Assembly: GCA_964417855.1 (NCBI GenBank) | Contig: CAYQJB010000001.1 | Span: forward strand, 102,709-166,708 | DNA from: an uncultured Candidatus Saccharibacteria bacterium | GTDB lineage: Bacteria > Patescibacteriota > Minisyncoccia > Phycocordibacterales > CAIZLB01 | Direction: 5' to 3' | DNA length: 64,000 nucleotides | In this document: positions 1 through 64,000 of the stretch, piece by piece | Layout of the letters: each line of letters begins with the position of its first letter | How positions within the stretch are numbered: position 1 is the first letter of the stretch | Position numbers and translations under genes: made by a program | The notes under the pieces: generated by a model | Databases searched by the model: none | What the model saw: only the letters and a program-made list of their open reading frames with translations | What the model was told of the DNA's origin: nothing

Positions 1-1661
1 ATTAAAATCATACCTTGAGTTCTTGCATATTTTGTAATTGCAATTTCAGTTGGCTCTTTTAGAATAATTTCCTGCATTGTTTTATCCACCTCAAACATTT
101 CAGTTACAGCGATTCTTCCTTTTGTTCCACGTGGACAATCTGGAGTGGGACTAATTTTATAGACGTCCTTCATTTCAGGAATAACCCCTCTAAATTCTGT
201 TGGGATTTCTTCAAGGAATTTGTCAAAAATTGTCTTAATACTTCCTTCTACTGGAATTGTCGTAACAGCAGATTCATATGACTTACCAACAAGACGCTGT
301 GCCATTCCCAAAATCAACGTAGGAGCAATAAGATAAGGGTCAATTCCCATGTCCACAAGTCTAGGGATAATACCAACAGCTGAGTTGGTGTGAATTGTTG
401 ATAGCACCAAGTGACCAGTAAGAGCGGCTTGAATAGCCAACTCCGCCGTCTCCTTATCTCTAATCTCTCCAACCATTATAATATCTGGGTCCTGGCGAAG
501 AGTAGTACGCAATCCAGTTGCAAAAGTATATCCAATTTCTGGTCTAACCTGAGACTGACTTAATCCCTCAATATTATATTCAACCGGATCCTCAAGTGAC
601 AGCACATTGTTTTCTTCCAAATCAAGCTCCTTAACCATAGAATAAAGGGTTGTTGTCTTTCCAGATCCTGTAGGACCAGAAATAAGGATTAACCCATAAG
701 GCTTATCTAATGCCTCTTTAATTAATTTAAGATTTCTCTCTGGAAACCCTAACTCATCAAGTTTTTGAACACTTTTTTGTTGATCCAAGATACGCATTTC
801 AACTTTTTCTCCATAATATGTTGGAAATGTAGATACACGAAAGTCAATCTTTCTTCCGTCAATTCTTGCGGAAAAACGGTTATCTTGTGGCTTACGTTTT
901 TCATCGAGCTTAATATTGGAAAGAATTTTAATACGCGCAACAAGAGCGTCGTGAACTTTTGCAGGCAAAACAATACTTGTATATAAAACACCGTCTACTC
1001 GGAAACGAACACGAACTCTATCCTTCATTGGTTCAATATGAACGTCAGATACTCCTCCCTCAATTGCATAACGTAAGATTGTTGCAACAATTTTTGTAAC
1101 TGGCGCGTCTTCAATTATATTAGGTGCTCCCCCAACAGCAGGAGCCTTACCAAGATCACCTCTATCCTTCATCATTTCAACCTCTTCTGCTGAAAATTCA
1201 GTCTCTAAATCACCGAGAGCTTTATTAACTTCTCCGGCAATTCCATTATAAGCGGCTAATGCCTGGGTGAAATCATCCTCAGAGATAAGGAAGATTTTAA
1301 AAGGCATATTTGTCTTATTTGAAATAAAATTAAGAGCGTCTCTCGCCTCAATATTCTCAGGATCCACAATTCCAACCTCAAGAACTCCATCGGAAATACC
1401 AAGTGGAATAATTTTATAGTGATTTGCAGATTCTTCTGGAATATATTTTAAAACATCAAAAGCAATGTCCTTTCCGTCAAGTTCTCTTGTTGGTATTTTA
1501 AGATACTCACCTTTTGCTTTTACTATTGCTGTATTACTAATCTGTTTGGCACGCAAAATATCCTCTACAGATTGACCTGTGGTTGTTGCTTCATCTGATA
1601 TGTATGGGATATCCTCCGCTGATATCACATTTTGCTTTGCTAATACGTCTAAAAAACTCAT
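1..1661 (-). CDS. pilB: Type IV pilus assembly ATPase PilB/GspE family (C-terminus beyond window start)
   Basis: My own translation of the minus strand from ATG at 1661 runs open to position 1. Walker A is GPTGSGKTTTLY, followed by the Asp/His boxes typical of GspE ATPases. Absent from the ORF track only because it has no stop inside the window. Confidence 0.9.
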   Translation of the reverse strand, partial: MSFLDVLAKQNVISAEDIPYISDEATTTGQSVEDILRAKQISNTAIVKAKGEYLKIPTRELDGKDIAFDVLKYIPEESANHYKIIPLGISDGVLEVGIVDPENIEARDALNFISNKTNMPFKIFLISEDDFTQALAAYNGIAGEVNKALGDLETEFSAEEVEMMKDRGDLGKAPAVGGAPNIIEDAPVTKIVATILRYAIEGGVSDVHIEPMKDRVRVRFRVDGVLYTSIVLPAKVHDALVARIKILSNIKLDEKRKPQDNRFSARIDGRKIDFRVSTFPTYYGEKVEMRILDQQKSVQKLDELGFPERNLKLIKEALDKPYGLILISGPTGSGKTTTLYSMVKELDLEENNVLSLEDPVEYNIEGLSQSQVRPEIGYTFATGLRTTLRQDPDIIMVGEIRDKETAELAIQAALTGHLVLSTIHTNSAVGIIPRLVDMGIDPYLIAPTLILGMAQRLVGKSYESAVTTIPVEGSIKTIFDKFLEEIPTEFRGVIPEMKDVYKISPTPDCPRGTKGRIAVTEMFEVDKTMQEIILKEPTEIAITKYARTQGMIL

Positions 1662-1671
1662 ATTTATTTTA

Positions 1672-2214
1672 TTATTGTGGAAGTGCCACTGGAACAGCTT
1701 TCTTTTTAGTAGCGCTTGATGTTGCGGCCGCTGGAGCGCTTGATGTTGCAGTTTTTGGAACGAGCACTGGAGATTTTACAGCGGAGGATGTAGCGGTTGA
1801 AGTTCCAGCCGTATTTGTAATATTACCAGATATATCCTGGAAACTACCTGATGATTGTCCGGAATCAGATCCGATTGGTGCAAAAGGATTTGGTCTACCA
1901 ATTTCTTGGACTTGTATTTCTAGGTGATTATCAACTAACCCTAAAAATATAGGGTCCTTAAAGTAGGCCACTTTTAAATCAACACTTTGTATTGCAAGTA
2001 ATTGATCAACGAAGCTCTTAGCTAATTCATTATTAGGCACAACAGAACCGGTAGATGCAGCGCCTGTAGTTGATGTATCAACAGAAGTTTTCTGAAGTGT
2101 TGAAGAGTCCGTAGTTGGAGCGCCGCTTGTGTAGATAGTATAAGCAATAAAAGCAACAATCAAAACTACGATTATGATGATTAAATATTTAAATTTTTTA
2201 AGTGTTTCAATCAT
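1672..2214 (-). CDS. PilP-like pilus assembly protein (N-terminal TM anchor, RPNPF motif, Ser/Thr-rich tail)
   Basis: Single N-terminal TM helix. RPNPFAPIG resembles the PilP RDPF motif. Sits between pilO and pilB. Confidence 0.4.
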   Translation of the reverse strand: MIETLKKFKYLIIIIVVLIVAFIAYTIYTSGAPTTDSSTLQKTSVDTSTTGAASTGSVVPNNELAKSFVDQLLAIQSVDLKVAYFKDPIFLGLVDNHLEIQVQEIGRPNPFAPIGSDSGQSSGSFQDISGNITNTAGTSTATSSAVKSPVLVPKTATSSAPAAATSSATKKKAVPVALPQ

Positions 2215-2218
2215 GTTT

Positions 2219-2776
2219 TTATTTTAGCCAATAAGTCTGCAGGGTCACATTAAAATCATATTTATCATTGTCTGCTGCTGTAAAGGAAATTTCTGAAACA
2301 TCAACTAGACGAAGGTTATCTTCAAGACTTTGTAGAAATAGAATAAACTGATCATATGATGTTGTGACGCCAAAGTTAAGCGCGATTGTTCCATATTTTT
2401 TGTTATCAGACCCTATGCTTGGTGAAGCATTCCCTGTAGCTCCAGTCTTAGATGCACCTCCGATAACCTTTGCGCCTCTTATATTTTGAGACAAAACAAG
2501 ATTGGCGATGTGTTGAATATCGATAATAAGCTTAACGTTTTCTACTCCATCTGGGAGAAACTTATCTAGATTTTTTAATTGAACATCATCAATTTTCTTT
2601 CTATCAGATGTCAATTTCTCTCTCTTAACCCTTAACTCCATAGCCTTACCGTTTGCTTCATCTAATTTTTGAAGATCAGCTTGCTTTTGCTGAATTAATG
2701 CATAGTTTGGATTTATATAGAAAATAAACGCAGCTACGGCCGAAGCTATAAAAAATATTTGTGCGAGGGTTTTCAT
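2219..2776 (-). CDS. pilO: PilO-like pilus assembly protein
   Basis: N-terminal TM segment plus coiled coil (QKQADLQKLDEANGKAMELRVKREKL). Position after pilN. Confidence 0.6.
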   Translation of the reverse strand: MKTLAQIFFIASAVAAFIFYINPNYALIQQKQADLQKLDEANGKAMELRVKREKLTSDRKKIDDVQLKNLDKFLPDGVENVKLIIDIQHIANLVLSQNIRGAKVIGGASKTGATGNASPSIGSDNKKYGTIALNFGVTTSYDQFILFLQSLEDNLRLVDVSEISFTAADNDKYDFNVTLQTYWLK

Positions 2777-2777
2777 A

Positions 2778-3449
2778 TTATTGTCCTGTTACATTAGCTG
2801 GTTGAGTAGTGTCGACCGTAGTATCAGATGGAGGAGTCCTCTTGTAAACCTGATTATTTGGATCAGACTTCATCTTGTAATAATTCAAAAGAGTAGGGTC
2901 AACTCCAGTTGTGAAAGAGAACACAGCTTTACCAGAAGCAGTTAGGTCAGGGTCACTAAAAATAGTGTTTCTAAAAACATTTCTTAATTTAGGATTAGTA
3001 AAAGCACTAGCTTGAAGCGCAACAGCTTCATAACTAACAGCCTCGCCACTCATGGAAATAGAAATTTTATCACCACCAGCGTTTGTATATTTGAAATTTG
3101 TGAATCTTGCATTCTTAAGTGTTGTATCCCCTATCACTCCAAATAGTACTGATGGAGCAACGTGTTGTCTCAAAAGAAAATCAGCGGAATTTATTTTATC
3201 ATTTAAATGAGTAAACTCTTTGATGGTATTTTGATCGAATGAATTTCTGGCCAAATTTAAACTATTGTTTGTTGCTGCAATTTTGCTATCCAATTGATTG
3301 CTCCACAAATAGACAGCACCAGATGCCACACCACTTGCAATAAAAATCAAAAAAGAAATCAAGAAGAAAATATTTGAGCCAGCTCTTGACCTAACTGGTT
3401 CGTTAACCGGTTGCTTTGGTATAAATGATGATTGGAACTTTGTTTCCAT
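2778..3449 (-). CDS. pilN: PilN-like fimbrial assembly protein
   Basis: TM helix after a short cytoplasmic N-terminus, then periplasmic domain. Immediately downstream of pilM. Confidence 0.6.
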   Translation of the reverse strand: METKFQSSFIPKQPVNEPVRSRAGSNIFFLISFLIFIASGVASGAVYLWSNQLDSKIAATNNSLNLARNSFDQNTIKEFTHLNDKINSADFLLRQHVAPSVLFGVIGDTTLKNARFTNFKYTNAGGDKISISMSGEAVSYEAVALQASAFTNPKLRNVFRNTIFSDPDLTASGKAVFSFTTGVDPTLLNYYKMKSDPNNQVYKRTPPSDTTVDTTQPANVTGQ

Positions 3450-3549
3450 AAGAATTATTTAAATATAGTATACCACTAATTGCAATTTTAATGCATTGTT
3501 TTTCAAAAGTTTTCCACAAGTAAAATCGTTTTTCACTCTTATACAGCTT

Positions 3550-4671
3550 TTATGACACCTCCTGAAGTCTTCTTAGCGCAATCCCAACAGCAACAGCAAA
3601 TTCTAGCCCCGCATTCTTCAATACCCCCTCCAAAAAAGCAGGTGCCTCAACTTTACTGAATGGATCTCCAATCTCTACGGTTGTTTGAAAGTTTGCTGCG
3701 GCCATTTCTACAATCCCCTTCATAGCAACACCACCTCCTGTTAAAATAACCTTTGAGACAGTTTTATTAAATCTTTTTTGGTAACTCAAAAGTACACTAT
3801 TTGCTTCTGAAAAAATATAATCCATAGTAAGAGAAATAATTTCATATATTTTTTGCTCATCAGCTGGAGCTAGGGTTCCAAGAGACCTTTTCATATGCTC
3901 AGCACTATCAAAAGTAACATTCATTCCCTTAGAGATACTAGTGCTAACCTCTTGAGATCCTTTATTTATTATATGCGATGATTTAATTATACCTCTTTCA
4001 ATCATATAAATTTTTGTAGCCGCTGCGCCCATGTCAAAAATCATCACAGGCTCAATTTCCCCAGAAATCAAAGCTCTTGTACTACTGAACATCTCAATTT
4101 CAAAAAAACCAGTATCAAGCCCAGCTTGATTTACAATAGAACTATAATTACTGAGAACTTCATTATGAATTGATACAACCAAAACCTGTACCTTCTGTGG
4201 CACGTTTGTTTTTTCACCCTCTTCATCTTCTGCGTCCACAAAATCTAAATCACCATGTTCATTAGGGATTACCCACCAATCCATAGTCACTTCACTTATT
4301 GGAACAGGGATATATTTTCTTGCCTCAAGGGGAATCATTTCTTTTAGCTCCGCATCACTCACTTTTGGTAACTCAATAAGGGAAACAAGACTAGATTTAA
4401 ATGGAATTGAAACTCCAGAAATAAGACTTGTGACATTCGCTTCCTTAATAATATCTTTTATAGCCTCTGCAATTTTCTCAGCAGGCAGGACTGCTACCTG
4501 CCCAACCTGAAGACCTGCATATGGAGCAAGGGCAATTTCTCCATATGTTTCAAGTACGGCCTTGCCACGATGCTTTTTTAATTGCACAACCTTGATAGAA
4601 GAAGAGCCAATATCAACACCAATGACGCTTTGGTTGTTTTCTTGGAAAATTCTTTGGAGAAAATTTGACAT
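3550..4671 (-). CDS. pilM: Type IV pilus assembly protein PilM (actin-like ATPase)
   Basis: VIGVDIGSSSIKVVQL N-terminal actin-fold motif and C-terminal ILTGGGVAMKG motif. Confidence 0.85.
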   Translation of the reverse strand: MSNFLQRIFQENNQSVIGVDIGSSSIKVVQLKKHRGKAVLETYGEIALAPYAGLQVGQVAVLPAEKIAEAIKDIIKEANVTSLISGVSIPFKSSLVSLIELPKVSDAELKEMIPLEARKYIPVPISEVTMDWWVIPNEHGDLDFVDAEDEEGEKTNVPQKVQVLVVSIHNEVLSNYSSIVNQAGLDTGFFEIEMFSSTRALISGEIEPVMIFDMGAAATKIYMIERGIIKSSHIINKGSQEVSTSISKGMNVTFDSAEHMKRSLGTLAPADEQKIYEIISLTMDYIFSEANSVLLSYQKRFNKTVSKVILTGGGVAMKGIVEMAAANFQTTVEIGDPFSKVEAPAFLEGVLKNAGLEFAVAVGIALRRLQEVS

Positions 4672-4789
4672 AGGTGTGTTATGTAAATGTATACAGTGTT
4701 GTCTTTACTATTTATACAATAAATAGCCATACAGACATTCTACTGTGCGTAACATTATTATTAATAGTATACACCATAAAAAATAAAAT

Positions 4790-5479
4790 ATGAACAATAA
4801 ACAAATTAATTGTGAAGAAAAAGAAGACAAAAGAGAAAATAGCAAAATTAAATCTATTTTTTGCTATGGAGACGCCGATGTAAAGAAAATGATATGGTCA
4901 TTTAAGACCGATAAGACATTTTATAAATCGCAAGACAGCCTTATTCCACTAAGGGCTGTAGCTAAAGAACTTGTGAATGAAAATTTGCAAAATATCATTA
5001 TTTGCGTGCCTTCATCCTCATTTTGGCATAATAAAAAAAGTTTTGACCATATGCACTTATTTATAAGGAATTTAAGAAGATTTTTTGAAGGAATTTGTAA
5101 AAACAAATCATTTACAATCACAGATAAGCCGGTTTGCTCAAACTTTGAATATATCCCCTATTCAATAATTCCTCATTTGAACAAGGATTTACAGAAGGGA
5201 TTAAATAAAAATGAGCGCAGTATACAAACAGTCGGAGCATATCAATTAAGTTATTATTTTAAATTCCGTATAAAATTACTCCTGAAAAAAATAACTAGTC
5301 AAACCAATCAAACAGATCAAAACAAGAGTCCTATATTGCAGATTTTAATTATGGACGATGTGATGACAACAGGCTCAACAATAAAAGAGTGCCGTAGGGT
5401 TGTATATGAATACTTACAAAAAATAGAGGCGGATGAAGTGGTGCATGTAAACTGTTTAACACTAGCTTATGAAGCCTAA
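4790..5479 (+). CDS. comFC: ComFC-like phosphoribosyltransferase-domain competence protein
   Basis: C-terminal PRTase motif ILIMDDVMTTGSTI. Divergent from the pilus operon. Start may be an internal Met (for example 4892). Confidence 0.65.
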   Translation: MNNKQINCEEKEDKRENSKIKSIFCYGDADVKKMIWSFKTDKTFYKSQDSLIPLRAVAKELVNENLQNIIICVPSSSFWHNKKSFDHMHLFIRNLRRFFEGICKNKSFTITDKPVCSNFEYIPYSIIPHLNKDLQKGLNKNERSIQTVGAYQLSYYFKFRIKLLLKKITSQTNQTDQNKSPILQILIMDDVMTTGSTIKECRRVVYEYLQKIEADEVVHVNCLTLAYEA

Positions 5480-5605
5480 TATCGATAAAATACAAAGAAA
5501 TGAAAAAATGGACATTAGACCTTAAATTATGTAGTATTTTGACCAGATAGATAGTAGTAAATTAAATCAATAAATCAACACACAACCAATAGAAATAGAC
5601 ACGCA

Positions 5606-6934
5606 ATGAAACGTAAAGGTATAAATGCAAACATTAAAGTCGCAAAGTTTGGTGGAACCTCGCTTGCTGACGCAAATCAGATAAAGAAAGTTTTGGCCAT
5701 CATTCAAGCAGACAGTGAGCTTCAATACATTGTAGTCTCTGCCCCAGGTAAGCGACATTCCAAAGACAAGAAAATTACGTCCCTTTTGGAGAAATGGCAT
5801 CAGCTTCACAAAAACGGCCATTCCTACGCAAGAGTACAGAAAATTGTTAGCAATAGATTTTCTAAAATAGTTCAAGAGCTTGGAATCAAGCTGGATATTC
5901 ATGCAGAAATGGTAGAAATTGCGCACTGGATTAACTCTGGTGCAACATTAGACTATGCAATCAGTAGAGGTGAATACCTTATGGGCAAAATTATTGCCAT
6001 TGCTCTTGAATATGATTTTGTGGACCCAGCAACTTGCATTAATTTTAACAGGCAAGGACAACACATTGAGGATTATAAGCAGATTGGAAAAATCCTCAAA
6101 GGCAAAAAAGCTGTCATCCCAGGATTTTACGGCGCCTCGCAAGATGGATTCATAAAGACTTTTTCTCGAGGTGGCTCTGACATAACGGGGGCAATAATTG
6201 CCTGCGCAGTTAGAGCAGCTGTCTACGAAAACTGGACCGACGTGTCAGGCTTTCTAATGGCAGATCCCAGAGTGGTTGAGAGGCCGATGAAAATTGAATC
6301 AATGACTCACCGTGAACAACGTGAACTTTCCTATATGGGAGCCGGTGTATTTCATGAAGAAGCAATGTTCCCTCTTCGAAACACAGGGACTGCTATCAAC
6401 ATAAGAAACACCAATGATCCTAGCAATAGTGGAACGCTCATTGTTGCTGATGGTGGACAAGGAAGAAAACCGTGGGTTATCACGGGCGTTGCTGGTCGCA
6501 AAAACTTCACGTCAATTAGAGTGGAAAAGGCGATCATGAACAGACAGGTTGGATTTGCTAGAAAAATTCTCACCATACTTGAGAAAAATGATATCAGTTT
6601 TGAGCACATACCAGGGGGTATTGATACGTTAAGCATCATCATTAATGACAAACAACTTTATGGAAAAAAACAAAAGGTTGTGCGAGAAATTAGAAAGATA
6701 TGTTCACCAGATTTGATTAAAATAACCTCGGGAATGGCTATGATTGCAATTGTCGGACAGGCCATGGTCCACCGTCCTGGAATTGCCGCAATTGTTTTTA
6801 CAGCGCTCGCAAATGAGAAAATTAATGTGAAAATGATCAATCAGGGATCAAGTGAAATCAGTATTATCATCGGCGTCAAAAACGACGATTATGAGAATGC
6901 TGTACGCGCGATCTACGAGGGTTTTGTAGGATAG
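5606..6934 (+). CDS. lysC: Aspartate kinase (amino-acid kinase domain plus two ACT domains)
   Basis: VAKFGGTSLADA kinase motif near the N-terminus. C-terminal ACT-like repeats (IAIVGQAMVHRPGIAA..., INVKMINQGSSEISI). Confidence 0.8.
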   Translation: MKRKGINANIKVAKFGGTSLADANQIKKVLAIIQADSELQYIVVSAPGKRHSKDKKITSLLEKWHQLHKNGHSYARVQKIVSNRFSKIVQELGIKLDIHAEMVEIAHWINSGATLDYAISRGEYLMGKIIAIALEYDFVDPATCINFNRQGQHIEDYKQIGKILKGKKAVIPGFYGASQDGFIKTFSRGGSDITGAIIACAVRAAVYENWTDVSGFLMADPRVVERPMKIESMTHREQRELSYMGAGVFHEEAMFPLRNTGTAINIRNTNDPSNSGTLIVADGGQGRKPWVITGVAGRKNFTSIRVEKAIMNRQVGFARKILTILEKNDISFEHIPGGIDTLSIIINDKQLYGKKQKVVREIRKICSPDLIKITSGMAMIAIVGQAMVHRPGIAAIVFTALANEKINVKMINQGSSEISIIIGVKNDDYENAVRAIYEGFVG

Positions 6935-6966
6935 GGATTTTTCACAATCAACTTGGCCGCTTTGCG

Positions 6967-6995
6967 TTTTACGCAAAGCGGCCATTCTTTTGTTT
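6967..6995. terminator. Bidirectional intrinsic terminator hairpin (ggccgctttgcg/cgcaaagcggcc)
   Basis: Perfect 12-bp stem between convergent lysC and the phosphatase gene. Confidence 0.6.
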
Positions 6996-6996
6996 A

Positions 6997-7425
6997 TCAT
7001 TCTACGCTAATCAATCCTTGAACAAATTTAAATATCTTTTCATAAGTATCCTTTGCAATTTCTGCTGTAACAAATTTTGGATCCTCCACTTTCCACCAAA
7101 TAACTTTTTTATCATTCCTCAGAAAATCTGGAATATATGGCTCTTGTGCCATTGAAACAACAACGTTATGTTCTTCTAGCATCTCTGGGAGTAATCGTCT
7201 TGTCTTATTCATTCTTATATTCATGCCATTCAATTCCATTAAATCAAAGAAGTCTTCTGTTAAAAACACATTACACAAAAGCTGCCCCTCAGGTTCATCT
7301 ACCGCCCCCGTATAAGTACCTGCTGAGTCAGAGTCGTTTGAATCTGTAAGCTTATTATAAATAGACATAGCCATCTGACTTCTGAACATATTTCCCTTGC
7401 ATATGAATAAAACTTTTTTAGGCAT
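6997..7425 (-). CDS. Low-molecular-weight protein phosphatase family (LMW-PTP / ArsC-YwlE-like)
   Basis: CX5R P-loop VLFICKGNMFRSQMA. Start set at Met35 of the track ORF (ATG at 7425) because the longer ORF overlaps a tRNA gene. Confidence 0.7.
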   Translation of the reverse strand: MPKKVLFICKGNMFRSQMAMSIYNKLTDSNDSDSAGTYTGAVDEPEGQLLCNVFLTEDFFDLMELNGMNIRMNKTRRLLPEMLEEHNVVVSMAQEPYIPDFLRNDKKVIWWKVEDPKFVTAEIAKDTYEKIFKFVQGLISVE

Positions 7426-7427
7426 TT

Positions 7428-7519
7428 TGGCGGAGACGGAGGGATTCGAACCCTCGGTGCCGTTTAAAGGGCACACCTCTTTAGCAAAGAGGCACGTTAG
7501 ACCACTCTGACACGTCTCC
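7428..7519 (-). tRNA. tRNA-Ser (anticodon GCU), class II with long variable arm, CCA encoded
   Basis: Acceptor GGAGACG/CGTCTCC. Anticodon stem CCTCT/AGAGG with loop TTGCTAA. T-arm GAGGGTTCGAATCCCTC. Confidence 0.85.
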
Positions 7520-7558
7520 AACATCATTAAGATAGCACAAAATAGAGTATTTTACTAC

Positions 7559-7891
7559 ATGATAATTACGACCAATTCAAGGTTTGACACCATCGGTAAT
7601 TTAATATATCATTCAAACATGCATTTGAATGAATTAGCCAAGTTAATACGCACAGCCGGTGATGAAAGTAGGCTCAAAATCCTATGCATTATTTTTAATA
7701 AGAAGAAAATATGCGTATCTGACCTAGCAGAAGAATTGCATATGGGCATAGCCATCGTATCCCATCACCTTCAAGTCATGTCTCGTGAAGGACTAGTAAT
7801 CCCTGTACGGGACGGCAAAAGAATTTGTTACGAGCTTCCCAAAGAAGCATTTATTAAAGACTTAAAAAAATTTATTTGTAAATACAAATAA
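7559..7891 (+). CDS. ArsR/SmtB-family HTH transcriptional regulator
   Basis: Winged-HTH core LKILCIIFNKKKICVSDLAEELHMGIAIVSHHLQVMSREGLV. True start probably Met at 7619. Confidence 0.7.
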   Translation: MIITTNSRFDTIGNLIYHSNMHLNELAKLIRTAGDESRLKILCIIFNKKKICVSDLAEELHMGIAIVSHHLQVMSREGLVIPVRDGKRICYELPKEAFIKDLKKFICKYK

Positions 7892-7910
7892 TAGACTAAA
7901 AAATTAAAAT

Positions 7911-8153
7911 ATGAATACAACAAATCACAAAGTTATAGTTTACGGAACTCAAACATGTCCATACTGTATATACGCAAAAGATTACTTCAATGAAAATAAT
8001 ATCCCCTTTGAAGACATTGATGTAACAAAGGATCAAGTAAAGGCACAAGAAATGATTACCAAAAGTGGCCAAATGGGAGTACCTGTAATTGATATAGATG
8101 GAAACATATTAATTGGATTCCAGCCTGAGGCTTTTGCAGAACTACTAAAATAG
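7911..8153 (+). CDS. Glutaredoxin (CPYC active site)
   Basis: VIVYGTQTCPYCIYAK thioredoxin-fold active site. 80 aa. Confidence 0.8.
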   Translation: MNTTNHKVIVYGTQTCPYCIYAKDYFNENNIPFEDIDVTKDQVKAQEMITKSGQMGVPVIDIDGNILIGFQPEAFAELLK

Positions 8154-8157
8154 CTTA

Positions 8158-8191
8158 TTTGGGGTCAGGCACCATGGTGCCTGACCCCAAA
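8158..8191. repeat. GC-rich palindromic element (tttggggtcaggcac catg gtgcctgaccccaaa), likely bidirectional terminator. Member of a repeated family (second copy 15749..15803)
   Basis: Perfect 15-bp stem between convergent grx and ung. The same 14-nt arm recurs at 15749. Confidence 0.6.
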
Positions 8192-8193
8192 TA

Positions 8194-8874
8194 TTATTTC
8201 CAATCAATCTCCCTTACTCCACGTTTCTTAAGATATTTATTTGTCTTACTAAAATGCTTGGTACCAAAGAACCCCTTGTATACTGAGAATGGCGATGGAT
8301 GCGCTGCCTCAAGTACAAGATGTTTTTTTGTATCAATTTTTTTACCCTTCTTTTTTGCATAATTTCCCCACAATATAAAAACCAAGCCTTCTCTCTCAGA
8401 AGATAACTTTTCAATTACAAAATCTGTAAATTCCTCCCACCCCTTTTTCTGATGTGACCCTGGAGCATGCGAACCAACAGTTAATGTCGCATTCAAAAGA
8501 AGCACCCCTTGTTTTGCCCATCTAGATAAATCTCCACTTTTCTGTGGAACTATATGTAAATCGTTCTCAATTTCTTTATAAATATTTTTTAACGATGGAG
8601 GTGGCGTAACCCCATCGTTAACAGAGAAGCACAGCCCATTTGCCTGATTTGGACCATGATATGGATCCTGACCAATAATCACCACTTTCACATTCTCAAA
8701 CGAACATAAATTGAAGGCTCTAAAGATGTTTTGTTTTGCTGGATAAGTTTCAACTCCACCCTTCAAATACTCTCCATGAACAAAACTAGATAAAGCCTTA
8801 AAATACGGCTTTTTAAACTCACCCAAAAGAACCTTCTTCCAGGAATCTTCAATTTTGACTTCCTTATCAAACAT
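8194..8874 (-). CDS. ung: Uracil-DNA glycosylase family 1
   Basis: VVIIGQDPYHGPNQANGLCFSV water-activating motif. HPSPFS near the C-terminus. Confidence 0.9.
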   Translation of the reverse strand: MFDKEVKIEDSWKKVLLGEFKKPYFKALSSFVHGEYLKGGVETYPAKQNIFRAFNLCSFENVKVVIIGQDPYHGPNQANGLCFSVNDGVTPPPSLKNIYKEIENDLHIVPQKSGDLSRWAKQGVLLLNATLTVGSHAPGSHQKKGWEEFTDFVIEKLSSEREGLVFILWGNYAKKKGKKIDTKKHLVLEAAHPSPFSVYKGFFGTKHFSKTNKYLKKRGVREIDWK

Positions 8875-8954
8875 TAGCTGTATTATAGGTAAAAAGGCAA
8901 AAAATTCAAATAAGTTTGAAATATCTCAAAAATAAGATATACTGCCACATACAA

Positions 8955-9041
8955 GGAGGATTGGATGAGCGGCTTAAATCAACAGTTTACTAAACTGTCG
9001 GCTTGGAAACAGGCCCGTGAGTTCGAATCTCACATCCTCCG
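8955..9041 (+). tRNA. Class II (long variable arm, Ser-type) tRNA with apparent anticodon ACU. Possible pseudo-tRNA or atypical tRNA-Ser
   Basis: Acceptor GGAGGAT/ATCCTCC. D stem GAT/ATC. Anticodon stem ACAGT/ACTGT with loop TTACTAA. Variable arm GGCTTG-GAAA-CAGGCC. T-arm GTGAGTTCGAATCTCAC. CCA not encoded. Confidence 0.65.
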
Positions 9042-9184
9042 CAAAATAATGGGCATAGCCCATATATTTTGCGAGAGTGCAGAATAGGTTGCGAAGCGAC
9101 CGTAATTCTGCCTCCGCAAGTCATATTACCCTTAAAATTTGACACCCTCTGTATCTTTGTTAAACTATAGGTACAAATAGACTT

Positions 9185-9310
9185 TTAGTCGCAACCCCAA
9201 GCTTTTCCAAGAAGCTTGGGGATTAAATTTACAACATTTTCTATAATCTTATTATATTCAGAAGTATTTAGCCTACCCATTCTTAAGCCTAATCTTTTTG
9301 CATCATATAG
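9185..9310 (-). pseudogene. Truncated 3' fragment (about 41 codons) of a MazF/PemK-like toxin gene, paralogous to 10823..11239
   Basis: Minus-strand translation LYDAKRLGLRMGRLNTSEYNKIIENVVNLIPKLLGKAWGCD* aligns with the C-terminus of the full copy (RLYDSRRLGPRIGKLDKIGYNDVIKNIVNFIPKPLVETWGSD*). The 3'-most ~50 nt have the highest nucleotide identity, estimated by eye at about 80%. Confidence 0.55.
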
Positions 9311-9407
9311 CGCGGCAGAGACACCTGAAAAATAAAAAACCCACCCAATAGCTGACCCCTAGGCCTAAAACTATTGTGTGGGTTATTTTTATGTCAACCT
9401 TCCCCAA

Positions 9408-9686
9408 CTAGCGAGTCAACACTCCAGTCCGATGAAACCAATTCAATAGCATTGCTGTTAACCATCCAACCACATACCCAACAATGAATGTAAATATAAT
9501 CAAAGTCAGAGCGATACTAAATGAAAATGGCTGTACCTGAAATGGATTGTTAACAAAATGTAATCCAAATATCCAATCCATATAAATCTGGGCCCATCCG
9601 ATAAGCACAAAAAGACTCCAACATAAGTGAAATCCTCCCATTATACTTCCTGTAGCTAGACCTACTTTATTTTTATTAAGATTCAT
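9408..9686 (-). CDS. Small integral membrane protein (2-3 TM helices), unknown function
   Basis: 92-aa hydrophobic ORF followed by hairpin 9344..9385. Confidence 0.4.
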   Translation of the reverse strand: MNLNKNKVGLATGSIMGGFHLCWSLFVLIGWAQIYMDWIFGLHFVNNPFQVQPFSFSIALTLIIFTFIVGYVVGWLTAMLLNWFHRTGVLTR

Positions 9687-9691
9687 GAGTG

Positions 9692-10168
9692 TTATTTATT
9701 AAGTTTTATTTTTACTGATTTCTCCTTTGACCCCTCAACAACGGGCATCGTAACCACAAGTACACCATCCTTATATTCCGCTTCTGTCTTAGAAGAATCT
9801 ACAGCTTTTGGTAGTCTTACAGATCGAGAAAAGGAACCCCTCTTTATCTCCTTACTGTAGTAATCCTTTTTATCAACCTCCTTTTCTTCCTCCCTGCTGC
9901 CAGAAATTGTTAACATGTCATCCTCCAGTGAAATATCAAGTTCGTCAGACTTAATTCCAGGCAAGCTCATTTTTGCAATAACTTTATCTTTTTCTTCGTA
10001 AATATCGACAGCAAGATCCATACCCAATTTAGGCATAACCGGAAAAGATGGGAAAATGCGATCATCAAAAAATTTATCTACCTCACCAAATGGTTCCCAT
10101 TTAATTATTTGCATAATATTAATTATTTTAATCGTTCCACTAATATAATATACTATCGCTCTAGGCAA
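9692..10168 (-). CDS. Hsp20/alpha-crystallin family small heat-shock protein
   Basis: Alpha-crystallin domain (DIYEEKDKVIAKMSLPGIKSDELDISLEDDMLTISG ... EAEYKDGVLVVTMP). Real start probably the internal Met near 10114. Confidence 0.8.
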   Translation of the reverse strand: MPRAIVYYISGTIKIINIMQIIKWEPFGEVDKFFDDRIFPSFPVMPKLGMDLAVDIYEEKDKVIAKMSLPGIKSDELDISLEDDMLTISGSREEEKEVDKKDYYSKEIKRGSFSRSVRLPKAVDSSKTEAEYKDGVLVVTMPVVEGSKEKSVKIKLNK

Positions 10169-10234
10169 TTGATGATCGACCTATATATGGTAATTATCTC
10201 GCACTGCAAAAAAAAAGCAAACTATGCATAAATA

Positions 10235-10768
10235 ATGTATAGTTTAAATATGAAAAAATTGCTTTATACAGAAGCTGGGCCAAATGGAACTGCATACAAA
10301 AAAGGAGAATGGGAGAAGTTTGCCATACACAATGAAAATGAAATAAAGGGCTTTTTTGGCGAATACAGATTTCTGAGTAATTTCTGGCCAGCAAAAGTAT
10401 TTCTAGATAATGTAGAGTATTCAAGCGTAGAACTTGCATATCAGGCGGCAAAATGGAAACCTGAGTCCAGACAATTTTTCTCTACATGTACAGAATTAGA
10501 TTCAATAGATTTCAATAGACAAAATATACCAGATGGATACCCTACAGCTATATGGGATTCAATAAAACTATCTATAATGGAAGATTTAGTTAAGCAAAAA
10601 TTTGACCCAAAAATTAATCCTGAGAATTATCAAAAACTCCAATCTACAAACAACAAACATCTTGAAGAAATGAATTGGTGGGGTGACATATTTTGGGGAA
10701 CAACAGAAAATGGAGATGGAGAAAATAATCTCGGTAAACTACTAATGGCAGTACGCAAAAATATCTAA
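10235..10768 (+). CDS. NADAR (YbiA-like, DUF1768) domain protein
   Basis: FFGEYRFLSNFWPAKV...VEYSSVELAYQAAKW...NNLGKLLMAVR matches the NADAR N-glycosidase signature. Confidence 0.7.
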   Translation: MYSLNMKKLLYTEAGPNGTAYKKGEWEKFAIHNENEIKGFFGEYRFLSNFWPAKVFLDNVEYSSVELAYQAAKWKPESRQFFSTCTELDSIDFNRQNIPDGYPTAIWDSIKLSIMEDLVKQKFDPKINPENYQKLQSTNNKHLEEMNWWGDIFWGTTENGDGENNLGKLLMAVRKNI

Positions 10769-10822
10769 CTGTGTATTTGACATCCTTGTTTGATTTGATA
10801 GAATTCAAATACAAATCGACGC

Positions 10823-11239
10823 TTAGTCGCTACCCCAAGTCTCCACCAGAGGCTTGGGGATAAAATTTACTATATTTTTAATAACATCGTTATACCCTAT
10901 TTTATCCAGCTTTCCAATTCTAGGACCTAGCCTTCTACTATCATAAAGCCTTATATGAGAAATCATTACTGATCTAGTCACTGATTTTAATTGGACTTTA
11001 ATATAATACTTATTATCCTTATTTTGACTAGTCAAAGGAATACCCAAAAATAAATTTCTATTAAACTTTTTAAACACCAAAACGGGTCGTGAAAAAGTAT
11101 CGCTTTTCCCGTTCTCTTCATCACCTATGTTTACTCCAATTGAACACCAAAAAACATCCCTTTCTTTAATTGAAGGAAATCTTAATCTGACATCTAAACC
11201 ACTCTTTTTCACAGACCATTTTTCGAAGTCTTTTTCCAC
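10823..11239 (-). CDS. MazF/PemK-family endoribonuclease-like toxin with about 25-aa N-terminal extension. No cognate antitoxin gene detected
   Basis: RDVFWCSIGVNIGDEENGK...RPVLVF...FLGIPLTSQ...SVMISHIRLYDSRRL parallels the MazF/EndoA core (GDV..D..P..G.E....RPVLV...AIVCPITS...S.IL.EQIR). Confidence 0.55.
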   Translation of the reverse strand: MEKDFEKWSVKKSGLDVRLRFPSIKERDVFWCSIGVNIGDEENGKSDTFSRPVLVFKKFNRNLFLGIPLTSQNKDNKYYIKVQLKSVTRSVMISHIRLYDSRRLGPRIGKLDKIGYNDVIKNIVNFIPKPLVETWGSD

Positions 11240-11310
11240 TAATTAATTTTAGCAAAATCACATGAGTTTTTGATAAATAAATTCTAAAGAAAAACGAAAC
11301 AAAATAATTA

Positions 11311-11715
11311 CTAGGAAAGCTTGGATGTACAGAAAGCACACCTTGTTGCCTCTTTTGGAATCTCACTCAAACATTCCGGGCATTCCTTCTTTTTTGGTTC
11401 CAACTTTTTCAAATCGCGCTTAGCTCTTGCGATTAATATATTTATTGGAGTTAGAACAAAAAAATAAACAGAGAAAACGATTATGAAAAATGACATTAGT
11501 GAATTTATGAAGTCTCCAACCATAAATTTACTGTCGTTGATTGTAAAGAAGATGCTTGAAAAATCAGGAGACTTAACCACAGCCCCAATCAAAGGAGTAA
11601 TCAAGTCCTTAACAATAGCTTCCACAATCTTACTGAAAGCAGCTCCAACAGCAACTCCAACTGCCAAAGTAATCATGTTATCTCTTAATATAAATTCTTT
11701 AAATCCTTTTATCAT
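11311..11715 (-). CDS. mscL: Large-conductance mechanosensitive channel MscL with C-terminal zinc-ribbon-like extension
   Basis: MIKGFKEFILRDNMITLAVGVAVGAAF is the MscL TM1 signature. C-terminus has CPEC...CAFC. Confidence 0.85.
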   Translation of the reverse strand: MIKGFKEFILRDNMITLAVGVAVGAAFSKIVEAIVKDLITPLIGAVVKSPDFSSIFFTINDSKFMVGDFINSLMSFFIIVFSVYFFVLTPINILIARAKRDLKKLEPKKKECPECLSEIPKEATRCAFCTSKLS

Positions 11716-11789
11716 ATTTTTTTATTATATTCCTATTCTATCCTTAAACAGAATAACGTCAACTTTTAGCTCCCTATTATTTGCAGATA

Positions 11790-12233
11790 TTAATTGAAAT
11801 CTACTTCAAATCTATACATTCCCATTCCACATGTTCCATTTAGTATACCGGCAGCTTGGCTTCCAACATCAATATCCGTTGAACCAGTTTGTGGTAATAT
11901 TTGATTAACATTCAAACTTGCAATTCTTATAGACGAGGAGCAATCAAATGTACCTCTAGTTTTGAATCTTATACTAGTTGGAATACCAGCCTTAGCTATA
12001 CTCTTACTAGGATTATATCCACCCCTAACATCAATTTCAATAATTTGCTTTCCATCTACCACCGTGACATTACTCGCGTTACTATCTGTTTCTCCTGTTC
12101 CATTCACACCCCCAGTAATTCCAGACGCCCCATTGTTTCCACTCGATGAAACTATGAATGCCACTATAATTAAAAGTAAGGCAAATATTACTGCTGCTAT
12201 GGTTGTTTTCATATATTGTGTTTTATCGGACAT
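11790..12233 (-). CDS. Secreted/membrane-anchored protein of unknown function in copper cluster (C-terminal GTCGMGMY motif)
   Basis: N-terminal TM/signal, Gly/Ser/Thr-rich linker, beta-rich domain. Co-oriented and adjacent to the HMA/copA genes. Confidence 0.35.
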   Translation of the reverse strand: MSDKTQYMKTTIAAVIFALLLIIVAFIVSSSGNNGASGITGGVNGTGETDSNASNVTVVDGKQIIEIDVRGGYNPSKSIAKAGIPTSIRFKTRGTFDCSSSIRIASLNVNQILPQTGSTDIDVGSQAAGILNGTCGMGMYRFEVDFN

Positions 12234-12238
12234 AAAGA

Positions 12239-13366
12239 TTAAAAATTAAAGATTGGTGAAATAAACCCAATCGCCACCAAGCTATTTATTAAATTGAAGA
12301 TAGCAAACATAATTACAATAAGACCAGCCGTCTTAAAGAATATCCCCTGTTTTGTGCTATTTTTTATACTAAATGAACTAAAGCTAATAAGTGCGAGAAC
12401 TGGAAGCGTACCTAACGCAAAGGAAAGCATTGTTAAGGTACCGCCCATAAAACTACCTGTTGTTAAACTATATAATTGCATTGACTGAGTAAATCCACAA
12501 GGTAAAAAGAAAGTTGCAATACCTACGAGTAATGGAGTTAAGGTGTGATTTAATTTTGATACGCCGTGCGCTCTCTGTGAAATAAATCTTGGCATCCCCG
12601 GTTGTAGTTTTTTAGCCCAAGGAAAAACATCGAGCAAATTTATACCTAAGATGAACATTACAACGGCTATCAATATTCCGAGAATAAATGTTGCATAAGC
12701 ACTTAATGTAAATGCACTTCCTACAGCACCAATTACTCCACCCAAAATAAAGAACGATATCAAACGCCCTCCATGAAACATTATTTGAGGTTTAATTCTA
12801 TCTCCTTCTTTTGCAAAAGTAGCAGACATTGAAAGTAATAGACCACCAACAACTGCCATACATGATGAAAGTGATGCAATTATTCCGACTACAAACGATG
12901 TACCATATGTCACATTTCCTCCGCCAACAAGATTTATAAGGCCAACTTTTTGAAGTAGTAAAAATAAAATTAGAAAACCAAGTGCGACAGGACCTGCGAT
13001 TTTAAAATCAGACCATTTTGAAACGCTTGCTCCTTTTGTGTGCTGAGAATTCAGAACACCTCCATCTTTAGACCCAAACACTTCTTTATGTTCCTCTCCA
13101 GAAGAAATTTTATATCCATGCTTTTCTACAAGTAACGACAACTCTTTTGCAATATCTTCCTCACTCTTACCTTTGAAATTTCCAATCACTTCAACACATC
13201 CCCCACCTAAATTTGCTACAGCTTTTTCCACCATTGCATGATCATTTAATTCAGTTTCAGTTAGAAGTACACAGGCGTTACAATGCATTCCCTTGATAAA
13301 GAATTTATATTTTTTAGACCCATCTATTTCTTCCTGCATTCTACCCGTATTATTTTGATTATGCAT
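12239..13366 (-). CDS. Heavy-metal-associated (HMA, MxCxxC) domain fused to polytopic membrane permease-like domain
   Basis: N-terminal FFIKGMHCNACV HMA motif, then about 8 TM helices with a Cys-containing TM segment (SLSSCMAVVGG). Confidence 0.55.
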   Translation of the reverse strand: MHNQNNTGRMQEEIDGSKKYKFFIKGMHCNACVLLTETELNDHAMVEKAVANLGGGCVEVIGNFKGKSEEDIAKELSLLVEKHGYKISSGEEHKEVFGSKDGGVLNSQHTKGASVSKWSDFKIAGPVALGFLILFLLLQKVGLINLVGGGNVTYGTSFVVGIIASLSSCMAVVGGLLLSMSATFAKEGDRIKPQIMFHGGRLISFFILGGVIGAVGSAFTLSAYATFILGILIAVVMFILGINLLDVFPWAKKLQPGMPRFISQRAHGVSKLNHTLTPLLVGIATFFLPCGFTQSMQLYSLTTGSFMGGTLTMLSFALGTLPVLALISFSSFSIKNSTKQGIFFKTAGLIVIMFAIFNLINSLVAIGFISPIFNF

Positions 13367-13367
13367 A

Positions 13368-15725
13368 TTATTTTAATTTTTTAGTTTCAAGTCTTAGTGA
13401 GTTTGTCACAACAGAAACACTACTTCCGGCCATTGCCAATCCTGCGAAAACGGGATTCAGAGTTATACCCCATATTGGATACAGTAACCCAGCAGCTACA
13501 GGAATTCCAATTATATTATAAATAAATGCCCAGAAAAGATTTTGCTTTATTGTTCTCATTGTAGTTTGAGAAAGATCAAACGCCTGTGACAGTTTATTTA
13601 AGTCCCCATGTAAAAGCGTAATGCCAGATGACTCAATAGCAACATCAGTTCCTGTAGCCATAGCGATTCCAACATCAGCTTGAACCAAAGCCGGAGCATC
13701 ATTAATTCCGTCTCCCACCATTGCTACTTTTTTACCTTCTGCCTGAAGCTCTTTAATTTTTCCAGCCTTCTCAGCAGGTAATACTTCTGAAATCACATTA
13801 TCGATATTTGCTTGCTTGGCAATATACATTGCTGCCAAATGATTATCTCCGGTAAGCATCACTACTTTGATTCCACGCTTATGAAGTTTTGAAATCGCCT
13901 CCACTGACTCTTCTTTTAGAGTATCGCTAAGTGCAATTAATCCAATTTTTTGCGAATCAATCTCCACAATAACCACGGTCTTACCTTGTTCTTGTAATTC
14001 TTTTATCTTTTCGATTTCTTGCCCTCTACCAACATGACTTATCTCATTTAAATTTGGTTTGTGAACATAAATAATTTTCCCCTCACCTTCTCCTCTCACA
14101 CCAACTCCTTCAAGTGCAATAAAATTTTCTATCTTAATAAGAGTAATATTTTTTTCAATTGATTTATTAACGATAGCTTCAGCAAGAGGGTGTTCTGAAA
14201 GTTTTTCAACACTGGCTGCAAATTGCAAAATATGATCATCGCTGAATTCCTCATGCAAAATAATAACATCAGTTACTTCTGGCTTTCCTTTTGTAATTGT
14301 TCCTGTCTTATCAAGTACCACCGTATCAACATTACTTAATTTCTCAAGAGCCTCAGCATCCTTAATCAGGATTCCGTATTCAGCCCCCTTCCCAACCCCA
14401 ACAATGATTGCTGTTGGAGTTGCAAGTCCTAGGGCACATGGGCAAGCAATAACTAATATTCCAACAAAAGCTAAAATTCCAAAAGAAAGTGCCGACGAGA
14501 AACCAAGAAACATTGTTCCAACAGTTAGCCATACAGCAAGAGTGAGTATTGATACACCAAGAACAATAGGAACAAATACTGCAGATATTTTATCAGCAAG
14601 CGCTTGTATGGGTGCTTTGGAGCCCTGTGCCTCCTCTACCATTCTAATAATTTGTGACAAAAGTGTGTCTGCGCCAACTTTTGTGGCAATAAATTTAAAA
14701 TTACCTTGTTTGTTAATCGTTGCACCAACAACCAAATCTCCAACTTTTTTTTCAGCAGGAATAGACTCCCCAGTAATCATAGATTCATCTACGCTAGACA
14801 CACCTTCAATTATTTTCCCATCAACTGGAATTTTTGCTCCGGGTTTCACGATAACGATATCTCCAATCTGCACTTCATTTATAGATACTTCAACTTCAAT
14901 TCCATCTTTTAAGACAAGAGCTATCTTTGCCTGCAGTCCAATTAATTTTTCTATTGCCTCTCCTGTTTGAAGTTTAGATTTTGCTTCAAGATATTTTCCA
15001 AATATTACAAAACCAATTACAACAATCGTAACATCAAAATATGTATATTCTGGAAGTTGCAACGCAAAAGCGGCTTGAGGAAATAGAGTTATAAAAATAC
15101 TGTAAATGTATGCAGTTAATGTTCCAATACCAATAAGCGTATCCATATTTGCAACCCTGTATTTTATGAATCTAATAACCCCTTGCAGGAATGGTTGTCC
15201 AATCCAAAAAAGAACTATTGTTCCAAGTATCATTGTAATTGAATTAAACAATGACATTGAAATAGGTACCTCTGAAATGTACGATGAAAGCAAAGTCTTC
15301 ATCAAGATATTCCACACCATGACAATAAATACTAAAATAGCCACGGGCAAAACAAACCAAATTTTATACCTCATCTCTGACAGCTCCTTATTTTTTTCTT
15401 CTTTTGATTGTCCAATACCTGTGTGAACACGATGTTCCTCCTCACTCATATTCTCCATACCTGGTCCCATACCATGATCTTCTACACGACTCATACCGTG
15501 AATTGCACTTTCATTTTCACCACTAAGTGTATAGCCGAGTTTTTCTATTTCATTATTCATTCTTTCTATTGATGTTTTTTCTGGATCAAATTCAACTACC
15601 GCTTTTTCAGTTGCAATGTTAACATTGACGTCCCCCACCCCATCTAATGTACCAATCTTTTTTGAAATTATTGCAGCACAACTAGCGCAATGCATACCTT
15701 TGATTTTTAATATTTGTTTTCTCAT
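13368..15725 (-). CDS. copA: Copper-translocating P1B-type ATPase
   Basis: N-terminal [19 protein letters not shown] motif [18 protein letters not shown] phosphorylation site. [11 protein letters not shown] hinge. Confidence 0.9.
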
Positions 15726-15748
15726 GTTTATATATAGTGAATTTTGAA

Positions 15749-15803
15749 TTTTGGGGTCAGGCGATTTTGGTCGTAGACCTAAGTCGTGTGCCTGACCCCA
15801 AAA
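15749..15803. repeat. Second copy of GC-rich palindromic element (ttttggggtcaggc ... gcctgaccccaaaa, 27-nt loop) between csoR and copA
   Basis: 14-nt arms identical to the element at 8158..8191. Lies in the csoR-copA intercistronic region. Confidence 0.55.
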
Positions 15804-15806
15804 CTT

Positions 15807-16097
15807 TTATTTTCTCTTAAGCTTATATACTTTTAGAATCTCAGCTTTTGCCTTTTCTGTTTGACCTTGTGCAACCTGCCTAAGAACACAATGTCCCAAA
15901 TGATGCTCTAAAAGAAGATCTTCAACGTTAGATAGACCTTGTTTTGCAGCTGAAGTCTGAGTAATTACATCGATGCAATATGTATCGTTTTCGATCATTT
16001 GATATAACCCTCTGATTTGACCTTCTATTAATTTTAGACGGCGCAGAATTTTATCTTTCTTTTCATCTTTCTTGATATCTGTTTTTACTGATTTCAT
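15807..16097 (-). CDS. csoR: CsoR/RcnR-family copper-sensing transcriptional repressor
   Basis: LKLIEGQIRGLYQMIENDTYCIDVITQ...HHLGHCV contains the Cys-His-Cys Cu(I) ligands of CsoR. Confidence 0.8.
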   Translation of the reverse strand: MKSVKTDIKKDEKKDKILRRLKLIEGQIRGLYQMIENDTYCIDVITQTSAAKQGLSNVEDLLLEHHLGHCVLRQVAQGQTEKAKAEILKVYKLKRK

Positions 16098-16109
16098 ATT
16101 TCATATTTT

Positions 16110-16127
16110 ATACCCCCTAGGGGGTAT
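16110..16127. promoter_or_regulatory. Candidate CsoR operator: GC-rich palindrome ATACCCCCTAGGGGGTAT 13-30 bp upstream of csoR start
   Basis: Perfect 18-bp palindrome, strongly GC-rich in AT-rich DNA. Resembles the TACCC-N-GGGTA-type CsoR operators. Confidence 0.5.
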
Positions 16128-16167
16128 AGTCAATTACCTATAACTAGATCCTTCTAAAATCATAAGT

Positions 16168-16752
16168 TTGGTATTTCTTTATATTTTCTTTATAAACACA
16201 GGTCCTGCTGGATATGGTAAACTTAGGTACATAGACATGAAAAAAGAACCAAAAACAATAGCAGTAAATGACAAAATGCAGAAGAACTATACATATGCAT
16301 TGGTTGAACCTGTTGGTAAAAATTTTGACCCTATCTTCAAGCCTCAACTTACACCTAAAGAAATGCTTGAACTGGGTGTTTTTGGTGGAAAGTACATGAC
16401 AGACTGTGGTAAGGAGTTTCCTAAGGACTGGTACAAAGAAGCAAAACTCTCCCCTCTCAAATACGATGCCAAAATTAATTATTTTAAAACAAGAGCAAGT
16501 CAACCACTTTCTGTTTGGCGTGCCAAGGGATGGATTTATAAAGAAGATCCAAGAGGTTGGTTTCAATGGTATTGCAGATATTATATGGGGAGAAGGATTC
16601 CTGCTGAAGATAAAAGACAAATAAAAAGATGGTTTAATATGAGACGTCATGTTTCTCAAATAGTTAACAATTGTAGAACAGCAGATTTTAGCTGTCACAC
16701 CAGACAGAGGCAAGCAGTTCTTCACTGGGCATATGATAGTAGAAAATTTTAA
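16168..16752 (+). CDS. Conserved hypothetical protein (Trp/Arg-rich motif GWFQWYCRYYMGRR). Probable start Met at 16237
   Basis: Balanced composition, unlike the Cys/Phe-rich antisense ORF 16144..16791. No family recognised. Confidence 0.45.
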   Translation: MVFLYIFFINTGPAGYGKLRYIDMKKEPKTIAVNDKMQKNYTYALVEPVGKNFDPIFKPQLTPKEMLELGVFGGKYMTDCGKEFPKDWYKEAKLSPLKYDAKINYFKTRASQPLSVWRAKGWIYKEDPRGWFQWYCRYYMGRRIPAEDKRQIKRWFNMRRHVSQIVNNCRTADFSCHTRQRQAVLHWAYDSRKF

Positions 16753-16759
16753 ATAAAAA

Positions 16760-18955
16760 ATGACAGAAAAATCCACACACCTTAAATTCATAGACTATCC
16801 CATTTCATCAGTAATCAGGGTTACTCCTGATCAAGTTCCACACCTTAAAAAATTAAACCTTTTTACTGTTGGTGATATTCTAAGGCACTTCCCCACAAGA
16901 TATGGTGGAACATCTGAAGCCCAATATATCAAAGACCTAATGGTGGGCCAAAGCGCTACAATATACGGAAGAATTGGAAAACTAAAAACGGGTAAAAGTT
17001 TTAAGAGTAAGATGGCAATGGCCGAGGGCGTGGTAACCGACAACACCGGAAACATAAAAGTCATATGGCTTCATCAACCTTACATTGCAAAACTAATTCA
17101 AGAAGGAAGTTTGGTGAAAGTTACAGGTAAGGTTACAAAAAGAGGTGAAACAAATGGAATGATGAATCCAGAAATAGAATCTGTTGGAACTCTGCCAGAC
17201 CAAATTGGTAGAAACCTTTTTGCAGGCAGTGAAACACCAATAGAACATTTTTCGCCAGTATACCCAGAGACAAAAGGGGTGACATCAAAATGGATTTATC
17301 ACACACTTCAGAGAATTTTTAAGAATCCCCTTTTTGAATCAATAGAGGACCCAGTTCCCGCTGACATTCTTAAGAAATATAATTTACCAGCACTTAAAAC
17401 ATCTCTTGTTTGGATTCATACTCCTCAAAAGGAATCTGATGCTCAGGTCGCTAGAAAAAGATTTGCATTTGAGGAAGTGTTTTATATTCAAATTAAAAAT
17501 CAACAAGTTAGAGCTATGGCTGAAAAAGAAAAGGCTTACATAATTGAACCATCAAAAGAGACTCTTGGAGAATTCACTAGCAGATTCCCCTTTGCATTAA
17601 CCACCTCTCAACAAAAATCAATTAAAGATATTTTGAACGATTTTAAAAAAGGCACCCCAATGTCCCGACTTCTTGAAGGAGATGTAGGTTCAGGAAAAAC
17701 AGCCGTTGCAGCAACTACAGCATACGGAGTTGTGACAACAAGACCAAAAGGCAAGGACTCAAAAACACAAAACTTTGGAAACTTACAGGTTGCATACATG
17801 GCCCCCACAGAAATATTAGCAAAACAACACTTCGAATCTTTTATTCAGTATTTCAAACATATGCCAATTTCTATTGGTTTTATAAGCGGAACGGGATGCA
17901 GAAAATTTCCTTCAAAGGTTAATCAAGGTGGATGGACCGATATTTCAAGATCACAATTATTGAAATGGGTTGAGGGTGGTGAGATTGCAATACTAATTGG
18001 AACTCATGCATTAATTCAAAAGACAGTAAAATTCAAAGATCTGGCGTATGTAATAATTGATGAGCAACATAGATTTGGAACAGCACAGAGACAGAAGTTA
18101 GCACGCAAGCATGATGTTGTCCCCCATTTACTATCAATGACGGCAACACCAATTCCAAGAACTCTTGCCCTAACTCTTTATGGGGATTTAGATTTATCTT
18201 TGATTGATCAAATGCCCACAGGAAGAAAACCAATTATTACGGAAATTATTACTGAGCCAAAAAGAGATGCAACATATGAAAAAATCAAAAAAGAACTTGC
18301 TGAAGGAAGACAAGTTTATGTTATTTGTCCAAGAATAGAAGAAGCTGATCCTGACAAGGAGCAAGCTCTGAATGTTAAATCTGTTGTAGAGGAAGCAAAA
18401 AGACTAAAGCAAAAAATATTTCAAGAATGGAATATCGATATTCTTCATAGTAAAATGAAGCCTAAAGAAAAGGATGCGGTTATGCAGAGTTTTGAAAGAA
18501 AAGAAATTGATATCTTGGTTGCAACAAGTGTTGTTGAGGTTGGGGTGAATGTTCCAAATGCAACAATCATTTTAATTGAGGGTGCTGAGAGATTTGGTCT
18601 TTCACAACTTCATCAGCTTCGCGGGCGTGTTATCAGAAGTAATCATCAAGCATATTGTTATGTACTAAGTGACAGCAAGAGTGACAAAACAGTTGAACGT
18701 CTCAAGGCACTTAATACTGCAAAGAATGGATTTGAATTATCGGAGATGGATTTGAAGTTGAGGGGTACTGGAGAACTTTATGGAGGTAAACAATGGGGAG
18801 TAAATGATATTGGAATGGAAGCAATAAAAAATATTAAAATGGTGGAGGCAGCGCGAGCTGAGGCACAGAAATTAGTTAAGGAAGACTCTACCCTATCAAA
18901 ATACCCTATACTTAAAAAAACAATTGATTCAAAAAGAGAAATACATTTTGAATAG
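16760..18955 (+). CDS. recG: ATP-dependent DNA helicase RecG
   Basis: N-terminal wedge/OB domain. Helicase motifs LEGDVGSGKTAVAA, IIDEQHRFG, LSMTATPIPRTL, and QLHQLRGRVIRS near the C-terminus. Confidence 0.9.
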   Translation: MTEKSTHLKFIDYPISSVIRVTPDQVPHLKKLNLFTVGDILRHFPTRYGGTSEAQYIKDLMVGQSATIYGRIGKLKTGKSFKSKMAMAEGVVTDNTGNIKVIWLHQPYIAKLIQEGSLVKVTGKVTKRGETNGMMNPEIESVGTLPDQIGRNLFAGSETPIEHFSPVYPETKGVTSKWIYHTLQRIFKNPLFESIEDPVPADILKKYNLPALKTSLVWIHTPQKESDAQVARKRFAFEEVFYIQIKNQQVRAMAEKEKAYIIEPSKETLGEFTSRFPFALTTSQQKSIKDILNDFKKGTPMSRLLEGDVGSGKTAVAATTAYGVVTTRPKGKDSKTQNFGNLQVAYMAPTEILAKQHFESFIQYFKHMPISIGFISGTGCRKFPSKVNQGGWTDISRSQLLKWVEGGEIAILIGTHALIQKTVKFKDLAYVIIDEQHRFGTAQRQKLARKHDVVPHLLSMTATPIPRTLALTLYGDLDLSLIDQMPTGRKPIITEIITEPKRDATYEKIKKELAEGRQVYVICPRIEEADPDKEQALNVKSVVEEAKRLKQKIFQEWNIDILHSKMKPKEKDAVMQSFERKEIDILVATSVVEVGVNVPNATIILIEGAERFGLSQLHQLRGRVIRSNHQAYCYVLSDSKSDKTVERLKALNTAKNGFELSEMDLKLRGTGELYGGKQWGVNDIGMEAIKNIKMVEAARAEAQKLVKEDSTLSKYPILKKTIDSKREIHFE

Positions 18956-18994
18956 AGAAAGTAGAAAAAAATAAACAAAATTGGAAATAGAAAT

Positions 18995-19021
18995 ACCCGG
19001 CCTCTCTTCGAGAGGCCGGGT
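18995..19021. terminator. Bidirectional intrinsic terminator (acccggcctctc ttcg agaggccgggt)
   Basis: 12-bp GC-rich stem after recG and after the convergent ORF 19042..19410. Confidence 0.6.
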
Positions 19022-19041
19022 ATGTTTCTGAACATTCAGCC

Positions 19042-19410
19042 TCAGCTGAATGCGAACTCCCGCTGGAGAATATCATTAGCAGGCACAGACTTTACTGTGC
19101 GACTACGTGCAATTTGCTCGGAATCATAAATCATTTGATCAATGTACTGTCTCCATGTGGAAACGTACCTCAGCCCCCTCAGGCTGACACAGAACTTCAA
19201 ATGTCTTTCCTCGCAGACTATTTCAACAACCTGAACAGACCCCTCCTCAGTACCACACTCCACATGAGATATTTCATCCAGCACCCTCATGTAACTTGTG
19301 TTTGAAATTGGGTATTCAACATCATTAACAACCAAGATGTGAACCTGACGTCCCACAACATGGTGTCCTGACAATGAACATTTAAACGACAATGAGCTAG
19401 TTTTCATCAC
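19042..19410 (-). CDS. Hypothetical protein in a locally GC-enriched (about 45-47%) segment
   Basis: 122-aa ORF with mixed composition. Region 19030..19420 is visibly GC-richer than its flanks. Confidence 0.35.
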   Translation of the reverse strand: MMKTSSLSFKCSLSGHHVVGRQVHILVVNDVEYPISNTSYMRVLDEISHVECGTEEGSVQVVEIVCEERHLKFCVSLRGLRYVSTWRQYIDQMIYDSEQIARSRTVKSVPANDILQREFAFS

Positions 19411-19523
19411 ATAGTTTCTGGTTAGTATGAATTATAGAATGAAGAAAAATCAGTGCATCTCACTGATTTAAATCCGTTTTTTATTATATACCTCTCCAAA
19501 AAATATTCAAGAAAAACCTTTTG

Positions 19524-19596
19524 TGCGAGCACTAGGATTCGAACCTAGGACCGGTCGTGTATAAGACGACTGCTCTACCAACTGAGCTATGCTCGC
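19524..19596 (-). tRNA. tRNA with anticodon UAU (AUA-decoding tRNA-Ile2 type)
   Basis: GCGAGCA acceptor. D-arm TAGCTCAGTTGGTAGAGC. Anticodon stem GTCGT/ACGAC with loop CTTATAC. T-arm CTAGGTTCGAATCCTAG. No CCA. Confidence 0.8.
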
Positions 19597-19670
19597 ATGT
19601 GCCCATATTACACCACTTTTAATCTTTAGAAAAGGGCTGTAATAAATAGGTAGTCAACCCCATCTCACAC

Positions 19671-21740
19671 CTATATAATCTCCGACTTCTTCTTTGGCAT
19701 AATTCCATTAGCAACCAAAATTGCATCAAAATCAGCTTGTTCCAAAGTTTCTTTATCTATCAATGCAACTGAAATAGCATCCAAAACATTACGCTTTTCA
19801 GTTATAACATCAAGCGCAATCTTATATGAATCATTCATAATTTTTGAAATTTCTTGATCAATCACAGCTGCGGTTTGTGCAGAATATTCTTGCTCCCCCA
19901 CCCCTCTTCCAGACATAGCTCTACCGTTTCCCTCTAGTGCGATTGGACCAATTTTATCTGACATACCATATCTTGTAACCATGTCGCGCGCCAAGGCACT
20001 TGCAACCTGCAAATCATTTGATGAACCAGTAGTTAACTCGTCAAAAATATGTTTCTCAACAACATATCCACCAAGTGAAACAACAATGTCATCCAAGAAT
20101 TCTTTTTTAGATTGTAACTTTCTATCCTCAAGAGGAAGCTTCATTGTGTATCCAGCTGCACGACCACGAGAAATTATGGAAACCTTGTGAACAGGATCTG
20201 CATGTTCTAGAACTGACGCAAGCAAAGCATGTCCCGCCTCATGATATGCAGTCAATTCCTTTTCCTTCTTTCCCAATAAATGACTTTTTCTTTCAGGACC
20301 TAATAATACTTTTTCAATTGAACGAATCAAATCATATTGCCCCACCTTAGTTCTATCTTCTCTTGCTGCAAGAATTGCAGCTTCATTAACCAATGAATGC
20401 AAATCTGCACCAGACAGACCTGATGTACGTGATGCAATAACATCCAAATTAACATCCTCAGCAAGTGGCTTATTTTTAGTATGAACCTCAAGTATCGCTT
20501 CTCTATCTTTTCTATCTGGTAGATCAATAATTACTCTTCTATCAAATCTTCCAGGACGAAGAAGTGCGGGGTCAAGAACATCCGGTCTGTTTGTTGCAGC
20601 CATCATAATAACTTTTTCTGTTGGTTCAAAACCATCCATCTCAACAAGAATTTGATTGAGTGTTTGTTCACGTTCATCATTTCCTCCGCCAATTCCAGTT
20701 CCTCTAACGCGTCCTACTGCGTCAATTTCATCTATGAATATAATTGCAGGCGCAGATGCTTTTGCTAGCTTAAATAAATCTCTTACACGAGACGCTCCAA
20801 CTCCAACAAACATTTCCACAAACTCTGCACCAGACACAGAAAAGAATGCGACACCAGCCTCCCCTGCTACAGCGCGGGCCAAAAGAGTTTTTCCAGTTCC
20901 AGGAGCACCAGTTAATAATATTCCCTTTGGAATTCTTGCTCCAATTTTAATAAATTTTTCAGGATTTTTTAAGAAGTCTACAATCTCCGCCAATTCTTGC
21001 TTTGCTTCTTTTGCTCCGGCAACGTCTTTGAATGTAACTTTTGCTTTTGTATCATCAGGAGAAATCATTCTTGCTCGAGTTTGTCCAAAGCTCATTGCTT
21101 GCATATTGGCACCACGTGCTTGTTTTGATATGTACCAAATTATGAAAATCAAAAATACTATAGGTAGTGCAAAGGGAATAATATTTGCAGCCCAGAACCA
21201 TGCACCTCTATCATCCTTATTCTCTATTTTTACTTGAGATAATTTCAAAGGATCAACGCCAAGATTTTTTAATGAATCAGAAAGTGAACTTTGCGCTTCT
21301 TTTTGAGTTGTTTTCTTTAATACAGATGCAATTGCAGCAATAGAAGTTGACGACGTAGTCGCTGGGGTACCTACGGGAATTACTTCAGCAATTGCAGTTG
21401 ATGAAGTTGCTACACCCAGGTATTCAATATTAACCTTATCCCCCACAACCTCAACTCTTGAAACTTTTCCATCATTTATATCTGTTGCAAGTTCTGACAA
21501 ACTTATTTCCTTTATAACCTCAGGAGTACTGTAGAACAAAACGTACATAGCAATGATTGCTATGAAGATAAGGAATGTGGCAAAAAAATTATTTAATATT
21601 AAACCACCAACCTCGGGCATCTTTCTAGGTACCTTTGGTGACTTAGGTGTTTTTGATCCTAGCTTAGACTTTTGCGATAAGTCCTTACCCTGATTATCTT
21701 GCTTATTGTTGTCTTTTGTCATTTGGGCGAAGTATAGCAA
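19671..21740 (-). CDS. ftsH: ATP-dependent zinc metalloprotease FtsH
   Basis: Walker [19 protein letters not shown], second region of homology, HEAGHA zinc site. N-terminal TM plus periplasmic domain. Confidence 0.9.
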
Positions 21741-21803
21741 ATAAGAACTAAATTTACCACAATATACATTGACAAAATCCTAAAATTATGTATTATATGG
21801 TTC

Positions 21804-22243
21804 CCATTAGATGGGTTCTCAGGACGCCACGTCCCATAACCGACTCACGTTAGTTATTTGGCTTCTGCAGATTGCGTAAAGACCAGCTAGACGATACCTA
21901 GGCTCCAGCAGGACGAGCCTAAAGCTTTAACCGAAAAGCTGCCTAGGTGTTGTCAATCTTTCAAAATGAAGAATTGGCTAAAAGAGAGGTGTATGTTCTG
22001 CTCATGCCGTGCATCAGACAATCTAAAACACCCACAAATGTATTCAGTTTGTTTGTTTGACTGAATGCAAGAACGCAATAGGAATAGTTTACGTCACAAT
22101 GAGATTTAGGCGGAACTAAAACCATATTGTTGCGGAAAGTTTGCTGACAACTGATTTGACTCTGCCCTCATCTGGTCACTTCAGGTCTCAGTAATTCTCT
22201 TTTAAGGTCTCTTCGCCACTATGGCGGGGAGACCTATTTTTTT
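21804..22243 (+). ncRNA. Candidate structured ncRNA (~440 nt) between ftsH and smpB. Sigma70-like promoter (TTGACA 21769, TATTAT about 21791) and intrinsic terminator (22206..22234 + T7). Class unassigned
   Basis: 570 bp lack any ORF of 60 aa or more in six frames. Multiple nested helices (cctaggc...gcctagg, ggctc...gagcc). Terminator ggtctcttcgcc acta tggcggggagacc then tattttttt. Confidence 0.3.
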
Positions 22244-22348
22244 ACCTAAACAATCCTTAAATACCAACGCCTCGTCATTAATACTGCTTTCAAACTGTTT
22301 GGATATGATATAATACCAAAGCCCCATCAGACACCAAGGTCAATCAAA

Positions 22349-22798
22349 ATGAAAATTTTAGTCAAAAATCAAAAAGTCTTCTTTAATTACGATATACAGG
22401 ACAAACATGTTGCTGGTATTGAGCTTTTTGGTCATGAAGTAAAATCAATCAAGGGAGGCCGAGGTAGTATGGAGGGTTCATATATTATAGTTAGAGGAGG
22501 AGAAGCCTTTATAATAGGGCTAGATATACCAGCTTTTCAGGCAAACAATACACCTGATGGGTATGACCCAAAAAGGAACAGAAGATTATTGCTAAAGAAG
22601 AAGGAAATACTAGCTTTAGCAGAAAAGGAGAAGGAAAAAGGCTTGACGATAGTACCAATATCGTTGTATAATGATGGGCGCAGAATCAAACTTGAGTTTG
22701 GTATTGCAAAGGGAAAGAAGAAATTTGACAAACGTCAGACTATCAAAACCCGCGAGAGTAACAAGGAAATCCTTAGAACTCTCAAGGACGGAAGATAG
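22349..22798 (+). CDS. smpB: SsrA-binding protein SmpB
   Basis: FFNYDIQDKHVAGIELFGHEVKSIK ... RNRRLLLKKKEI matches SmpB conserved motifs. Immediately upstream of tmRNA. Confidence 0.9.
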   Translation: MKILVKNQKVFFNYDIQDKHVAGIELFGHEVKSIKGGRGSMEGSYIIVRGGEAFIIGLDIPAFQANNTPDGYDPKRNRRLLLKKKEILALAEKEKEKGLTIVPISLYNDGRRIKLEFGIAKGKKKFDKRQTIKTRESNKEILRTLKDGR

Positions 22799-22841
22799 GT
22801 ACCCCCCTAATCAAAATAGGAGTACGGTCTGACAATAATAT

Positions 22842-23239
22842 GGGGATGACATGCTTCGACACATGTCTGTATTCTTTATGTGCGTAACCGAGTGTCCTAG
22901 AATCTCGTTAAACTTCAGGAAACCTTAGATGCAAAAGCCCAAAAAGCAGTTGTTTCTCCATTTTTTGGAGTAAACAGCTTTGCATTTGCAACGGTTAGAG
23001 CCTAGCTCGCCCTCTTGCAACGTTCTTGTCTACTCTTTCTGTAGGTAGATAAAGGGCGCAATATATACAGGATAGGTTTGTAGAGTTTCTTAGACTACAA
23101 TCCAAAATCAATAAGATCGGTGACGCTGCGTTTTGATACTTTTATAGTATCGTCACTTAAAACCAAAAAATTGTCTACGTTACGTAGACTCATAAAGAAA
23201 CAACGTGTGCACGCGGGTTCAATTCCCGCCATCTCCACC
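22842..23239 (+). ncRNA. ssrA: tmRNA (ssrA), standard one-piece
   Basis: 5' end GGGGATGACATGCTTCGACA (compare E. coli GGGGCUGAUUCUGGAUUCGACG). 3' tRNA-like end GCGGGTTCAATTCCCGCCATCTCCACC with G3:U70 pair (compare GCGGGUUCAACUCCCGCCAGCUCCACCA). Candidate resume codon GCA at about 22930 preceded by UAG-AU as in E. coli UAG-UC-GCA. Putative tag reading frame ends ...AFATVRA-UAG. Confidence 0.85.
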
Positions 23240-23410
23240 GACAAACATAAGCCACCAAGCGTAAGCGAGGTGGTTTTATGTTTGGCGGATAAAGATGACC
23301 GCCAGGAATTGAAAGGCGGAAGAAAAGCTCTGGGAGAGGTTTTCTGAGCCGGGGTCGCGAGTACTTAGCGAAGACGAGCCATGCGAAGTCTGAGCTTAGT
23401 AACTCGTGAC

Positions 23411-23429
23411 CAATTCCCGCCATCTCCAC
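23411..23429 (+). repeat. 19-nt perfect direct repeat of the tmRNA 3' end (caattcccgccatctccac; first copy 23220..23238). att-like footprint
   Basis: Exact duplicate 173 nt downstream of the tmRNA gene end, followed by terminator 23433..23461 + T5. Confidence 0.7.
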
Positions 23430-23432
23430 AAA

Positions 23433-23466
23433 AAAATCTAACCGCCGAAAGGCGGTTAGATTTTTG
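23433..23466 (+). terminator. Intrinsic terminator (tctaaccgcc gaaa ggcggttaga + TTTTT) after the ssrA region
   Basis: Perfect 10-bp stem, GAAA loop, T-run. Confidence 0.7.
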
Positions 23467-23516
23467 TAGTATGCTGCCGAACGCAGCCAGAGAATCGCAA
23501 CATAACTTTGATTAAA

Positions 23517-24296
23517 TTAATTTAAGTATAAAGTTTTAGTTTCTTTATTTAAAATATAATAAAGCATTCTTTTGTCATTTTCTCTAAGGTACCCCAATTT
23601 ATTAAATAGAACTGAATAATTTCCAAAACTTGTATTATTCAACCAAACTGTCGCAGTAACATCAAGAGAGGTTCCATTGGCTATAAAACAGTATTGATTG
23701 CCTTCAAAGGGAATATTTTTCTTTGAAGTAGAGCAATTAACTTTGGATGATTGTATCCCCTTAAATTCCCCTCCTTTAATTGAATAAGAAATTCCAGTCA
23801 GACCCTTAGTTGAATCTGTTGTGGTCATTGGGATGTAAAAATCATCCCCTTTTGCAGTAACACGCAGACGAATTTCATAACCTCCATATCCAGGATATAT
23901 TGTTTGCATTAAGTTTGGTTCTTCAACGACAAGGTTTGGATTGTTGTCTTGGACAGCCTCTGTGTAAGCTGGTTTTACTATTTGCTTGTCTTCAGTGGGA
24001 GACACAACTGTTGTCTTCTTATTTACAGATGTATTTGTATTAACATTAGATTTCGTAGTGGCTTTAATATTAGACGTAGATGAAGTCGACCTTTCCATGG
24101 TCTTATTATCATCTTTTAATTTATTTTCCAACTCTGCAATTTTATTTTCTAATAAAGAATTTTTTATCATCATGTCTTTTTGATAATCTCCATTATTTTT
24201 CCAACCAAAAATGTTTCCAAAATAAACAAGTGCCCCACAAATAATTAAAATGGTGACAACAATGGTTATTAGATAAATCATGAATTTATTTTTCAT
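23517..24296 (-). CDS. Membrane-anchored hypothetical protein (TM, coiled coil, Ser/Thr/Asn-rich linker, C-terminal beta-rich domain)
   Basis: 259-aa ORF with N-terminal TM helix. No recognised family. Confidence 0.45.
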   Translation of the reverse strand: MKNKFMIYLITIVVTILIICGALVYFGNIFGWKNNGDYQKDMMIKNSLLENKIAELENKLKDDNKTMERSTSSTSNIKATTKSNVNTNTSVNKKTTVVSPTEDKQIVKPAYTEAVQDNNPNLVVEEPNLMQTIYPGYGGYEIRLRVTAKGDDFYIPMTTTDSTKGLTGISYSIKGGEFKGIQSSKVNCSTSKKNIPFEGNQYCFIANGTSLDVTATVWLNNTSFGNYSVLFNKLGYLRENDKRMLYYILNKETKTLYLN

Positions 24297-24846
24297 ACTA
24301 TAAGATTAAACTAAACTATAAAATTTACAAGTTGATTGTCCTAAAATATCATTACCTTAGCCTACTAGTGCGAGTTTAATTCCCCTATTGTAATACCTAA
24401 AATACAAAATACTACCTACAAACATAACTGTTATTTAACTGTTGTTGCATTAAAATCGCCTCAGACGCCTCAAATACCAAAGAACGTAGTTGGTTCCAAC
24501 TTTCAGATACAATGTCCACAAAATTAAGGAACGAAGTGACTATAATTTTGTAGGACTCATCCGAGCACAAGCGAGGAGGAGTATCACAAAAAAATAGTTA
24601 AAACCCGTGCAAGCGGGTTTTTCCTTTACACAATAATTACACCGTAGAGGAAAACCGTACATATTTTACAAACCCCACATTGACAAATCTCAATTAAATG
24701 CTTTAATAATACTTGAATCAGCAGATCTTTGAGTGACGCATGGGGGGGGTGGAATTTGACGGTATCTTTGAGGATATTTATATGTCTTTAAAGTTGCCGT
24801 CAAACAAAACAGCAATCAACAACAAACCATTGTCACACATACAAAA

Positions 24847-25233
24847 ATGAAAATATCGACGTTCCTCCTAATTGTCATAAGCGCAATTTTAATCAAGGCA
24901 TTCACCCTACACATAGAATCCTCAAAAATTATATATGAACAACTCCGGTATTCCGAAGTTCAAACGGACAGGGCGCTAGAAAACCTTACTGCTTCAAACC
25001 CAACATTGACCAACGATTACTTGGTGTCAATGAAGGAATTGTCTAGTCAGATTAAGAAGGCTAATGATTTTAATCGCAAGACCAATGCAATTTTTGGCAG
25101 CACATTCTTCTTTCTTTTTCTACTTTTATACAATCTCGCTGTGCTCCCTATCTTTCGATGGAGGCGGCATCAGAGAAGAGTAAGACGTTTACTTGAAAGA
25201 CAACATGCAACAGCACAGTCCGCAAGCGCGTAA
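24847..25233 (+). CDS. Small membrane protein (two TM segments), hypothetical
   Basis: 128 aa. Promoter-like TTGACA/TAATAAT upstream. Terminator hairpin 25236..25268. Confidence 0.4.
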   Translation: MKISTFLLIVISAILIKAFTLHIESSKIIYEQLRYSEVQTDRALENLTASNPTLTNDYLVSMKELSSQIKKANDFNRKTNAIFGSTFFFLFLLLYNLAVLPIFRWRRHQRRVRRLLERQHATAQSASA

Positions 25234-25351
25234 TTACCCCCCTGCATCATTCTGATGCAGGGGGGTTTATTGACACCTCTACCCTTCCGCTATAAGCTAT
25301 CATCAGCTAAACAAACTGCCAGCGACAGTACAAAACAGAACCTTTAAAATC

Positions 25352-25714
25352 ATGGACTCATTCAATGACCGTCTACTTTATTATATTGGTTTACTTTCCA
25401 ATGCTGACGACTCATACTCCCCCATTCAAATTAAATCACTAGCACTCGGCGTGTTTGTCACCGAAGACCGTCGTAATAGAGTTACTATCTTCTTTGATTC
25501 AGAAGAGTGGGAACTTGTGGACAATGGACAACAACAATGGATTACAGCAGGTAAAGTAAGTAAATATTATGGTATTGGAGCATTATGTTTTAATGGACAT
25601 GAAATGAACTTCTCTAATGTTTGTCGTTGGGCGAAAAAGAGCCTCCGTCCAATTTTTACAGGCACATGGAACCCCAAAGATACCCAAGCTAATATCCGTC
25701 TAGCGTTGAGCTAA
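25352..25714 (+). CDS. Hypothetical protein
   Basis: 120-aa ORF, balanced composition. Downstream long-range stem aaaatcccc/gggggatttt. Confidence 0.4.
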   Translation: MDSFNDRLLYYIGLLSNADDSYSPIQIKSLALGVFVTEDRRNRVTIFFDSEEWELVDNGQQQWITAGKVSKYYGIGALCFNGHEMNFSNVCRWAKKSLRPIFTGTWNPKDTQANIRLALS

Positions 25715-25824
25715 AAATCCCCTGCAACCAACAAAGTCCCCTATGGCCTAATTGGCTACGGGGGATTTTATTTTAGATAATTACACAACAATACAACATG
25801 CTATACTAATCATAATATAAAAAT

Positions 25825-26112
25825 ATGGCTCCAAAATTCTCTTCCAAAAAACTAACCAGAAGTCACACTACCCTAACAGATGCAGCTGGTGTAATTGTTA
25901 AGCATGCATCTCAAATGCCGGAGGTTTCAAAGATAAGTTTGGGAATTATCAAACCAATTTCTGTTGGAAAACAGAGAATAAAATTCCTCCCCATAACTGG
26001 TGGTGTAAAATCTATAATTCGAGGAAACTCATCGATTCAAGAAATTTTTATATATACAAAAGAACCTAAAACTACAATCAAAGTTTTAACGGATTATTTT
26101 AATAGTAAGTAA
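25825..26112 (+). CDS. Hypothetical protein
   Basis: 95-aa ORF. No family recognised. Confidence 0.35.
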   Translation: MAPKFSSKKLTRSHTTLTDAAGVIVKHASQMPEVSKISLGIIKPISVGKQRIKFLPITGGVKSIIRGNSSIQEIFIYTKEPKTTIKVLTDYFNSK

Positions 26113-26194
26113 GGATGTTGGGTAAGAATTAAAAAAATCTGTCCATCAAAAAATACTTGACACTTTTTTAGATAGTAGTAATATTCAAATTACC

Positions 26195-26560
26195 ACAAAA
26201 CGTGCTAGCGCACACAGTGGCTGTAGGAGTCTCCCTTAAGCTATGGGTCCAAACCCCATCAGACAAACGAGATGAATAGATGTGCCAAGTGGCCCCCGAA
26301 AGGGCAACCACCACAAAAGCAGTCAAACAGCCAATCAAGTGGTCACGGGCAACGGACGCAAACCAACATGAGGGATTCAATCATCCAATGGTAAACGTAA
26401 CGCCCCAAGTTTTCTGTCCGGAGTGTGTTCCTCCCCGTGCTGGGTCAAGCAAGCTTTGTTCTTGGCGATCAACAGCTTAATCCAGCACGGGCGAGTTTCC
26501 CACTCTATCAGTCTGACTAGTTCAGACTCACGCCGTCCAACCAATAGGTTGGCGGTTTTT
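26195..26560 (+). ncRNA. Candidate GC-rich structured ncRNA (about 365 nt) upstream of infC, with sigma70-like promoter (TTGACA 26157, TAATAT about 26180) and intrinsic terminator (ccaacc aata ggttgg cggtttttt). Class unassigned (possible L20-responsive infC leader and/or independent sRNA)
   Basis: About 50% GC against a 35% background. No ORF of 60 aa or more except short overlapping ones. Helices cccgtgctgg...ccagcacggg and GNRA-like gcccccgaaagggc. Confidence 0.4.
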
Positions 26561-26678
26561 TATTACCAGTTTTGTCACCAGATTTTTATCACTAGTTTTA
26601 TTACTAGAAACAACGTTCTTTTGACAATGTATATAGCCAAACTTTAAATCAAGTGCTATACTGCTTTTAATACAAAAT

Positions 26679-27197
26679 ATGGCAACACAAACAACACACG
26701 TAAGAATCAATCATCAAATACGCGCCTCAGAACTGCGTATGTTAGGACCTGAAGGAGAAAACTTTGGAATAATGAAATTTGACGACGCCATGGCCAAAGC
26801 CAGGGAGCTTGGAATGGATTTGATAGAGATATCCCCTAGAGCCAACCCACCAGTTGCAAAAATCATGGATTATGGTAAATTTCAGTACGACGAAAGCAAA
26901 AAACAGAAGCAGGCTAAAGCCAATGCAAAGAATTTTGAAGTTAAGAGTTTACAGGTAAAAATAGGCACAGGAGAGCATGATCTAGCTTTAAAGGCTAAGA
27001 AAGCCTCTGAATGGCTTGCGGAAGGTCATAGAATCAAGTTTGACCTCTTCCTACCTGGTAGAACTAAGTACCTAGATGAGAAGTTCTTGAAAGAGAGAAT
27101 GGACCGTTTACTACACTTATTAAGCACTGACTACAAAATAGCAGATCCAGCTAAGAAAAGTCCAAAGGGTTTAACAATCATTTTGGAGAAGGCATAG
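26679..27197 (+). CDS. infC: Translation initiation factor IF-3
   Basis: RINHQIRASELRMLGPEGENFGIM and the C-terminal domain match IF-3. Followed by rpmI-rplT. Confidence 0.9.
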   Translation: MATQTTHVRINHQIRASELRMLGPEGENFGIMKFDDAMAKARELGMDLIEISPRANPPVAKIMDYGKFQYDESKKQKQAKANAKNFEVKSLQVKIGTGEHDLALKAKKASEWLAEGHRIKFDLFLPGRTKYLDEKFLKERMDRLLHLLSTDYKIADPAKKSPKGLTIILEKA

Positions 27198-27355
27198 TTG
27201 GTACTTTGCAGGTTTTATCCTCGCCTACCTTGTGATAGAGGGCTGTGGGCTCCTTACTCCACCTGTACATCAATCACGTTCGTCTTAAATTATCAGTTAG
27301 TAATAAATGAATCAGTCTATAGTACCTAGTATTAAGTCTAGTTCAAATCAAAAAT

Positions 27356-27541
27356 ATGAAGACAAATAAGTCCTATTCAAAACGTCTTAAGGTCACTAAA
27401 AATGGTAAAATCATTTCAAGAGCCAAGGGACAAAACCACTTCAATTCAAAAAACAGTGGTAGACAGGGAATCGCAAAAGGTCGTACAGTAGAATTTGTTA
27501 TGAGCACTCGTGATAGACGTCGTTTCTTGGCGCAATCATAA
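27356..27541 (+). CDS. rpmI: 50S ribosomal protein L35
   Basis: 61-aa basic protein in the conserved infC-rpmI-rplT context. Confidence 0.8.
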   Translation: MKTNKSYSKRLKVTKNGKIISRAKGQNHFNSKNSGRQGIAKGRTVEFVMSTRDRRRFLAQS

Positions 27542-27585
27542 TTTCGCATAATCTTAAAAGATTTTAAAAACATAATCAAAAATAT

Positions 27586-27978
27586 ATGGTACGTATAAAA
27601 AAAGGTGTTACAGCTCTTAAAACAAGAAGATATATTCTTAAAGCAGCTAAGGGATTCAGAGGACCACGTAAGAGTAAGGAGAAGCTAGCAAATGAACAAC
27701 TTGTTCATTCATACGCAGCAGCTTTTGCTCACAGAAGAGACAAAAAGGGAGATTTCAGACGTTTATGGAATGTTAGAATAAACGCAGCAATCAGACCTTT
27801 CGGAGTTTCTTACAGTAAATTCATAGGAATGCTAAAGGCACAAAACATTGAGCTAGACAGAAAGACTCTTTCTGAAATGGCCCAAAATGCTCCAGCTTCA
27901 TTTGAAAGAGTTGCAAAGCAAGTTCTAGCTAAGGCTGGAACTGAGGCAAAGGAGGTAGTAGAGATATTAGAGGCGTAA
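27586..27978 (+). CDS. rplT: 50S ribosomal protein L20
   Basis: MVRIKKGVTALKTRRYILKAAKGFRGPRK L20 N-terminal motif. Confidence 0.9.
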   Translation: MVRIKKGVTALKTRRYILKAAKGFRGPRKSKEKLANEQLVHSYAAAFAHRRDKKGDFRRLWNVRINAAIRPFGVSYSKFIGMLKAQNIELDRKTLSEMAQNAPASFERVAKQVLAKAGTEAKEVVEILEA

Positions 27979-28003
27979 GTTTCAAAATAACTAAATAAAA
28001 AAA

Positions 28004-28028
28004 TACCCTGAGTTCATCACTCAGGGTA
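28004..28028. terminator. Bidirectional terminator (taccctgagt tcatc actcagggta + T7)
   Basis: Perfect 10-bp stem with A-run on the left and T-run on the right. Confidence 0.65.
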
Positions 28029-28058
28029 TTTTTTTATGCCCCCCCATCTTACCTCATT

Positions 28059-28718
28059 CTACAAAACTCGCTCCCCTTTGCTTCCGCCCACTCCATCATC
28101 GTTCTTGTAAGCATGTAAATGTTTCTTCTCTTTTGGTAGCATATCTAGCAGTCTTTCAACAAGACGCTTTGGATTATCATCAAAAATAACATGAGTATTT
28201 GGTCTATGACTTTTCTCCATGAATATTTTAAGCAAATCCCCTGTCTCCCACTCCTTACTTGTAAGTATTCCAAGAGGTTTTTGATCTTCATAACAAACTG
28301 CGAACTCATGAAGTGTTCCAATTCTACCAGGGCCGATAATCACAGCGTCACATGAGCGTGTAAAAAGTAGATCTCTGCCGTTGTATCCAAAACCTGTATA
28401 GATTATAAAATCCATATAGTCCACAGGTAATCTGTAAACATTTATATGCTCATCAGCACTGGATGCTGGTGAAAAACCAACGGAAATACCACCGGATTCT
28501 TTACAACCAACAGCTGACCAGTATGGAAAACCTGTTGTTGCCCCCGTTATAAGTATTGCTCCTTGTCTTGTTATCTCTCTTCCAACCTCTTTTGCAGAAA
28601 GGTATACATCCTCATTTAGAAAACCCATGTCCGCAGCACCAGATACACCAATTTTTGGTATCAGGTGATTTTTTTTATTGGTGTTATTTAAGGAATTAGT
28701 TAAAGGATTGGGGTTCAT
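28059..28718 (-). CDS. LOG/TIGR00725-family Rossmann-fold protein (lysine-decarboxylase-like, SLOG)
   Basis: AVIIGPGRIGTLHEF matches the PGGxGTxxE LOG motif. Confidence 0.65.
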   Translation of the reverse strand: MNPNPLTNSLNNTNKKNHLIPKIGVSGAADMGFLNEDVYLSAKEVGREITRQGAILITGATTGFPYWSAVGCKESGGISVGFSPASSADEHINVYRLPVDYMDFIIYTGFGYNGRDLLFTRSCDAVIIGPGRIGTLHEFAVCYEDQKPLGILTSKEWETGDLLKIFMEKSHRPNTHVIFDDNPKRLVERLLDMLPKEKKHLHAYKNDDGVGGSKGERVL

Positions 28719-28761
28719 ATTTATTTTATTATACAGCTAGTTATCTAAAAAACAAAATAAA

Positions 28762-30183
28762 TTATTCAAGCACTACAACATCCCCCTCTTCTGGATGTAC
28801 AGCATTAACTCCATCGTAATCTCTTAGGCGTTGAGCAAGAAACAATGATGCATTAGTCTCTCCCATCACAACAAAAACTTTTTTCACAGTTTCAGCTGTA
28901 TCTTTCACAAATTCAATCAAGTGATCAGAATCCTTATGAGATGAGTATCCATCAATATGTTCTATTCTTGCAGCAATCTTCACAAGTTGATCACCAATTT
29001 CAACTTCACTTGCTCCTTCGCTAATTTTTCTGCCCAAAGTTCCAACGGCTTGATACCCCAAAAACAAGATTGTATTATTTTTATCACCTAAGTAGTTTGC
29101 CTCATGATGAATTATTCTTCCACCATTAGACATTCCAGATCCTGCCATTATAACTTTTGGATTTGGTTCCTTAAGTATCATTTTCGACTGTTCCGCAGAA
29201 TCGCTTATTCTTAGGCCTGGAAAGGCGAAAATATCATGCTTCTTTGAATCTATGGTTGCTTCTGAATTAAAATCCTTTCTCATCTTTCTGTAGATTTCTG
29301 TAACCTTCAAAGCAAGTGGTGAATCTAGATAAATTCTCATTGAAGGAATCTCCTTGTGATCCATAAGTTTATGAATTTCAAATAGAATCTCCTGAGTTTT
29401 CTCTAGAGAAAATGATGGCATAATTAATGTTCCATTTCTATTGAAATTATCAATTAAAACTTTCTTTAGCTTTTCCAATCTTACTTCATTATCCTCATGG
29501 TTTTTATCTCCATAAACACTTTCCATTACCAAATAGTCAGCGTCTGTAATTTTTTCTGTGTCATGCAAAAGTGGTGTTGGACTATTTCCTAGATCTCCTG
29601 TGAAAATAACTTTTCTTGAGTATTCCTTTCCTCCTACCTCCCCCTTGTAAGTAACCTCAAACATTGAAGCACCGAGTATGTGTCCAGAATCTTTTACGTA
29701 AACAGAATAGCCTGGAGCCAGTTCTAGATTTTTGTGATATTCAATTGTTTTCCAATTTTTAAAAGAATCCTCAACATCATGGGCGTCATAAAGCGGAACA
29801 AGTTGCTTTCTTTCTGCATCTTGAGTCACAATTTTAAGAGCGTCAGCTAACATTATTTTTGTAAGAGCTAGCGTTTCCGGAGTGGAATAAATAATGCCTC
29901 TAAAACCTTCTTTTACCAACTTTGGAATTCTTCCTATGTGGTCCATGTGGGAGTGAGTTACTAGCAGAAAATCACAGTCAGCAGGATCATATATAAAATC
30001 TTTATGATTATTAGCATCAGCATCATGACCCCCCTGCTCTAATCCACAATCAACAAGAATACTTGTGCCGTCTGGCCCAGTTAGCAAAAAGTTTGCCCCA
30101 GTTACAGAGCCTACTCCTCCACAAAAAGTTAGTGTTAACTTACCATCTGTATTAACTTTACTGTCCTGTTTTTTATTTGTCAT
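28762..30183 (-). CDS. Metallo-beta-lactamase / beta-CASP family ribonuclease (RNase J / CPSF-like)
   Basis: LVTHSHMDHIG HxHxDH motif, upstream Asp (LVDCG), beta-CASP-length C-terminal half. Confidence 0.7.
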   Translation of the reverse strand: MTNKKQDSKVNTDGKLTLTFCGGVGSVTGANFLLTGPDGTSILVDCGLEQGGHDADANNHKDFIYDPADCDFLLVTHSHMDHIGRIPKLVKEGFRGIIYSTPETLALTKIMLADALKIVTQDAERKQLVPLYDAHDVEDSFKNWKTIEYHKNLELAPGYSVYVKDSGHILGASMFEVTYKGEVGGKEYSRKVIFTGDLGNSPTPLLHDTEKITDADYLVMESVYGDKNHEDNEVRLEKLKKVLIDNFNRNGTLIMPSFSLEKTQEILFEIHKLMDHKEIPSMRIYLDSPLALKVTEIYRKMRKDFNSEATIDSKKHDIFAFPGLRISDSAEQSKMILKEPNPKVIMAGSGMSNGGRIIHHEANYLGDKNNTILFLGYQAVGTLGRKISEGASEVEIGDQLVKIAARIEHIDGYSSHKDSDHLIEFVKDTAETVKKVFVVMGETNASLFLAQRLRDYDGVNAVHPEEGDVVVLE

Positions 30184-30187
30184 GTTT

Positions 30188-30586
30188 TTATTTTTGCTGA
30201 ATTTTTGTTTTATTAAATAAGAATCTCCAAAACCAAATTGATAAAGCTCCTCCGATTATATCATCAATTACATCTTTAATCGTATCTATTCTAGATAATG
30301 GACCAAGCCCGTCTGTAATTCTAAAGTACCATTCAACACATTCCCAAAACACACCAACAGCTATAGCTCCTAAAAAAACCAATAAAACTCTGTTCTTATT
30401 AATTTTACGATTATTAAAGTGCTCAATTCCCGTTTGAACAAATAGTCCAACCATTATTCCACCAAGAATATGCATCGGTATATCAAACCATGGAAAAAGC
30501 CAATAAACTTGGTAAAAATTGGCATAGTAATTCACCGTGATAATAAAAAAAGCTACAAATAATGAAAAGTAAAATTTTGTTCGCAT
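30188..30586 (-). CDS. Small polytopic membrane protein, hypothetical
   Basis: 132 aa with 4 predicted TM helices. Confidence 0.4.
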   Translation of the reverse strand: MRTKFYFSLFVAFFIITVNYYANFYQVYWLFPWFDIPMHILGGIMVGLFVQTGIEHFNNRKINKNRVLLVFLGAIAVGVFWECVEWYFRITDGLGPLSRIDTIKDVIDDIIGGALSIWFWRFLFNKTKIQQK

Positions 30587-30933
30587 AATGATATTAGGCT
30601 TATAATAACATTATTATTTCTGCTAATCTATTTTTCGACAGAAACACAACACCCCTTGCTTTTAGACAAGGGGTGTAATGTGAGATGCTGCAGGTGTCGT
30701 CCCTAGAGATAAACTAGGTGGGTGTTCTACAGTTAAAGCTGAAAGCCTTAAGTGACGCGAACTCCCTGATTAAAAAATCAAGCTAAGTCGACAAATGCGG
30801 CACCTCACCCATCATTATATTCTAATTAACAGTTTTGTAACTATTTACAAAACGATAAAATCTTAGCCTATTTCTGCCGTATATTTCTGCCGTATATTAC
30901 AGGCTCATTAACAAGAATCCGTTTCTATAATAT

Positions 30934-31554
30934 CTACGCCATTAAATCACTGAAATCCTGATACATAATTTGTTCATGAATTGCCTTATATTCTATAACT
31001 TCATTAGAATTAAACCATTGTCCAATTTCAATTTGCGCCTCATCTACTGTACCTGATGCATGTACAACATTTCTAACAGCTCTTGATTGTGCTTCTGCCA
31101 TCTCATAGGAGTCTAAAACGAAGTCACCTCTGATTGTTCCAACATCTGACGTTAGAGGCTCTGTGCCTCCAGTTAATTTTCTAACCACCGAGACCGCATG
31201 AGCTCCCTGCCACACCATTACAACAACAGGCCCCGATGTCATAAAGCTAACTAGTTTATTAAGAATATTATGACCCATTTCAACAGCGTTTGTTGTAGGT
31301 GGTTCTATTCCTTTATCCATAAACGATTTAATACTCTTTGAGCCAGCCTTTTCAAACCACTCTGGGTCATTTGTATAGTGCTTTTGAACCATCTCTCTAT
31401 TTGGAACAGTAAACTTCAAAGCTACCATTTTTAGCCCTACCCTCTCAAACCTCCTAATAACCTCCCCCGTCAAACCTCTCTGTACACCATCTGGCTTAAC
31501 AATAACTAGTGTTTTTTCATTTCTGTGCCCCGTCTCTTTAATTAGAATATCCAT
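30934..31554 (-). CDS. ndk: Nucleoside diphosphate kinase (long form)
   Basis: LVIVKPDGVQRGL, then NVVHASGTVDEA active-site His region. Confidence 0.8.
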   Translation of the reverse strand: MDILIKETGHRNEKTLVIVKPDGVQRGLTGEVIRRFERVGLKMVALKFTVPNREMVQKHYTNDPEWFEKAGSKSIKSFMDKGIEPPTTNAVEMGHNILNKLVSFMTSGPVVVMVWQGAHAVSVVRKLTGGTEPLTSDVGTIRGDFVLDSYEMAEAQSRAVRNVVHASGTVDEAQIEIGQWFNSNEVIEYKAIHEQIMYQDFSDLMA

Positions 31555-31592
31555 ATTTAATTTATTACCTAATAAACTATATGATATTCCTA

Positions 31593-34445
31593 TTAAACCA
31601 AATCAGCAAATGGATTATTTCTTGGGGCGGGAGTTGGTAACTCCTCTTTTTTGAATTTTTTAGCAATTTCCTCCTCAACAACGGCTCTATCTTGACCATA
31701 CTTAAAGTACGAAAGTTCCTTTAGACTTTCAACAATCTCTTTTCTACTGCCAGTTGCCCATGTGAATTCTACACTAAAGGGCCTTACAGGCTTACCATTT
31801 GAAAGCATTTTGAGATACACATTCATATTGTCTATGTTCATAATATCTTTTGCTGTAAAGACTGGAGAGAATTGTTTTTCTAAAATCTCTGCATCCTCAG
31901 CACCAACACGAAGTGCTGCAATTGTTCCTACGTTTCCAAAAACAGAGTCCTTAATTTTATCATCCAACTGACTAATATACTGATTAGCAATATTTAATGA
32001 TAGTTTATATTTTCTAGCCTCAGAAAGAATCGTAGAAATTGAAGGTGTGGTTACGTTTTGGAACTCGTCAATATATAGATAGAATGGAGGAAAATCTTTT
32101 CCAAATGAGTCAACTCTAGAAAGTGCGGCCATCAATATTTTACCAACCAAGACAAGTCCAATTAGTGATGAGTTAATGTCCCCCAATGATCCTTTTGCTA
32201 AGTTAACAAGCAAGATCTTTTTATTATCCATCACATCTCTGAAGTTGAAACTAGATTTTTCTTGCGCGATTATTGGACGCATAATGTCATTAGCAAGGAA
32301 AACGTCAAACTTAGATGTAATATAGGGAACCATGTTAGCAAGTGATGCTTCTCCCCCAGCCTTCTCAGCCTGTTCTGTCCAGAATTGAACAACCACAGGA
32401 TTCTTACATCTTGAAACCTTCAAATCTCTAAACTTTTTATCAGCCATCACTCTTGAAACATCAAGTAATGTACATCCGGTTTCTGGATCTTCAACAACAA
32501 GCATGGTTGCATTTCTAAAGTATTGCTCAAACATTGGACCCATTGATTCAGGGGATCCAGCATATAGTTTTTGAAAAATACCGAACAACTCATTCACCAC
32601 AAATATTTTTTGCTGAGGAATATCTTTATTGTATTCCAACATATTAAGAGCCATAGGCCTATCTACATAACTTGGGTCGAAGTAAATAACATCGTCATAT
32701 CTCTCGGGTGGAATATGAGACAAGATATCTTGGACGTCACTTCCGTGTGGATCTATAAAACAAATACCTTCACCATTTTTAATATCCTGAATCATCATAT
32801 TTTTCAAAAATGAAGACTTACCAGTACCAGTTTGTCCAACGGCATAAAGGTGTCTTAATCTATCCTCCTTACTAAAATAAATTGGGGTCTTTAGATTTCT
32901 GTGAACGTTATCACCTAGATAAATTCCTTCCTTCGATAATCCAACAGGAGCAGGCCCTGTACTTGCTCTTGTTTGTCTTAATTGAGAATCGATAACAACA
33001 CTCTCCACAGGGAAATGCATCACTGTTGTTAACTCCTTCAGGGACAGTGGTAGTATAGTATTTTTATTGAAAACTCTATATGAGAAATCATGAACTAAAT
33101 CAGCAAGAGAAGAATCTTTACTTCTTTTAAAGATTAGTGCATTTCCAAGGGAATTATTAAATTGACTGAACGATGACTCTATTTCAGTAAGCGTAGCATC
33201 CGCCTTCTCTCTACTTGCTGCAGAAACAATAATTCTAATATTCGATTCTATTACGGGCGAAGATAGTTTATTGGTTATTTGCTCAACAGCAATAGTATCA
33301 ACAGGTTTTGGCTTGTCGCCTTCATCTTTCTTCTGACCCAGAATCATTTCTTTCCAAACTGTTTTAAACTCTTGTTTTGCAGTCTTTTTCAATTCGCCCA
33401 TTACTGTGTGTTGAATATCAATTGCGTCCTTTAACTTATCTCCTTTTTGAATATCATTCAATGACTTTCTGTAAATTTTATTATAGTAGTCCCCGATTGG
33501 ATTAAAGATGACTTGAATTGCTGCCCCTTCACCAAATTTATCCATTTTACTAAAAGTATTCAAAATAACATTCAATGGATCATAATCAAATTGTTCGTAA
33601 GTTTTGATTGGATAAACTTCTTTTTTAGAAAGAGTCGCTTCTGATCCTAAGGTAACTCCATCTGGATTAAAGATATTATATTCATCCTTCTTTTCTACAA
33701 TTTTTGCATCTGGAAATATTGAAAGAAATTGTTTTTCAAAAAGTTGGTTTTTCTTGTCCGGAATTGCAACATAGAAGATAAATTCTTCACCTCCTTCTGA
33801 CATTGATAGCTCAATTGAAAATTGATCACTTTCATCTGTTTGCCCTGTAGAACCACCACCAGAGACAGCAAGCATTCCGGCATAGAATTGCTCCATTGAT
33901 GACAACAACTCCTTAAGAGGGCGCTTAGAATCGCCATCCTTACTCTTATTTTCAGGAAGTTGAATCTCATATACTGTCTTTCTCAAAATATTATCAAGAG
34001 GACTTTTTCCCTTAAGCCCAGGAGTTACATAACCTTTCTTAACATACTCCACAAGAAACCTATGAAAATCACTATCGATATGAGGACTACCAAAACCTCT
34101 GGCGATGTTCACGGCATTTAGAATCCCCTTCTCCAGAAGAATAGTCAGCAACTCCTCCATTTTCTTATCATGAGTTTCTGGAGTTAAATCTAAAATAATT
34201 TCTTCTGCCTTTGAATCAGCTATTTGAAAATCTTCATGCAAAACTTTTTTAGCATCAGCTAAAGTATAGTCTTGTATTTCTCTTTCTATCAAATCTTCTT
34301 TCTGCTCAAATCTCTCAGGACTTTCTGGGTGAGAAGTCAGGCCCGATTCTTTCTTGGCAATTAATGCCCTTAAATATTCCAACTCCTCTTGTGGAGAAGA
34401 AAAATTTTTACCTTCATGAGTTTCATTTGAAAAATTTGGTTCCAT
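31593..34445 (-). CDS. Large soluble P-loop ATPase of the FtsK/HerA/VirD4 (TraD-like, AAA_10/DUF87) superfamily with unique about 500-aa N-terminal region
   Basis: Walker A RHLYAVGQTGTGKSSFL followed by ICFIDPHGSD (compare T4CP xLDPKGD). Walker B FYLYIDEFQNV. ILSEARKYKLSLNIANQYISQL (compare REGRKYGxxLxLATQ). No TM helices. Confidence 0.55.
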   Translation of the reverse strand: MEPNFSNETHEGKNFSSPQEELEYLRALIAKKESGLTSHPESPERFEQKEDLIEREIQDYTLADAKKVLHEDFQIADSKAEEIILDLTPETHDKKMEELLTILLEKGILNAVNIARGFGSPHIDSDFHRFLVEYVKKGYVTPGLKGKSPLDNILRKTVYEIQLPENKSKDGDSKRPLKELLSSMEQFYAGMLAVSGGGSTGQTDESDQFSIELSMSEGGEEFIFYVAIPDKKNQLFEKQFLSIFPDAKIVEKKDEYNIFNPDGVTLGSEATLSKKEVYPIKTYEQFDYDPLNVILNTFSKMDKFGEGAAIQVIFNPIGDYYNKIYRKSLNDIQKGDKLKDAIDIQHTVMGELKKTAKQEFKTVWKEMILGQKKDEGDKPKPVDTIAVEQITNKLSSPVIESNIRIIVSAASREKADATLTEIESSFSQFNNSLGNALIFKRSKDSSLADLVHDFSYRVFNKNTILPLSLKELTTVMHFPVESVVIDSQLRQTRASTGPAPVGLSKEGIYLGDNVHRNLKTPIYFSKEDRLRHLYAVGQTGTGKSSFLKNMMIQDIKNGEGICFIDPHGSDVQDILSHIPPERYDDVIYFDPSYVDRPMALNMLEYNKDIPQQKIFVVNELFGIFQKLYAGSPESMGPMFEQYFRNATMLVVEDPETGCTLLDVSRVMADKKFRDLKVSRCKNPVVVQFWTEQAEKAGGEASLANMVPYITSKFDVFLANDIMRPIIAQEKSSFNFRDVMDNKKILLVNLAKGSLGDINSSLIGLVLVGKILMAALSRVDSFGKDFPPFYLYIDEFQNVTTPSISTILSEARKYKLSLNIANQYISQLDDKIKDSVFGNVGTIAALRVGAEDAEILEKQFSPVFTAKDIMNIDNMNVYLKMLSNGKPVRPFSVEFTWATGSRKEIVESLKELSYFKYGQDRAVVEEEIAKKFKKEELPTPAPRNNPFADLV

Positions 34446-34453
34446 TAACTATA

Positions 34454-35290
34454 TTATATAGTGGTCAACACTTCTGCGCCAGAGTCTGTAATCAAAATAG
34501 TATGCTCAGAATGAGTTGCTCTTTTTCCATCCTTTGTTCTGTATGTATAACCATCGTCATCAATTTTAACAACACCCTTTCCTTCTGCAATAATTGGCTC
34601 AATTGCAATAACCATTCCAGGTTTTAAAATTACACCTTGCCCTTTCATTCCATAATTGGGAATAAATGGATCTTCATGAACAGAATATCCAACACCATGT
34701 CCTCCAAATATTTCTACAATATTAAAGCCATATGTTTTTCTATAAAATGCTAACGCCTTTTCTACAGCATATCCAACGTCACCCGTTTTAATCCCTTTAG
34801 GATGGTCCTTTGGCCAATTCTTTAATGCCTCTATTGCAGCATCAAGACAAGCCTCTCCAGACTCTATTAGTTTTCTTCCTTTAATATCCACCTCGCCAAC
34901 GGGGATTGTAATAGCGGCGTCAACAAAAAGGTTCTTATATGAAATACCCATGTCCAATGTAAGTACATCTCCTTCCTTTATGATAAAAGGTCTTTCATTT
35001 GGAATACCATGAACAACTACATCATTGCAAGACAAACAAAGTGCAGCAGGATATGGACGGTGAGCAATAGCTGGGGTGTATCCTAGAAATGATGGCACAG
35101 CGTCCTCTGCCTCAGTTAGTTCCCGTGCCAAATCCTCAAGCTCAGAAGATGACATATTGATTCTTACAGACTTCTTCAGGGAATCAAGAACGCGAGCCAG
35201 TTTCTCTCCAGCAACCCTTAGAATAGCAATGTCTTCTAATGGCTTAATAGTTGTTGTTTTTAAAGGCTTTTTTGGCGATGTCTTTGTCAT
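34454..35290 (-). CDS. map: Methionine aminopeptidase type I
   Basis: Pita-bread fold motifs KEGDVLTLDMG, GHGVGYSVHEDP, MVIAIEPII. Confidence 0.9.
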   Translation of the reverse strand: MTKTSPKKPLKTTTIKPLEDIAILRVAGEKLARVLDSLKKSVRINMSSSELEDLARELTEAEDAVPSFLGYTPAIAHRPYPAALCLSCNDVVVHGIPNERPFIIKEGDVLTLDMGISYKNLFVDAAITIPVGEVDIKGRKLIESGEACLDAAIEALKNWPKDHPKGIKTGDVGYAVEKALAFYRKTYGFNIVEIFGGHGVGYSVHEDPFIPNYGMKGQGVILKPGMVIAIEPIIAEGKGVVKIDDDGYTYRTKDGKRATHSEHTILITDSGAEVLTTI

Positions 35291-35375
35291 ATATATTACT
35301 TTACTCCTAAAGATACTAAATTACTAGCAGGCCGCTTCCACCCTATAATTACAAGGCGGCCTTTACAAAATCAGA

Positions 35376-35972
35376 TTACCAGCTTAACTGAGCTGTTATA
35401 TCAATAAATACTTTCTCAATTGTTTGCTCTCCATCCACCTCTATAAACTGATAACCTGGGTGAGATTTGAAATAATTAATAGCAGGAATCACCTCAGTAT
35501 CAAACCAAGATAGTCTTCTTTCAAGAACTTCAGGCTGTATATCATCAGCTCTTCCTCTAAGGACTAATCTCTTTCTTGAGTGATCTTTATTTACATTAAT
35601 ATAAATAACAGTTGGTTTTGCAATTTTATAAAAGTCTATTGCTGTATCAAAAATAACAGCCTCTTGATATGAACGGGGCATACCATCTACAATCAAATGT
35701 TTCTCTGAATCCATTTGATCCACAAAAACTGAGGCCCAATTCCAAATAGCCAAAAAATCTGGTTGCCTTTCTCCATCCTGCAAAAGCTTAGCAGCGAGTT
35801 TGTTTGAATATTTATCACCCTTAATGAACTCACGAAACTTTGCACCAGTTTCAAGATAGAATGTTGGTCTTTTTTCTGGATCTCTTATTTCAATTTCCTG
35901 AATCAAAAGCTTGGCTTGTGTTCCCTTTCCACATCCAGATCTACCAATAAAAATAAAAGTACGTTGTGACAT
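35376..35972 (-). CDS. adk: Adenylate kinase
   Basis: P-loop IGRSGCGKGTQA, LIVDGMPRSYQEA NMP-binding motif, LID LRGRADD. Confidence 0.7.
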   Translation of the reverse strand: MSQRTFIFIGRSGCGKGTQAKLLIQEIEIRDPEKRPTFYLETGAKFREFIKGDKYSNKLAAKLLQDGERQPDFLAIWNWASVFVDQMDSEKHLIVDGMPRSYQEAVIFDTAIDFYKIAKPTVIYINVNKDHSRKRLVLRGRADDIQPEVLERRLSWFDTEVIPAINYFKSHPGYQFIEVDGEQTIEKVFIDITAQLSW

Positions 35973-36032
35973 ACTTTTATTATCGCATATATTTTGTTAA
36001 ATCGAAACTTTTATTGGTCTACCCGATTTTAA

Positions 36033-37844
36033 TTATTTTTCAGTAGAAACAGCATTAGAATAACAAGTACTCGTACCCACGACAACAAACTTATCCACTG
36101 CGTCTTTTGATAATTCATCTATTCCTAAGCCTAAACAAAATAATCTGTGTGTACCGACTGAAACAGATTCTGTAGAAGAACTATTTATTTTATTACCTAC
36201 AACAGCTAAGGCGTCTGGTTGTACTGAAACCTGACCATATTTATTTCTTACATAACACTTTGTAACATTCTCAACCTGTAGCTGTATTGGGCATTTTTTG
36301 CCTTCATCTACTGTATTTGGGATAACTTTGAAGGACTTAACATTTATCTTAGGAAGTAAGACTGTGGTGTCAAAACCATTATTCCCTCTTCCGTCAATCC
36401 ACCCTATCTTGTCTGTATTATTTGTTCCATCCTTATTACAATCAGGTGATGTTGTCTCTGAAGGTTTCCAATCTGTTCCAACACAGGAAAATCTCGTTAC
36501 AATACCGTTATAACAATAACTAGTCTTTCTAGACGTTCTACATCCAATCTGTGCTGTACAACTATTTGAACCGCTTACTCCGTCACTATCTGTTACGGTT
36601 ACGGAAGGACCTGAATGTCCACCGTATGTATCATAACCTGCGGTAGTGAAGTTTACCCCACCATTTGCAGGTGTTCCCAAGACTCCTGACCAGGTGTAAG
36701 TAGGAGTAAGAACACCAGATGGTGACGCTGTGTATGTAACGGGTTTATTAATTCCAACAGGATCAGGATTTAAGCAAGATACAGTCACGGGAACTCGATA
36801 GTCGCAAGTACCCGATGTAGCGCCACCGTTTGAACCAGCACATGTCCAACTGTTATGAACACCAGAAAGACTGACGCCATTGGACGATCCAGAGGAGCAA
36901 GCACCAGCTGACCCAGTTCCACAGACACCAGCAATAGGAGGTGTAACCACACCAGTTCCGCCTGTGCCACCAGAAGTGCCACCACCATTACAACCCTTAG
37001 CCATAAAACCCCCGACACCAACAGAATCTAAAACTCCACAAGAAAACACATCTGCTACAGTCTGCACAATTTTAGACACAACGTTTGTTACGGCTTTCCA
37101 GAGACTCTTAAACCAACTTGCATGAGCTGTTTTTGGCAGAAAAATATAGGCTAGCCCATTATTACCATATAAAACTGATTGTGTAAAAGTGAGATGTTCC
37201 TCTGGTTCTGAAATAGTTTTACTTAGAATACTGTTTACAATATTCTTATACGGCTGATAATCGGCAAGGTTCTTAAATGACTCAGTACTTTTTTTACTTT
37301 GGAAGAAAGATTTTACAACAAAATTTGCAGCAGGATCAACTCCTTCTGAAGCGCTCTGTATAGCAAGCACAGCTTTATCATTTTGTTTAAGATCATTATA
37401 CACAAAAGCTTGACCCATGTAAGCAACAGAAATCATAAGAGGTTTGGTTTCTCTATCTATACCTTGATCTTTTGGAATTGACTCAATTAGTAATTGTCTA
37501 GCTGAAAGTGATTCATCAAATTTACCTATCTCATAATAAATACCAGAAAGATCAGCATATGCTATTGAATTATTTGGATTAAGCTCAATAGCTTTTTTGA
37601 TATTTTTTAGAGCACTCACATAATCTTTTTTTACAGAGTCTGAACGACTCATTTCAAGATACTTTTGTGATGAAACGCTGTCAACAGAAGATAAAGGGTT
37701 AGTCTTAGCTATATCAGATTTGACGGCCAACTTTTCTAAATCTACTAGTGAATTACTAGATAGATTAGATTTATAATAAACAACTGATCCCCCAGCAACA
37801 ATTATAGCTATCGAAAACAAAACAACATACTTTTTAATATTCAT
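36033..37844 (-). CDS. Membrane-anchored TPR-repeat protein with Cys/Gly/Ser/Thr-rich PKD/Ig-like C-terminal repeats (surface protein)
   Basis: N-terminal TM. TPR-like ALKNIKKAIELNPNNSIAYADLSGIYYEIGKFDES. C-terminal VTYTASPSGVLTPTYTWSG and VTVTDSDGVSGSNSCT beta-sandwich-like repeats. Confidence 0.5.
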   Translation of the reverse strand: MNIKKYVVLFSIAIIVAGGSVVYYKSNLSSNSLVDLEKLAVKSDIAKTNPLSSVDSVSSQKYLEMSRSDSVKKDYVSALKNIKKAIELNPNNSIAYADLSGIYYEIGKFDESLSARQLLIESIPKDQGIDRETKPLMISVAYMGQAFVYNDLKQNDKAVLAIQSASEGVDPAANFVVKSFFQSKKSTESFKNLADYQPYKNIVNSILSKTISEPEEHLTFTQSVLYGNNGLAYIFLPKTAHASWFKSLWKAVTNVVSKIVQTVADVFSCGVLDSVGVGGFMAKGCNGGGTSGGTGGTGVVTPPIAGVCGTGSAGACSSGSSNGVSLSGVHNSWTCAGSNGGATSGTCDYRVPVTVSCLNPDPVGINKPVTYTASPSGVLTPTYTWSGVLGTPANGGVNFTTAGYDTYGGHSGPSVTVTDSDGVSGSNSCTAQIGCRTSRKTSYCYNGIVTRFSCVGTDWKPSETTSPDCNKDGTNNTDKIGWIDGRGNNGFDTTVLLPKINVKSFKVIPNTVDEGKKCPIQLQVENVTKCYVRNKYGQVSVQPDALAVVGNKINSSSTESVSVGTHRLFCLGLGIDELSKDAVDKFVVVGTSTCYSNAVSTEK

Positions 37845-37903
37845 GTTTTAATTATAACTATAAAATATTTTATATACAATCAGATGTTTTTTCTTGCACA
37901 TTA

Positions 37904-37926
37904 AAAGACGCCCTTAGGGCGTCTTT
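37904..37926 (-). terminator. Intrinsic terminator downstream of secY (aaagacgccc tta gggcgtcttt + T-run on minus strand)
   Basis: Perfect 10-bp stem. Confidence 0.6.
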
Positions 37927-37955
37927 TAAATCATATAACTTTTACAAGGGCTATC

Positions 37956-39230
37956 CTAGTATTCTCTCATTGCCAATTGTGCATCCACCTTTTTAATTAG
38001 ATCAATAACAACTTGAACAACAATCAAAAGAGATGTTCCACCAATTGTTAATATCTTTATATTGGTTACAGCTTGAAGAACAGGAGGAAGAACCGCGATT
38101 AATCCTAGGAACAACGCACCAACAAGAGTCAGTCTTCCAACCATCTTAGCCAAATGCTCAGTTGTAGGATCTCCAGGTCTAACTCCAGGAATGAAAGCTC
38201 CACCCTTTTGTAGGTTCTCTGAGATTGTCTTTGGATCAAAAGTTACAGCTGTATAGAAATATGTAAAGAAGAATACTAATACAAAGTAAAGTCCTGAATA
38301 TATCCAAGGATTTTGCATCAGTGATGCCAAAACTTTTGAAGCTTCAGCAATCATTGGATTTCCAGTATATGCAAGCATATTGAATACCATTTGAGGTAAC
38401 AACAAGATAGACAATGCAAAGATAATTGGAATAACACCAGCTTGGTTTAGTCTAAATGGAAGGTATGTTGATGAACCACCATAAATCTTACCCCCTCTAA
38501 CCTGCTTAGCATAAGTTACAGGCACAGGCCTCTCTGCCTCAGTAATATAGACAACACCAAGTATTGCAGCTAAACCTATCACAGCCATAGCTATGAACAT
38601 TGGTATTTGTGAAGCGTCTGTGTAAATGTATTGTAATTGTCCAAAGGCTTGTGGAATCTTACTTACGATACCTGCAAAGATTATAAGTGAAACACCGTTT
38701 CCAATACCAAACTCTGAAACAAGCTCACCAATCCACATAAGAATCATAGAACCTCCTACAATGATAGCTACGTTTGTAATCAAACTTAGTCCACCAAGAT
38801 GACCAACAATGTTTTCCTTTTGTAAAAGCGCCAGGAAACCAAAACCCTCAACAACAGCAAGTGGTATAGTTAGAGCTCTAGAATAGAAGCTAAACTTTTT
38901 TCTTCCAACATCACCCTCTTCTGAAATCATTGACTTCATTTTAGGTGAAAGCATTGTACTCAATTGCATTATAATTGAGGCTGTAATGTAAGGACTTACT
39001 CCAAGCATTACAATTGAAAGAGTTGAAAGTCCCCCTCCTGAGAACATACTCATAAGACCGAAGAACTGATTATTATTTAAAAAGTTATCAAGAACAGCTT
39101 GATTAACACCAGGAATTGGAATGTTAGCAAATAATCTAAAGACCAAAAGAGCACCTAGTACAAAAAGAATTTTATTACGCAGACTTTTGTCTGAAAAAAG
39201 ATGCTTAAGTTTTAGAAGAAATTTTTCCAT
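37956..39230 (-). CDS. secY: Preprotein translocase subunit SecY
   Basis: 10-TM topology. Conserved SecY segments (GVSPYITASIIMQL, GGTSLLIVV). Confidence 0.9.
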   Translation of the reverse strand: MEKFLLKLKHLFSDKSLRNKILFVLGALLVFRLFANIPIPGVNQAVLDNFLNNNQFFGLMSMFSGGGLSTLSIVMLGVSPYITASIIMQLSTMLSPKMKSMISEEGDVGRKKFSFYSRALTIPLAVVEGFGFLALLQKENIVGHLGGLSLITNVAIIVGGSMILMWIGELVSEFGIGNGVSLIIFAGIVSKIPQAFGQLQYIYTDASQIPMFIAMAVIGLAAILGVVYITEAERPVPVTYAKQVRGGKIYGGSSTYLPFRLNQAGVIPIIFALSILLLPQMVFNMLAYTGNPMIAEASKVLASLMQNPWIYSGLYFVLVFFFTYFYTAVTFDPKTISENLQKGGAFIPGVRPGDPTTEHLAKMVGRLTLVGALFLGLIAVLPPVLQAVTNIKILTIGGTSLLIVVQVVIDLIKKVDAQLAMREY

Positions 39231-39280
39231 ATTTTTTGGTCAGAACTGACCGATTATTACAATAATTAACTGAAAACTTA

Positions 39281-39721
39281 CTATTTAACTGATCCACCAG
39301 CCTTCTCAATTGAAGCTCTAGCTGAAGCAGAAACACCGCAATCTACAACATTTACTCCTGGGATTACCTCTTCAGTTTTTCCCAAAATCTTTATACGAGG
39401 AAGACGTCCTTTGTATACAGAAATTATACCCTTCTCAGCTAGCATAAGTGGTGAAACCTTCTCTCCAGCCTTAAATACAACAAGCTTAGTTACATCAACA
39501 ATTGTTGGCTTAACTTGAATAGACTTGTTTGAGTTTTTACCAAGACCACGAAGCTTTGGAATTCTTTTAATAGTATCACGAAGTTCAGGTCTGATTTTTC
39601 TACCAGCACGAGCTCCTTGTCCTTTTGTTCCACGTCCTGAAGTCTTACCACGCTTTCCACCACGTCCAACCTGGACTGACTTCGCTCTTTTTGTCTTTGA
39701 TTTTACGTTATGTAATTGCAT
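39281..39721 (-). CDS. rplO: 50S ribosomal protein L15
   Basis: KRGKTSGRGTKGQGARAG Gly/Arg-rich L15 N-terminus. Directly follows rpsE (no L30 gene). Confidence 0.9.
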   Translation of the reverse strand: MQLHNVKSKTKRAKSVQVGRGGKRGKTSGRGTKGQGARAGRKIRPELRDTIKRIPKLRGLGKNSNKSIQVKPTIVDVTKLVVFKAGEKVSPLMLAEKGIISVYKGRLPRIKILGKTEEVIPGVNVVDCGVSASARASIEKAGGSVK

Positions 39722-39745
39722 AATAATTTGATTATAGTCTGAATA

Positions 39746-40462
39746 TTAATTTTCTTTTACCTCAGCAGTAGCTGATGATGAAATTCTTGCCTTCTTGAAT
39801 GAAGAAAGAGCCTTGATAGCAGCTTGTGCATTGTTTAGTTTGTTTTTTGTACCTGAACGAAGCTTTGCATTGATGTCAGTAATACCAGCAAGAACGATAA
39901 CGTCACGAACTGAACTACCAGCAACAACTCCCTTTCCTAGTGCGGGCATCATTTCTACTCTTGCACTACAGTACTTAGACACAACTGCATGAGGAATACT
40001 TCCTGTCTTTGTTAGAGGGATGGTAATAAGCTTACTTTTTGCATCTCTAACAGCTTTTTCAACAGCAAGTGATGTATCAGTTCCTTTTCCTGTCCCAACA
40101 CCAACCTTACCCTTTCTGTCCCCAATAACAACTGCTACAGCAAAGCTGAAACGTCTACCTCCAGCAGAAACTCTAGTAACACGTCTGATGTCAATCATTT
40201 TTTGATCAAACTCAGGCTTAGCTCTAGGTTCGCGTCTTGGTCCTCCTCTTCTGTCTGGTCCTCCACGTCCTCTGGGTGCTCCACCTGGGCCTCCTGGTCC
40301 ACGTGATCCTGCGCCACCACGAGCTCCCCCTCTAGAAAAAGTTCCTCTTGTGTCTGCAGGTCTTGCAGCTGGAGCTGTTGCTGATGGAGCAGTTGTAGCT
40401 GCTACTGGAGTTACCGCTGCTTCTGTTCCCGCTGTTGTATTGTTGTTAAGTGTATCGTTCAT
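39746..40462 (-). CDS. rpsE: 30S ribosomal protein S5 with about 90-aa Arg/Gly/Pro-rich N-terminal extension
   Basis: Core IDIRRVTRVSAGGRRFSFAVAVVIGDRKGKVGVGTGK. Confidence 0.9.
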   Translation of the reverse strand: MNDTLNNNTTAGTEAAVTPVAATTAPSATAPAARPADTRGTFSRGGARGGAGSRGPGGPGGAPRGRGGPDRRGGPRREPRAKPEFDQKMIDIRRVTRVSAGGRRFSFAVAVVIGDRKGKVGVGTGKGTDTSLAVEKAVRDAKSKLITIPLTKTGSIPHAVVSKYCSARVEMMPALGKGVVAGSSVRDVIVLAGITDINAKLRSGTKNKLNNAQAAIKALSSFKKARISSSATAEVKEN

Positions 40463-40468
40463 ATTATA

Positions 40469-40816
40469 TTAAAATTCTAATCCGCCTTGACGTGCTCCGT
40501 CAGCTAATGAACGGATACGTCCTGTGTAATTAAATCCACCTCTATCGAAAACCACCTTTGAAACTCCAGCAGCCTTTCCAAGCTTTGCAATTTCTGTACC
40601 TACATTTAATGAAGAATCAGTTTTTGTTCCCTTCTTATCCTTAAGTGAAGAAGCTGCAGCTAAAGTCTTACCATTTTCATCATCAATTAACTGTGCATAA
40701 ATATATGCATTTGATTTGAATACAGATAAACGAGGTCGCTCTGCACTACCAATAACCTTTGAGCGTATTCGCTTTCTTCGTCTGTCTCTTGATGATAATA
40801 TAATTTTAGTTTTCAT
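40469..40816 (-). CDS. rplR: 50S ribosomal protein L18
   Basis: RKRIRSKV...RPRLSVFKSNAYIYAQLIDD. Confidence 0.9.
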   Translation of the reverse strand: MKTKIILSSRDRRRKRIRSKVIGSAERPRLSVFKSNAYIYAQLIDDENGKTLAAASSLKDKKGTKTDSSLNVGTEIAKLGKAAGVSKVVFDRGGFNYTGRIRSLADGARQGGLEF

Positions 40817-40843
40817 GACTTTTATGGTTTAACTTTATGCAGA

Positions 40844-41377
40844 TTATGCAGCTTTCTTACCTTGCTTTCTCTTAATTACTTCTCCTTCATATCTGAATCC
40901 CTTACCCTTATATGGCTCAGGCTTCTTCAATGCTCTAACTTGTGAAGCTAGTTGAAAAACAGCTTCTTTGTCACAACCTGAGAAGATAACCTGTCCCTTT
41001 TCTGTAGTAACAGTTACACCCTCTGGTATTGCAACGTGAATTGGGTGAGAGAAACCAAGGTTTAGATTGATTTGATTTCCAACAACCTCAGCTTTATAAC
41101 CAATACCCTCTAACAAAAGCTTCTTTGTAAATTGCTCAGTAACTCCTATAACCATGTTCTTAAGGTGTGAACCATAAGTTCCCCATAAAGCTCTTGCTTG
41201 TAGGTCATGCTTAAGTGGAATAACTGTTGCTGTTCCATTTTCTACTTTAATATCAAACCCTGGTCTAATCTCTCTTGAAAGAGTACCTTTTGGGCCTTTT
41301 ACAGTTAGTAGAAAATCATTGAAGATAACTTCTGTTTTTTCCGGGATATTTATTATTTGTTTTCCTATTCTTGACAT
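40844..41377 (-). CDS. rplF: 50S ribosomal protein L6
   Basis: MSRIGKQIINIPEKTEV (start taken at Met13 of track ORF). Two L6 repeats. Confidence 0.85.
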   Translation of the reverse strand: MSRIGKQIINIPEKTEVIFNDFLLTVKGPKGTLSREIRPGFDIKVENGTATVIPLKHDLQARALWGTYGSHLKNMVIGVTEQFTKKLLLEGIGYKAEVVGNQINLNLGFSHPIHVAIPEGVTVTTEKGQVIFSGCDKEAVFQLASQVRALKKPEPYKGKGFRYEGEVIKRKQGKKAA

Positions 41378-41387
41378 ATTATTTAAA

Positions 41388-41777
41388 TTACCAAATTTTG
41401 AACAAAACCTCACCTCCGACCTTTTCCTTTCTTGCTTGACGATCTGTCATAATACCGTTAGGTGTTGTCAGAATCAAAGCTCCATAACCATTAAGTACTG
41501 ACTTAATTTCTTTAGCCTTTGTATATGTTCTGCGTGATTGCTTTGAGATTTGTTGAACTCCCTCAATCTTTGCTTTACCATCTACGTATATTAATTCAAT
41601 TTCTAGAGTCTTAGAAACTTTCTTTCCTTTTTTTGAGTAGTCTTTAATAAAACCTTCTCTCTTAAGAACCTCAAGTATTGACTCTTTTAATTTTGAATAA
41701 GGAAGAGTTGTTGTAGCTTTACCAGCTACATTTGCATTCTTAATATGTATTATTATTTGTGATATTGGATCTACCAT
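41388..41777 (-). CDS. rpsH: 30S ribosomal protein S8
   Basis: [19 protein letters not shown]8 N-terminus. Confidence 0.9.
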
Positions 41778-41956
41778 GATGATTTTTTAATTCCTGGGAT
41801 TCTGCCTTCGTTAGCAGCCTCTCTAAAGCAGATACGGCACATACCGAAGTCTCGCATGTAACCGTGAACGCGACCGCATCTGAAACAACGTCTCACAATA
41901 CGACTTGAGAACTTTGGTTTTTTGAGTGATCTTACGAATGTTGATGTTTTTGCCAT
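41771..41956 (-). CDS. rpsZ: 30S ribosomal protein S14 type Z (zinc-ribbon form)
   Basis: 61 aa. [24 protein letters not shown]4 zinc ribbon. Confidence 0.85.
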
Positions 41957-42005
41957 ATCTTTTGTGTTTTTGAATCCTAGCAGTTTAATGCCCTAAAGTC
42001 AACGT

Positions 42006-42557
42006 TTATTTAACGTCTTCCTTTCGGAACAAGAAGCCAAAATAATCCATTAATGCTTTAACCTCGGCCTTGGTCTTAGCTGTTGTAACTAAAGTTACAG
42101 CAAATCCGAAAACATCCTTTAATTCCTCATCAGATGTCTCAGCAAACACTGTATGCTCCTTAATTCCAAGAGTATAATTACCCATAGAATCAATAGCAGT
42201 AACTTTAATTCCTCTAAAGTCTCTTGTTCGAGGAAGTGCAACGTTTACCAATTTCTCGATAAAACTCCACATTCTCTCACCTCTTAAAGTAACTTGCCAT
42301 CCTACAATGTCCCCCTCTCTAACCTTAAATGATGCAATAGATTTCTTAGCTGCTGTTTGAGTAGCTTTTTGTCCTGCAATCTTTGTTAGACGGTCTCCAA
42401 TCAAAGCCTTCTTCTTTGGATCTTTAATTGAACCTTGTGTTGCAGAAAGAACAACCTTCAATACCTTTGGAGCTTGAAGCTTGTTTGTATATCCAAACTC
42501 ACCCTTTAGGGTTTCGTATGTTTTTGCTGCTTTTTCTTTTACTGTTTGATGTTTCAT
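42006..42557 (-). CDS. rplE: 50S ribosomal protein L5
   Basis: Conserved L5 core GFAVTL, position in spc operon. Confidence 0.9.
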   Translation of the reverse strand: MKHQTVKEKAAKTYETLKGEFGYTNKLQAPKVLKVVLSATQGSIKDPKKKALIGDRLTKIAGQKATQTAAKKSIASFKVREGDIVGWQVTLRGERMWSFIEKLVNVALPRTRDFRGIKVTAIDSMGNYTLGIKEHTVFAETSDEELKDVFGFAVTLVTTAKTKAEVKALMDYFGFLFRKEDVK

Positions 42558-42580
42558 AATATTTCTTTAATAATCAATAA

Positions 42581-42901
42581 CTATATTGCCTTCCCTGTCT
42601 TTCTATCTATTCTAACCTTCTTGTCTCCAATAACCTTACTTCCAACACGAGTTGGCTTACCGCCGACAACGATTGCAACGTTAGAAACATGAATTGGCAT
42701 AGCAACCTCTACAATTTGGCCCTTTTGAGTACTACTTTTAGCACGCATATGCTTCTTTAGAAGGTTAATACCCTCAACGACAACTTTTGAGTCATCAGGA
42801 ATAGCTCTGGCAACTTTTCCAGTTTTACCCTTATCTCTACCAGCTATCACTATTATGTTGTCTCCTTTCTTGATTTTCATGTTTTTAAATTTATGTTGCA
42901 A
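42581..42901 (-). CDS. rplX: 50S ribosomal protein L24
   Basis: [25 protein letters not shown] motif. Confidence 0.9.
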
Positions 42902-42919
42902 TTATTAATATTTTACGAT

Positions 42920-43288
42920 TTATACAACCTCCGCTGCTAAAGAAACGATTTTTTGATATTTTTCTGACAACTCTCTTGGAATTGGTCCGAAAACACGTCC
43001 TCCAAGTGGCTCACCCTTTGTCTTATCAATTAGAACAACTGCGTTCTCATCAAATCTAACATAAGAACCATCCTTTCTTCTGAAGGCCTTCTTTTGACGA
43101 ACAACCACAGCGCGGTGAATGTCTTTCTTCTTTACAGGCTTTCTTGGCTCTGCTTTTTGGATTGAGATAACTACTATCTCTCCGATTTCAGCATATCTCT
43201 TTTTTGAAGATCCAAGAACCTTAAACACACGGCCTATCTTTCCGCCGGAGTTGTCTGCTATTGAAACTATTGATCGTGGTTGTAACAT
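42920..43288 (-). CDS. rplN: 50S ribosomal protein L14
   Basis: MLQPRSIVSIADNSGGK L14 N-terminus. Confidence 0.9.
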   Translation of the reverse strand: MLQPRSIVSIADNSGGKIGRVFKVLGSSKKRYAEIGEIVVISIQKAEPRKPVKKKDIHRAVVVRQKKAFRRKDGSYVRFDENAVVLIDKTKGEPLGGRVFGPIPRELSEKYQKIVSLAAEVV

Positions 43289-43297
43289 ATTGGTAGA

Positions 43298-43567
43298 TTA
43301 AATTAACTTAAAGTGTTTATCCTTTGAGATTGGGCGACACTCGACAATCTCTACTTTGTCTCCGATGTTCTTTGTGTTTCCAGCATCGTGAGCCTTGTAC
43401 TTTTTGTGTGACTTAACATACTTATTGTACTTAGGAACCTTTGCATATTGTTGTACAGATACCACAATAGTGTCTGTCATCTTATTTGAAGTCACAACAC
43501 CAGCAAGCACTTTTTTATTTGATGCTACTGATTGAACTTCTTCTGTTGTATTAATTGTCTTTTTCAT
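43298..43567 (-). CDS. rpsQ: 30S ribosomal protein S17
   Basis: OB-fold S17 core VVTSNKMTDTIVVSV...KYKAHDAGNTKNIGDKVEIVECRPIS. Confidence 0.9.
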   Translation of the reverse strand: MKKTINTTEEVQSVASNKKVLAGVVTSNKMTDTIVVSVQQYAKVPKYNKYVKSHKKYKAHDAGNTKNIGDKVEIVECRPISKDKHFKLI

Positions 43568-43585
43568 AATTTATTTATATTGCAA

Positions 43586-43801
43586 TTATTTAACTGCTTT
43601 TTTAGCTTCAAGGATTCCAGCTTTAGTTTGTGTAGTTAATTCTGTAAGGATACGAGCAATATCCTTTCTTGTGTTACGTCCCTCTTTAACATTTCTAGAT
43701 TTTGAACCTGCTCCGCTGAAACGGAAGGTCTGCAAAGAATCCTTTTTTTCATATAAGGTCTTCATCAAATCTTTTCTGTTTTTATTTTTAAAATCGTTCA
43801 T
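43586..43801 (-). CDS. rpmC: 50S ribosomal protein L29
   Basis: 71-aa helical protein between rplP and rpsQ. Confidence 0.8.
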   Translation of the reverse strand: MNDFKNKNRKDLMKTLYEKKDSLQTFRFSGAGSKSRNVKEGRNTRKDIARILTELTTQTKAGILEAKKAVK

Positions 43802-43821
43802 TTCTTTATATTTAAATATTA

Positions 43822-44244
43822 TTATTGCTCTCTACTTACTACACGAATAGTAACTGGTAATTTTTTACCTGCCTTTATTAGGGCATCCTTTGCTATTGCC
43901 TCTGTTACACCATCAACCTCAAAAAGAATTCTTCCTGGTCTGATTTCCATGCAGAAACCTTTTGGATCTCCCTTTCCTTTACCCATAGGTACCTCAGCAG
44001 CCTTTTGTGTAAAAGGTCTATCAGGAAATACTCTAGTCCACATACGTCCAGTTTTTCCAAGAGTTTTTGAAATAACCTTTCTAGCAGCTTCAATTTGGTT
44101 TGAAGTTATACGGTAAGGGCTAGTTGCCTTTAACCCATAAGAACCAAAACTAACATCAAGCCCACGAGTTTCCACTCTAACCTTCTTTGGGTTTTGACGT
44201 TGTACTTGCCACTTTCTATGCTTTACTTTTTTTGGTGCTAACAT
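43822..44244 (-). CDS. rplP: 50S ribosomal protein L16
   Basis: MLAPKKVKHRKWQ...GKGKGDPKGFCMEIRPGRILFEV. Confidence 0.9.
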   Translation of the reverse strand: MLAPKKVKHRKWQVQRQNPKKVRVETRGLDVSFGSYGLKATSPYRITSNQIEAARKVISKTLGKTGRMWTRVFPDRPFTQKAAEVPMGKGKGDPKGFCMEIRPGRILFEVDGVTEAIAKDALIKAGKKLPVTIRVVSREQ

Positions 44245-44261
44245 GGTAATATTTTAATTAA

Positions 44262-44918
44262 TTATTTCTTGAAAACTTCACCCTTATAAATCCAGACCTT
44301 TATACCGATCTTTCCATAAGGTAAGTTGGCCTCGTAGTTCTTATAGTCAATATCTGCTCTAAGAGTTTGCAATGGAATTTGTCCTTTCTTAAGACTTTCT
44401 GTTCTTGCCATTTCTGCACCCCCAAGACGACCTGTCATATAAACTCTTACTCCCTTAACCTCTCTACACATCATAACCTTCTCAACCATTTGCTTCATAA
44501 CACGTCTAAATGGCATACGCTTCTCAAGACCTTCAGCAAGCATTTGTGCAACGATAGGAGCACTTGATTCTGGTGATCTAACTTCTTCTATTTCTAGTTT
44601 AAGTAATGTTGTTACATCTTCACCATTCTTTCTCAAGAATTTCTCAACCTCTTTCTTAAGCTTTGTAGCTCCTTCACCATTTCTTCCGATTATGATTCCT
44701 GGGCGTGATGTTTTAATAATCAAACGAAATGTTTTGTCATTTCTTTCAATTTCAATATCTGAAACATATTGTCCACGCATCTTCTTTTGTAGCCATTCTC
44801 TTACAAGAATATCGCACTTAAGGTTACTACGGAATTTTGCATCAGTTGAAAACCATCGAGATTTCCAGTCTCTGATAATTCCTAGTCTATGTGCATATGG
44901 GTGAACTTTATGTGTCAT
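44262..44918 (-). CDS. rpsC: 30S ribosomal protein S3
   Basis: KH domain, plus C-terminal domain GIKVWIYKGEV. Confidence 0.9.
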   Translation of the reverse strand: MTHKVHPYAHRLGIIRDWKSRWFSTDAKFRSNLKCDILVREWLQKKMRGQYVSDIEIERNDKTFRLIIKTSRPGIIIGRNGEGATKLKKEVEKFLRKNGEDVTTLLKLEIEEVRSPESSAPIVAQMLAEGLEKRMPFRRVMKQMVEKVMMCREVKGVRVYMTGRLGGAEMARTESLKKGQIPLQTLRADIDYKNYEANLPYGKIGIKVWIYKGEVFKK

Positions 44919-44935
44919 ACTAATTTATTATATTA

Positions 44936-45394
44936 TTATTTGTTATCTTTTTTAGATTCCTTTACGACTTCAACCTTTGGAGTTGTTTTTGAAACTGCTT
45001 TAACAGCTGTTTTTGTCTTTTCATCTTTAGATGCTTTTGCAACTGCCTTTGTAGCTACAGGAGCAACGCCACCCTCAGAAAGGATTATTGATACATGACT
45101 TGAACGCTTGTTGATTCTTGAAGCTGACCCACGAGCGCGAGGCATACTTCTTTTTAGAACTCTACCTTTGTTTACTTGTATTTCTTGGATCTTAAGAGAC
45201 TCAAGATTTGTTACTCCAACATTTTTTGCATTAGCAACAGCACTCTCTAATAGTTTACCTATTGGAAGAGAAGCTCTTTTGTTTGCAAACTTTAAAGCAA
45301 CACGGGCTTGTGCAACAGTTTTACCACGGATTAACCCAGCCACTAGGGCTACCTTTCTTGGTGATTGTCTATAATTACTTAAAATTGCTTTCAT
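44936..45394 (-). CDS. rplV: 50S ribosomal protein L22 with Lys/Ala-rich C-terminal extension
   Basis: L22 core (RQSPRKVALVAGLIRGKTVAQA) plus about 40-aa tail. Confidence 0.9.
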   Translation of the reverse strand: MKAILSNYRQSPRKVALVAGLIRGKTVAQARVALKFANKRASLPIGKLLESAVANAKNVGVTNLESLKIQEIQVNKGRVLKRSMPRARGSASRINKRSSHVSIILSEGGVAPVATKAVAKASKDEKTKTAVKAVSKTTPKVEVVKESKKDNK

Positions 45395-45414
45395 GACTTT
45401 GACTTATTATTAAA

Positions 45415-45765
45415 TTATTTCTTTTTAGCTGGAGCTGCTGTTGTCGCCTTAGCTGACTTAGCTGCGGTTATTTCTGACTGCTTCTTTGCAGCATCAAGTT
45501 CCTTCTGCATCTTTCCTCCATGTCTAACGAACTTTCTTGTTGGTGAAAATTCTCCCAATCTGTGACCTACCATTTCCTCTGTTACAAGAACTTCAACATG
45601 AGTCTTTCCATTGTGTACACCGAAGATAAACCCAACCATTTCTGGTGAGATTTGACTTCCTCTGTACCAAGTCTTAATTACCCCAGTTGTCTGAGGGTTT
45701 TTGCCTTCTATCTTCTTTAGAAGTTTTGGGGCTATATATGGTCCTTTTTTTAGTGATCTTGTCAT
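45415..45765 (-). CDS. rpsS: 30S ribosomal protein S19
   Basis: [20 protein letters not shown]...[17 protein letters not shown]. Confidence 0.9.
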
Positions 45766-46020
45766 TGTTTGTGTGAAAATAATAGCCCGTGTTGAGCCAG
45801 TTAACGTATACTAGCAAAAATAATGAAAGTGTCAACCACTAAAAGGCTTATTTTAGGCATTTCGATACTATTATTGTAAAGATTATGGTCTAATTTGGGT
45901 TTTTGACTAAAATGGCCAAATTTTGATGTTTTTTTTGCCGTTTTTTTTACTGTTTCTATTAACAATAATTTATAGAAAATTAGTAATTATATATAAATTA
46001 TTCATCATAAGGGGGAGTGA

Positions 46021-46049
46021 AGGCTCGGCGGGGTAACCCCGCCGAGCCT
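46021..46049. repeat. GC-rich perfect palindrome (aggctcggcgggg taa ccccgccgagcct), copy 1 of 2, immediately downstream of paralog A
   Basis: 13-bp stem, 3-nt loop. Identical stem at 46637..46665. Confidence 0.7.
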
Positions 46050-46063
46050 AAATAAATTGCCGA

Positions 46064-46504
46064 TCAAGATACGCTTTTAAACGCTTCGATTTCAGCTTCT
46101 GCAATAATGAACCGCTGCTCATAACAACGAAGTCTTTCCCACATTGGAAGTAATACAATTGAAGGATGGTCCTCTCTAAATTGCTGCCAAAGTGGAGTAA
46201 ATTCCCAAAAATGGAGCAGGTGCTGAATCTCCTTTAGAGTTACCCCATTTTCCTTATAAAACTTTTCTACAATCAGATTTTGCTTTACCTGATCTCTAGT
46301 CCCAGAGAGCTTTTGACTTGCAAAATAAAGGTTTTCTAACATCTCAACTTTTTTCCTAATTGGCACTTCAAGATCAAGGATGCAGGAATCAGCTTCTTGA
46401 ATATTAACCCAAAAAGCAAGTCTTTCCTCCGGAATACTGTTAACATCCCAAATCTGATACAAAACACGAAAAAATCGAGCTTTAGACATATCTAAAAATT
46501 TCAT
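46064..46504 (-). CDS. Hypothetical Trp-rich protein, paralog A of a tandem pair inserted between rpsS and rplB
   Basis: Shares LYQIW.V / ER.AF / EKFY.E.GV / LP..ERL..YEQR(F/Y)I motifs with 46696..47121 (about 30% identity, judged by eye). Confidence 0.5.
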   Translation of the reverse strand: MKFLDMSKARFFRVLYQIWDVNSIPEERLAFWVNIQEADSCILDLEVPIRKKVEMLENLYFASQKLSGTRDQVKQNLIVEKFYKENGVTLKEIQHLLHFWEFTPLWQQFREDHPSIVLLPMWERLRCYEQRFIIAEAEIEAFKSVS

Positions 46505-46636
46505 ATTTTTGAGGGTGAGAGGTTGATACTTTGGATTTGACCCGTTTGGTCGATAGAAGGAGCAGATTTTGCACTCCGTACTTTATTTTATAACGCCATG
46601 CAGTTTTGTCAAAATTTAAAAGACTCATATATTAAA

Positions 46637-46665
46637 AGGCTCGGCGGGGTTCCCCCGCCGAGCCT
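46637..46665. repeat. GC-rich perfect palindrome (aggctcggcgggg ttc ccccgccgagcct), copy 2 of 2, immediately downstream of paralog B
   Basis: Same 13-bp stem as copy 1, different loop. Confidence 0.7.
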
Positions 46666-46695
46666 TTGCTAAAACTTCAAATCTTAGTATACAAA

Positions 46696-47121
46696 TCACG
46701 ATAATCCGTCGGCAAACTCACTGTAGATATAACGCTGTTCAAACCTTTCCAGACGCTCCAAAGGAGGCAGATCTGCAACAGATACGTAATCCAAGAGGTA
46801 GTTCTTGAAAGGAAGGTTAGACTCCCAATAACGCAAGCGGAAAGCTGGATCTGGTCCAACACCATGTTCCCAGTAGAACTTGTCGCTAAAGAGCCCCCTT
46901 TCACTGGTATAGCTACCCCAATCTTCTTCACCAATATGAAAAGCTTCCAATGATTGTAACTGAATCTCCTTTGGCAAGCCTTCAATGTTTCCTCCTACAG
47001 GCCCAAAAAATTTATCGAGAAAAGCCATTCTTTCGTCTGGTGTTGGGCCGACTCCCCAAATTTGATAAAGATTATTCAAGTACTCATTGCGCCCGGTCTT
47101 TACTGAACTTAACTCTTTCAT
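46696..47121 (-). CDS. Hypothetical Trp-rich protein, paralog B
   Basis: See paralog A. The overlapping 46677..46985 ORF is in another frame and rejected. Confidence 0.5.
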   Translation of the reverse strand: MKELSSVKTGRNEYLNNLYQIWGVGPTPDERMAFLDKFFGPVGGNIEGLPKEIQLQSLEAFHIGEEDWGSYTSERGLFSDKFYWEHGVGPDPAFRLRYWESNLPFKNYLLDYVSVADLPPLERLERFEQRYIYSEFADGLS

Positions 47122-47246
47122 AGTTTTGTGTTTTTGAGGTTTGTGTACTTATTCAGCGGTCAGATGACCTATGTAAGGATGCTATTTGCACTCCTACTTT
47201 AGACTACACTCCTTAAAAATTTTGTCAAAAACAGACAAACAAAAAA

Positions 47247-47263
47247 CCCGCATTTCTGCGGGG
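47247..47263 (-). terminator. Intrinsic terminator directly after rplB on the minus strand (cccgca tttc tgcggg + T-run)
   Basis: Hairpin with A6 (plus) = U6 (minus) downstream of the rplB stop. Confidence 0.6.
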
Positions 47264-47305
47264 TTTTTGTTATTAAGACCAGCCTTCTGCTAATCAAACA
47301 AAATA

Positions 47306-48148
47306 TTATCTTCTCTTTCCTACCTTTCTTCTTGTAACAATATGTTTGTTTGAGTACTTCTTTGCGCGTCTTGATTTTTGTCCCTTTCCAGTTGGCTTTC
47401 CGTAGATAGAAATAGCACGTCTTCGTCCTCTTCCTTGTCTACCTTCTCCTCCTCCATGGGGGTGATCAACTGGGTTCATGGCAGTACCTCTAACTGTAGG
47501 TCTGATACCACGGTGTCTACTAGCTCCAGCTTTTCCGATATTTTGCAAACGATTTTCATCATTTGAAACCTCTCCAATTGAAGCCCATGCAGTTTCTAGT
47601 ATCTTTCTAACTTCAGTTGATGGCATCTTAACAAGGGCGTAACCCGCGTCATGAGCAATAACTTCAGCAAAAGAACCAGCTGAACGAACAAGCTTAGCAC
47701 CTCCTTCAAATTTCAATTCTATGTTGTAAACAAATGTTCCAACAGGAATGTTCTTTAATGGAAGTCTGTTACCTGCTTTTACTTCAACCTTCTCGCCAAC
47801 GATAAACTTATCTCCAACTTTTAGTGACTTTGGCAAAACGACGTATCGCTTTTCTCCATCAGTATAAGTTACGAGAGAAATAAATGATGTACGGTTTGGA
47901 TCGTATTCAATTGTTTCGATCTTTGCAGGAATATCTTTCTTGTCATACTTAAAGTCTATTTGACGATAAAGTCTTTTGTGACCTCCACCTTTGTGTCTAG
48001 TTGTAATACGTCCAGTGTTGTTACGTCCTGATCCACGTCTAAACCCGTTTGTAAGGGGCTTGTATGGCTCGTCAGTAGTAAGAATCTGAGCGTAATTAAC
48101 GATAGCCATGTTTCGGCGTGAGGGGCTTGTTGGGTTAAATCTTTTCAT
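47306..48148 (-). CDS. rplB: 50S ribosomal protein L2
   Basis: VDHPHGGGEGRQGRGR and other L2 motifs. Confidence 0.9.
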   Translation of the reverse strand: MKRFNPTSPSRRNMAIVNYAQILTTDEPYKPLTNGFRRGSGRNNTGRITTRHKGGGHKRLYRQIDFKYDKKDIPAKIETIEYDPNRTSFISLVTYTDGEKRYVVLPKSLKVGDKFIVGEKVEVKAGNRLPLKNIPVGTFVYNIELKFEGGAKLVRSAGSFAEVIAHDAGYALVKMPSTEVRKILETAWASIGEVSNDENRLQNIGKAGASRHRGIRPTVRGTAMNPVDHPHGGGEGRQGRGRRRAISIYGKPTGKGQKSRRAKKYSNKHIVTRRKVGKRR

Positions 48149-48179
48149 ATAATTTATTTTACTTTGCGTTTCACGCTGA

Positions 48180-48476
48180 TTATGCTAGGTCTATTTTATC
48201 GCCTTTCTTTAAGAAAACATAAGCTTTCTTAATAGCACTTTTCTTTCCGACCTTTCCGCGAACGAATACTGCCTTTGCAGGAGTATTAACGATGTTAACT
48301 TTTACAGGTTTTACCTTGTATAGCGCTTCAATAGATTTAGCTATAGATGCTTTAGTAGACCTTGGAGTAACTTCAAAGACGTATTGGTTTTCACCAGCCT
48401 TTACAGTTGCCTTTTCAGTAATACGAGGGCACTTTATAACTTCCAATTGATGCTTCTTGATTGATATCTTTGTCAT
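48180..48476 (-). CDS. rplW: 50S ribosomal protein L23
   Basis: L23 core (VIKCPRITEKAT...YVFEV), position between rplD and rplB. Confidence 0.9.
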   Translation of the reverse strand: MTKISIKKHQLEVIKCPRITEKATVKAGENQYVFEVTPRSTKASIAKSIEALYKVKPVKVNIVNTPAKAVFVRGKVGKKSAIKKAYVFLKKGDKIDLA

Positions 48477-48499
48477 AGCTTTTTTATTTAGGGTGTTGG

Positions 48500-49252
48500 T
48501 TACTTTATTTTTGACATAAGAGTAACAAACGCGTCTTCAGGTGAAGCAATGACCAAGTACTTATGCTGAAGAAGCGATATTGGATTAATATTTCGGAGCT
48601 CTGAAATTTCGAAGCTTCCTAGATTAGAAAATCCTCGCTTTACATTTTCTTCAAGCGCTGGAACTGTAATAAGAGCAGCATTTTTCTTCTTTGTTGCTAA
48701 CTTATCAAAGCCCTTAACGTTTGAGAGTCTATCTATCATAGCTAACGCAAGTTTTGTCTTAGGTTCAACTAATTCTAGATTTTTGACGAAGAGGATCTCA
48801 CCATCTCTCCACTTTGCGGAAAGAATTGTAAATAGTGCCTTAGCCTTCATTTTCTTGTTCACTTTTCTGTCGTAATTTTTCTCTTTACGAGGTCCGTGAG
48901 CAACACCTCCACCTACCCAGATTGGAGAACGAGATGATCCGTGACGGGCTTGTCCGGTACCTTTTTGCTTCCAAGGTTTTTTACCACCTCCAGCAACCTC
49001 GCTTCTATCTTTTGTATGTGCAAGTGGTTGTCTCGCAGCTGAACGTATTGAGTTTACAACTTGAGCGACAAGATCTGCGTTCCAAGGAATTCCGAAGATT
49101 TCCTTTGGAAGAGCTACAGTGCCAGCACTATTACCTCCCACATCGTAAATAGTTCCTTCTAGAGGAGCTACTACTTTCTCTTTTTTAGCTTTTACTACTT
49201 TCTCTGTCTTTGCGACTTTGATTGCAGCTGCTTTTCTTGATGTTTGTGCCAT
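48500..49252 (-). CDS. rplD: 50S ribosomal protein L4
   Basis: KPWKQKGTGQARHGSSRSPIWVGGGVAHGPR L4 loop. Confidence 0.9.
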   Translation of the reverse strand: MAQTSRKAAAIKVAKTEKVVKAKKEKVVAPLEGTIYDVGGNSAGTVALPKEIFGIPWNADLVAQVVNSIRSAARQPLAHTKDRSEVAGGGKKPWKQKGTGQARHGSSRSPIWVGGGVAHGPRKEKNYDRKVNKKMKAKALFTILSAKWRDGEILFVKNLELVEPKTKLALAMIDRLSNVKGFDKLATKKKNAALITVPALEENVKRGFSNLGSFEISELRNINPISLLQHKYLVIASPEDAFVTLMSKIK

Positions 49253-49281
49253 AAATTTAATTTAAGGTTAAGATAATTGTG

Positions 49282-49881
49282 CTAGGCGCGCACTTCTACT
49301 AATGTGCCTCTTCGACCAGGAACTGCCCCGCGAATAAATAATTCGCCGGTTTCCTTATTGTATGAAATAACAGTTAGATTTTTAACGGTTATTCTATCAC
49401 CACCCATACGGCCTGCCATACGTGTACCTTTAAATACACGTTGGTAACCTCCGGCACCGATAGAACCTGGCTCGCGCTCACTGTGCTTTTGACCGTGAGA
49501 ACGTGGGCCTCCGTGAAATCCATGGCGTTTTACAACACCCTGAAATCCCTTTGATTTTGAAATAGCTGACACCTCCACTTTTTCCCCAGGAGTAAGTTCT
49601 GGAGTAACGTCATCACCAATTGATGAATCCTTTAAACCAGAAATTTCTCTTAGGTATTGGAAATTACCAAGATCTTTCATCTGTCCTTTTTGTGGCTTGT
49701 TAATACGACGTGGACTTTTTGAACCAAATCCAATCTGAACAGCCTCATAACCATCTTTATCTGTAGTTTTAACTTGCGTTACAACCATAGGAGAGGTTTT
49801 AAGAACTGTGACAGGGTGGACATTGCCTTTTTCATCAAAAAGCTGAGTCATATTCTGTTTTGTTCCGAGAATAAATTTCAT
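49282..49881 (-). CDS. rplC: 50S ribosomal protein L3
   Basis: ILGTKQNMTQLFDEKGNVHPVTVL. Confidence 0.9.
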   Translation of the reverse strand: MKFILGTKQNMTQLFDEKGNVHPVTVLKTSPMVVTQVKTTDKDGYEAVQIGFGSKSPRRINKPQKGQMKDLGNFQYLREISGLKDSSIGDDVTPELTPGEKVEVSAISKSKGFQGVVKRHGFHGGPRSHGQKHSEREPGSIGAGGYQRVFKGTRMAGRMGGDRITVKNLTVISYNKETGELFIRGAVPGRRGTLVEVRA

Positions 49882-49914
49882 GATAGTTTGGGGGATTCAC
49901 TGAAGAAAGTAAAA

Positions 49915-50268
49915 CTACATCATTTTTACGTCGATATTCACACCTGATGGCAGACTCAAGTTAGTTAGAGCTTCAATCACCTTTGCATTTGGATTGATGA
50001 TATCAATCAGACGCTTGTGTGTTCTCATCTCAAATTGCTCACGTGAATTTTTGAAAATAAACGATGAACGATTTACTGTATATTTCTTGATTTCTGTAGG
50101 AAGTGGAATAGGACCCACGATAGTAGCATCAAATCTTAGAGCTGTATCCATAATTTGTTTAATGGATGCATCAATGATTTTTGACTCATACGCACGAACA
50201 CGTATACGTAGTCTTGATACGCTATCTTCTTTTGCAGTTTTCTTTTTATGTGCTTCTTTTATTGCCAT
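49915..50268 (-). CDS. rpsJ: 30S ribosomal protein S10
   Basis: RLRIRVRAYESKIIDASIKQIMDTAL ... PIPLPTEIKKYTVNRSSFIFKNSREQFEMRTHKRLIDI. Confidence 0.9.
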   Translation of the reverse strand: MAIKEAHKKKTAKEDSVSRLRIRVRAYESKIIDASIKQIMDTALRFDATIVGPIPLPTEIKKYTVNRSSFIFKNSREQFEMRTHKRLIDIINPNAKVIEALTNLSLPSGVNIDVKMM

Positions 50269-50312
50269 AATGGCGGTTTTTTTAATAGTTTCTGAGTAAA
50301 ATTCAACTAGAG

Positions 50313-51506
50313 TTAGGCTACGATCTTAGTTACAACGCCGGCTCCTACAGTTCTACCTCCCTCGCGAATAGCGAATCTTGTATTGTCTTCAAGAGCAATT
50401 GGGGCTACCAATTTAACCTTGAAAGTAACTGTATCACCAGGCATAACCATGTCTACGCCCTCCTTTAGAGTAACCTCTCCTGTTACGTCAGTTGTACGTA
50501 CGTAGAACTGAGGTTTGTAACCTGAGAAGAATGGAGTGTGTCGACCGCCTTCTTCCTTCTTAAGGATATAGACTTCTGCTTCAAAATCTGTATGTGGCTT
50601 AACTGATCCTGGCTTTGCTAGAACTTGACCTCTTGCAAGATCATCCTTCTTAACACTTCTTAGTAGAATACCAGCGTTGTCTCCAGCTTGACCTTCTGAC
50701 AATTGCTTGTTGAACATTTCAATACCTGTAACAACTGTTTTTTGAGTATCATGTAGTCCGATGATTTCAATTTCTTCACCGATCTTGATTATACCTTTTT
50801 CAATTTTACCTGTAACAACTGTTCCTCTTCCTTCAATTGAGAAAATATCTTCAATAGGCATAAGGAAAGGCTTATCAGTCTCTCTAACTGGTTGTGGAAT
50901 ATAGTTATCTAGAGCGTCAACTAATTCAAGAACCTTCTTTGACCATTCATCATCAATACCTGGAGCTTCAAGTGCCTTAAGCGCTGAACCTCTGATAACT
51001 GGTGCATCTTCGTCAAATCCGTTCTTTGCTAGAAGCTCTCTGATTTCTGCCTCAACTAGGTCAAGCATGTCTGCATCATCAACCATGTCACACTTGTTCA
51101 TGAATACAACAATCTTTGGAACACCAACTTGCTTTGCAAGTAGAACGTGCTCGCGAGTTTGTGGCATAGGTCCGTCAGTAGCAGCAACAACCAAGATTGC
51201 GCCGTCCATTTGAGCAGCTCCTGTGATCATGTTCTTGATGTAGTCGGCGTGGCCTGGTGCATCAATGTGAGCATAGTGTCTTGCGTTTGTAGTGTACTCA
51301 CTGTGTGAAAGTGAAATTGTAATACCACGAGCCTTTTCCTCTGGGGCCTTGTCAATATCTCCGATTGACTTAATTGTAGCCTTCATACCTGCTCTGTTAA
51401 GAACATTAAGAATAGCTGCAGTTAATGTAGTCTTTCCGTGATCAACGTGTCCAATTGTACCCACGTTAACGTGAGGCTTTGAACGATCAAAAATTTCTAT
51501 TGCCAT
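50313..51506 (-). CDS. tuf: Elongation factor Tu
   Basis: [26 protein letters not shown]-motifs. Confidence 0.95.
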
Positions 51507-51901
51507 ATATTTGCTTGATAATTAAATGAATATATCGATATTTATATGGATATCTCCATAAATCTTTATACTCACCAATTAATAAAAATTAAATTAATAA
51601 GTTTCTAAATTTTATCCCCAGTGCTTCTCTCAGTAGTTTAGCTTAATTATGTTTGATTCTTAATACTGCCTTAAATCAAAAAGAAGATTGGGATAAAAAA
51701 CCGCCAAAAGGCGTCTAATGGATAATATCAGAAGGTGGGGGTTTGTCAATGTCAAAGCTATAACCTACCCCCCCCCACTTAAGGTTAATCAACCCTGAAT
51801 TCTGTTTCGGTCTTTTGACCATCGTCAGACAAGATACACATCTTATGACAGAACCCGTTCACTCAACGGGCAGAGTTGCACAGTTTATGTGCTTTATTAC
51901 G

Positions 51902-52141
51902 CTATTCACATAACATTTCGAGGTATTTATCATCAAAATTTTCTACCTCATTCCAATCTTCACCTTGTCTTTTGACAAAAATGAAGTCTTCAACCCTTAA
52001 GGTTGTATTTGAAAAGACGAAGGCACAGCCTTCCTCTAGGGTCTTAACGGTTTGGAAATAAGCCATATAGGCAAATCCACCACCCGGGGCAAAACCCCAG
52101 CACTTAACCCATGTTACCTTTGCTTTTTGTGTGTTTTGCAT
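51902..52141 (-). CDS. Small hypothetical protein (80 aa, MQNTQKAKVTWVKCWGFAPGGGFAYMAYF...)
   Basis: Balanced composition. AGGA 13 nt upstream of ATG at 52141. About 60 nt downstream of the hammerhead motif. The longer track ORF (to 52246) overlaps the ribozyme. Confidence 0.3.
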   Translation of the reverse strand: MQNTQKAKVTWVKCWGFAPGGGFAYMAYFQTVKTLEEGCAFVFSNTTLRVEDFIFVKRQGEDWNEVENFDDKYLEMLCE

Positions 52142-52203
52142 AGTTATAAACGTCCTAACTTTAGAGATTAAGGCACTCGTAGCTACACAAAACGTTAAAA
52201 AGA

Positions 52204-52258
52204 ACCACTGTTTCGCTTTTTTAAGCTCATCAGTCGAAGTACGCACTTCGAGACAGAG
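52204..52258 (-). ncRNA. Hammerhead ribozyme motif, minimal type III (stem III open)
   Basis: Minus strand 5'-CCUCUG-UC / UCGAAGU-GCGU-ACUUCGA / CUGAUGA / GCUU-AAAA-AAGC / GAAA / CAGUGG-3'. Full catalytic core (CUGAUGA, GAAA, cleavage site GUC), G10.1-C11.1 and C15.2-G16.2 pairs, 7-bp stem I, 4-bp stem II, 6/7-bp stem III. Confidence 0.5.
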
Positions 52259-53149
52259 GACGGATAGAACGTCTATCCGTGATTTACTACAAGTACTCTA
52301 TCGAGCAGTTGTAATTTCTGTTCAAAAGGTAGTTTTCTCTACCTCGGCTTTTCATCTCGCGATAAAAGCAGAACTCAAAGCAATTATTTGCTTTGAACGT
52401 ACTCGCGATAATCCGCAAGGGACATCACGAGCCCGTCAACGACGACGTAGGTCATGGTTTATACTTTTTGAAATGTTCATTGCTATTAACACACTGTATT
52501 TTGGCTAATATTTATTAATTCTATTTAAGGACTCAAAATCAGCTCGATTTTGGATTAAATTAACAGTGTTTACTTATCTGTGTTGTAGTATAGCCATGTT
52601 CATATTTTTGTCAAGATGTTTTGACACTTTGTTTTTATTTTGTCATTTGTACCCTTTTATATAGCCATATTTAATCAATATAAAAGTAAATTGATAACAA
52701 CAAAACTCTATAAAGGGTATACAAAATTAGAAAATATATTATATTATGTTTTTTTATATTGCCAATCTAATTACCCAAGAATAAGGTCGTTTTAGCTTAA
52801 ATCTATTAAATGTCTAAATTGCTTGACAAAAGAATCAGACATGCTACATTGTGATACGGAATTTGACTGTACTTTCGGCTATAAAGCCGACAGATCAAAG
52901 TGTTCTAACCCAAAAGTGCAATGCCCGATTAACCCTAAAGGAAAGGTGGCTTGTCGTGAACCTAGCCGGGTTTTCACGACAGGCCTCTGAGTACTAAAAA
53001 AGGGACTTGTTTATAACTTCTGGGCATAGTAACCGCAAGCACACCATATACACCACCACCACAATGCATGATTAATTAGAATGATTGTCCTTTTTGAAAA
53101 CCCTTCATATTTGTAAACCTCCCCACCAAGGTAGTTCACAAACAAAAAA

Positions 53150-53177
53150 AGCTCGGTTCCTACCCAGGAACCGAGCT
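53150..53177 (-). terminator. Intrinsic terminator after the TrmB-like gene (agctcggttcc taccca ggaaccgagct + U7 on minus strand)
   Basis: Perfect 11-bp stem, A7 on plus strand upstream. Confidence 0.7.
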
Positions 53178-53198
53178 AATTTTTTACCTAATTTTTTC

Positions 53199-54047
53199 TT
53201 ATTTACCTTCCTCTATATTTTTAAAGGCTAATTCAAACAAAGAGGTTAGGGTTTCCGCAAAATCCTTATTATAAACAATCATTCCACCCAATTTTGATCC
53301 CAAAGTAGCTATTCTTACCTTATTGTTGTAAATACTAATATCGCAACTTAAAGGATACTTTTTACCATCTACGAACAACCTATTCCCCAAGTTAGCACTT
53401 CTGTCAATTTCCCCTTTTGAATACGTATATATTGATTTACCGGAAATTTTCTTATCTACCCTTATTTTACGGAATCTATTACTATCGGCCTCTGAAAACA
53501 GACTTTCTATTAAATCCTTTGGATAAATCATATACATAGTGCCGCCTTTGTCATCTTTTGATTGGAAAAGCTCCTCAGTCATACTTATAACGCCCTCTTT
53601 TCCTTCAAAAAATTTAACTACAGGCTTTTCAGCATCCTCTCTGTAAATACTCTTAAGTTGTGGAACTATATCCTTAAGTCTTTTACTTTGTTCATCCAGC
53701 TGTATTTTACGTCTTTCAATATAAGTCTCCAGTCTTTCTGGTGGTTCAGCTTGGTATCTAACCTTTTTATCAACTAAAACTTCAAATATTAGCCCTTTAT
53801 TTGAAAGCGATTCAAGTACTGGATAGATAGTTGTACGATTAATTTTAGTCTTCTCAGCTAAATCAAGTACAGAATCATTGTCTACCTCCAAAAGAGACAG
53901 GTAAACCTTTGCCTCTTTCTCTGATAAACCTAAATCTTCAAGATATTTTTCAAACATAAGCATATTATACCATAGAATATTTAAATTTCGTTTTAATAGA
54001 CAATTTTTGGTTTTAAATTGTACTGCAAATGTAGGATTATTTACCAA
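53199..54047 (-). CDS. TrmB-family transcriptional regulator (N-terminal wHTH, C-terminal effector domain)
   Basis: MFEKYLEDLGLSEKEAKVYLSLLEVDNDSVLDLAEKTKINRTTIYPVLESLSNKGLI matches the TrmB HTH. Start likely Met at about 53957. Confidence 0.65.
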   Translation of the reverse strand: MVNNPTFAVQFKTKNCLLKRNLNILWYNMLMFEKYLEDLGLSEKEAKVYLSLLEVDNDSVLDLAEKTKINRTTIYPVLESLSNKGLIFEVLVDKKVRYQAEPPERLETYIERRKIQLDEQSKRLKDIVPQLKSIYREDAEKPVVKFFEGKEGVISMTEELFQSKDDKGGTMYMIYPKDLIESLFSEADSNRFRKIRVDKKISGKSIYTYSKGEIDRSANLGNRLFVDGKKYPLSCDISIYNNKVRIATLGSKLGGMIVYNKDFAETLTSLFELAFKNIEEGK

Positions 54048-55119
54048 ATATTCCAGATAATAGATTGTTTACACCTTGCCAGATTGAAGCAAATAACCCA
54101 AAATTAGACAACTGAGATACCTTAGTACTAATTTTAACAACACCGGTACTTGTTGCGTTAAACTTAGGATTGTTTGTATCCGTAATTACAATTTTGTAAG
54201 GTTTATCATACTGAACAGCCTGACCAACAATATCCCAGGTTACACTTGCTTTTCCTCCACCTAAATTGGAACCAGCTGTTACTGAGCCTAAAATACTAGT
54301 TCCAACCCATCCAAAAGGAACTAACCCAATACTCACAGAATCAGTAGAAGATAAATTATTAGACGTCCAAACAATATCTTTTGTTACAACTGTTGTTTTT
54401 GTCTTAATATAGACCTTCAGATTAGGGTTACTAGTTGTTGTAGTAAAAGGTACCCAAGTCTCATCAACACTCAGAGATAATAAAGACAATGAACAAGGCA
54501 AGGAGATAGTAAGAGGAAATTGATTAGTAGTTTTTCCAGTATACAGAGCTCTTGCTTGAACCTTAGCTACTTGCCCTATTTCGTAATTATTACACAGAAT
54601 ATAGTTCGGAACTGTCAAAATTTCTGTAGTTGAAGCAGCGTTAATTTGCTTAATTAAAACACTATCGATATACAAAGACCAACTATTAACCTTTGAATTT
54701 GGGATATATAGATTACCGATTTTAAACGAATGATTACCTGGGTTGCTCTCAGTATCCACAGAATATATGTAAGGAGATGTTGTTGCAAGAACAATAGTTG
54801 AGGTAGCTACTGTTGAGCTTGCTAATTGCTTATTTAGCGTCTGAAGCTGCAGATTTAATGAGATTAGATTTTGCTGTAGTGTTGCAACAGAGACATCCGC
54901 TGAGGATAACTGGTTTTGAAGTGCTAAAATCTGTGAGTTTATTGATGAAATTTGAGTTCGAAATGAGCTAATCTGTGCAGTTGTTGATGCAATATCCTTT
55001 TTTGTTGAGTCTATCTGAGTTTGAATCTGTGCTGTTGTTGCTGCGTTTGTAATGAAGGGTGACACCAGCATGGAAACGCCTATCAGCGATAGTGCAACCA
55101 AATATATTTTTATTTTCAT
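54037..55119 (-). CDS. Secreted hypothetical protein (signal peptide, Gln/Ser-rich coiled coil, beta-rich C-terminal domain)
   Basis: N-terminal signal/TM. Heptad repeats QIQTQIDSTKKDIASTTAQISSFRTQISSINSQILALQNQL. Stop overlaps the TrmB start. Confidence 0.5.
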   Translation of the reverse strand: MKIKIYLVALSLIGVSMLVSPFITNAATTAQIQTQIDSTKKDIASTTAQISSFRTQISSINSQILALQNQLSSADVSVATLQQNLISLNLQLQTLNKQLASSTVATSTIVLATTSPYIYSVDTESNPGNHSFKIGNLYIPNSKVNSWSLYIDSVLIKQINAASTTEILTVPNYILCNNYEIGQVAKVQARALYTGKTTNQFPLTISLPCSLSLLSLSVDETWVPFTTTTSNPNLKVYIKTKTTVVTKDIVWTSNNLSSTDSVSIGLVPFGWVGTSILGSVTAGSNLGGGKASVTWDIVGQAVQYDKPYKIVITDTNNPKFNATSTGVVKISTKVSQLSNFGLFASIWQGVNNLLSGIFGK

Positions 55120-55192
55120 AAGTTATATTATACAACAAAAAAACAACCCCTAGTTTGAGGAGTTGTTTTTTTTGTGGATAAGTTTTATCAGA

Positions 55193-57346
55193 TTATTTTC
55201 TTGCCTCAACGATAGCCTTCTCAACGTTAGCTGGAACTGTATCGTAGTGATCAAATTCCATTGAAACTGAACCTCTTCCCTGTGTCATTGATCTAATATC
55301 TGTTGTATAACCGAACATTTCAGATAGAGGAACCATGGCTCTAATAACTCTAATTCCACCTGGTCTATCATCCATTCCTTCAATTTGACCTCTCTTTGAT
55401 GAAAGTGAACCGGTAACGTCTCCCATGAATTGTTCTGGTGTTAGAGCTTCAACCTTCATTATAGGTTCAAGAATAACAGGTCTTGCGCGTCTTGCTCCCT
55501 CTTGGAAAGCTTGAGAAGCTGCAATCTTGTAAGCGATTTCTGATGAGTCAACATCATGGTATGAACCAAATGTTAATTCACAAGATACATTTGTTAGAGG
55601 GAAACCAGCAACAATACCTCTTTCCATAGCTTCCTTAACTCCCTTTTCAACTGCTGGAATGAATTCTGTTGGAATAACACCTCCCTTAATTGAGTCAATA
55701 AACTCAAAGTCAGCTGTTCTATGAACGTTTTTAGGAATTTTAGCTCCTTCCTCAAGTGGCTCTAGGTGCTTAATTGTCATTCTAACGTGTCCATATTGCC
55801 CCTTACCTCCAGATTGCTTAACATATTTATGTTCAGCTTCTGCACTTCCTAGAATTGTCTCTCTGTATGCAACCTGAGGAGCACCAACATTAGCCTCAAC
55901 ACCAAACTCTCTCTTCATTCTATCAACCATAATTTCAAGGTGTAGTTCACCCATTCCAGAAATAACAGTATCTCCAGTTTCTGTGTTTGATGTAACTCTA
56001 AAAGTTGGATCTTCATCACCTAATTTCTTAAGTGCAACACCCATTTTCTCTTGATCAGCCTTTGTTTTAGGCTCGATTCTAAGTGAAACAACAGGTTCTG
56101 CAAATTTAATAGGGTCAAGAATGATTGGGTGATTTTCATCACAGAAAGTATGAGATGTCTTTGCTTCCTTAAGACCAACAGCCGCAACGATTTCTCCTGC
56201 AAAAACTTTCTTAACATCCTCTCTTTTATTTGCCTGAAGTCTAACGATACGCCCAAGTCTCTCCTTATTTCCTGTTGTTGAGTTGTAAATATATGAACCA
56301 GCTTCAATTGTTCCTGAATAAACACGGAAGAATGTAAGTTGTCCAACAAACGGGTCAGTTTGTAGCTTGAAAGCAAGAGCAGAAAAAGGCTCTTCATCTG
56401 AAGCGTGTCTTTCAATTACATCTCCTGTTTCTGGATCGAGACCTTTTATAGCAGGAATATCTAATGGAGATGGAAGGTAATCGATAACAGCATCCAAAAC
56501 TAGTTGAACACCCTTATTTTTAAGAGCAGAACCTGTGAAAACTGGGAATACCTTGTTCTCAATAACTCCTTTTCTAAGAGAAGCCTTAAGCTCATCTATT
56601 GTAAACACAGCGTCATCACCTTGTTCTAGATATCTGTTCATCAACTCTTCATCAAATTCAACACACTTCTCTACAAGCTCTTGTCTTCTCAGCTTTGACT
56701 CATCAAGCATGTCAGCAGGAATTTCTTCTTCTGTAACAGTACTTCCCATATCTCCTGTAAATGTGTATGACTTCATCTTAAGAAGGTCAATTACTCCAGA
56801 CAGATTCTCTTCTTCTCCGATTGGAAGTTGCATTCTTATTGCATTCTTATTTAGTCTATCCAAAATTGATTGATATGATCTCTCAAATGATGCACCCATT
56901 CTATCTAGCTTATTAATAAAACATATACGTGGAACGTGATATTTATCAGCTTGTCTCCAAACTGTCTCAGATTGAGCTTCAACACCAGCAACCCCATCAA
57001 ATACTACAACTCCACCATCAAGAACCTTTAGAGAACGTTCAACTTCAACTGTGAAGTCTACGTGACCTGGTGTGTCAATAATGTTGAAACGGTGCATCTT
57101 AGAAAGATCCTTACCCATGTAAACTGGATTCCAGAAACAAGTAATAGCAGCTGCAGTAATTGTAATACCACGCTCTTTTTCTTGTTCCATCCAGTCTGTT
57201 ACAGCTTCACCTTCATGAACCTCTCCAATTTTATGGCTCATTCCTGTGTAATAAAGAACACGTTCTGATGTTGTTGTCTTTCCAGCATCAATGTGGGCGA
57301 TAATACCGAAGTTTCTAATTTTCTCTAATGGGTAATCACGTTGCAT
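55193..57346 (-). CDS. fusA: Elongation factor G
   Basis: [34 protein letters not shown]-motifs. 717 aa. Confidence 0.95.
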
Positions 57347-57435
57347 ATATTAATTTAAATTTATTTATTTGTAAGTTATTTTACCATAAAACAATAAACC
57401 CCGCAGGTGTTATTGAGGGGTTTATTGTTACCAAA

Positions 57436-57906
57436 CTACCAAGCGAAGTGAGCAAACGCCTTGTTAGCATCAGCCATCTTGTGTGTATTCTCCTTCTTTC
57501 TTACTGCCTCTCCTTCATTCTTTGAAGCTGCAATAATTTCATCTGCTAATTTAAGGTGTATAGGCTTTCCCTTCTTTGCGCGAGCTGCATCAATAATCCA
57601 TTTCATAGATAGGAAAGTTCTTCTTTCTTGTCTAACCTCTCTAGGAACTTGATAGTTTGCACCTCCAACTCTTCTTGATCTAACTTCAACCATAGGAGCT
57701 GTGTTTTTAAGAGCTGTCTCAAAAACTTCCATTGGGTTTTCTGTCTTCAATGTTTCCATTATTGCATCAAAAGTACCATAGATGATCTTTGTTGCAGTTT
57801 CCTTCTTACCACTCCACATTATGTAGTTGATAAACTTTGCGACAACATCTGACTTATATTTCGTATCCGGTTTAATCGTAAACTTCTTTTTTAATTTTCT
57901 TCGCAT
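57436..57906 (-). CDS. rpsG: 30S ribosomal protein S7
   Basis: S7 fold motifs (VVAKFINYIMWSGKKETA, ALKNTAPMVEVRSRRVGGANYQVP). Confidence 0.9.
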   Translation of the reverse strand: MRRKLKKKFTIKPDTKYKSDVVAKFINYIMWSGKKETATKIIYGTFDAIMETLKTENPMEVFETALKNTAPMVEVRSRRVGGANYQVPREVRQERRTFLSMKWIIDAARAKKGKPIHLKLADEIIAASKNEGEAVRKKENTHKMADANKAFAHFAW

Positions 57907-58035
57907 TGTTCTGTAATTAACGTAATTTTAATAATTTTATTGATAATACGCGGTTCATAGATTTTATTCAGTACCTCAACAGCTTTGTTAAAGACTTACT
58001 CTACGAACCATTTTGTACATTTTTAGTACAGCAGC

Positions 58036-58452
58036 TTATTTGGCTGCTTTTGGGCGTTTTGCGCCGTAAGCTGAACGTTGTTTTCTACGCTTTTCAACAC
58101 CTGCACAGTCTAACTTTCCTCTTACTACAGTATATCTAATACCAACGTCCTTAACGCGACCACCTCTTAGAAGAACAACGGAGTGCTCTTGTAGGTTGTG
58201 ACCCATTCCAGGAATGTAGGCAGTAACTTCTATACCATTTGTAAGACGAACTCTTGCAATCTTTCTGATAGCAGAGTTAGGCTTCTTAGGTGTTTTGGTT
58301 GTAACTTTTGTGCAAACTCCTCTTTTGAAAGGTGAGTTATAGAACACTGGTCTATTTTGCTGTGTGTTAAAACCGCGAGTAAGGGCAATAGCCTTACTCT
58401 TCTTGCGAGTTTTTGAACGATTCTTCTTAACTAATTGGTTTAAAGTGGGCAT
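58036..58452 (-). CDS. rpsL: 30S ribosomal protein S12
   Basis: [12 protein letters not shown] ... [10 protein letters not shown]. Confidence 0.9.
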
Positions 58453-58557
58453 GCTTAAATTTACGAGTGTATATAAAATACACTAGTTGTCATAGACTAC
58501 TATACATAGGCATTGAATGCAAGCCTGTTTTAGGGTCAAATGAACAGTGTAGATGAG

Positions 58558-59178
58558 TTAAATCATTCTAAGACCTGAAATAGCATAAGCTATAAAATAA
58601 ACTACGGGGATAATCAATTGCCATAGGAAGAATACGAACAATAAACTAAATAGAAGACCGTATCTCTCAAGGGTGTGCATTATGTATCTTGCCTTTTGTG
58701 GTAAAATTGCTGATAAGATACGAGATCCATCAAGTGGTGGTATAGGTACTAGGTTAAATGTAGCTAGAACTAGGTTTGTTAACACTATTATCTCCAAAGC
58801 TACTATTGCAGGCCCTGGTAGTCCTAATCCAAAAAACCTTATTGTTAGCCCTGCAATTACAGCAAGCACTATATTTGACAATGGTCCCGCAAAAGCAACC
58901 AGTGCTTCACCTTTTTTTCCTGATTTTAAGGCGTTAAAATTAACAGGTACTGGTTTTGCCCAACCAAGAATGATTCCGCCGGGTAATATGGCGCAAAGTA
59001 AGGGTAATATTATAGAGCCAAATGGATCTATATGCTTAATTGGGTTCAAAGTAAGCCTTCCCATTATCTTGGCTGTTTGATCTCCCTGACTTAATGCTGC
59101 TAATCCATGGGATACTTCATGAATTACTACTGAAAATACTAGTATCGCTATTGAAATTATTATTGTTGCTATGTCCAT
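58558..59178 (-). CDS. Site-2 protease family (M50) intramembrane zinc metalloprotease
   Basis: HEVSHGLAA HExxH in TM helix and LVPIPPLDGSRIL LDG motif. Confidence 0.7.
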   Translation of the reverse strand: MDIATIIISIAILVFSVVIHEVSHGLAALSQGDQTAKIMGRLTLNPIKHIDPFGSIILPLLCAILPGGIILGWAKPVPVNFNALKSGKKGEALVAFAGPLSNIVLAVIAGLTIRFFGLGLPGPAIVALEIIVLTNLVLATFNLVPIPPLDGSRILSAILPQKARYIMHTLERYGLLFSLLFVFFLWQLIIPVVYFIAYAISGLRMI

Positions 59179-59204
59179 AGAACTATGATAACATGCCTAC
59201 ACAT

Positions 59205-59447
59205 ATGGCAAAAGTCTGCGCAATAACAAAAAGAAGTTCATTGAATGGCGGCGGGTATTCAAACCGTACTCGTGCTACTCAATTCAACTCAACAGGGCTA
59301 AGACGTAGATACGCAAATCTTCAAAAGAAGCGTATTTATGTTCCTGAACTTAAACAAACATTAGTACTTACAATCTCAACTAGAGCTATTAAGACAATAC
59401 AAAAGAACGGAGCTTTCGCTACACTTAAGAAAGCGGGAATCATTTAA
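59205..59447 (+). CDS. rpmB: 50S ribosomal protein L28
   Basis: MAKVCAITKRSSLNGGGYSNRTRATQF L28 N-terminus (start at Met5 of track ORF). Confidence 0.8.
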   Translation: MAKVCAITKRSSLNGGGYSNRTRATQFNSTGLRRRYANLQKKRIYVPELKQTLVLTISTRAIKTIQKNGAFATLKKAGII

Positions 59448-59494
59448 TTAGTTAGTAGGGATTGGGTAATAAAGTTACAGACACAACAAAGTAA

Positions 59495-60709
59495 CTATTC
59501 ATTAAAATACACCGTACCAGAAATGGTTCGGTGTATTTTTATTTCTACACCCTTTCTTAATGGTTCATACGAGAGTCCGTCTATCAAACTTTTGGAAGCA
59601 AAAATATCCAGTACCTCTTGATGTGGGTGTCCGTATCTATTATCTATTCCGTACGACAAGACAGCATCAGTTGGGTAAAATTTCTTAATGAAATCTTGTG
59701 CTGATGAAGTCTTTGATCCATGATGTCCAACTTTTAAAATTATCCTACTGAACTCATTTCTTAAAAACATCTCACCTGTTATAGATGTAAAATTTGGGAA
59801 CCACTCAGGAAAGTGCGTTGCTGATTCCGACTTCACCAAGGCTGTAGTTTTATAAACAGAAACATTAGGCAGAGCTGAAGCTAAAACTTTTTCAATCTTT
59901 TGTGGAGCATCTGCTGTAGCTAGGATTAAATCTTTATTTTTTATTAGAGTAACAACAGAAAATAAGTTATCTTCTTTGACCTCCGTTTTATTCAAAAAAG
60001 TAGTCATACCAGAAAATGATGGGGATAAGAAATATACACCTTCGCTCTTGGAGAAGATTATATTTTCTCCAGCAAATACTGGTAGCGTATAATTTGTAGA
60101 CTTGTTGATAATAAGATCCTTAGAATTATTATTGTTGTTGTTGCCATTATTATTGGAATATCTTTTATTTTTAATAATATTGATTATTTTTTCAGAAGTA
60201 GATCTGGCTTCATAAATTGGAGAATACAAAATTAACCCAACCTTATACGAAGCAAGGATGTTGTCTATTTCTCCAACATGATCAGAATCAGGGTGAGTCA
60301 AAATAATCACGTCAATTTTTCTTCTATATTTTCCGAGTATTTTTTGTAGCTTCTCAACTATTCCACAGCCTGGTTTACCAGTATCGATTAGCACCGTTTG
60401 GTTTTGTTTAGTTATGTAAAGTAGAGAGTCGCCTTGTCCTACATCAATAACATAGGAACCTTGAAAATTACTTGCATCATCAATATTACTCTGGCTACTG
60501 ACCCAACTCTTATTTTCCTTGAGTATGGAGATATAGAAATTTCCCGATGTTACAAGAATAATTAAAATTGCCAAAACTAAAATCGACACAATTTTACTGT
60601 GGTACAATAGACGCACACCCACTCTATAGAAGGTGTCGATTTGATACAGAAACAATAGCCCTATATTCTGTAGAATCAATTTTAAATAATTATTATATAA
60701 ATTGTACAT
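59495..60709 (-). CDS. Stand-alone ComEC-type metallo-beta-lactamase domain protein (ComEC C-terminal nuclease-like domain) with N-terminal TM anchor and poly-Asn tract
   Basis: YVIDVGQGDSLLYI and ILTHPDSDHVG are the ComEC MBL-domain motifs. Asn run RYSNNNGNNNNNNS encoded by (aat/aac) repeats at about 60125..60160. Confidence 0.6.
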   Translation of the reverse strand: MYNLYNNYLKLILQNIGLLFLYQIDTFYRVGVRLLYHSKIVSILVLAILIILVTSGNFYISILKENKSWVSSQSNIDDASNFQGSYVIDVGQGDSLLYITKQNQTVLIDTGKPGCGIVEKLQKILGKYRRKIDVIILTHPDSDHVGEIDNILASYKVGLILYSPIYEARSTSEKIINIIKNKRYSNNNGNNNNNNSKDLIINKSTNYTLPVFAGENIIFSKSEGVYFLSPSFSGMTTFLNKTEVKEDNLFSVVTLIKNKDLILATADAPQKIEKVLASALPNVSVYKTTALVKSESATHFPEWFPNFTSITGEMFLRNEFSRIILKVGHHGSKTSSAQDFIKKFYPTDAVLSYGIDNRYGHPHQEVLDIFASKSLIDGLSYEPLRKGVEIKIHRTISGTVYFNE

Positions 60710-60720
60710 AAACTAAAAAC

Positions 60721-61320
60721 ATGACTTTCATTGAAAAAAAATTTATTATTCCGGAACTTGAAGGTATAAGCTCAAAGACAATTGAAGAGCATTTAAAGCT
60801 TTACTCAGGGTACGTTAAAGGTGCAAATCTTATACAAGAAAGGATCACAGGACTTCGTAGTTCTAGTGAGGAAATTACAAATAATACTTATTTGATCTCT
60901 GAACTGCAAAGGAGGTTCTCTTTTGAATTTGATGGAATGAGAAACCATGAATACTACTTTGAGCAATTTGAAGGAGGTCCAAAGATTATAGATGAGCAAA
61001 GTGCGCTAGCTGAAAAAATCAAAGAGACATGGATATCTGTTGAACTATGGCTTGCGAGATTTAAAGAAATAGCAATGACAAGAGGTATCGGATGGGCTGT
61101 CCTTTATTTTGATAAAAAGACAAACACCTTAGAACAATCATGGGTGGAAGAACAGCATCTAGGACATCTTGTTGGAACAAATGTAATCCTTGCGTTAGAC
61201 ATGTGGGAGCATTCATATATGCTAGATTATGTACCAAATGAAAAGAAAAAATATGTAGATGCATTCTTTCAAAACCTGAACTACTCTGTTGTTGAGAAAC
61301 GGTTCACAGAAGTGGTGTAG
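60721..61320 (+). CDS. Fe/Mn superoxide dismutase family protein (N-terminal His-His motif degenerate)
   Basis: C-terminal LALDMWEHSYMLDYVPNEKKKYVDAFF matches DVWEHAYYLxYxN...W. Only one His in the EEHLKLYSGYV region. Confidence 0.65.
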   Translation: MTFIEKKFIIPELEGISSKTIEEHLKLYSGYVKGANLIQERITGLRSSSEEITNNTYLISELQRRFSFEFDGMRNHEYYFEQFEGGPKIIDEQSALAEKIKETWISVELWLARFKEIAMTRGIGWAVLYFDKKTNTLEQSWVEEQHLGHLVGTNVILALDMWEHSYMLDYVPNEKKKYVDAFFQNLNYSVVEKRFTEVV

Positions 61321-61449
61321 ATTTAGAAACACGAATCCTCACCTAGGTAATAAAGTGAATATTTACCCCTCCCCACCTGCGATATAGAAAAACAATATTA
61401 TGTTTCATCCATCAATTTTGATGGATGTTTTTATTTTTCTCTAATACTT

Positions 61450-62877
61450 TTATGGAGCAATCGGAGTTAAGTATTTTCTATAAATTGCTGTGGAGATGGG
61501 TATAACTGTTATGTACCAACAAAAGATAAATTGATTTGAGGTTTTTCCAATCTCAAGAATTGCTGAATCTAAACTCGAAACATACTTAACAACAAAGAGC
61601 ATGTAGGAAAGAAAAATATGTGAAACAGGAGCGAATAACATACCGAGATCAACATTAATGAAACAAAGAACCCCCATGAAGAACACAGCAAGCATTGCAA
61701 AGGGAATAAGAGGTACCACAATAATATTAGCTAAAATTCCATATACAGATATTGATCCAGAGAACTTTAATAATAAAGGAAGAGAAAATATTTGCACAGC
61801 AAAAGAAGAAGACACGATTTCTCTAAGTCCAAATCTGTCCGTTACAAAACTGAAGAAATGCTTTGATGCATTACCTAGAAGTATAAGTCCTAAAGTACAA
61901 GCAAAACTTAATTGAAAAGAAGGATCTCCAATAATAATTAATGGGTTCTGGATTATCATCAAGACTCCAGCTGCAAGTACAGCCTCTAGGGCACTATAAT
62001 TTAGATCAAAGACTCTAGAAAAAATTCCTATCAAGGACATTATCAAGGACCTAATAACTGTAGCTCCACCACCAACCATTATGCAAAACAATATAGTTCC
62101 GATTGATCCTAAAATACCCGTTGCGAGTTTTGGTAAAAATGATAAAACTGAAATTATTACTTGCGATACAATGGAGACATTGTATCCAGAAAGTACGACC
62201 ATGTGAACAAGTCCTGATCTCTTAAAATCTTCTAATGTTTTTTTGGAAAGCTCACCTTTCCCAGTTATTAATATTCCGGAACCAAGTGCAGACTCCTCTC
62301 TGTTACCTAATGAAAGTTTAATCTTCTCTACAAAAGAATTTTTAAAATTACACAGAAAACTCTCTAATTTATATCTAGGGTCTAGTCCATAACTCTTAGT
62401 AATTTTTGCATTTACTATTTCAAATTGTACACCTCGTGCCAGAAGAAAAATATCAGAATCAAAATCCTCCGTTACCTTCGGCAGACTCAGTGTTCCTGTG
62501 AATTTTATTTTATGACCCAAGCTACAATCTGTGCAATTCGTGATTATTCTTATCTTGTCTTTTCTGTAGGCTGGATCAAAATACCTTCTAATGTTTAGAA
62601 TACTAAAAACGCCTTGAGTCCAATTATTTTTACTTTCCCTTTCAGGCGCCTTAATCTCAACAACAAGACTTTTCTTGAACCCAAAATTATCAGGTTCCTC
62701 TGCTATAACACCGATCAGTTGAACTTCCTTGTTTACCCTCTCCATCATGAACAAAGATCTTGATGTCACAAAAAAATATCTAAAGTAAATTAATATACAA
62801 AATATAATTAGTACAACTAACCAAATTGTTATGATTTTGGATTTACTTCTTTTCTTGTAATACCAATCTGAGTTCAT
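61450..62877 (-). CDS. comEC: ComEC/Rec2 competence channel domain protein (DUF4131 + Competence domain, no MBL domain)
   Basis: N-terminal TM. SGLVHMVVLSGYNVSIVSQVI matches the ComEC GxxHLxxISGxH core. About 9 TM helices. Confidence 0.7.
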   Translation of the reverse strand: MNSDWYYKKRSKSKIITIWLVVLIIFCILIYFRYFFVTSRSLFMMERVNKEVQLIGVIAEEPDNFGFKKSLVVEIKAPERESKNNWTQGVFSILNIRRYFDPAYRKDKIRIITNCTDCSLGHKIKFTGTLSLPKVTEDFDSDIFLLARGVQFEIVNAKITKSYGLDPRYKLESFLCNFKNSFVEKIKLSLGNREESALGSGILITGKGELSKKTLEDFKRSGLVHMVVLSGYNVSIVSQVIISVLSFLPKLATGILGSIGTILFCIMVGGGATVIRSLIMSLIGIFSRVFDLNYSALEAVLAAGVLMIIQNPLIIIGDPSFQLSFACTLGLILLGNASKHFFSFVTDRFGLREIVSSSFAVQIFSLPLLLKFSGSISVYGILANIIVVPLIPFAMLAVFFMGVLCFINVDLGMLFAPVSHIFLSYMLFVVKYVSSLDSAILEIGKTSNQFIFCWYITVIPISTAIYRKYLTPIAP

Positions 62878-62991
62878 CTATGGATTATAGATAATGAAGA
62901 TGAGTTTTCTATAAATATTTTCTAAAGAAAAAGCCTAGAAATTATAAATTTCTAGGCTTTTTAAAATTTTATATTTTCACCTCTACCACCA

Positions 62992-63792
62992 CTATCGTGA
63001 CATAAAATCTTTTGTTATCTTTTCTTGATCAGCTAGTGATACAGCTTTTTTAAACAGAACCCCTTTTTGTCCTTTAACTTTTTTCTCACAATCTGCCCAA
63101 CTTTTGTCATAGCTTATAACCCCTCCGACTTTACTAACATAAGAATACGCTTTAGCAGAACTTGAAGAACTTTTGGACGCTCCATTTTTTTTCTTATCGT
63201 CTTTAGCTTCTTTAATTAAATCGGGATTATAAAAAACATCCAAAATTTTTAAGTCTGTATAATCAGATAATTTCCCATTAAATAACTCTGGTTTTATATC
63301 ATCAGCAAAACCTGTTGCAATTTGATCACAGATTTCATTACCCTCAACACCGGCATGACCCGGCAAAAGTATCCAATCAATTTTTTTACCCTTAATTAAT
63401 TCTGACATTGATTCCCATAAATCCTGATTTTTTACAACATCACCAGATGCAGTTTTCCAGCCATTTTTTGCCCATCCAAAAACCCACGCAGTTGATCCAT
63501 TTACAACATATTTTGAGTCTGTATAAATATGAAAAATTGAAGATCCTTCAATTTTAGATTTCTCATAGTACTTTAGTCCAGAAATAACGGCCTCCAACTC
63601 CATTCTATTATTTGTAGTCACAACCTCCCTCCCCCCTAACTCTTTAACATGCAATCTGTCAAAATTACCAGATTCTTTTTTGTCAGAAAAACTACTTGAT
63701 TCTCCAGTTACTACGATTGCTCCATAACCACCCCTTCCTGGATTTCCTCTGGAAGCTCCATCTGAAAATATTAAAACTGTGTTTTTTGACAT
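62992..63792 (-). CDS. rnhA: Ribonuclease HI with about 110-aa Lys/Ser-rich C-terminal extension
   Basis: VLIFSDGASRGNPGRGGYGAIV, MELEAV, IYTDSKYV, GHAGVEGNEICDQIA RNase H catalytic motifs. Confidence 0.85.
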   Translation of the reverse strand: MSKNTVLIFSDGASRGNPGRGGYGAIVVTGESSSFSDKKESGNFDRLHVKELGGREVVTTNNRMELEAVISGLKYYEKSKIEGSSIFHIYTDSKYVVNGSTAWVFGWAKNGWKTASGDVVKNQDLWESMSELIKGKKIDWILLPGHAGVEGNEICDQIATGFADDIKPELFNGKLSDYTDLKILDVFYNPDLIKEAKDDKKKNGASKSSSSSAKAYSYVSKVGGVISYDKSWADCEKKVKGQKGVLFKKAVSLADQEKITKDFMSR

Positions 63793-63797
63793 ATAAC

Positions 63798-63980
63798 TTA
63801 GATTATATCAACAATTCTGATTCTTAGCACAGCAGGAAATGAGAAAGTGGATTTCTCTAAATTACCCAGGACGGTTCTTCTGACAGGGTTCCCTTTTTTG
63901 ATTTCTTCATCAATTTCTTCAAAAATAGCCGTGTCTGCAAAAAACTGAATAGCCTTAAGTTTACCAAAAGTCATCTCCAT
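63798..63980 (-). CDS. Small hypothetical ORF at window end
   Basis: 60-aa ORF only. No family recognised. Confidence 0.2.
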   Translation of the reverse strand: MEMTFGKLKAIQFFADTAIFEEIDEEIKKGNPVRRTVLGNLEKSTFSFPAVLRIRIVDII

Positions 63981-64000
63981 ATGCTCACCTTTCTTACCAA

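What the first reader, a model, noticed from the sequence alone, without database searches (positions are those of the whole stretch)
9185..11239. Orphan MazF/PemK-like toxin with N-terminal extension, duplicated (one truncated copy), adjacent to a NADAR gene and Hsp20. No antitoxin ORF
The 138-aa protein aligns to the MazF/PemK core but carries a 25-aa N-terminal extension. No MazE/PemI-like ORF exists in the 70 bp upstream (mscL abuts it). The last codons of both copies overlap a conserved hairpin (ccccaag...cttgggg). A NADAR-domain gene is convergent and 55 bp away. NADAR domains have recently been implicated in reversing DNA ADP-ribosylation in toxin-antitoxin contexts, so this could be a non-canonical toxin/antitoxin or defence pairing, or coincidence.
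Basis: partly seen in the sequence, partly recalled or inferred. Interest (0 to 1): 0.5.

Follow-up and report, generated by a model that had tools for sequence, protein, structure and literature searches.

The report
MazF-like toxin with hidden RNA partner
The "orphan" MazF-like toxin gene does have a partner: a small structured RNA gene, not in Rfam, that points into its 3' end, accompanies almost every member of this toxin subfamily across several bacterial phyla, and is most likely its RNA antitoxin.

Summary
There is a 138-aa PemK/MazF-fold ORF with a conserved N-terminal extension, no antitoxin ORF, a truncated second copy, a shared hairpin and a convergent NADAR gene.

The NADAR idea fails. 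NADAR, Hsp20 and the 92-aa gene are absent from all 80 related genome loci, and no protein neighbour is conserved there.

What is conserved is non-coding. On the strand antisense to the gene, at or just past its stop codon, sits a near-consensus sigma-70 promoter.
- Two covariance models find it at about 71 of 80 loci, and inspection by eye raises this to at least 76. All but one marginal hit lie on the antisense strand.
- All 13 modelled base pairs covary.
- It matches no Rfam family.
- A family member on Campylobacter jejuni plasmid pVir has a Northern-detected 77-nt convergent sRNA (CJpv3) ending 5 nt from its stop codon.

The truncated copy is a decaying toxin remnant that keeps an intact promoter and sRNA.

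Best reading: a MazF-family toxin neutralised by an RNA antitoxin, either type III-like or type I-like. This function is inferred, not shown.

The parts
10823..11239 (-). MazF/PemK-family endoribonuclease gene (138 aa) with a family-specific N-terminal extension of about 25 aa. This is the candidate toxin.
   Evidence: PF02452 at E 4.1e-10. A profile of the family against PDB sequences hits B. subtilis MazF/EndoA at 1.3e-5, with R51 aligned to R25 and T70 to T48. Foldseek top hits are all MazF. There are 508 homologues, typically 127-138 aa, and 352 clusters at 50% identity with E<=1e-30.
10777..10804 (+). Promoter of the small RNA: TTGACA, 16 nt, TGa-TAGAAT. It points antisense into the 3' end of the toxin gene and starts 8 nt after the NADAR stop codon.
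   Evidence: It is the best promoter-like site in 8900-11400, matching 11 of 12 positions plus the TG. A site of the same kind scoring at least 10/12 occurs on the antisense strand in 53 of 78 related loci, against 4 of 78 on the sense strand of the same DNA.
10809..10872 (+). Small RNA gene, copy 1, about 60 nt. From about 10823 onward it overlaps the stop codon and roughly the last 15 codons of the toxin gene.
   Evidence: Covariance model R1 scores it 24.5 bits (E 2.4e-4 in 650 kb; E 8.9e-7 in the local search). Folding energy -24.0 kcal/mol, z -5.3.
9185..9310 (-). Remnant of a second MazF-like gene: the last 41 codons only. It is a pseudogene fragment.
   Evidence: BLASTP 54% identity, E 9e-16. 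Similarity stops at about 9310, directly after the terminator hairpin of the 92-aa gene. The homologous remnant in L087 carries a frameshift.
9139..9166 (+). Promoter of small RNA copy 2: TTGACA, 16 nt, TGt-TAAACT.
   Evidence: Matches 10 of 12 positions plus the TG. The -35 and -10 boxes are conserved in the five-locus alignments while the spacer varies.
9171..9234 (+). Small RNA gene, copy 2. It is intact and attached to the toxin remnant, so it is a candidate orphan antitoxin. Leader GUACAAAU; hairpin A 9180-9190; hairpin B 9195-9221; tail AUUAAAUUU.
   Evidence: R1 scores it 15.7 bits, E 0.0016 in the local search. Folding energy -20.7 kcal/mol, z -5.1. The scan calls hairpin B plus tail terminator-like. 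Its leader-to-hairpin-A stretch, TACAAATAGACTTTTAGTCGCAACCCCAAGC, is identical to that of the intact locus L088.

Best explanation
The locus is a two-part module.

Part 1 is a MazF-family endoribonuclease gene. It retains the catalytic Arg and Thr/Ser and carries a conserved basic/aromatic N-terminal helix.

Part 2 is a convergent small-RNA gene of about 60 nt with its own near-consensus promoter. The RNA consists of a single-stranded (U)ACAAAU, a short covarying hairpin A, a GC-rich hairpin B and an A/U-rich tail.

The RNA is the missing antitoxin.
- Most likely it binds the toxin directly, presenting the ACAAAU (ACA / AAAU) leader to the active site as a pseudo-substrate or processed product. 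The N-terminal extension would grip hairpin A. This is type III-like, analogous to ToxI-ToxN.
- In this window's clade the RNA also overlaps the last 15 or so codons, so antisense pairing with the toxin mRNA (type I-like) may add to the effect.

The truncated copy is a dead toxin gene whose RNA gene survived as an orphan antitoxin. NADAR, Hsp20 and the 92-aa gene are unrelated cargo in a rearrangement-prone spot next to a tRNA-Ser gene.

Shown: the fold, the conserved residues, the absence of a protein partner, and the existence, strand, structure and near-universal linkage of the RNA gene. Transcription is shown only in one distant relative (Campylobacter jejuni plasmid pVir). Inferred: toxicity, neutralisation and the binding mode.
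For: Toxin
- PF02452 hit, MazF fold, and R51 and T/S70 aligned to the catalytic R25 and T48 of B. subtilis MazF.
- No protein partner.

The RNA gene
- In five loci from different genomic contexts, nucleotide conservation is higher around and beyond the stop codon than inside the gene. TTGACA and TGnTAnAnT are invariant while the spacer varies.
- Antisense promoter in 53 of 78 loci, against 4 of 78 on the sense strand.
- Anchored on the -10 box, all 51 loci examined show the same leader and two hairpins.
- Model R1 gives 58 hits in 650 kb, all antisense to and adjacent to a family gene. Model R2 gives 24 further antisense hits adjacent to a family gene, one repeat of an R1 locus, and one marginal sense-strand hit at E 0.41.
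- 95.6% of cells are paired against 67% in shuffles. All 13 pairs show changes on both sides. Slid controls give 37-55%.
- 32 G-U cells against 8 A-C cells place the RNA on the antisense strand. The + strand also folds better than the - strand.

Points favouring protein binding over pure antisense action
- The leader and hairpin A are conserved across phyla although they lie outside the coding sequence in most loci.
- Three loci (L006, L034, L061) have an extra canonical terminator between the RNA and the coding sequence.
- ACA and AA^AU are known cleavage motifs of MazF and ToxN, and ToxN is described as a MazF homologue with additional residues for binding its antitoxin RNA (PMC7781912).

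Asymmetry typical of toxin-antitoxin pairs
- Intact toxin genes almost never lack the RNA: at least 76 of 80 have it.
- RNA copies do occur without an intact toxin gene: window 9171-9234, L087, the frameshifted copy in L054, and L017, L073, L059 and L009.

Mobile-element context and expression
- The family occurs on Campylobacter, Helicobacter and Nitratiruptor plasmids and in CJIE4 prophages, with the same promoter-plus-hairpin layout.
- On pVir, sRNA CJpv3 (minus strand, 31119 to 31043, 77 nt) was detected by Northern blot. It ends 5 nt after the stop of the family member at 30634-31038 (PMC3656092 Table S12; coordinates).
Against: - There are no expression data for this organism.
- No toxicity or neutralisation experiment exists for any member that I could read.
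- The RNA ends in a weak U-tract in most loci, so its 3' end is uncertain.
- Part of the tail conservation (UAA, AAU) could come from the overlapping stop codon and the nearly invariant C-terminal Ile codon.
- The pair counts were made on model-fitted alignments, which lean towards the modelled structure.
- The Campylobacterota RNAs share position and layout but do not score with R1. Homology of those RNAs is therefore inferred from synteny only.
- I could not inspect the AF2 model to see where the N-terminal helix sits.
- Shen et al. 2016 (PMID 27291507) described two toxin-antitoxin systems on pVir, and I could not read the paper. If their protein pair VirA/VirT includes pVir0047, a protein antitoxin would exist in that lineage.
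Confidence: 0.55

Rival explanations
1. Pure type I-like control. The convergent RNA acts only by base-pairing with the 3' end or 3' UTR of the toxin mRNA, triggering decay or blocking expression, as in txpA/RatA or bsrG/SR4. It never touches the protein.
For: The RNA is encoded in cis and convergent, so it is perfectly complementary to any toxin transcript that reads through. In the window it overlaps roughly the last 15 codons. On the sense strand only a weak hairpin plus AUUUGU follows, so read-through is plausible. Type I systems with enzyme toxins exist (SymE, PMC7781912).
Against: Cis-antisense action needs no conserved sequence or structure. Yet ACAAAU plus hairpin A is kept across Patescibacteria, Rickettsiales, Chloroflexota and others, and helix geometry is maintained by compensatory changes. 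In L006, L034 and L061 a canonical terminator separates the RNA from the coding sequence. Orphan RNA copies away from any toxin gene would have no cis target.
Confidence: 0.25
2. Not a toxin-antitoxin pair. The MazF-like protein is a domesticated, non-toxic RNase or RNA-binding protein whose dedicated substrate, cofactor or regulator is the small RNA.
For: Genes of the family often sit inside housekeeping operons, for example trpB-X-trpA with overlapping stop and start codons, or after mnmA. The family is common in reduced genomes. There are no hits in the PADLOC defence library.
Against: Distribution is patchy: 496 matching stretches, several per genome in some cases, in a collection of one genome for each of 185,579 species. 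Other signs of an accessory, selfish module are multiple and tandem copies per genome, frequent pseudogenes with retained RNA, and residence on small plasmids and prophages. The catalytic residues are conserved.
Confidence: 0.12
3. NADAR, or another neighbouring protein, is a non-canonical antitoxin or defence partner of the MazF-like toxin.
For: NADAR lies 54 nt away and convergent in the window. It is adjacent to the toxin remnant in the related contig L087. It gives weak hits to an anti-phage NADAR model, far below the cut-off (29 bits against 240), and to PADLOC PDC-M42C.
Against: None of the 80 related loci has NADAR, Hsp20 or the 92-aa protein within 4 kb. The close relatives L001, L081 and L088 have other neighbours. 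No DarT-like gene is present.
Confidence: 0.03
4. The hairpin is only a bidirectional transcription terminator between convergent genes, and the duplication is an ordinary pseudogene of no further significance.
For: Hairpin B plus tail is called terminator-like. In the window, L001, L081 and L088 the downstream gene is convergent.
Against: A terminator does not explain the invariant -35 and -10 boxes with a variable spacer, the conserved ACAAAU leader or the covarying hairpin A. It also does not explain why the element is present whatever the orientation of the downstream gene.
Confidence: 0.05

Closest known systems
Type III toxin-antitoxin systems (ToxIN, AbiQ/antiQ, CptIN, TenpIN)
   Same: The toxin is a sequence-specific endoribonuclease of the MazF/Kid structural class and the antitoxin is a small structured RNA. 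The A-rich motif in the RNA (AAAU) resembles the ToxN site AA^AU. Relative to plain MazF, the toxin carries extra residues that could bind RNA (PMC7781912).
   Different: The toxin here scores as PemK/MazF (PF02452), and Pfam, NCBIfam and PADLOC returned no other toxin family. The RNA is a single unit with its own promoter, lies downstream and is convergent. It is not an upstream array of 34-36-nt tandem repeats on the same strand. Binding and processing are untested.
Type I systems with convergent, 3'-overlapping antisense RNAs (txpA/RatA, bsrG/SR4, par Fst RNAI/RNAII), and type I systems with enzyme toxins (SymE/SymR, RalR/RalA)
   Same: A convergent small RNA with a strong promoter overlaps the 3' end or 3' UTR of the toxin gene.
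   Different: The toxin is a 127-138-aa soluble RNase, not a small hydrophobic peptide. The RNA has sequence and structure conserved across phyla. In most loci it lies outside the coding sequence.
Canonical type II MazEF / PemIK (Kid-Kis)
   Same: The toxin fold, the Pfam family and the aligned catalytic Arg and Thr.
   Different: There is no MazE/PemI gene (none among 80 loci). The conserved 22-25-aa N-terminal extension is absent from canonical MazF.
Solitary MazF-mx of Myxococcus xanthus (neutralised in trans by MrpC)
   Same: A MazF homologue with no adjacent protein antitoxin (mentioned in PMC2701414).
   Different: That case is a single recruited gene with a protein partner encoded elsewhere. 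Here a whole subfamily carries an adjacent RNA gene.
sRNA CJpv3 of Campylobacter jejuni 81-176 plasmid pVir (Dugar et al. 2013)
   Same: An experimentally detected 77-nt sRNA, convergent to a member of this protein family (CJJ81176_pVir0047, 32% identity). It ends 5 nt after the stop codon and finishes in a GC-rich hairpin.
   Different: It has three hairpins and a different leader, and it does not score with model R1. No function was assigned in the sources I could read.

Membership tests
MazF/PemK toxin family (PF02452; CcdB/MazF fold) | Sequence matches the family HMM above its curated cut-off | tested here: met
   40.3 bits against a cut-off of 23.1, E 4.1e-10, residues 26-123.
MazF/PemK toxin family (PF02452; CcdB/MazF fold) | MazF-type SH3-like barrel fold | tested here: met
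   AF2 model with pLDDT 73.5. The top 50 Foldseek PDB hits are all MazF-family (MazF/EndoA/MoxT) toxins: probability 1.0, query-normalised TM 0.49-0.60 and target-normalised TM 0.54-0.73. Model confidence is only moderate.
MazF/PemK toxin family (PF02452; CcdB/MazF fold) | Catalytic Arg and Thr (R25 and T48 of B. subtilis MazF; the catalytic role is from my own knowledge of the literature) | tested here: met
   The profile alignment places invariant R51 on R25 and T/S70 on T48.
MazF/PemK toxin family (PF02452; CcdB/MazF fold) | Sequence-specific endoribonuclease activity and growth inhibition | not testable with these tools
   Needs an expression or cleavage assay.
Type II MazEF/PemIK module | Adjacent, co-transcribed protein antitoxin (MazE/PemI, AbrB- or RHH-type) | tested here: not met
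   The upstream gap is 71 nt and holds no ORF. No neighbouring ORF family recurs in more than 5 of 80 loci, and 19 loci have no room on either side.
Type III toxin-antitoxin system (ToxIN-like) | Antitoxin is an array of tandem direct repeats (34-36 nt) upstream of the toxin on the same strand, followed by a terminator | tested here: not met
   No tandem array lies near the gene. The RNA is single-copy, downstream and convergent.
Type III toxin-antitoxin system (ToxIN-like) | The RNA binds and inhibits the toxin protein directly, and the toxin processes the RNA | not testable with these tools
   Indirect hints only: the conserved ACAAAU/AAAU motif and the structure conserved outside the coding sequence.
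Type I toxin-antitoxin system | Cis-encoded antisense RNA overlapping the toxin transcript | tested here: met
   The window RNA 10809-10872(+) overlaps the coding sequence, which ends at 10823. In most other loci it overlaps only the presumed 3' UTR.
Type I toxin-antitoxin system | Small hydrophobic toxin peptide (usually under 60 aa) | tested here: not met
   The toxin is a 138-aa soluble MazF-fold protein.
DarTG-type NADAR/macrodomain antitoxin pairing | NADAR or macrodomain gene consistently paired with the toxin (a DarT ADP-ribosyltransferase) | tested here: not met
   No homologue of the window's NADAR gene lies in the 80 related loci, and the ORFs around the toxin gene in the window include no DarT-like gene.
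Any Rfam 15 RNA family | Covariance-model match to a described RNA | tested here: not met
   Window 8900-11400 searched at E<=10 gave only the tRNA plus chance hits. Seventeen related loci searched at gathering scores gave only tRNAs.

The most novel reading that the evidence does not exclude
This is a previously unrecognised class of toxin-antitoxin or defence module. A genuine MazF-family RNase, marked by a conserved N-terminal RNA-gripping helix, is neutralised by a single-copy, convergently encoded, structured sRNA of about 60 nt. The sRNA acts as a processed pseudo-substrate. This would be an origin of RNA-antitoxin control independent of ToxIN. The module is spread through Patescibacteria, Rickettsiales, other Proteobacteria, Chloroflexota, and Campylobacterota plasmids and prophages.
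Probability: 0.4. Interest if true: 0.85.

Novelty: new variant of a known kind. Interest (0 to 1): 0.78.

Why it matters
- Solo MazF-like toxins are usually dismissed as degenerate type II systems or assumed to have unknown partners encoded elsewhere. Here a whole subfamily (352 clusters at 50% identity with E<=1e-30) turns out to carry a conserved RNA gene that annotation pipelines miss and Rfam lacks.
- If the RNA is the antitoxin, MazF joins ToxN as an RNase controlled by RNA. This blurs the line between type I, II and III systems.
- It would supply a natural RNA inhibitor of a MazF enzyme.
- It would explain how such toxins persist in the tiny genomes of Patescibacteria and Rickettsiales, and on Campylobacter and Helicobacter plasmids and prophages.
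- It is directly testable in a culturable host: Campylobacter jejuni plasmid pVir, gene pVir0047 and sRNA CJpv3.

Tried and rejected
- **NADAR, Hsp20 or the 92-aa protein as partner.** No homologue lies near any of the 80 related loci.
- **A small protein antitoxin ORF.** All-against-all clustering of ORFs of at least 35 aa within 1.5 kb of the gene found no recurrent family.
- **ToxI-like tandem repeats.** None.
- **A known RNA family.** None in Rfam.
- **A peptide encoded by the 30-39-aa + strand ORFs (10854-10946, 9216-9335).** They exist only because they are antisense to conserved codons. In most loci the RNA lies outside any ORF.
- **RNAalifold on a plain MAFFT alignment.** It predicted nothing because the hairpins were out of register. 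This was solved with hand-registered seeds and covariance models.
- **Metagenome scan with a 23-base DNA pattern.** Only 2 hits, though both were informative (L087, L088).
- **Model R1 on the Campylobacterota loci.** No match. Similarity there is positional and architectural only.
- **Attempts to read Shen et al. 2016.** The paper is not held, and five other papers I checked (reviews and Campylobacter genomics papers) gave no details of its systems. From the CJpv2 probe sequence and a 35-aa antisense ORF, I infer that their type I pair CjrA/CjpT is the CJpv2 locus at about 25.3 kb, not CJpv3/pVir0047. This is unverified.
- **Position of the N-terminal helix in the AF2 model.** The tools do not expose the model's coordinates.
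Full report
**1. What is at the coordinates**

- ORF 10823-11239(-) encodes 138 aa. It matches PF02452 (PemK/MazF) over residues 26-123 at E 4.1e-10.
- A profile of 21 family members hits B. subtilis MazF/EndoA in the PDB at 1.3e-5. Invariant R51 aligns with R25, and the T/S70 column with T48. From my own knowledge of the MazF literature, these are the catalytic residues.
- An AF2 model (pLDDT 73.5) retrieves only MazF structures.
- mscL ends 71 nt upstream and no ORF fits between them.
- Region 9185-9310(-) reproduces the last 41 residues at 54% identity, E 9e-16.
- NADAR (10235-10768, +) is convergent with a 54-nt gap. Hsp20 and a 92-aa membrane ORF lie between the two copies.

**2. The N-terminal extension is a family trait, and the family is truly solo**

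- A homology search returned 508 proteins, typically 127-138 aa. They align from residue 1, and K3, F5, W8 and K12 are invariant.
- An exhaustive profile search finds 352 clusters at 50% identity with E<=1e-30.
- One genome per species gave 496 matching stretches. They come from Parcubacteria/Paceibacteria, Saccharibacteria, Woesebacteria, Gracilibacteria, Rickettsiales, other Alpha- and Gammaproteobacteria, Chloroflexota, Bacteroidota and Verrucomicrobiota, often with several copies per genome.
- In the best 80 loci no neighbouring ORF family recurs in more than 5 loci. The most frequent are mnmA (5 loci) and the trpB-X-trpA arrangement (4 loci).
- In 19 loci both flanking gaps to ORFs of at least 100 aa are 120 nt or less.
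- NADAR, Hsp20 and the 92-aa protein occur in none of the 80 loci.
- Close relatives sit next to other genes (L001, L081, L088). Only mscL synteny is shared, with the two nearest.
- The NADAR hypothesis is therefore not supported.

**3. The conserved partner is non-coding**

- I aligned the 3' end plus downstream DNA of five copies from different genomic contexts. Nucleotide conservation is higher around and after the stop codon than inside the gene.
- The conserved string is AAATTTAATCCCCAAG, then a variable stretch with compensatory changes, then CTTGGGGTWGCGACT, a loop, and GTCGATTTGTA.
- Read on the opposite strand, this region holds an invariant TTGACA, a 16-nt variable spacer and TGnTAnAnT.
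- The promoter scan independently ranks these two sites (10777-10804 and 9139-9166, + strand) among the top three of twelve promoter-like sites in the region. They are the only two with a perfect TTGACA and a TG before the second hexamer. It also calls 9195-9221 plus its tail terminator-like.
- Across the 78 loci with enough flank, a promoter scoring at least 10 of 12 lies antisense within 120 nt of the stop in 53. On the sense strand of the same DNA there are 4.

**4. The RNA itself**

- Anchored on the -10 box, every locus shows the same layout:
  - about 6 nt;
  - a single-stranded (U)ACAAAU, in which AAAU is at least 90% conserved;
  - hairpin A, 3-4 bp with a loop of about 4 nt. Its stems include CGAC/GUCG, UGGC/GCCA, UGCC/GGCA, UGGG/CCCA, UCCC/GGGA, CGGG/CCCG, UGAC/GUCA, GGG/CCC and GCCC/GGGC;
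  - a linker of 2-5 nt;
  - hairpin B, 6-13 bp, GC-rich, with freely varying sequence;
  - an A/U-rich tail.
- The distance from the -10 box to the stop codon falls into two groups.
  - At 14-24 nt (11 of the 53 loci listed) the hairpins lie inside the last codons. This is the case in the window's clade and in a Woesebacteria clade.
  - At about 48-64 nt (37 of the 53) the RNA lies in the 3' intergenic region.
  - Two loci have intermediate distances (L008 at 33 nt, L044 at 35 nt).
  - Three loci (L006, L034, L061, at 75-88 nt) have an extra canonical terminator between the RNA and the gene.
- Covariance model R1 (seed A6) gave 58 hits at E<=1 in 650 kb searched on both strands. Every hit is antisense to, and adjacent to, a family gene.
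- Model R2, built for the GGG-UUAU-CCC class, gave 26 hits at E<=1. Twenty-four are antisense and adjacent to a family gene, one repeats an R1 locus (L080), and one is a marginal sense-strand match (L006, E 0.41).
- The two models cover about 71 of the 80 loci. Inspection by eye adds L046, L052, L053, L069, L075, L077 and the main copy in L079.
- On the R1 alignment 95.6% of cells pair, against 67% in shuffles. All 13 pairs show changes on both sides. Sliding the partners drops pairing to 37-55%. The alignment is model-fitted, which favours the structure, but the variety of hairpin A stems is visible without any model.
- There are 32 G-U cells against 8 A-C cells. The window RNAs also fold better on the + strand (-24.0 and -20.7 kcal/mol, z about -5) than on the - strand (z -2.0 and -3.5). 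Both results place the functional RNA on the strand that carries the promoter.
- No Rfam 15 family matches.

**5. Experimental anchor**

- tblastn finds family members on plasmids of cultured Campylobacterota and in Campylobacter CJIE4 prophages.
- On C. jejuni 81-176 plasmid pVir the gene occupies NC_008770 30634-31038 on the + strand.
- Table S12 of Dugar et al. 2013 lists sRNA CJpv3 on the pVir minus strand, 31119 to 31043, 77 nt, between pVir0047 and pVir0048, 'Detected on Northern blot' (PMC3656092).
- CJpv3 is therefore a convergent sRNA that ends 5 nt after the stop of a family member.
- The Nitratiruptor and Helicobacter suis plasmids and the CJIE4 prophage show the same extended -10 box, hairpins and terminal GC hairpin at the stop codon.
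- These RNAs do not score with R1, so their homology rests on position and layout alone.
- On the 5.8-kb H. suis plasmid the gene overlaps the relaxase stop codon. In CJIE4 it sits between the terminase and portal genes. Neither has a protein partner.

**6. The truncated copy**

- The remnant 9185-9310 begins directly after the terminator hairpin of the 92-aa gene.
- It keeps an intact promoter (matching 10 of 12 positions plus the TG) and an intact RNA (R1 15.7 bits; fold z -5.1).
- Its leader and hairpin A are identical to those of the intact mscL-linked locus L088.
- The related contig L087 holds the homologous remnant. There the coding part carries a frameshift, but the promoter and RNA are intact. 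It again lies next to tRNA-Ser and UDG, with NADAR on its other side.
- Elsewhere, L054 has a frameshifted toxin with an intact RNA. L017, L073, L059 and L009 have extra RNA copies with no toxin remnant.
- Intact toxin genes almost never lack the RNA, whereas the RNA can outlive the toxin. That asymmetry is what one expects of an antitoxin.

**7. Mechanism**

- Shown:
  - a MazF fold with its catalytic residues;
  - no protein partner;
  - a conserved, structured, promoter-bearing convergent RNA gene linked to nearly every family member;
  - transcription of the positional equivalent in Campylobacter.
- Inferred: the protein is toxic and the RNA neutralises it.
- I favour direct RNA-protein inhibition (type III-like), for four reasons.
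  - The leader and hairpin A are conserved across phyla even though they lie outside the coding sequence.
  - Some loci insulate the RNA from the gene with a terminator.
  - ACA and AA^AU are the recognition motifs of MazF and ToxN.
  - ToxN is described as a MazF homologue with added residues for binding antitoxin RNA (PMC7781912). The invariant Lys/Phe/Trp N-terminal helix is a plausible counterpart.
- Antisense (type I-like) action cannot be excluded, and in the window's clade it may operate as well.
- My probabilities:
  - 0.55 for an RNA antitoxin acting mainly by direct binding, possibly with an antisense contribution;
  - 0.25 for pure antisense control;
  - 0.12 for a non-toxic RNase-RNA pair;
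  - 0.05 or less each for a mere terminator and for the NADAR pairing.

**8. Novelty and caveats**

- The protein is an ordinary-looking member of a known superfamily. The RNA partner and the architecture are not in Rfam or PADLOC. They are also not in the literature I could search.
- I could not read Shen et al. 2016 on the pVir toxin-antitoxin systems. From the CJpv2 probe sequence and a 35-aa antisense ORF, their type I pair CjrA/CjpT is probably the CJpv2 locus, not CJpv3/pVir0047. This is not verified, and I do not know which genes form their type II pair VirA/VirT.
- I therefore classify the finding as a new variant of a known kind: an RNA-controlled RNase toxin.

Noticed in passing
window 8955-9042 (+): tRNA-Ser with anticodon ACU (anticodon loop UUACUAA), by ARAGORN and Rfam (51 bits). 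The homologous tRNA in L087 has the same anticodon loop. A Ser tRNA with A34 is unusual in bacteria, and a normal tRNA-Ser(GCU) lies at 7428-7519(-).
   Followed up: no
window ~9064-9125; L087 ~1730-1960: A palindromic element of about 45 nt that begins with an inverted copy of the tRNA-Ser 3' end (TGCGGAGG-CAGAAT...ATTCTGC). There is one copy in the window and three in L087, between the sRNA promoter and the tRNA. It may be a REP/MITE-like repeat or scars of integration at the tRNA. Gene content around it differs between the two lineages.
   Followed up: partly
window 11240-11275 (- strand), upstream of the GTG start at 11239: There is no Shine-Dalgarno sequence. An extended -10 box (TGCTAAAAT) ends about 6 nt before the start codon, so the toxin mRNA may be leaderless.
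   Followed up: no
L010, L045, L066, L070 (trpB-X-trpA); L011, L013, L016, L020, L074 (next to mnmA): Family genes are wedged into housekeeping operons. In four loci the start overlaps the trpB stop codon by 4 nt and trpA follows. The module seems to insert between conserved genes much as a selfish cassette would.
   Followed up: partly
L009 4379-4433 and 4458-4507; L059 4387-4438 and 4477-4529; L017 3913-3963; L073 3885-3935: A second sRNA copy lies in tandem downstream of the gene or flanks it on the upstream side, with no second toxin. These may be extra doses of the putative antitoxin.
   Followed up: partly
L093 (NC_008770 ~25268-25420): The Northern probe for sRNA CJpv2 equals the coding sequence of an unannotated 35-aa ORF on the opposite strand (L093 1014-1121, -). 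This looks like a classical type I pair and is probably the published CjrA/CjpT.
   Followed up: partly
L012, L016, L036, L038: In four Rickettsiales loci the family gene lies next to very large ORFs (748-1117 aa, possibly CRISPR-associated helicase/nuclease genes). The neighbours were not identified.
   Followed up: no
window 8156-8193: A perfect 19+19-nt palindrome (TATTTGGGGTCAGGCACCA / TGGTGCCTGACCCCAAATA) lies between the convergent glutaredoxin and UDG genes. It is probably a bidirectional terminator.
   Followed up: no

Follow-up and report, generated by a model that had tools for sequence, protein, structure and literature searches.

Several described systems place DNA or RNA in the 3' part of tRNA and tmRNA genes, or move small folded elements without a gene of their own. 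Integrase-mediated islands and prophages at tRNA and tmRNA genes were reportedly surveyed by K. P. Williams in 2002, with the T-loop and the 3' end as sublocations, and integrase-less derivatives of such islands include the CIMEs. The ends of IS200/IS605 elements, the non-autonomous PATEs and the REP/REPIN-RAYT system combine strand-specific folded ends with small non-coding copies that are mobilized in trans. In integron cassettes, the attC site is folded on one strand and variable in sequence, with conserved extrahelical bases. Group II introns are recognized by the AGC triad and 2-nt bulge of domain V, and by a domain VI branch A located 7–8 nt from an AY 3' end. The tRNA genes of Patescibacteria are unusually intron-rich. 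Group I introns occur in tmRNA and tRNA genes, Patescibacteria included (PMC13011429); the paper on Patescibacteria tRNA introns deals with group I introns only (PMC13011429), and the part of Williams 2002 that is relayed there concerns group I introns in tmRNA and tRNA genes (PMC13011429).

Here, we characterize a duplicated tmRNA gene end in a 64-kb stretch of DNA, hereafter the window, which denotes the whole stretch analyzed. We consider it probable that the duplication borders a single, complete copy of a small structured insertion element that codes for no protein and belongs to a large family.

Results

The ssrA gene is intact and its 3' end is duplicated

The tmRNA gene (ssrA, 22842–23240, + strand) matched the Rfam tmRNA model RF00023 over its full length (model positions 1–374 of 374; 126.9 bits, E = 3e-49; gathering score 47), and a plausible tag frame, AKAQKAVVSPFFGVNSFAFATVRA*, was found by eye. 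ARAGORN called neither this tmRNA nor those of several relatives and, given its unreliability as a tmRNA locator, tmRNA ends were set by Rfam and manual inspection. Upstream lies the conserved neighbor of ssrA, smpB (22349–22798, + strand), a 149-aa ORF; the Pfam SmpB match was obtained in L321, whose locus is identical to that of the window. SmpB homologues were found in 80 loci, every one from a Patescibacteria/Paceibacteria-type (Nomurabacteria-like) MAG.

The 19-mer CAATTCCCGCCATCTCCAC occurs exactly twice in the window, both times on the + strand: as the functional end of the intact tmRNA (copy 1, 23220–23238) and as a displaced tmRNA end (copy 2, 23411–23429), with a start-to-start distance of 191 in the repeat search. 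A previous reading of the sequence alone, the sequence-only reading, had reported this pair and assigned copy 1 to an intact tmRNA, and both statements are confirmed; the pair is exact and the only one of its kind in the window. No third match with up to three mismatches was present in the window, the chance expectation was 0.01 matches, and 0 of 100 shuffles reached two. In tRNA numbering, the repeat runs from T-loop position C56 through the 3' strand of the T-stem and the 3' strand of the acceptor to position 74. We read copy 1 as the left end of an inserted unit.

The spacer between the copies, described earlier as GC-richer and hairpin-rich, indeed has a GC content of 0.46 versus about 0.33–0.40 in its surroundings and folds much more stably than shuffled sequence (z = −9.6). 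Equally, the terminator that had been placed right behind copy 2 corresponds to a perfect 15-bp hairpin followed by a T-run (23432–23465). Across 1842 nt of the locus, 0 differences were seen among eight independent assemblies, which excludes an assembly artefact; these eight assemblies of the same population contained no empty allele at the strain level.

Related genomes provide empty and filled sites

In L002 (SmpB 73% identical), the tmRNA end joins AAAATTAAGGAACGAGG... directly, with no insert, whereas L001 (SmpB 82%) has a 188-bp insert after the tmRNA end, then the same 19-mer and finally the AAAATTAAGG... flank. The latter is the flank found after the tmRNA end in L002 and after the second copy in L001. 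Because L001 and L002 form a clean filled/empty pair, the repeat in the window marks an insertion. An insert is also present in L003 (SmpB 64%), bordered by that locus's own, different tmRNA end. The comparison of related ssrA loci therefore bears out the proposal that something inserted at the 3' end of ssrA, regenerated the gene end and displaced the original one. It disposes of the alternative that the duplicated end is a conserved trailer of the tmRNA precursor, given that L002 is empty and that occupancy of the site varies among relatives. Matches to the covariance model described below were located downstream of ssrA in at least 11 of the 80 SmpB-linked loci, a minority. The window and L001 carry modules with unrelated P2 and P3 helices at the same site, between flanks that are 92% identical, and a search that included the covariance model found no module 3' of the window's tRNA-Ile(UAU).

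The sequence-only reading regarded the 173 bp between the copies as what is left of an old or largely deleted island, that is, as an attL/attR scar left by the near-complete loss of a large island or prophage with an integrase. Several observations are in keeping with such a scar: ssrA is a classic integration site, the 19-nt repeat and the L002/L001 comparison provide a 3'-segment direct repeat and an empty site in relatives, the same gene end in L040 is occupied by a 7.4-kb island encoding a large serine recombinase, and the window contains a further 1.09-kb insert with one gene. However, the island of L040 sits between the tmRNA and a pre-existing module; the latter lies distal to the island as a distinct unit and has a degenerate repeat of its own. 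This arrangement indicates that classical islands and modules are separate users of the same site. Moreover, the 173 bp constitute a full-length family member (E = 7.5e-17) of exactly the typical family size, and a random deletion remnant would not retain covarying helices. The element contains no tyrosine or serine recombinase. As had been noted before, there is no integrase nearby, and none was found in tblastn and domain searches of the window; tblastn with XerD and the L040 serine recombinase returned nothing significant in the window, although with two query proteins this is a weak test. The scar reading of the 191-bp unit is already contradicted, and we regard it as highly improbable; the spacer is better described as a complete copy of a conserved structured element.

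A second insertion lies downstream of the unit

The ancestral post-ssrA flank, comprising two hairpins and a terminator, was recovered at 24520–24630 (+ strand), where blastn aligned it to L001 (92% over 98 nt) and to L002 (84% over 121 nt). Just before it lies a third, degenerate copy of the acceptor end of the tmRNA (24510–24519, + strand; CAATGTCCAC versus CCATCTCCAC, 8/10), which identifies the intervening 23430–24509 as a second insertion of about 1.09 kb that displaced the flank by 1090 nt. In the repeat search, the third copy appears as the pair at 24510–24523 (ATGTCCACAAAA versus ATCTCCACAAAA, 12 nt, 92%, spacing 1090); it had been overlooked previously. Within this insertion lie the terminator at 23432–23465, which is bidirectional, and a hypothetical membrane-anchored ORF of 259 aa (23517–24296, − strand) with its upstream region. 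The ORF had no homologue in the 80 related loci, no Pfam match above the cut-off and no recombinase domain. We infer that the 1.09-kb insertion arrived later than, and independently of, the 191-bp unit, entering at the extreme 3' end of copy 2.

The suggestion that the next 3 kb represent island remains is therefore supported only in part: about 1.09 kb is a second insertion, whereas the DUF2103 gene (25825–26112) and infC/rplT are syntenic with L001 and L002. Two ORFs (24847–25714) have no homologue in the 80 loci, yet they lie beyond the ancestral flank.

Anatomy of the 191-bp unit

The unit occupies 23220–23410 (191 bp) and is joined to ssrA within the T-loop, between U55 and C56. It is a complete non-coding insertion that regenerates the tmRNA from C56 onward, so that the tmRNA remains intact. 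From 5' to 3', the host gene up to U55 is followed by the repeat, a terminator-like hairpin, the guide, A-GGC-GGA, helix P2, GA-GCC-GGGG, helix P3, GTGAC and the repeat. The unit contains no conserved ORF, and its helix lengths vary freely.

The terminator-like hairpin is supplied by the element (23239–23288, + strand; arms 23238–23250 and 23276–23288) and comprises a GC stem capped by a GUAA loop and, around it, an extended A/T-tract stem, followed by TTTTATGTTT; equivalent hairpins also follow copy 1 in L001 and L003. A small hairpin of the form GGCGG..CCGCC (23284–23303, + strand) presents the loop ATAAAGATGA, a degenerate complement of the acceptor 3' strand (AGATG versus CATCT). Better-preserved copies, for example those of L075 and L047, retain the full anti-acceptor GTGGAGATG, and throughout the family a terminator-like hairpin often precedes the reverse complement of the acceptor strand and the small hairpin.

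The 9-nt guide GGAATTGAA (23305–23313, + strand) provides the 5' strand of helix P1 and is the exact reverse complement of TTCAATTCC, which spans the T-loop and the 3' strand of the T-stem. The possibility that the guide is a direct copy of the 5' half of the T-arm was rejected, as the non-palindromic T-loop of the tmRNA makes it clear that the guide is a reverse complement. Complementarity of the guide covers the first 8–11 nt of the repeat. Helix P1 is formed by the guide paired with the repeat, copy 2 doubling as its 3' strand, and closes a three-way junction in single-copy folds. Its closure makes the 3' end of the element (..GAC) abut the base with which the repeat begins, the site of the insertion junction.

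The junction and helix P2 extend over 23314–23354 (+ strand), reading A-GGC-GGA, the hairpin at 23321–23345 and GA-GCC-GGGG. Here, GGC (23315–17) pairs with GCC (23348–50), with compensatory changes in the family, and the junction nucleotides GGA, GA and GGGG are invariant or nearly so. Helix P3 (23355–23410, + strand; GUCGCGAGU... / ...ACUCGUGAC) shows compensatory changes in 10 of 14 pairs, carries a conserved bulged A (23401) and a conserved G.U, and ends in GTGAC, the invariant right boundary of the family. An excised circle or tandem form would carry a junction of GTGAC with CAATTCCC... and the terminator.

The unit belongs to a large family with a conserved fold

The inserts of relatives carry common motifs, and 16 of them were aligned. 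From this MAFFT alignment, RNAalifold predicted two helices in which 12 of 19 pairs show compensatory changes, and a covariance model was built on the conserved core of the aligned inserts. With cmsearch, the window yielded a single copy (23302–23420; 64.4 bits, E = 7.5e-17). Across the window and 80 genome loci the model recovered 32 copies, the window match included, and the 80 metagenome loci examined contributed a further 108. The combined set comprises 140 copies in 160 related loci. Elements are about 100–190 nt long, with cores of 80–110 nt. The core pattern matched at least 120 stretches in metagenome contigs and gave 0 matches in 2.9 million viral contigs, and blastn against plasmids gave no match. 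A looser viral-contig pattern (CGGGGTCGCG..YGTGAC) produced at least 120 chance matches in GC-rich phages and was discarded. Searches of Rfam 15 at E up to 10 returned only chance hairpin- or terminator-like matches for the module, far below gathering scores, and the literature searched contained no description of such an element; the family is apparently undescribed.

In the enlarged alignment, 97.6% of cells are paired and 14 of 19 pairs are changed on both sides; as this alignment was fitted to the covariance model, its pairing percentages are somewhat inflated, and the independent MAFFT/RNAalifold result agrees. The covariation score was 0.437 versus 0.141 for shuffled alignments (0 of 500 reached the observed value) and at most 0.08 when partners were slid. 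A single pair is G.U almost throughout (96 of 102 distinct rows). The element is under selection for its fold. The conserved G.U, together with the covariation of the helices, assigns the fold to the tRNA-sense strand only, and a fold kept on that strand alone points to action as RNA or single-stranded DNA.

Several known structured RNAs were considered in this context. Group I and group II introns, hammerhead and other ribozymes and permuted tmRNA found no support in Rfam: the group I model (RF00028) gave no match at E up to 10, the group II domain V/VI model (RF00029) gave no match and no equivalent of domain V is present, and a weak 18-bit match to tmRNA_permuted covers the T-arm only. The unit is also distinct from MITEs and other transposons with terminal inverted repeats, as its ends (C56... 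and ...GTGAC) are not inverted repeats and its repeat length is not fixed.

Nevertheless, the core could be a small ribozyme or a retroelement template that moves at the RNA level, being inserted into, or copied from, tRNA or tmRNA transcripts and returned to DNA via reverse transcription, with the arrangement of tRNA end, terminator and reverse complement arising from snap-back copying. The bulged A located 8–9 nt before a boundary ending in AC resembles domain VI of group II introns, conservation is high at the unpaired nucleotides of the junction, guides change while cores stay constant, and the gene end, terminator and anti-gene-end form long, sometimes perfect palindromes (in L075 with arms of about 29 nt). 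No copy has a reverse transcriptase nearby, however, no ribozyme or Intron_gpII in Rfam matched, and a core of 80–110 nt is much smaller than known splicing ribozymes; any catalysis would be putative. We consider such an RNA-level element improbable. The long palindromes of gene end, terminator and anti-gene-end suggest snap-back copying as a potential source of the reset of guide and gene end.

Family members reside at the 3' ends of RNA genes and match their targets

At least 85 of the 140 copies follow a co-oriented tRNA or tmRNA called by ARAGORN, on its 3' side and at a distance below 300 nt; these genes represent more than 30 anticodons, and additional copies lie 3' of tmRNAs that ARAGORN did not call. 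The repeat begins directly after GTGAC in 50 of 84 tRNA-adjacent copies, and in 34 copies it begins exactly 19 nt from the end of the RNA, which corresponds to C56. A second class has a repeat made up of the final 3 nt of the tRNA and adjoining flank, to which the guide is complementary. At three loci, the module resides at the 3' end of topA, with a duplication of about 80 nt of coding sequence whose first 8 nt are matched by the guide. A GC-rich subfamily is self-contained, having neither a host-derived strand nor tRNA linkage, which suggests that the core may have a function apart from insertion. The family probably occupies the 3' ends of tRNA and tmRNA genes, with protein genes as occasional hosts, in Patescibacteria and some other uncultured bacteria.

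The guide follows the host gene: 5.7 of 8 positions are paired with the cognate repeat versus 3.96 ± 0.12 with shuffled partners, and complementarity to the junction-proximal repeat extends over 7–11 nt or more across copies. In several copies, the second repeat is short or decayed, and the guide then pairs better with copy 1; the functional partner of the guide could be either copy.

Signs of movement and of persistence

Cores that are 88–97% identical occur on tmRNA, tRNA-Ser, tRNA-Pro, tRNA-Arg and topA with differing guides and repeats, indicating that target matching changes faster than the core diverges, as judged from sequence comparison. The P2 of the window resembles that of L264, which is associated with tRNA-Ser, and its P3 subtype recurs on tRNA-Arg, tRNA-Glu, tRNA-Ile and another tmRNA. 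Tandem identical units are found in L266, and identical units flank a cargo gene in L209. Repeat length ranges from 5 to more than 30 nt, and the repeat always extends to the gene end. These comparative patterns lead us to infer mobility; neither an excised form nor a fresh insertion was seen. Regarding a protein partner, ORFs within 1.5 kb of the 140 copies were clustered, and only housekeeping families recurred; no recombinase, transposase or reverse transcriptase was recurrent near these copies.

Copies within one genome are strongly diverged and keep the fold, a pattern at least as compatible with a function at the level of the host as with a purely selfish element. Several modules lie inside tRNA operons; for instance, the module of L215 ends 5 nt before the next tRNA, and L219 has four tRNAs with one module each. 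The family could accordingly represent a non-coding RNA domain that benefits the host and sits at the 3' ends of transcription units, where it might, for instance, serve processing, stability or termination and be excised by the enzymes of tRNA processing. It would have spread by duplication and recombination, and the repeat would be the strand borrowed to close its terminal helix. Besides the operon context (L215, L219) and the presence of old, diverged and structurally intact copies in one genome, this explanation draws on the sense-strand fold with its conserved G.U and on the lack of a linked mobility protein; pairing of the guide and anti-acceptor with copy 2 would, furthermore, mimic an acceptor/T minihelix. 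It is at odds with the dispensability of the module (L002 is empty, the window's tRNA-Ile(UAU) lacks one and a minority of ssrA loci is occupied) and with the non-orthologous variants at the same site in close relatives. Repeats are also far longer than the helix requires and subsequently decay, units occur as identical tandems or flanking cargo, topA is a target as well, and in the window a terminator separates the module from the tmRNA. We judge a host domain rather unlikely as the full account, but treat it as a serious rival. It overlaps with, and is compatible with, mobility, as the element could be a mobile RNA gene.

Discussion

Our preferred reading remains that of a complete structured insertion element. 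Since the element encodes no protein, an enzyme acting in trans would have to move it. The guide probably picks the target through base pairing, which would bring the element ends and the target junction together for strand transfer, in a geometry like that of reverse splicing or of IS200/IS605 ends. As the leading candidate mechanism, we propose that a trans-acting enzyme carries out guided strand transfer.

More tentatively, the family may constitute a new class of protein-less, nucleic-acid-guided mobile element, built on a three-way-junction RNA or single-stranded DNA of about 100 nt. Its guide would direct it to tRNA, tmRNA and some protein genes, at the T-loop or 3' end; it would insert so as to rebuild the gene end and be rewritten for each target, and it would have colonized a large fraction of the tRNA genes in some Patescibacteria lineages. 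We offer this as a possibility that is, on balance, doubtful. Counting against our preferred reading, the guide and the carried gene end would have to be reset jointly for a new target, for which we can name no mechanism. In addition, the apparently efficient terminator between the tmRNA and the core speaks against strong co-transcription in the window.

A duplicated tRNA or tmRNA end is usually taken as an island scar; here, it leads instead to an abundant, structurally constrained and target-matched non-coding element. If the guide does programme insertion, the family would offer a compact natural system for sequence-directed insertion at gene ends and a new player in the genome dynamics of Patescibacteria. 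If the core is a host RNA domain, it would represent a widespread step in the biology of tRNA and tmRNA transcripts in a major uncultured phylum. On the practical side, the partial tRNA and tmRNA copies made by these units can mislead island finders and tRNA annotation in MAGs.

Comparison with known systems

The kind of event is known, namely insertion at a tRNA or tmRNA end with attL/attR-like repeats; the protein-less, structured and guide-bearing form is not. Like group I introns, the module is a structured, RNA-like element in tmRNA T-loops and tRNA genes of the same phylum, with an internal guide that pairs with the exon. However, group I introns, which have a P3–P9 catalytic core, interrupt the gene and duplicate nothing, whereas the module leaves the gene intact with its end duplicated, and it is too small for a group I intron.

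With attC sites, the module shares a one-strand fold that is conserved in structure and variable in sequence, with conserved extrahelical bases. As in integron cassettes, a single cargo gene is now and then found between units (L209, L047), and units are arrayed beside a fixed site. In contrast to integrons, there is no integron integrase, attI or R''/R' box consensus, most units are geneless, and insertion regenerates the fixed site, the end of an RNA gene.

The likeness to IS200/IS605 elements extends to the left-flank target sequence repeated at the right end of the element, an internal guide that pairs with the cleavage or target sequence, and a fixed orientation relative to the target. 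The guide-target pairing spans 4 nt in IS608 versus 7–11 nt or more in the module, and the module, unlike IS200/IS605, carries up to 80 nt of the host gene end. No Y1/HUH transposase was seen in the 64-kb window or near other copies.

Integrase-carrying islands share with the module insertion in the 3' part of an RNA gene and the carriage of a replacement gene end. Also in common are a direct repeat that starts in the T-loop or at the extreme 3' end and reaches the gene end, tandem accretion at one site and empty sites in relatives. The module differs from these islands in having no integrase or other gene and a total size of 130–200 bp, and from attP arms in possessing a covarying three-helix core on one strand together with an internal complement of the junction-proximal repeat.

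Repeated module units and associated cargo

The metagenome locus L209 carries a single 652-bp gene between two identical 190-nt units (3076-4108), each composed of a spacer, the module, the repeat and a 35-nt flank. This arrangement would be the expected product of a small circle, comprising a module and its cargo, integrating into a resident unit. In the related genome locus L047, an arrangement of similar appearance is found at 9067-9715, together with a small ORF. Behind tRNA-Ile(UAU) of the metagenome locus L266 (3025-3405, minus strand), three identical module units stand in tandem with a period of 137. At ssrA of the relative L040, a 7.4-kb island lies within the gene (8785-16441), with a module unit distal to it. 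The island encodes a large serine recombinase (Resolvase and Zn_ribbon_recom), whose C-terminus overlaps the tmRNA end. Its cargo, with a 581-aa coiled-coil/ATPase-like ORF among the contents, resembles that of a defence island.

Insertion sites and module variants

In the window, tRNA-Ile(UAU) (19523-19596, minus strand) adjoins ftsH, a position that is kept across the clade; at least nine relatives carry a module at this site, and the window has none. ARAGORN additionally called a tRNA-Ser(ACU) at 8955-9042 (plus strand), for which Rfam support at the gathering score was absent; either the call is false or the gene is unusual. Elsewhere in the window, the 1.7-kb stretch 51506-53199 held no ORF of at least 110 aa and no Rfam match at the gathering score.

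Among the metagenome loci, modules were also found at the 3' end of topA in L220 (5702-5808), L232 (3617-3725) and L234 (3501-3614). In all three, the final ~80 nt of the coding sequence, a zinc-ribbon repeat, are duplicated, and the displaced copy of the topA end is in decay. A GC-rich subfamily (L201, L202, L205, L216, L222, L226, L235, L240, L244, L251 and L261) occupies other, non-tRNA intergenic sites, including those after alaS and miaB-like genes, and its first helix is self-contained (GAGGCCCGG / CCGGGCC). In L251 and L235, a GC-rich copy and a tRNA-linked copy are arranged as a convergent pair. The module core itself is split in L206 (794-971), where an insertion of ~35 nt separates GAGCCGGG from GGTCGCG and intact copies adjoin the split one.

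The post-ssrA segment and a recurrent hairpin motif

The conserved ~110-nt segment at 24520-24630 of the window, which consists of two hairpins and a terminator, retains 92% identity to L001, a relative with a filled ssrA site, even though 1.28 kb now separates it from the tmRNA. This segment is possibly the unassigned ncRNA mentioned in the sequence-only reading, and could represent either a one-time pre-tmRNA trailer or an independent RNA.

A hairpin of the form CC-GA-GC-NNNN-GC-GA-GG, with tandem G.A mismatches beneath a 2-bp stem and tetraloop, was found repeatedly: in the terminator of the window's inserted element (23255-23273), in the native ssrA flank (24561-24579) and at the P3 tips of many modules, for example those of L079, L209 and L212 (GAGCGACGGCGAG). 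In these genomes, the hairpin might serve as a motif for protein binding or for stabilisation.

Follow-up and report, generated by a model that had tools for sequence, protein, structure and literature searches.

A probable structured non-coding RNA gene with its own promoter and terminator upstream of infC in one clade of Paceibacteria

The stretch of DNA analysed here (64 kb, hereafter the window) contains, between a DUF2103 gene (25825-26112) and infC (26679-27197, + strand), a 566-nt interval without a credible open reading frame (ORF). The window belongs to a Patescibacteria (CPR) genome of the Paceibacteria group and matches contig JBAXXP010000001.1 of MAG GCA_037127815.1. infC, an ORF with the Pfam domains IF3_N and IF3_C, encodes IF3 and is the first gene of infC-rpmI-rplT. 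From 26157 to 26560 on the + strand the interval holds a promoter, then a GC-rich body of ~370 nt, then an intrinsic terminator, and a separate infC promoter follows downstream. GC content is 0.51 in 26200-26499, compared with 0.26-0.36 in the flanks and 0.368 in the whole window, which bears out the raised value of about 50% given in an earlier note on this DNA. This gap and the tmRNA region are the two most GC-rich non-ORF gaps in the 64 kb. The matches that Rfam 15 gave in the window were the tmRNA (22842-23240) and two tRNAs.

The putative promoter of the RNA (26157-26184, + strand) consists of a -35 hexamer, TTGACA, at 26157-26162 and a -10 hexamer, TAATAT, at 26179-26184. It scored 10/12 in a consensus scan and was the top promoter match within 25000-28000. 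The earlier note had named the same hexamers, which are present; the spacer that it gave as 17 nt counts as 16. Matches of at least 10/12 are common in the AT-rich window, at about 56 sites on the two strands. The observation rises above chance because promoter, body and terminator recur together, in the same place, in 10 other lineages. The predicted RNA (26189-26560, + strand, ~370 nt) would begin with the conserved 5' end AUUACCAC (26189-26196), its start being placed from this and from the -10 hexamer, and would end in the terminator U-run; both transcript ends are thus read from conserved signals. The terminator, identified by a terminator scan (26532-26560, + strand), has the form GCCG.CCAACC-AAUA-GGUUGG.CGGU plus a U-run. 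Its stem, CCAACC-AATA-GGTTGG, occupies 26537-26552 and is followed by CGG and T6 to 26560, with the infC ATG (26679) 119 nt further on, much as the earlier note had it (about 120 nt). The predicted infC promoter, TAGCCA-17-TATACT with an upstream TG (26634-26662, + strand), lies outside the RNA and sets its boundary, ending 17 nt before the infC start. The promoter scan found no minus-strand promoter.

Orthologous promoter-RNA-terminator units lie immediately 5' of infC in 10 other lineages, all from one Paceibacteria clade, the nearest relatives by name being Paceibacteria/Parcubacteria. Recurrence of the same unit supports the central proposal of the earlier note, a structured non-coding RNA gene upstream of infC that is bounded by a promoter and a terminator. 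The set comprises 11 lineages including the window, and 12 units, as L178 contributes a tandem pair, both members complete with a promoter and a terminator. Further lineages were reached through the upstream DUF2103 protein (L167, L169/L170, L171/L172, L173, L174, L175 and L178). In the three species representatives nearest to the window (InfC 91-93% identical), the same position holds a promoter, a GC-rich body of 390-470 nt, a terminator and the same infC promoter. Across units, length ranges from 213 to 468 nt and GC from 0.42 to 0.54, and in each lineage the GC of the unit exceeds that of its own genome by 0.05-0.15. A TTGAC[A/T] hexamer with a TAnnAT-type -10 was present at the same relative position in 10/11 other units; the exception, L009, has a weaker promoter (TTGTGA-18-CATAAT) that the pattern scan missed. 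The window, L167 and L169 have in common the block CTTGACAC..ATAGTAGTAnTATTC..ATTACCAC, which covers the promoter and the first transcribed bases. Every unit ends in a GC-rich hairpin followed by U5-7. The infC promoter, ATAGCCAA-N13-TGCTATACT, was present in 11/11 lineages with invariant hexamers and a varying spacer sequence, as expected of a true promoter. The distance from the terminator to this promoter varies between 12 and 134 nt, and the intervening sequence is not conserved.

The unit is co-oriented with infC in all 11 lineages and keeps its adjacency to infC despite upstream gene insertions (L167, L173 and L178), within a tmRNA-infC interval that is a variable island among the relatives. 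The DUF2103 protein was considered as a partner of the RNA and set aside, as it is without a solved homolog and the inserted genes separate it from the unit in the same three lineages. Relatives with InfC at 79% identity or below had no unit; upstream of their infC lay ordinary protein genes or unrelated hairpins. Searches of 80 species-level infC loci with the unit, by blastn and nhmmer, returned identical copies only. Among the matches listed, a metagenome InfC scan contained only relatives of at most 79% identity and no intermediates, and the identity of DUF2103 homologs in the collections falls from 100% to 73% or less with no close intermediate. As far as the collected data reach, the unit appears to be restricted to one clade. 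Homology of the window's unit to the others is argued from synteny, from the similarity of its promoter and 5' end to those of L167 and L169, and from shared architecture.

The body of the unit has turned over rapidly. Between the window and L173, identity is 85% for the tmRNA, 86% for infC, 73% for the DUF2103 gene and 56% for the RNA unit, the last against a shuffled baseline of 50-55%, and the primary sequence of the unit is saturated. No k-mers were shared among units beyond chance, and no invariant nucleotides were detected. L009 (385 nt) and L169 (213 nt) are closely related and their infC promoters are identical; L169 lacks ~180 nt from the middle of the L009 unit. MAFFT applied to whole units or 3' domains misaligned helices across subgroups. 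The ORFs of the window's unit are, as the earlier note reported, only short overlapping ones (66-74 aa); they are hydrophilic, lack a Shine-Dalgarno sequence and are not conserved in position, frame or strand in the orthologs. The longest + strand ORFs of the individual units span 28-70 aa and likewise differ in place between orthologs. Similarity between units by tblastx was equal in all six frames, and the units showed no similarity to any protein in any frame. Judged by these comparisons, the RNA unit is non-coding.

The predicted RNA in the window has an MFE z-score of -4.2 relative to shuffled sequences. The minus strand folds equally well (z -4.3), so that the strand was called from its promoter and terminator and from G.U pairs (see below). 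Scores between -4.0 and -8.1 were obtained for 8/9 units tested, and L178 unit 1 gave z -3.2. The variable 5' domain (26189-26419, + strand) has several hairpins predicted from a single-sequence fold alone, among them a GNRA-capped hairpin, CCC-GAAA-GGG, at 26295-26304, and contains a U-rich motif, AAGUUUUCU, at 26407-26416. It is the most variable part of the unit and is mostly missing from L169; GNRA-capped hairpins and an AAAUUUYC motif nevertheless recur in most orthologs. The 3' half is predicted to form a rod (26420-26506, + strand) in which, in the MFE structure, GGAGUG (26420-26425) pairs with CACUCU (26501-26506) and CUC (26431-26433) with GAG (26493-26495), enclosing a long stem that we call LH. 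LH (26434-26491, + strand), recognised as an inverted repeat, is a perfect 12-bp helix between CCCGUGCUGGGU (26434-26445) and AUCCAGCACGGG (26480-26491) with a variable apex (26446-26479), and contains the cccgtgctgg/ccagcacggg helix that the earlier note had picked out. An equivalent stem of 11-17 bp was found in 12/12 units, with LH spanning 53-102 nt and the apex varying freely, and an outer helix of 4-9 bp surrounds it in every ortholog, the register between subgroups being compared by eye. Long-range stems of at least 11 bp occurred in 10/10 units versus 14/600 shuffles.

Downstream of the rod, the MFE structure contains a small hairpin, SH (26510-26528, + strand; AGUCUGA-CUAGU-UCAGACU). 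A hairpin in this position, after the A/C-rich linker and before the terminator, was predicted in 7/10 units folded; it was not seen in L169, L173, L174 or either L178 unit. A common design of the 3' half emerges: an AAAUUUYC-type motif stands at its start in most units, next to one or two small hairpins that often carry a GNRA cap; LH is followed by an A/C-rich linker, often CCAAAC, which can supply the 3' side of the outer helix, then usually by SH, with the terminator at the end. Readings of the internal loops as a K-turn or as CsrA sites (GGA) were considered by eye and dropped. A repeat array or guide RNA was also rejected; the unit is not a repeat array.

Covariation was assessed on the LH arms of ten units, registered on their CCCG...CGGG and GCAU...GUGC cores. 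Each block consisted of a 6-nt flank, an 11-nt arm, the first 4 apex nt, an 11-nt arm and a 6-nt flank, and MAFFT left these blocks ungapped. LH cells were paired in 98.2% of cases (108/110), compared with 74.5% in shuffles (0/500 as high) and 29-48% when partners were slid by 1-3 columns, figures in which the percent paired and the contrast with the slid control are inflated, since the register between subgroups is each sequence's own predicted stem. All 11/11 LH pairs had compensatory changes, a count that 0/500 shuffles reached, and the covariation score was 0.853 versus 0.308 in shuffles. Swaps from U-A to C-G and from C-G to U-A could be seen directly in the sequence-alignable subgroup L009/L167/L169. 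This comparison across relatives, which the earlier note had proposed, shows the predicted LH helix to be kept by compensatory change. Across units LH holds 8 G.U/U.G pairs, and the + strand is favoured because these would become A.C mismatches on the minus strand. We infer the rest of the fold beyond LH from recurrence, together with inspection by eye for the outer helix and the other hairpins.

Covariance models collected few members of the family. A single-sequence model of L167 found L009 (E 2e-4) and, weakly, L173, and recovered no member of the other subgroup. A model of L175, L008 and L174, holding LH pairs only and built without the window, matched the window at exactly 26434-26491 (+ strand) with 6.5 bits, a match that at E 2.8 over 128 kb (both strands) and rank 26/52 is not significant. 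Scaled to the 566-nt syntenic gap, ~0.025 such hits would be expected, which is suggestive only. An 11-bp stem with a variable apex of 30-100 nt carries too little information for a 128-kb search.

Comparison with known RNA families returned nothing for the unit. Rfam 15 at the gathering score had no match on it in the window or in the loci of 20 relatives, and a search at E<=10 with permissive filters, covering 26000-26800 and all orthologs, was equally empty; the search against RNase P, L20_leader, 6S and SRP models that the earlier note had advised thus named no known family. A literature search found no description of such an RNA.

A diverged housekeeping RNA, either SRP RNA or one of those CPR RNase P RNAs that default Rfam thresholds miss, would nonetheless be consistent with several features of the unit: 370 nt fits RNase P RNA, as the earlier note had remarked, and large folded RNAs typically have GNRA hairpins and a high GC content. 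RNase P had to be taken seriously because its RNAs in CPR can go unrecognised; default thresholds had overlooked the RNase P RNA in 10 of 35 circular CPR genomes, and RF00010 still found these RNAs, at low scores and with many conserved features (Lui et al. 2021, PMC8172020). Here, neither the window nor the 11 other units were matched by RF00010 or RF00011, whether at the gathering score or at E<=10. CR-I and CR-V, which form P4, are universally conserved in bacterial RNase P RNA, and neither CR-I (GGAAAGUCCGGGC) nor CR-V (ACAGAACCCGGCUUA), or the type B form, was present within 3 mismatches in any of 10 units; the earlier note's failure to find the P4 consensus in the window therefore holds for the orthologs as well. 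Shorter RNase P core words occurred in the units at chance frequency, and the resemblance of GGUAAACG to the GGUAA element of J11/12, which the earlier note had offered as a weak hint, is likewise at chance level. Nor does the evolution of the unit suit RNase P RNA, with a dispensable middle of ~180 nt (L009 versus L169), a length range of 213-468 nt, a tandem copy in L178, 56% identity where the tmRNA has 85% (window versus L173), and absence upstream of infC where InfC is at most 79% identical. For SRP RNA there was no model match, and the 17-nt helix-8 core was found within 3 mismatches in 0/10 units; the 10-nt core occurred in 1/10 units, against 1.9 expected by chance, and the rod apex is the most variable part. 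Neither family matched at E<=10 in 11 lineages, and we consider a housekeeping RNA of this sort highly improbable. An RNA polymerase-binding RNA like 6S or Ms1, which would be a special case of an RNA that acts through its shape, would accord with a poorly conserved sequence that keeps a rod-like structure behind its own strong promoter, with a paralogous duplication (compare 6S-1/6S-2), and with minimal forms (L169, L178 unit 2) whose closing helix spans ~145-170 nt. The Rfam 6S model (RF00013) matched no unit, however, and the predicted folds have no large two-sided central bubble, the internal loop by LH being small. The long forms also carry 200 or more additional nt of 5' hairpins, which form no pairs with the 3' end, and a weak 6S-like match lies elsewhere in L009. 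We regard this possibility as very unlikely.

The earlier note had also suggested that part of the unit may be an L20-responsive attenuator. As a cis-acting leader of infC-rpmI-rplT, the RNA would either terminate at 26560 or be read through, depending on L20 (or L35 or IF3) bound to the rod. Its place directly upstream of infC and in the same orientation in 11/11 lineages, even after upstream insertions, is what such a leader would require, and the order of promoter, structured RNA, terminator and infC resembles that of the B. subtilis leader (PMC1865079). According to Choonee et al. 2007 (PMC1865079), the Firmicute L20 leader, that of B. subtilis included, has a single promoter and is 201 nt long; its 5' operator is conserved in sequence and imitates 23S H40/H41, and pairing of this operator with the 5' side of the terminator forms the antiterminator. 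In the lineages studied here, by contrast, infC has a separate promoter with invariant hexamers past the terminator, and neither the sequence between the two nor its length (12-134 nt) is conserved. Upstream pairing to the 5' arm of the terminator did not exceed chance (best duplex versus shuffles, mean z -0.25 for 12 units and z +1.1 for the window), and its positions were inconsistent. No conserved 5' operator-like domain was found among the units, though L20 and its rRNA site are highly conserved; the L20_leader model (RF00558) had no match at E<=10, and the L178 locus carries a tandem pair of complete units. Conservation is what one would expect of the binding site of a conserved ribosomal protein. 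It is seen in the infC-rpmI spacer, whose first ~100 nt (27199-27300) show 86-92% identity among these lineages, and the spacer is therefore a better candidate than the RNA unit for an L20 operator. A leader thus seems unlikely, and independence of the unit from infC is supported by the promoter that infC has of its own, by the lack of an antiterminator and by the tandem units of L178. The interval could also be seen as a functionless transcribed spacer, or as what is left of a mobile element or pseudogene in decay, and its hairpins as incidental; the extremely fast turnover, large indels and duplication would fit, as would the location in a variable tmRNA-infC region and the presence in one clade only. 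Against this, compensatory changes keep LH paired in 108/110 cells, far above shuffles, promoter and terminator are kept in 11/11 lineages while the body is saturated, GC stands 0.05-0.15 above that of each genome, and the units resemble no protein in any frame. We judge a functionless spacer to be quite unlikely. The mRNA of a small, fast-evolving peptide such as a type I toxin would share with the unit a length of 200-400 nt, extensive structure, and bounding by a promoter and a terminator. This reading strikes us as extremely improbable, as the ORFs of the units agree neither in position nor in frame or strand (the longest on the + strand, 28-70 aa, lie in unrelated places), the window ORFs are hydrophilic and without a Shine-Dalgarno sequence, and the scan showed no minus-strand promoter from which an antitoxin RNA could arise.

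The unit shows what is generally looked for in an ncRNA gene, namely a conserved promoter and terminator of its own, no conserved reading frame and, in LH, compensatory changes. It is very probably a real, selected and independently transcribed structured ncRNA, and we think it probable, with less assurance, that it is an independent gene of an undescribed family confined to one clade of Paceibacteria (Patescibacteria/CPR). Judging from the conserved signals, transcription would start ~5-8 nt past the near-consensus sigma70-type promoter and the strong intrinsic terminator would end it, so that the RNA would measure ~370 nt here and 213-468 nt in relatives. The 3' half would fold as a long rod made of the outer helix, an internal loop, a perfect stem of 11-17 bp and a variable apex; behind it, to judge from recurrence, come an A/C-rich linker, in most cases a small hairpin, and the terminator. 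The 5' half would be a variable set of hairpins, some GNRA-capped, that are lost or expanded between relatives. By elimination, we tentatively suggest a trans-acting RNA that works by its shape and might, for instance, bind or titrate a protein, in preference to an infC leader or an sRNA that base-pairs with a fixed target: the fold is conserved and no single-stranded seed is, modules have been lost (L169) or duplicated (L178), and there is no attenuator logic. The constant neighbourhood, with smpB-tmRNA upstream and infC-rpmI-rplT downstream, may speculatively point to a link with translation or to co-regulation, or may merely reflect stable gene order. A bolder reading, which we hold to be unlikely, is that of a new class of large, tertiary-structured RNA in an episymbiotic CPR lineage, abundant in the cell, encoded next to translation genes (smpB-tmRNA and infC-rpmI-rplT) and serving as an RNP scaffold or in place of a regulatory RNA that such reduced genomes lack (6S-like or ribosome-associated). 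Within this reading, fast turnover and tandem duplication could alternatively indicate a role in an arms race, for instance as a decoy against phage or host factors.

To our knowledge, the ncRNAs of Patescibacteria/CPR are almost unexplored. In so small a genome, a gene of 200-470 nt behind a near-consensus promoter would hardly be idle, and should the RNA act on translation or transcription, it would be a lineage-specific regulator in organisms deemed minimally regulated. The unit offers a concrete candidate, with defined predicted ends, a covariation-supported helix, natural variants with a deletion (L169) or a duplication (L178), and 11 lineages that can be aligned. There are two lessons in it as well: a GC-rich island bounded by a promoter and a terminator in a CPR genome should not be taken as a matter of course for RNase P RNA or a ribosomal-protein leader, and so fast-evolving a family escapes collection by sequence and by simple covariance models, so that synteny is needed.

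Set beside known systems, the unit resembles the L20 leader (RF00558) in lying directly upstream of infC-rpmI-rplT on the same strand and in being structured and ended by an intrinsic terminator; it differs in its length (213-468 nt versus ~140-200 nt), in the infC promoter downstream of it, and in having no conserved operator, no antiterminator pairing and no match to the model. With the diverged CPR RNase P RNAs it shares a CPR host, a length of ~370 nt and escape from default Rfam thresholds, whereas those RNAs keep their core and match RF00010 at low score, and the unit has no match at E<=10. Like 6S RNA and Ms1, it keeps structure while sequence drifts, has its own promoter and occurs as paralogs, but it lacks their central bubble in the predicted folds, carries extra 5' domains and does not match the 6S model. 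Comparative genomics has brought to light several orphan large structured ncRNAs in bacteria (raiA, OLE, ROOL and GOLLD). The unit has no match to their Rfam models and differs from them in a far narrower distribution (one Paceibacteria clade), far lower sequence conservation with no invariant nucleotides, and a plastic length of 213-468 nt. The likeness to raiA, OLE, ROOL and GOLLD lies in an independently transcribed, GC-rich island of several hundred nt in an AT-rich genome, with multiple covariation-supported helices, GNRA-capped hairpins and a function unknown at discovery. Nothing yet indicates an unusual mechanism; the family is new, and its kind, the orphan, independently transcribed, structured bacterial ncRNA, is a familiar one.

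Upstream of infC, one relative (L178) carries two complete promoter-RNA-terminator units in tandem, at positions 4489-4752 and 4801-5030 of its own infC locus. We found no sequence similarity between unit 1 and unit 2, and both have a common nested-stem design, with stems of 11 bp and 14 bp and z values (folding energy relative to shuffled sequences) of -3.2 and -8.1, respectively.

The infC promoter, TAGCCA-17-(TG)cTATACT, lies at 26634-26662 of the window; across 11 lineages, the window's included, its hexamers are invariant and its spacer is variable. In the window and in the orthologs it leaves infC with a very short 5' UTR of ~17 nt, in which a Shine-Dalgarno sequence is not obvious. Between the terminator of the candidate RNA and this promoter, 3.5 copies of a short tandem repeat, TTTTATYACYAG, occupy 26558-26601; the repeat was seen in the window's lineage only and may be UP-element-like or regulator-binding. 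The equivalent interval of another relative (L175, 2575-2707) is an A/C-rich stretch with AAAACCATGCACC repeats.

Further upstream is tmRNA (22842-23240, + strand), whose 3'-end motif, AATTCCCGCCATCTCCAC, has a second copy at 23412-23429, within the region 22842-23516. The 276 nt following tmRNA fold very strongly (z -8.2) and have a terminator at their far end. This flank, to 23516, may be a scar left by an element formerly integrated into ssrA, or it may be a long tail of the tmRNA precursor. The stretch from tmRNA to infC is a variable island: in the window (23517-26112) it holds unknown genes of 259, 128 and 120 aa, in two relatives (L167 and L173) a 196-202 aa ORF, in L173 also a ParE/Phd toxin-antitoxin pair, and in L178 a methyltransferase and DUF4406.

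Between ftsH (-) and smpB (+), a gap of 608 nt (21741-22348) has a fold z of -4.9 and carries TTGACA-16-TATTAT at 21769; it may encode a further structured RNA or be a long leader of smpB. Downstream of the operon in a further relative (L009, 4697-4826, - strand) there is a weak match to the 6S RNA model (18.6 bits, E 3.6), and the window's gap at the syntenic position (347 nt, 30587-30933) gave no 6S match at E<=10.

Within the operon, the infC-rpmI spacer is 86-92% identical over ~100 nt (27199-27300) among relatives whose candidate RNA is saturated, and it has no match in Rfam. We consider this spacer a likely operator for L20/L35 control of rpmI-rplT, in a position analogous to that of the E. 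coli operator site.

Follow-up and report, generated by a model that had tools for sequence, protein, structure and literature searches.

The canonical S10 operon of Escherichia coli contains the ribosomal protein genes in the order rpsJ-rplC-rplD-rplW-rplB-rpsS-rplV and onwards. The S10-spc-alpha cluster is normally the most conserved gene order of bacteria and is a textbook example of such conservation. Hotspots at which accessory genes collect between conserved core genes are a general concept of comparative genomics. In the locus described here, which lies in a 64-kb stretch of DNA (the window) of a Patescibacteria (Parcubacteria/Paceibacteria-like) bacterium, the gene order on both sides of rplB-rpsS is that of the canonical operon and the remaining junctions are tight as well, whereas in this clade the cluster is cut between rplB and rpsS by a predicted terminator and a predicted promoter. 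The gap resembles known hotspots in its fixed core flanks (rplB and rpsS) and its very variable content, including transposases and toxin genes. It differs from them in that it sits inside the S10-spc-alpha cluster and also carries housekeeping genes (rplJ-rplL, purE/purC). No recombinase or tRNA anchor was found at the rplB-rpsS hotspot. A full-text literature search found no description of an rplB-rpsS break in Patescibacteria; in PMC4508563, RplB serves as a marker only.

The junction was compared in 80 relatives from the Paceibacteria (GTDB), in 54 of which the rplB-rpsS gap was measurable. It is the sole broken junction of the S10 cluster in the 80 relatives. The median gap at this junction is 881 bp, with 47 of the 54 longer than 200 bp, whereas the medians of all other junctions between L3 and L16 are at most 68 bp. 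Of 74 relatives, 54 have a perfect hairpin of at least 6 bp within 150 nt 3' of rplB; a predicted promoter (TTGAC[AT]...TAnnnT, within 200 nt) was present 5' of rpsS in 41 of 54. The gaps contain 86 open reading frames on both strands, which form 65 clusters and include DUF3298, DAG kinase, MazF/HicA and IS200-like transposase genes beside rplJ-rplL and purine/pyrimidine genes. More than half of these open reading frames have no Pfam match. The initial annotation described an unusual insert in an intact S10 operon, a description that these gap lengths and the clade-wide terminator/promoter pair do not support. It also proposed a presumptive new promoter for rpsS. Such a promoter is indeed predicted (Table 1), but it is not new, because the terminator/promoter pair occurs clade-wide; near-identical promoters precede rpsS in the genomes L007, L221 and L020. 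The cassette of the two genes described below is one occupant of a clade-wide, highly variable and apparently permissive spacer.

In the window, rpsS does not follow rplB directly and the gap of 1540 bp contains two genes, paralog A and paralog B, in a region whose GC content matches that of its flanks. The layout of rplB, B, A and rpsS reported earlier was recovered at the same coordinates on the minus strand (Table 1), and the terminator claimed for rplB was also listed by the terminator scan. A hairpin homologous to this terminator lies 3' of rplB in L007 and L220. The protein identical to paralog B (P0003) carries "hypothetical protein" as its sole public name. Public gene calls start paralog A at Met6, and its ortholog P0002 aligns from Met1. 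The AT-rich spacer between A and the rpsS promoter is shorter in L007 and L221.

Table 1. Features of the rplB-rpsS region, in the order of transcription (positions in the window)
Feature	Coordinates	Strand	Description and basis
rplB (ribosomal protein L2), final gene of upstream unit	47306..48148	-	280-aa open reading frame; Pfam Ribosomal_L2_N/C recorded on identical public gene
Predicted intrinsic terminator of rpsJ-rplB unit	47247..47262	-	CCCGCAGAAATGCGGG then T-run TTTTTTGTTT; terminator scan
Predicted promoter of paralog B	47201..47228	-	TTGACA (47228..47223), 16-nt spacer, TAGTCT (47206..47201); read from sequence
5' leader of paralog B	47122..47194	-	Begins GGAGTGCAAATAGCATCC (5' hairpin, 47194..47177), then CA-rich tract; no Shine-Dalgarno
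Paralog B, B-type member	46696..47121	-	141 aa; identical public protein P0003
3' hairpin of paralog B	46635..46667	-	15-bp stem including 13-bp AGGCTCGGCGGGG arm, then TTTTAAT
Predicted promoter of paralog A	46585..46612	-	TTGACA-16-TAAAAT, 11/12 consensus matches
5' leader of paralog A	46505..46577	-	Begins GGAGTGCAAAATCTGCTCC (5' hairpin, 46577..46559), then CA-rich tract; no Shine-Dalgarno
Paralog A, A-type member	46064..46504	-	146 aa
3' hairpin of paralog A	46021..46049	-	13-bp perfect stem, no U-tract, then C-rich tract
AT-rich spacer, no convincing gene	45836..46020	-	Only a 54-aa TTG-start open reading frame listed; GC about 0.32
Predicted promoter of rpsS-onward unit	45808..45835	-	TTGACA-16-TAGTAT, TG upstream
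rpsS leader	45766..45807	-	Small conserved hairpin TGGCTCAACACGGGCTA (45799..45783) and conserved sequence GGGCTATTATTTT
rpsS (S19), opening gene of downstream unit	45415..45765	-	Open reading frame and annotation of public gene

Both paralogs are preceded by a near-consensus predicted promoter and a conserved start site and leader (TTTTGACAAAA ... TAAAGTA(C)GGAGTGCAAA), which had been missed before. Since each paralog has its own promoter and leader, the repeated unit appears to consist of promoter, leader, gene and hairpin. The promoter of B is conserved with that of the B-type ortholog in L220 and aligns with the A-type promoters, and the promoter of A is conserved in L007 and L221. As a whole, the leaders are not predicted to fold more stably than shuffled sequence (z about -0.6). 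They share a short 5' hairpin, which is absent in L221 although the primary sequence is conserved there; what is conserved could thus be a site in the DNA instead of a structure in the RNA. A riboswitch-like RNA was rejected on the same folding score and because this hairpin, lost in L221, is the sole shared element. In Rfam, the region matched only terminator look-alikes below threshold when E values up to 10 were admitted, and at the gathering score the whole window contained tmRNA and two tRNAs. What is said here of promoters, transcription starts, terminators and the action of the 5' hairpin is inferred from the sequence.

The palindrome AGGCTCGGCGGGG-NNN-CCCCGCCGAGCCT is present in exactly two copies in the 64-kb window (46021..46049 and 46637..46665) and in none of 100 shuffled versions, and with a tolerance of up to 3 mismatches the number of copies is still two. 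The stems behind A and B are identical at 26/26 positions, as had been claimed, and their loops differ. The coding DNA of A and B is 47% identical, with 36% identity at third codon positions. The hairpin is located 15 nt from the stop codon in A and 29 nt in B. The B stem is followed by TTTTAAT and the A stem by TCACTCCCCC, and a consensus terminator scan listed neither hairpin. The A hairpin does not look like a canonical intrinsic terminator, because a U-tract is absent on both strands. Perfect hairpins of at least 10 bp number 12 in the window, all of them intergenic and 11 of them within about 60 nt of the 3' end of a gene; each is unique except for the A/B pair.

The two palindromes share with intrinsic terminators a GC-rich perfect stem-loop soon after the stop codon, of the same form as the other hairpins of the window, and the A hairpin has been maintained through compensatory substitutions. 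The A hairpin differs from intrinsic terminators in that a C-rich tract takes the place after the stem, and the identical stems of the pair are unlike those of independent terminators. At stem pair 5, both window copies have U-A where L007 and L221 have C-G, and at stem pair 13 L007 has A-U. Since these orthologous hairpins differ by compensatory pairs, the structure and not the sequence seems to have been kept. The derived U-A pair common to both window copies, against C-G in the orthologs, suggests homogenisation within the genome and not spread of a REP or MITE. The B-type gene of L220 has no 3' hairpin, so that the hairpin of B was probably acquired secondarily. Together, the comparisons point to palindromes that belong to the usual terminator type of this genome and that have become alike by within-genome homogenisation. 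A gene-conversion tract of 29 bp is at the short end of the usual range.

Alternatively, the palindromes could be mobile hairpins of the REP or MITE kind, whose spread was independent of the genes and which came to lie behind both paralogs by chance. They resemble REP/RAYT elements as short GC-rich intergenic palindromes in identical copies in one genome, their stems are perfectly identical beside strongly diverged genes, and the B copy appears to be secondary, given the L220 ortholog. In four relatives the rplB-rpsS gap encodes IS200-like transposases of the Y1 class, which is the class that mobilises REPs. However, a tblastn search with the Y1 transposase of L073 gave no match to a Y1 (RAYT) transposase in the 64-kb window, and the only two copies there each follow the 3' end of a paralog, 15-29 nt past the stop codon. 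The palindromes have no REP-type GTAG flank or conserved flanking tetranucleotide and no terminal inverted repeats or target-site duplication of the MITE type; each consists of a 29-nt hairpin alone, and the flanks of the two copies are dissimilar. The A hairpin is also orthologous to the hairpins of the L007 A-type gene and the L221 short form and shows the compensatory change of a resident structure, and the other long hairpins of the window are all unique. Spread as a mobile element is therefore very improbable. Among the options offered in the initial annotation, gene conversion is favoured by the shared derived U-A pair, whereas REP/MITE spread is disfavoured. Strong selection on the hairpin sequence itself, for example because a regulator or the A/B proteins bind to it, would account for the 26 matching stem positions despite saturated coding divergence. 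It would also fit the 8-mer GCTCGGCG, which makes up the terminator stem of distant family members as well (L012, L015). This 8-mer is likely convergent, because among the matches listed the same stem type serves as an ordinary A-tract/stem/T-tract terminator in at least 120 unrelated metagenome contigs of high GC content. The members in L008, L017 and L018 have unrelated terminators, and these, the hairpinless L220 gene and the compensatory differences in L007 and L221 make sequence-specific selection extremely improbable.

The A/B family is a real, rare and undescribed protein family. A and B are 27% identical over 131 aa (E=1e-14), close to the estimate of about 30% made earlier for two diverged paralogs, and bit scores separate an A-type (A and P0002) from a B-type (B and P0004). 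Neither protein has a match above threshold in Pfam, PHROGs, PADLOC or PDB; the Pfam result agrees with the first impression that they belong to no recognised family. No structural relatives of A or B were found. The family members are proteins of about 125-150 aa that are acidic (pI mostly 4.4-5.7), aromatic-rich and all-helical and contain an internal repeat (hhalign probability 89.8%, E=1.8e-6). The AlphaFold2 model of paralog B (pLDDT 89.3) has eight helices, with a helix - GVGP loop - helix arrangement that occurs twice. Among 1.84 billion representative proteins, 17 matches at E<1e-3 were found. No third member was detected in the 64-kb window, and peptide patterns searched against genome and metagenome contigs for further loci matched unrelated stretches only. 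The family motif FYRIWGVG...(E/K)(K/R)L.FW resembles the h-x-x-h-x-G-h-G pattern of HhH motifs (Pol X fingers PF10391, IMS_HHH PF11798), and sub-threshold Pfam HhH matches lie exactly at the FYRIWGVG-type motif in four members. Membership of the HhH families is not supported, with PF10391 and PF11798 scores of 12-18 bits against cut-offs of 24-30 and an hhalign probability of 12.7%.

Family members are present in the rplB-rpsS spacer of four near relatives in differing combinations, with variable copy number and length. L007 contains the A-type only, with P0002 (55% identity to A) in the same position directly after rplB, and L220 contains the B-type ortholog P0004 directly after rplB and an unrelated 65-aa open reading frame. 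Short forms of the family lie 176 bp after rplB in the P0010 contig and directly before the rpsS promoter in L221. None of the 80 GTDB relatives has a family member between rplB and rpsS. The distant members are one-gene units in other places, beside dprA or a VTT-domain gene and not beside ribosomal genes, and no conserved partner gene was found next to them.

The positions in the near relatives, after rplB or before the rpsS promoter, mean that some connection with the ribosomal locus is conceivable. A and B might then be translation-linked factors, ribosome-associated or ribosome-regulating, that are functionally part of the ribosomal cluster. The recurrence in four near relatives and the strength of the predicted promoters are consistent with this, and acidic helical proteins such as L7/L12 are known on the ribosome. 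However, the family is very rare overall and absent from the locus in all 80 GTDB relatives, even near relatives differ in the number and length of its copies, and other relatives hold unrelated cargo in the same gap. The patchy distribution, the separate promoters and hairpins that appear to insulate A and B from transcription of the ribosomal genes, and the non-ribosomal neighbourhoods of the distant homologs all speak against a core role in translation, and a translation-linked function is distinctly unlikely. The pair could also be a selfish or horizontally mobile cassette, such as a phage moron, an integron-like cassette or a toxin-antitoxin system, that exploits a highly expressed, deletion-protected locus. 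Self-contained units each with a predicted promoter and terminator, the patchy distribution, the MazF/HicA toxins and transposases in the gap of relatives, and a similar promoter/leader module before the unrelated 65-aa open reading frame of L220 all fit this reading. It is nevertheless very unlikely, since no matches were found in phage records, IMG/VR contigs or PHROGs, the GC content is the same as that of the flanks, the window has no attC-type site, transposase or evident integrase, and the distant members lack a conserved partner gene. The hairpins contain no GTTRRRY core sites of integron attC elements, and each gene has its own predicted promoter. A PADLOC search gave no match for A or B. 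A type II toxin-antitoxin pair was rejected because the two genes are paralogs, not toxin and antidote, with separate promoters and hairpins and no toxin or antitoxin match in PADLOC or Pfam.

A split operon with a permissive spacer, autonomous A and B units and homogenised terminator hairpins is the probable explanation of the locus. The S10 cluster of this Paceibacteria-like lineage would form two transcription units, the first ending at the terminator after rplB and the second restarting at the promoter before rpsS. The DNA between them could gain genes while expression of the ribosomal genes stayed undisturbed, and its content would be ever-changing across the clade. Here and in a few near relatives, the spacer would be occupied by a small, acidic, aromatic-rich, all-helical and presumably cytoplasmic family built from an internally duplicated helix-loop-helix unit, of which the A-type and B-type would be old paralog lineages. 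Each gene would be an insulated one-gene unit with a near-consensus sigma-70 promoter and a start-site sequence predicted to fold into a 5'-terminal hairpin, which may stabilise the mRNA or regulate it. An unstructured CA-rich leader and the gene would follow, and then a long GC hairpin that may act as terminator or 3'-end protector. Selection would act on the structure of the palindromes, which would not be mobile elements, and the two would have been made alike within the lineage by gene conversion or by copying of the terminator of A behind B. Our best guess is that the A/B proteins are not components of the ribosome but accessory proteins, dispensable and strongly expressed, that bind another macromolecule. 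A further proposal is that the rplB-rpsS spacer of Paceibacteria is a dedicated cassette-exchange locus within the ribosomal superoperon, in which a portable module (a TTTTTGACAAAA promoter and a GGAGTGCAAA-type start-site hairpin) drives interchangeable small genes, and that A and B are strongly expressed proteins of a new fold acting on the ribosome, nucleic acids or the host cell of these episymbionts; this we regard as unlikely.

Nothing so far points to a new mechanism. The hairpins provide a clean, small case of concerted evolution of non-coding structures beside saturated coding divergence, and A/B is a further protein family whose fold is predicted with confidence and for which no sequence or structural relatives are detectable. 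The class-wide hypervariable break at one junction, L2-S19, bears on the organisation of ribosomal gene expression in Patescibacteria and on the assumptions made about binning and marker-gene synteny. The L2-S19 gap is also a good place to seek lineage-specific accessory genes in these reduced genomes.

All features that the initial annotation had placed between rplB (L2) and rpsS (S19), namely the rplB terminator, the paralogous small-protein genes B and A with a palindrome behind each, and an rpsS promoter, were present on the minus strand. A search of the A/B region against Rfam returned only sub-threshold terminator look-alikes.

Features of the rplB-rpsS interval in the window, and transposases in the same gap of relatives (loci prefixed L)
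Feature	Position	Strand
rplB	47306..48148	minus
Canonical terminator after rplB, CCCGCAGAAATGCGGG plus T-run	47262..47247	minus
B, 141-aa ORF	46696..47121	minus
Palindrome behind B, perfect	46637..46665	minus
A, 146-aa ORF	46064..46504	minus
Palindrome behind A, same as that of B	46021..46049	minus
AT-rich DNA, about 185 bp, between the palindrome of A and the rpsS promoter		minus
rpsS promoter, TTGACA-16-TAGTAT	45835..45808	minus
rpsS	45415..45765	minus
IS200-like Y1 transposase in the gap of relatives	L073 4890-5561, L076 2888-3622, L078 4849-5514, L084 4880-5569	minus

A search of GTDB species genomes with the window's L2 yielded 80 loci; every one is from Patescibacteria of the Parcubacteria/Paceibacteria type (L2 identity 62-78%), and none contains an A/B family member. 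The L2-S19 gap was counted in 54 loci, rpsS not being found in the fetched DNA of the other 26, where some contigs stop shortly past rplB and about 10 loci carry nearly 4 kb 3' of rplB without rpsS. The median gap is 881 bp, with more than 200 bp in 47/54 loci and more than 500 bp in 42/54. The junctions L3-L4, L4-L23, L23-L2, S19-L22, L22-S3 and S3-L16 have medians of at most 68 bp and hardly ever reach beyond 200 bp. Of 74 loci, 54 carry a perfect hairpin of at least 6 bp 3' of rplB. The site TTGAC[AT]-N15-19-TAnnnT, in many cases ...ATTTGCTAGTAT like that of the window, lies 5' of rpsS in 41 of the 54 loci with rpsS, even where the gap measures only about 100-150 bp. In L020, the closest relative in GTDB, an unrelated ORF with a hydrophobic N-terminus, judged by eye to be signal-peptide-like, lies between a terminator of the window's kind and the window's rpsS promoter.

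The gaps contain 86 ORFs of at least 75 aa, on both strands and in 65 sequence clusters; more than half of these ORFs lack a Pfam match. The cargo includes DUF3298 (8), diacylglycerol kinase (4), MazF (3), HicA, purE, purC, OMP decarboxylase, HIT and YkuD, as well as three to four IS200-like Y1 transposases of 221-244 aa. The gene rplJ (L10) is located in the gap of three relatives (L026 5805-6672, L033 5641-6523, L047 2647-3132), adjoined by rplL (L7/L12) in two of them, with a mechanosensitive-channel-like gene alongside. The spacer tolerates any cargo. Taken together, the large gaps, rplB hairpins, rpsS promoters and varied cargo point to an S10 cluster that is organized in this clade as two transcription units separated by a permissive, fast-turning-over spacer. 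No description of this break was found in a full-text literature search.

Other features of the cluster and the window were also recorded. The rpsJ-rplC (S10-L3) junction, tight in the window, is a second, weaker variable junction, exceeding 200 bp in 14 of 60 relatives (L020-L099; maximum 2139 bp). Directly after the rpsS promoter (45783-45807), a small hairpin, TGGCTC-loop-GGGCTA, and the sequence GGGCTATTATTTT are conserved in relatives (L007 900-938, L221 960-983, L020 5835-5860); these leader elements could be regulatory for the unit from S19 onward. Two public assemblies of the source species differ, in annotation only, over a 61-aa S14 gene located between rplE and rpsH: it is called in L001 (12484-12713) and uncalled in L002 (7623-7808). 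Local GC peaks at 0.49 at 40000-40600 (window mean 0.37). A tRNA-Ile with anticodon TAT (19523-19596) was called by ARAGORN and Rfam alike, and a "tRNA-Ser(ACT)" (8955-9042) by ARAGORN only, with a 17-bp hairpin nearby at 8156-8193.

Near relatives hold the A/B family in the rplB-rpsS spacer, in changing combinations. In another species (L007), the rplB end and terminator are followed by a promoter and start-site sequence of the window type, one A-type gene, a palindrome and the same rpsS promoter as in the window. In L220, the rplB end and a terminator precede a window-type promoter and leader and the B-type gene P0004, behind which no palindrome is present. In L221, an unrelated upstream gene precedes a window-type promoter, the short form P0008, a palindrome and the rpsS promoter, and on a further contig the short form P0010 lies 176 bp 3' of rplB. 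Distant members occur away from ribosomal genes, beside dprA, a VTT-domain gene or unrelated hypothetical genes, and have no conserved partner gene. At the loci read, each has an intergenic region to itself, in general with a promoter-like site 5' and a terminator hairpin 3'.

The A and B proteins are 27% identical (E=1e-14) and neither matches Pfam. A word-indexed protein search returned nothing beyond identical proteins in public data and a single relative at 55% (P0002), and 1.84 billion representative proteins, searched exhaustively with HMMER, gave 17 matches at E<1e-3, one of which is a spurious repeat protein; no member was found in phage collections. A and B belong to a real but rare family. 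Its members are 83-153 aa long and mostly acidic (pI 4.4-5.7), have a high content of Trp, Tyr and Phe, and lack a signal peptide. The N-terminal half (FYRIWGVG...ERL.FW) is homologous to the C-terminal half (EKFYWEHGV...RLRYF; hhalign probability 89.8%, E=1.8e-6), and P0008, P0010 and P0014 are single-repeat short forms. An AlphaFold2 model of B built from 21 sequences is confident and has eight helices (pLDDT 89.3, pTM 0.78). A and B are conserved, coding and predicted to fold. In four members, the GVG motif gives sub-threshold matches to two helix-hairpin-helix families, but hhalign against an approximate Pol lambda fingers segment gave a probability of only 12.7%; helix-hairpin-helix kinship is a candidate lead only. 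By bit score, A groups with P0002 and B with P0004, and therefore the duplication predates these species; the wider family is nearer to B than A is.

Alignment of the A and B units shows conservation of the non-coding control elements but not of the coding DNA. Common to the two are TTTTGACAAAA at the -35 region, TAAAGTA(C)GGAGTGCAAA at the putative start site, and the stems of the hairpins; the repeated unit extends beyond gene plus hairpin and includes promoter and start-site elements. The promoter of A has 11 of the 12 consensus positions. A short hairpin, GGAG...CUCC, would stand at the 5' end of the transcripts, ahead of a CA-rich leader that has no Shine-Dalgarno sequence. Over their whole length the leaders show no folding advantage over shuffled sequence (z about -0.6), so that a riboswitch-like element is not claimed; the 5' element would probably be mRNA-stabilising or regulatory. 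A and B have the sequence architecture of self-contained units, and strong independent expression is predicted for them. A third unit in L220 (645-936), beyond P0004, has a TTGACT promoter and a similar leader hairpin, TAGAGCAAAACTGCTCTTA, before an unrelated 65-aa ORF, which suggests that the promoter/leader module is reused.

The initial annotation was right about the paralogs and their identical palindromes, and its interpretation is supported in part. Codon-aligned A and B DNA is 47% identical (third positions 36%, saturated), and the palindrome stems match at 26/26 positions. REP/MITE-like spread, one of the options that the initial annotation offered for the palindromes, is unsupported: allowing up to three mismatches, only two sites occur in the 64-kb window (never in shuffled sequence), the window has no Y1 transposase, and the palindromes lack both terminal repeats and target duplications. 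Perfect hairpins of 10-19 bp number 12 in the window, every one of them intergenic and often between convergent genes, with 11 no more than about 60 nt from the 3' end of a gene; long perfect hairpins are thus the normal terminator form of this genome. Each is unique in sequence except the A/B pair. Behind the L007 A-type gene and the L221 short form the structure is kept through two-sided changes: stem pair 5, U-A in both window copies, is C-G in L007 and L221, and pair 13 is A-U in L007. Read most simply, the structure is under selection and, within the lineage, the two window copies were homogenised or one arose as a copy of the other.

Termination is predicted at the A and B hairpins. That of A and its orthologs has no U-tract, being followed instead by a C-rich tract, and may be a non-canonical terminator, may protect the 3' end or may belong to a Rho-dependent site. 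The tract, which is G-poor, reads TCACTCCCCC (window 46010-46020), TTCCACCCAC (L007 about 810-825) and TCAACCCCCTC (L221 about 880-895), and might be a Rho-utilisation-type site. The dprA-adjacent subfamily (L012 1635-1670, L015 570-600, L016 1463-1500) has a homologous terminator ending ...CGCCGAGCTTTTTCTTTT, and in L012 and L015 its stem 8-mer GCTCGGCG is that of the window palindrome. This sharing is likely convergence because the stem type is generic: among the matches listed, more than 120 unrelated metagenome contigs of high GC have AGGCYCGGCGGG...CCCGCCGRGCC as an ordinary terminator.

A translation-linked function, raised by the initial annotation, would fit the retention of the family in the rplB-rpsS spacer of near relatives, but has a low probability. 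A dispensable accessory role is more likely than a core role in translation because the family is patchy and turns over quickly even in near relatives, short forms exist, and distant members occupy non-ribosomal contexts. The break in the S10 cluster is clade-wide, and the A/B cassette occupies it in a lineage-specific manner. Of real interest are this systematic, hypervariable L2-S19 break in Paceibacteria and the confidently folded orphan family.
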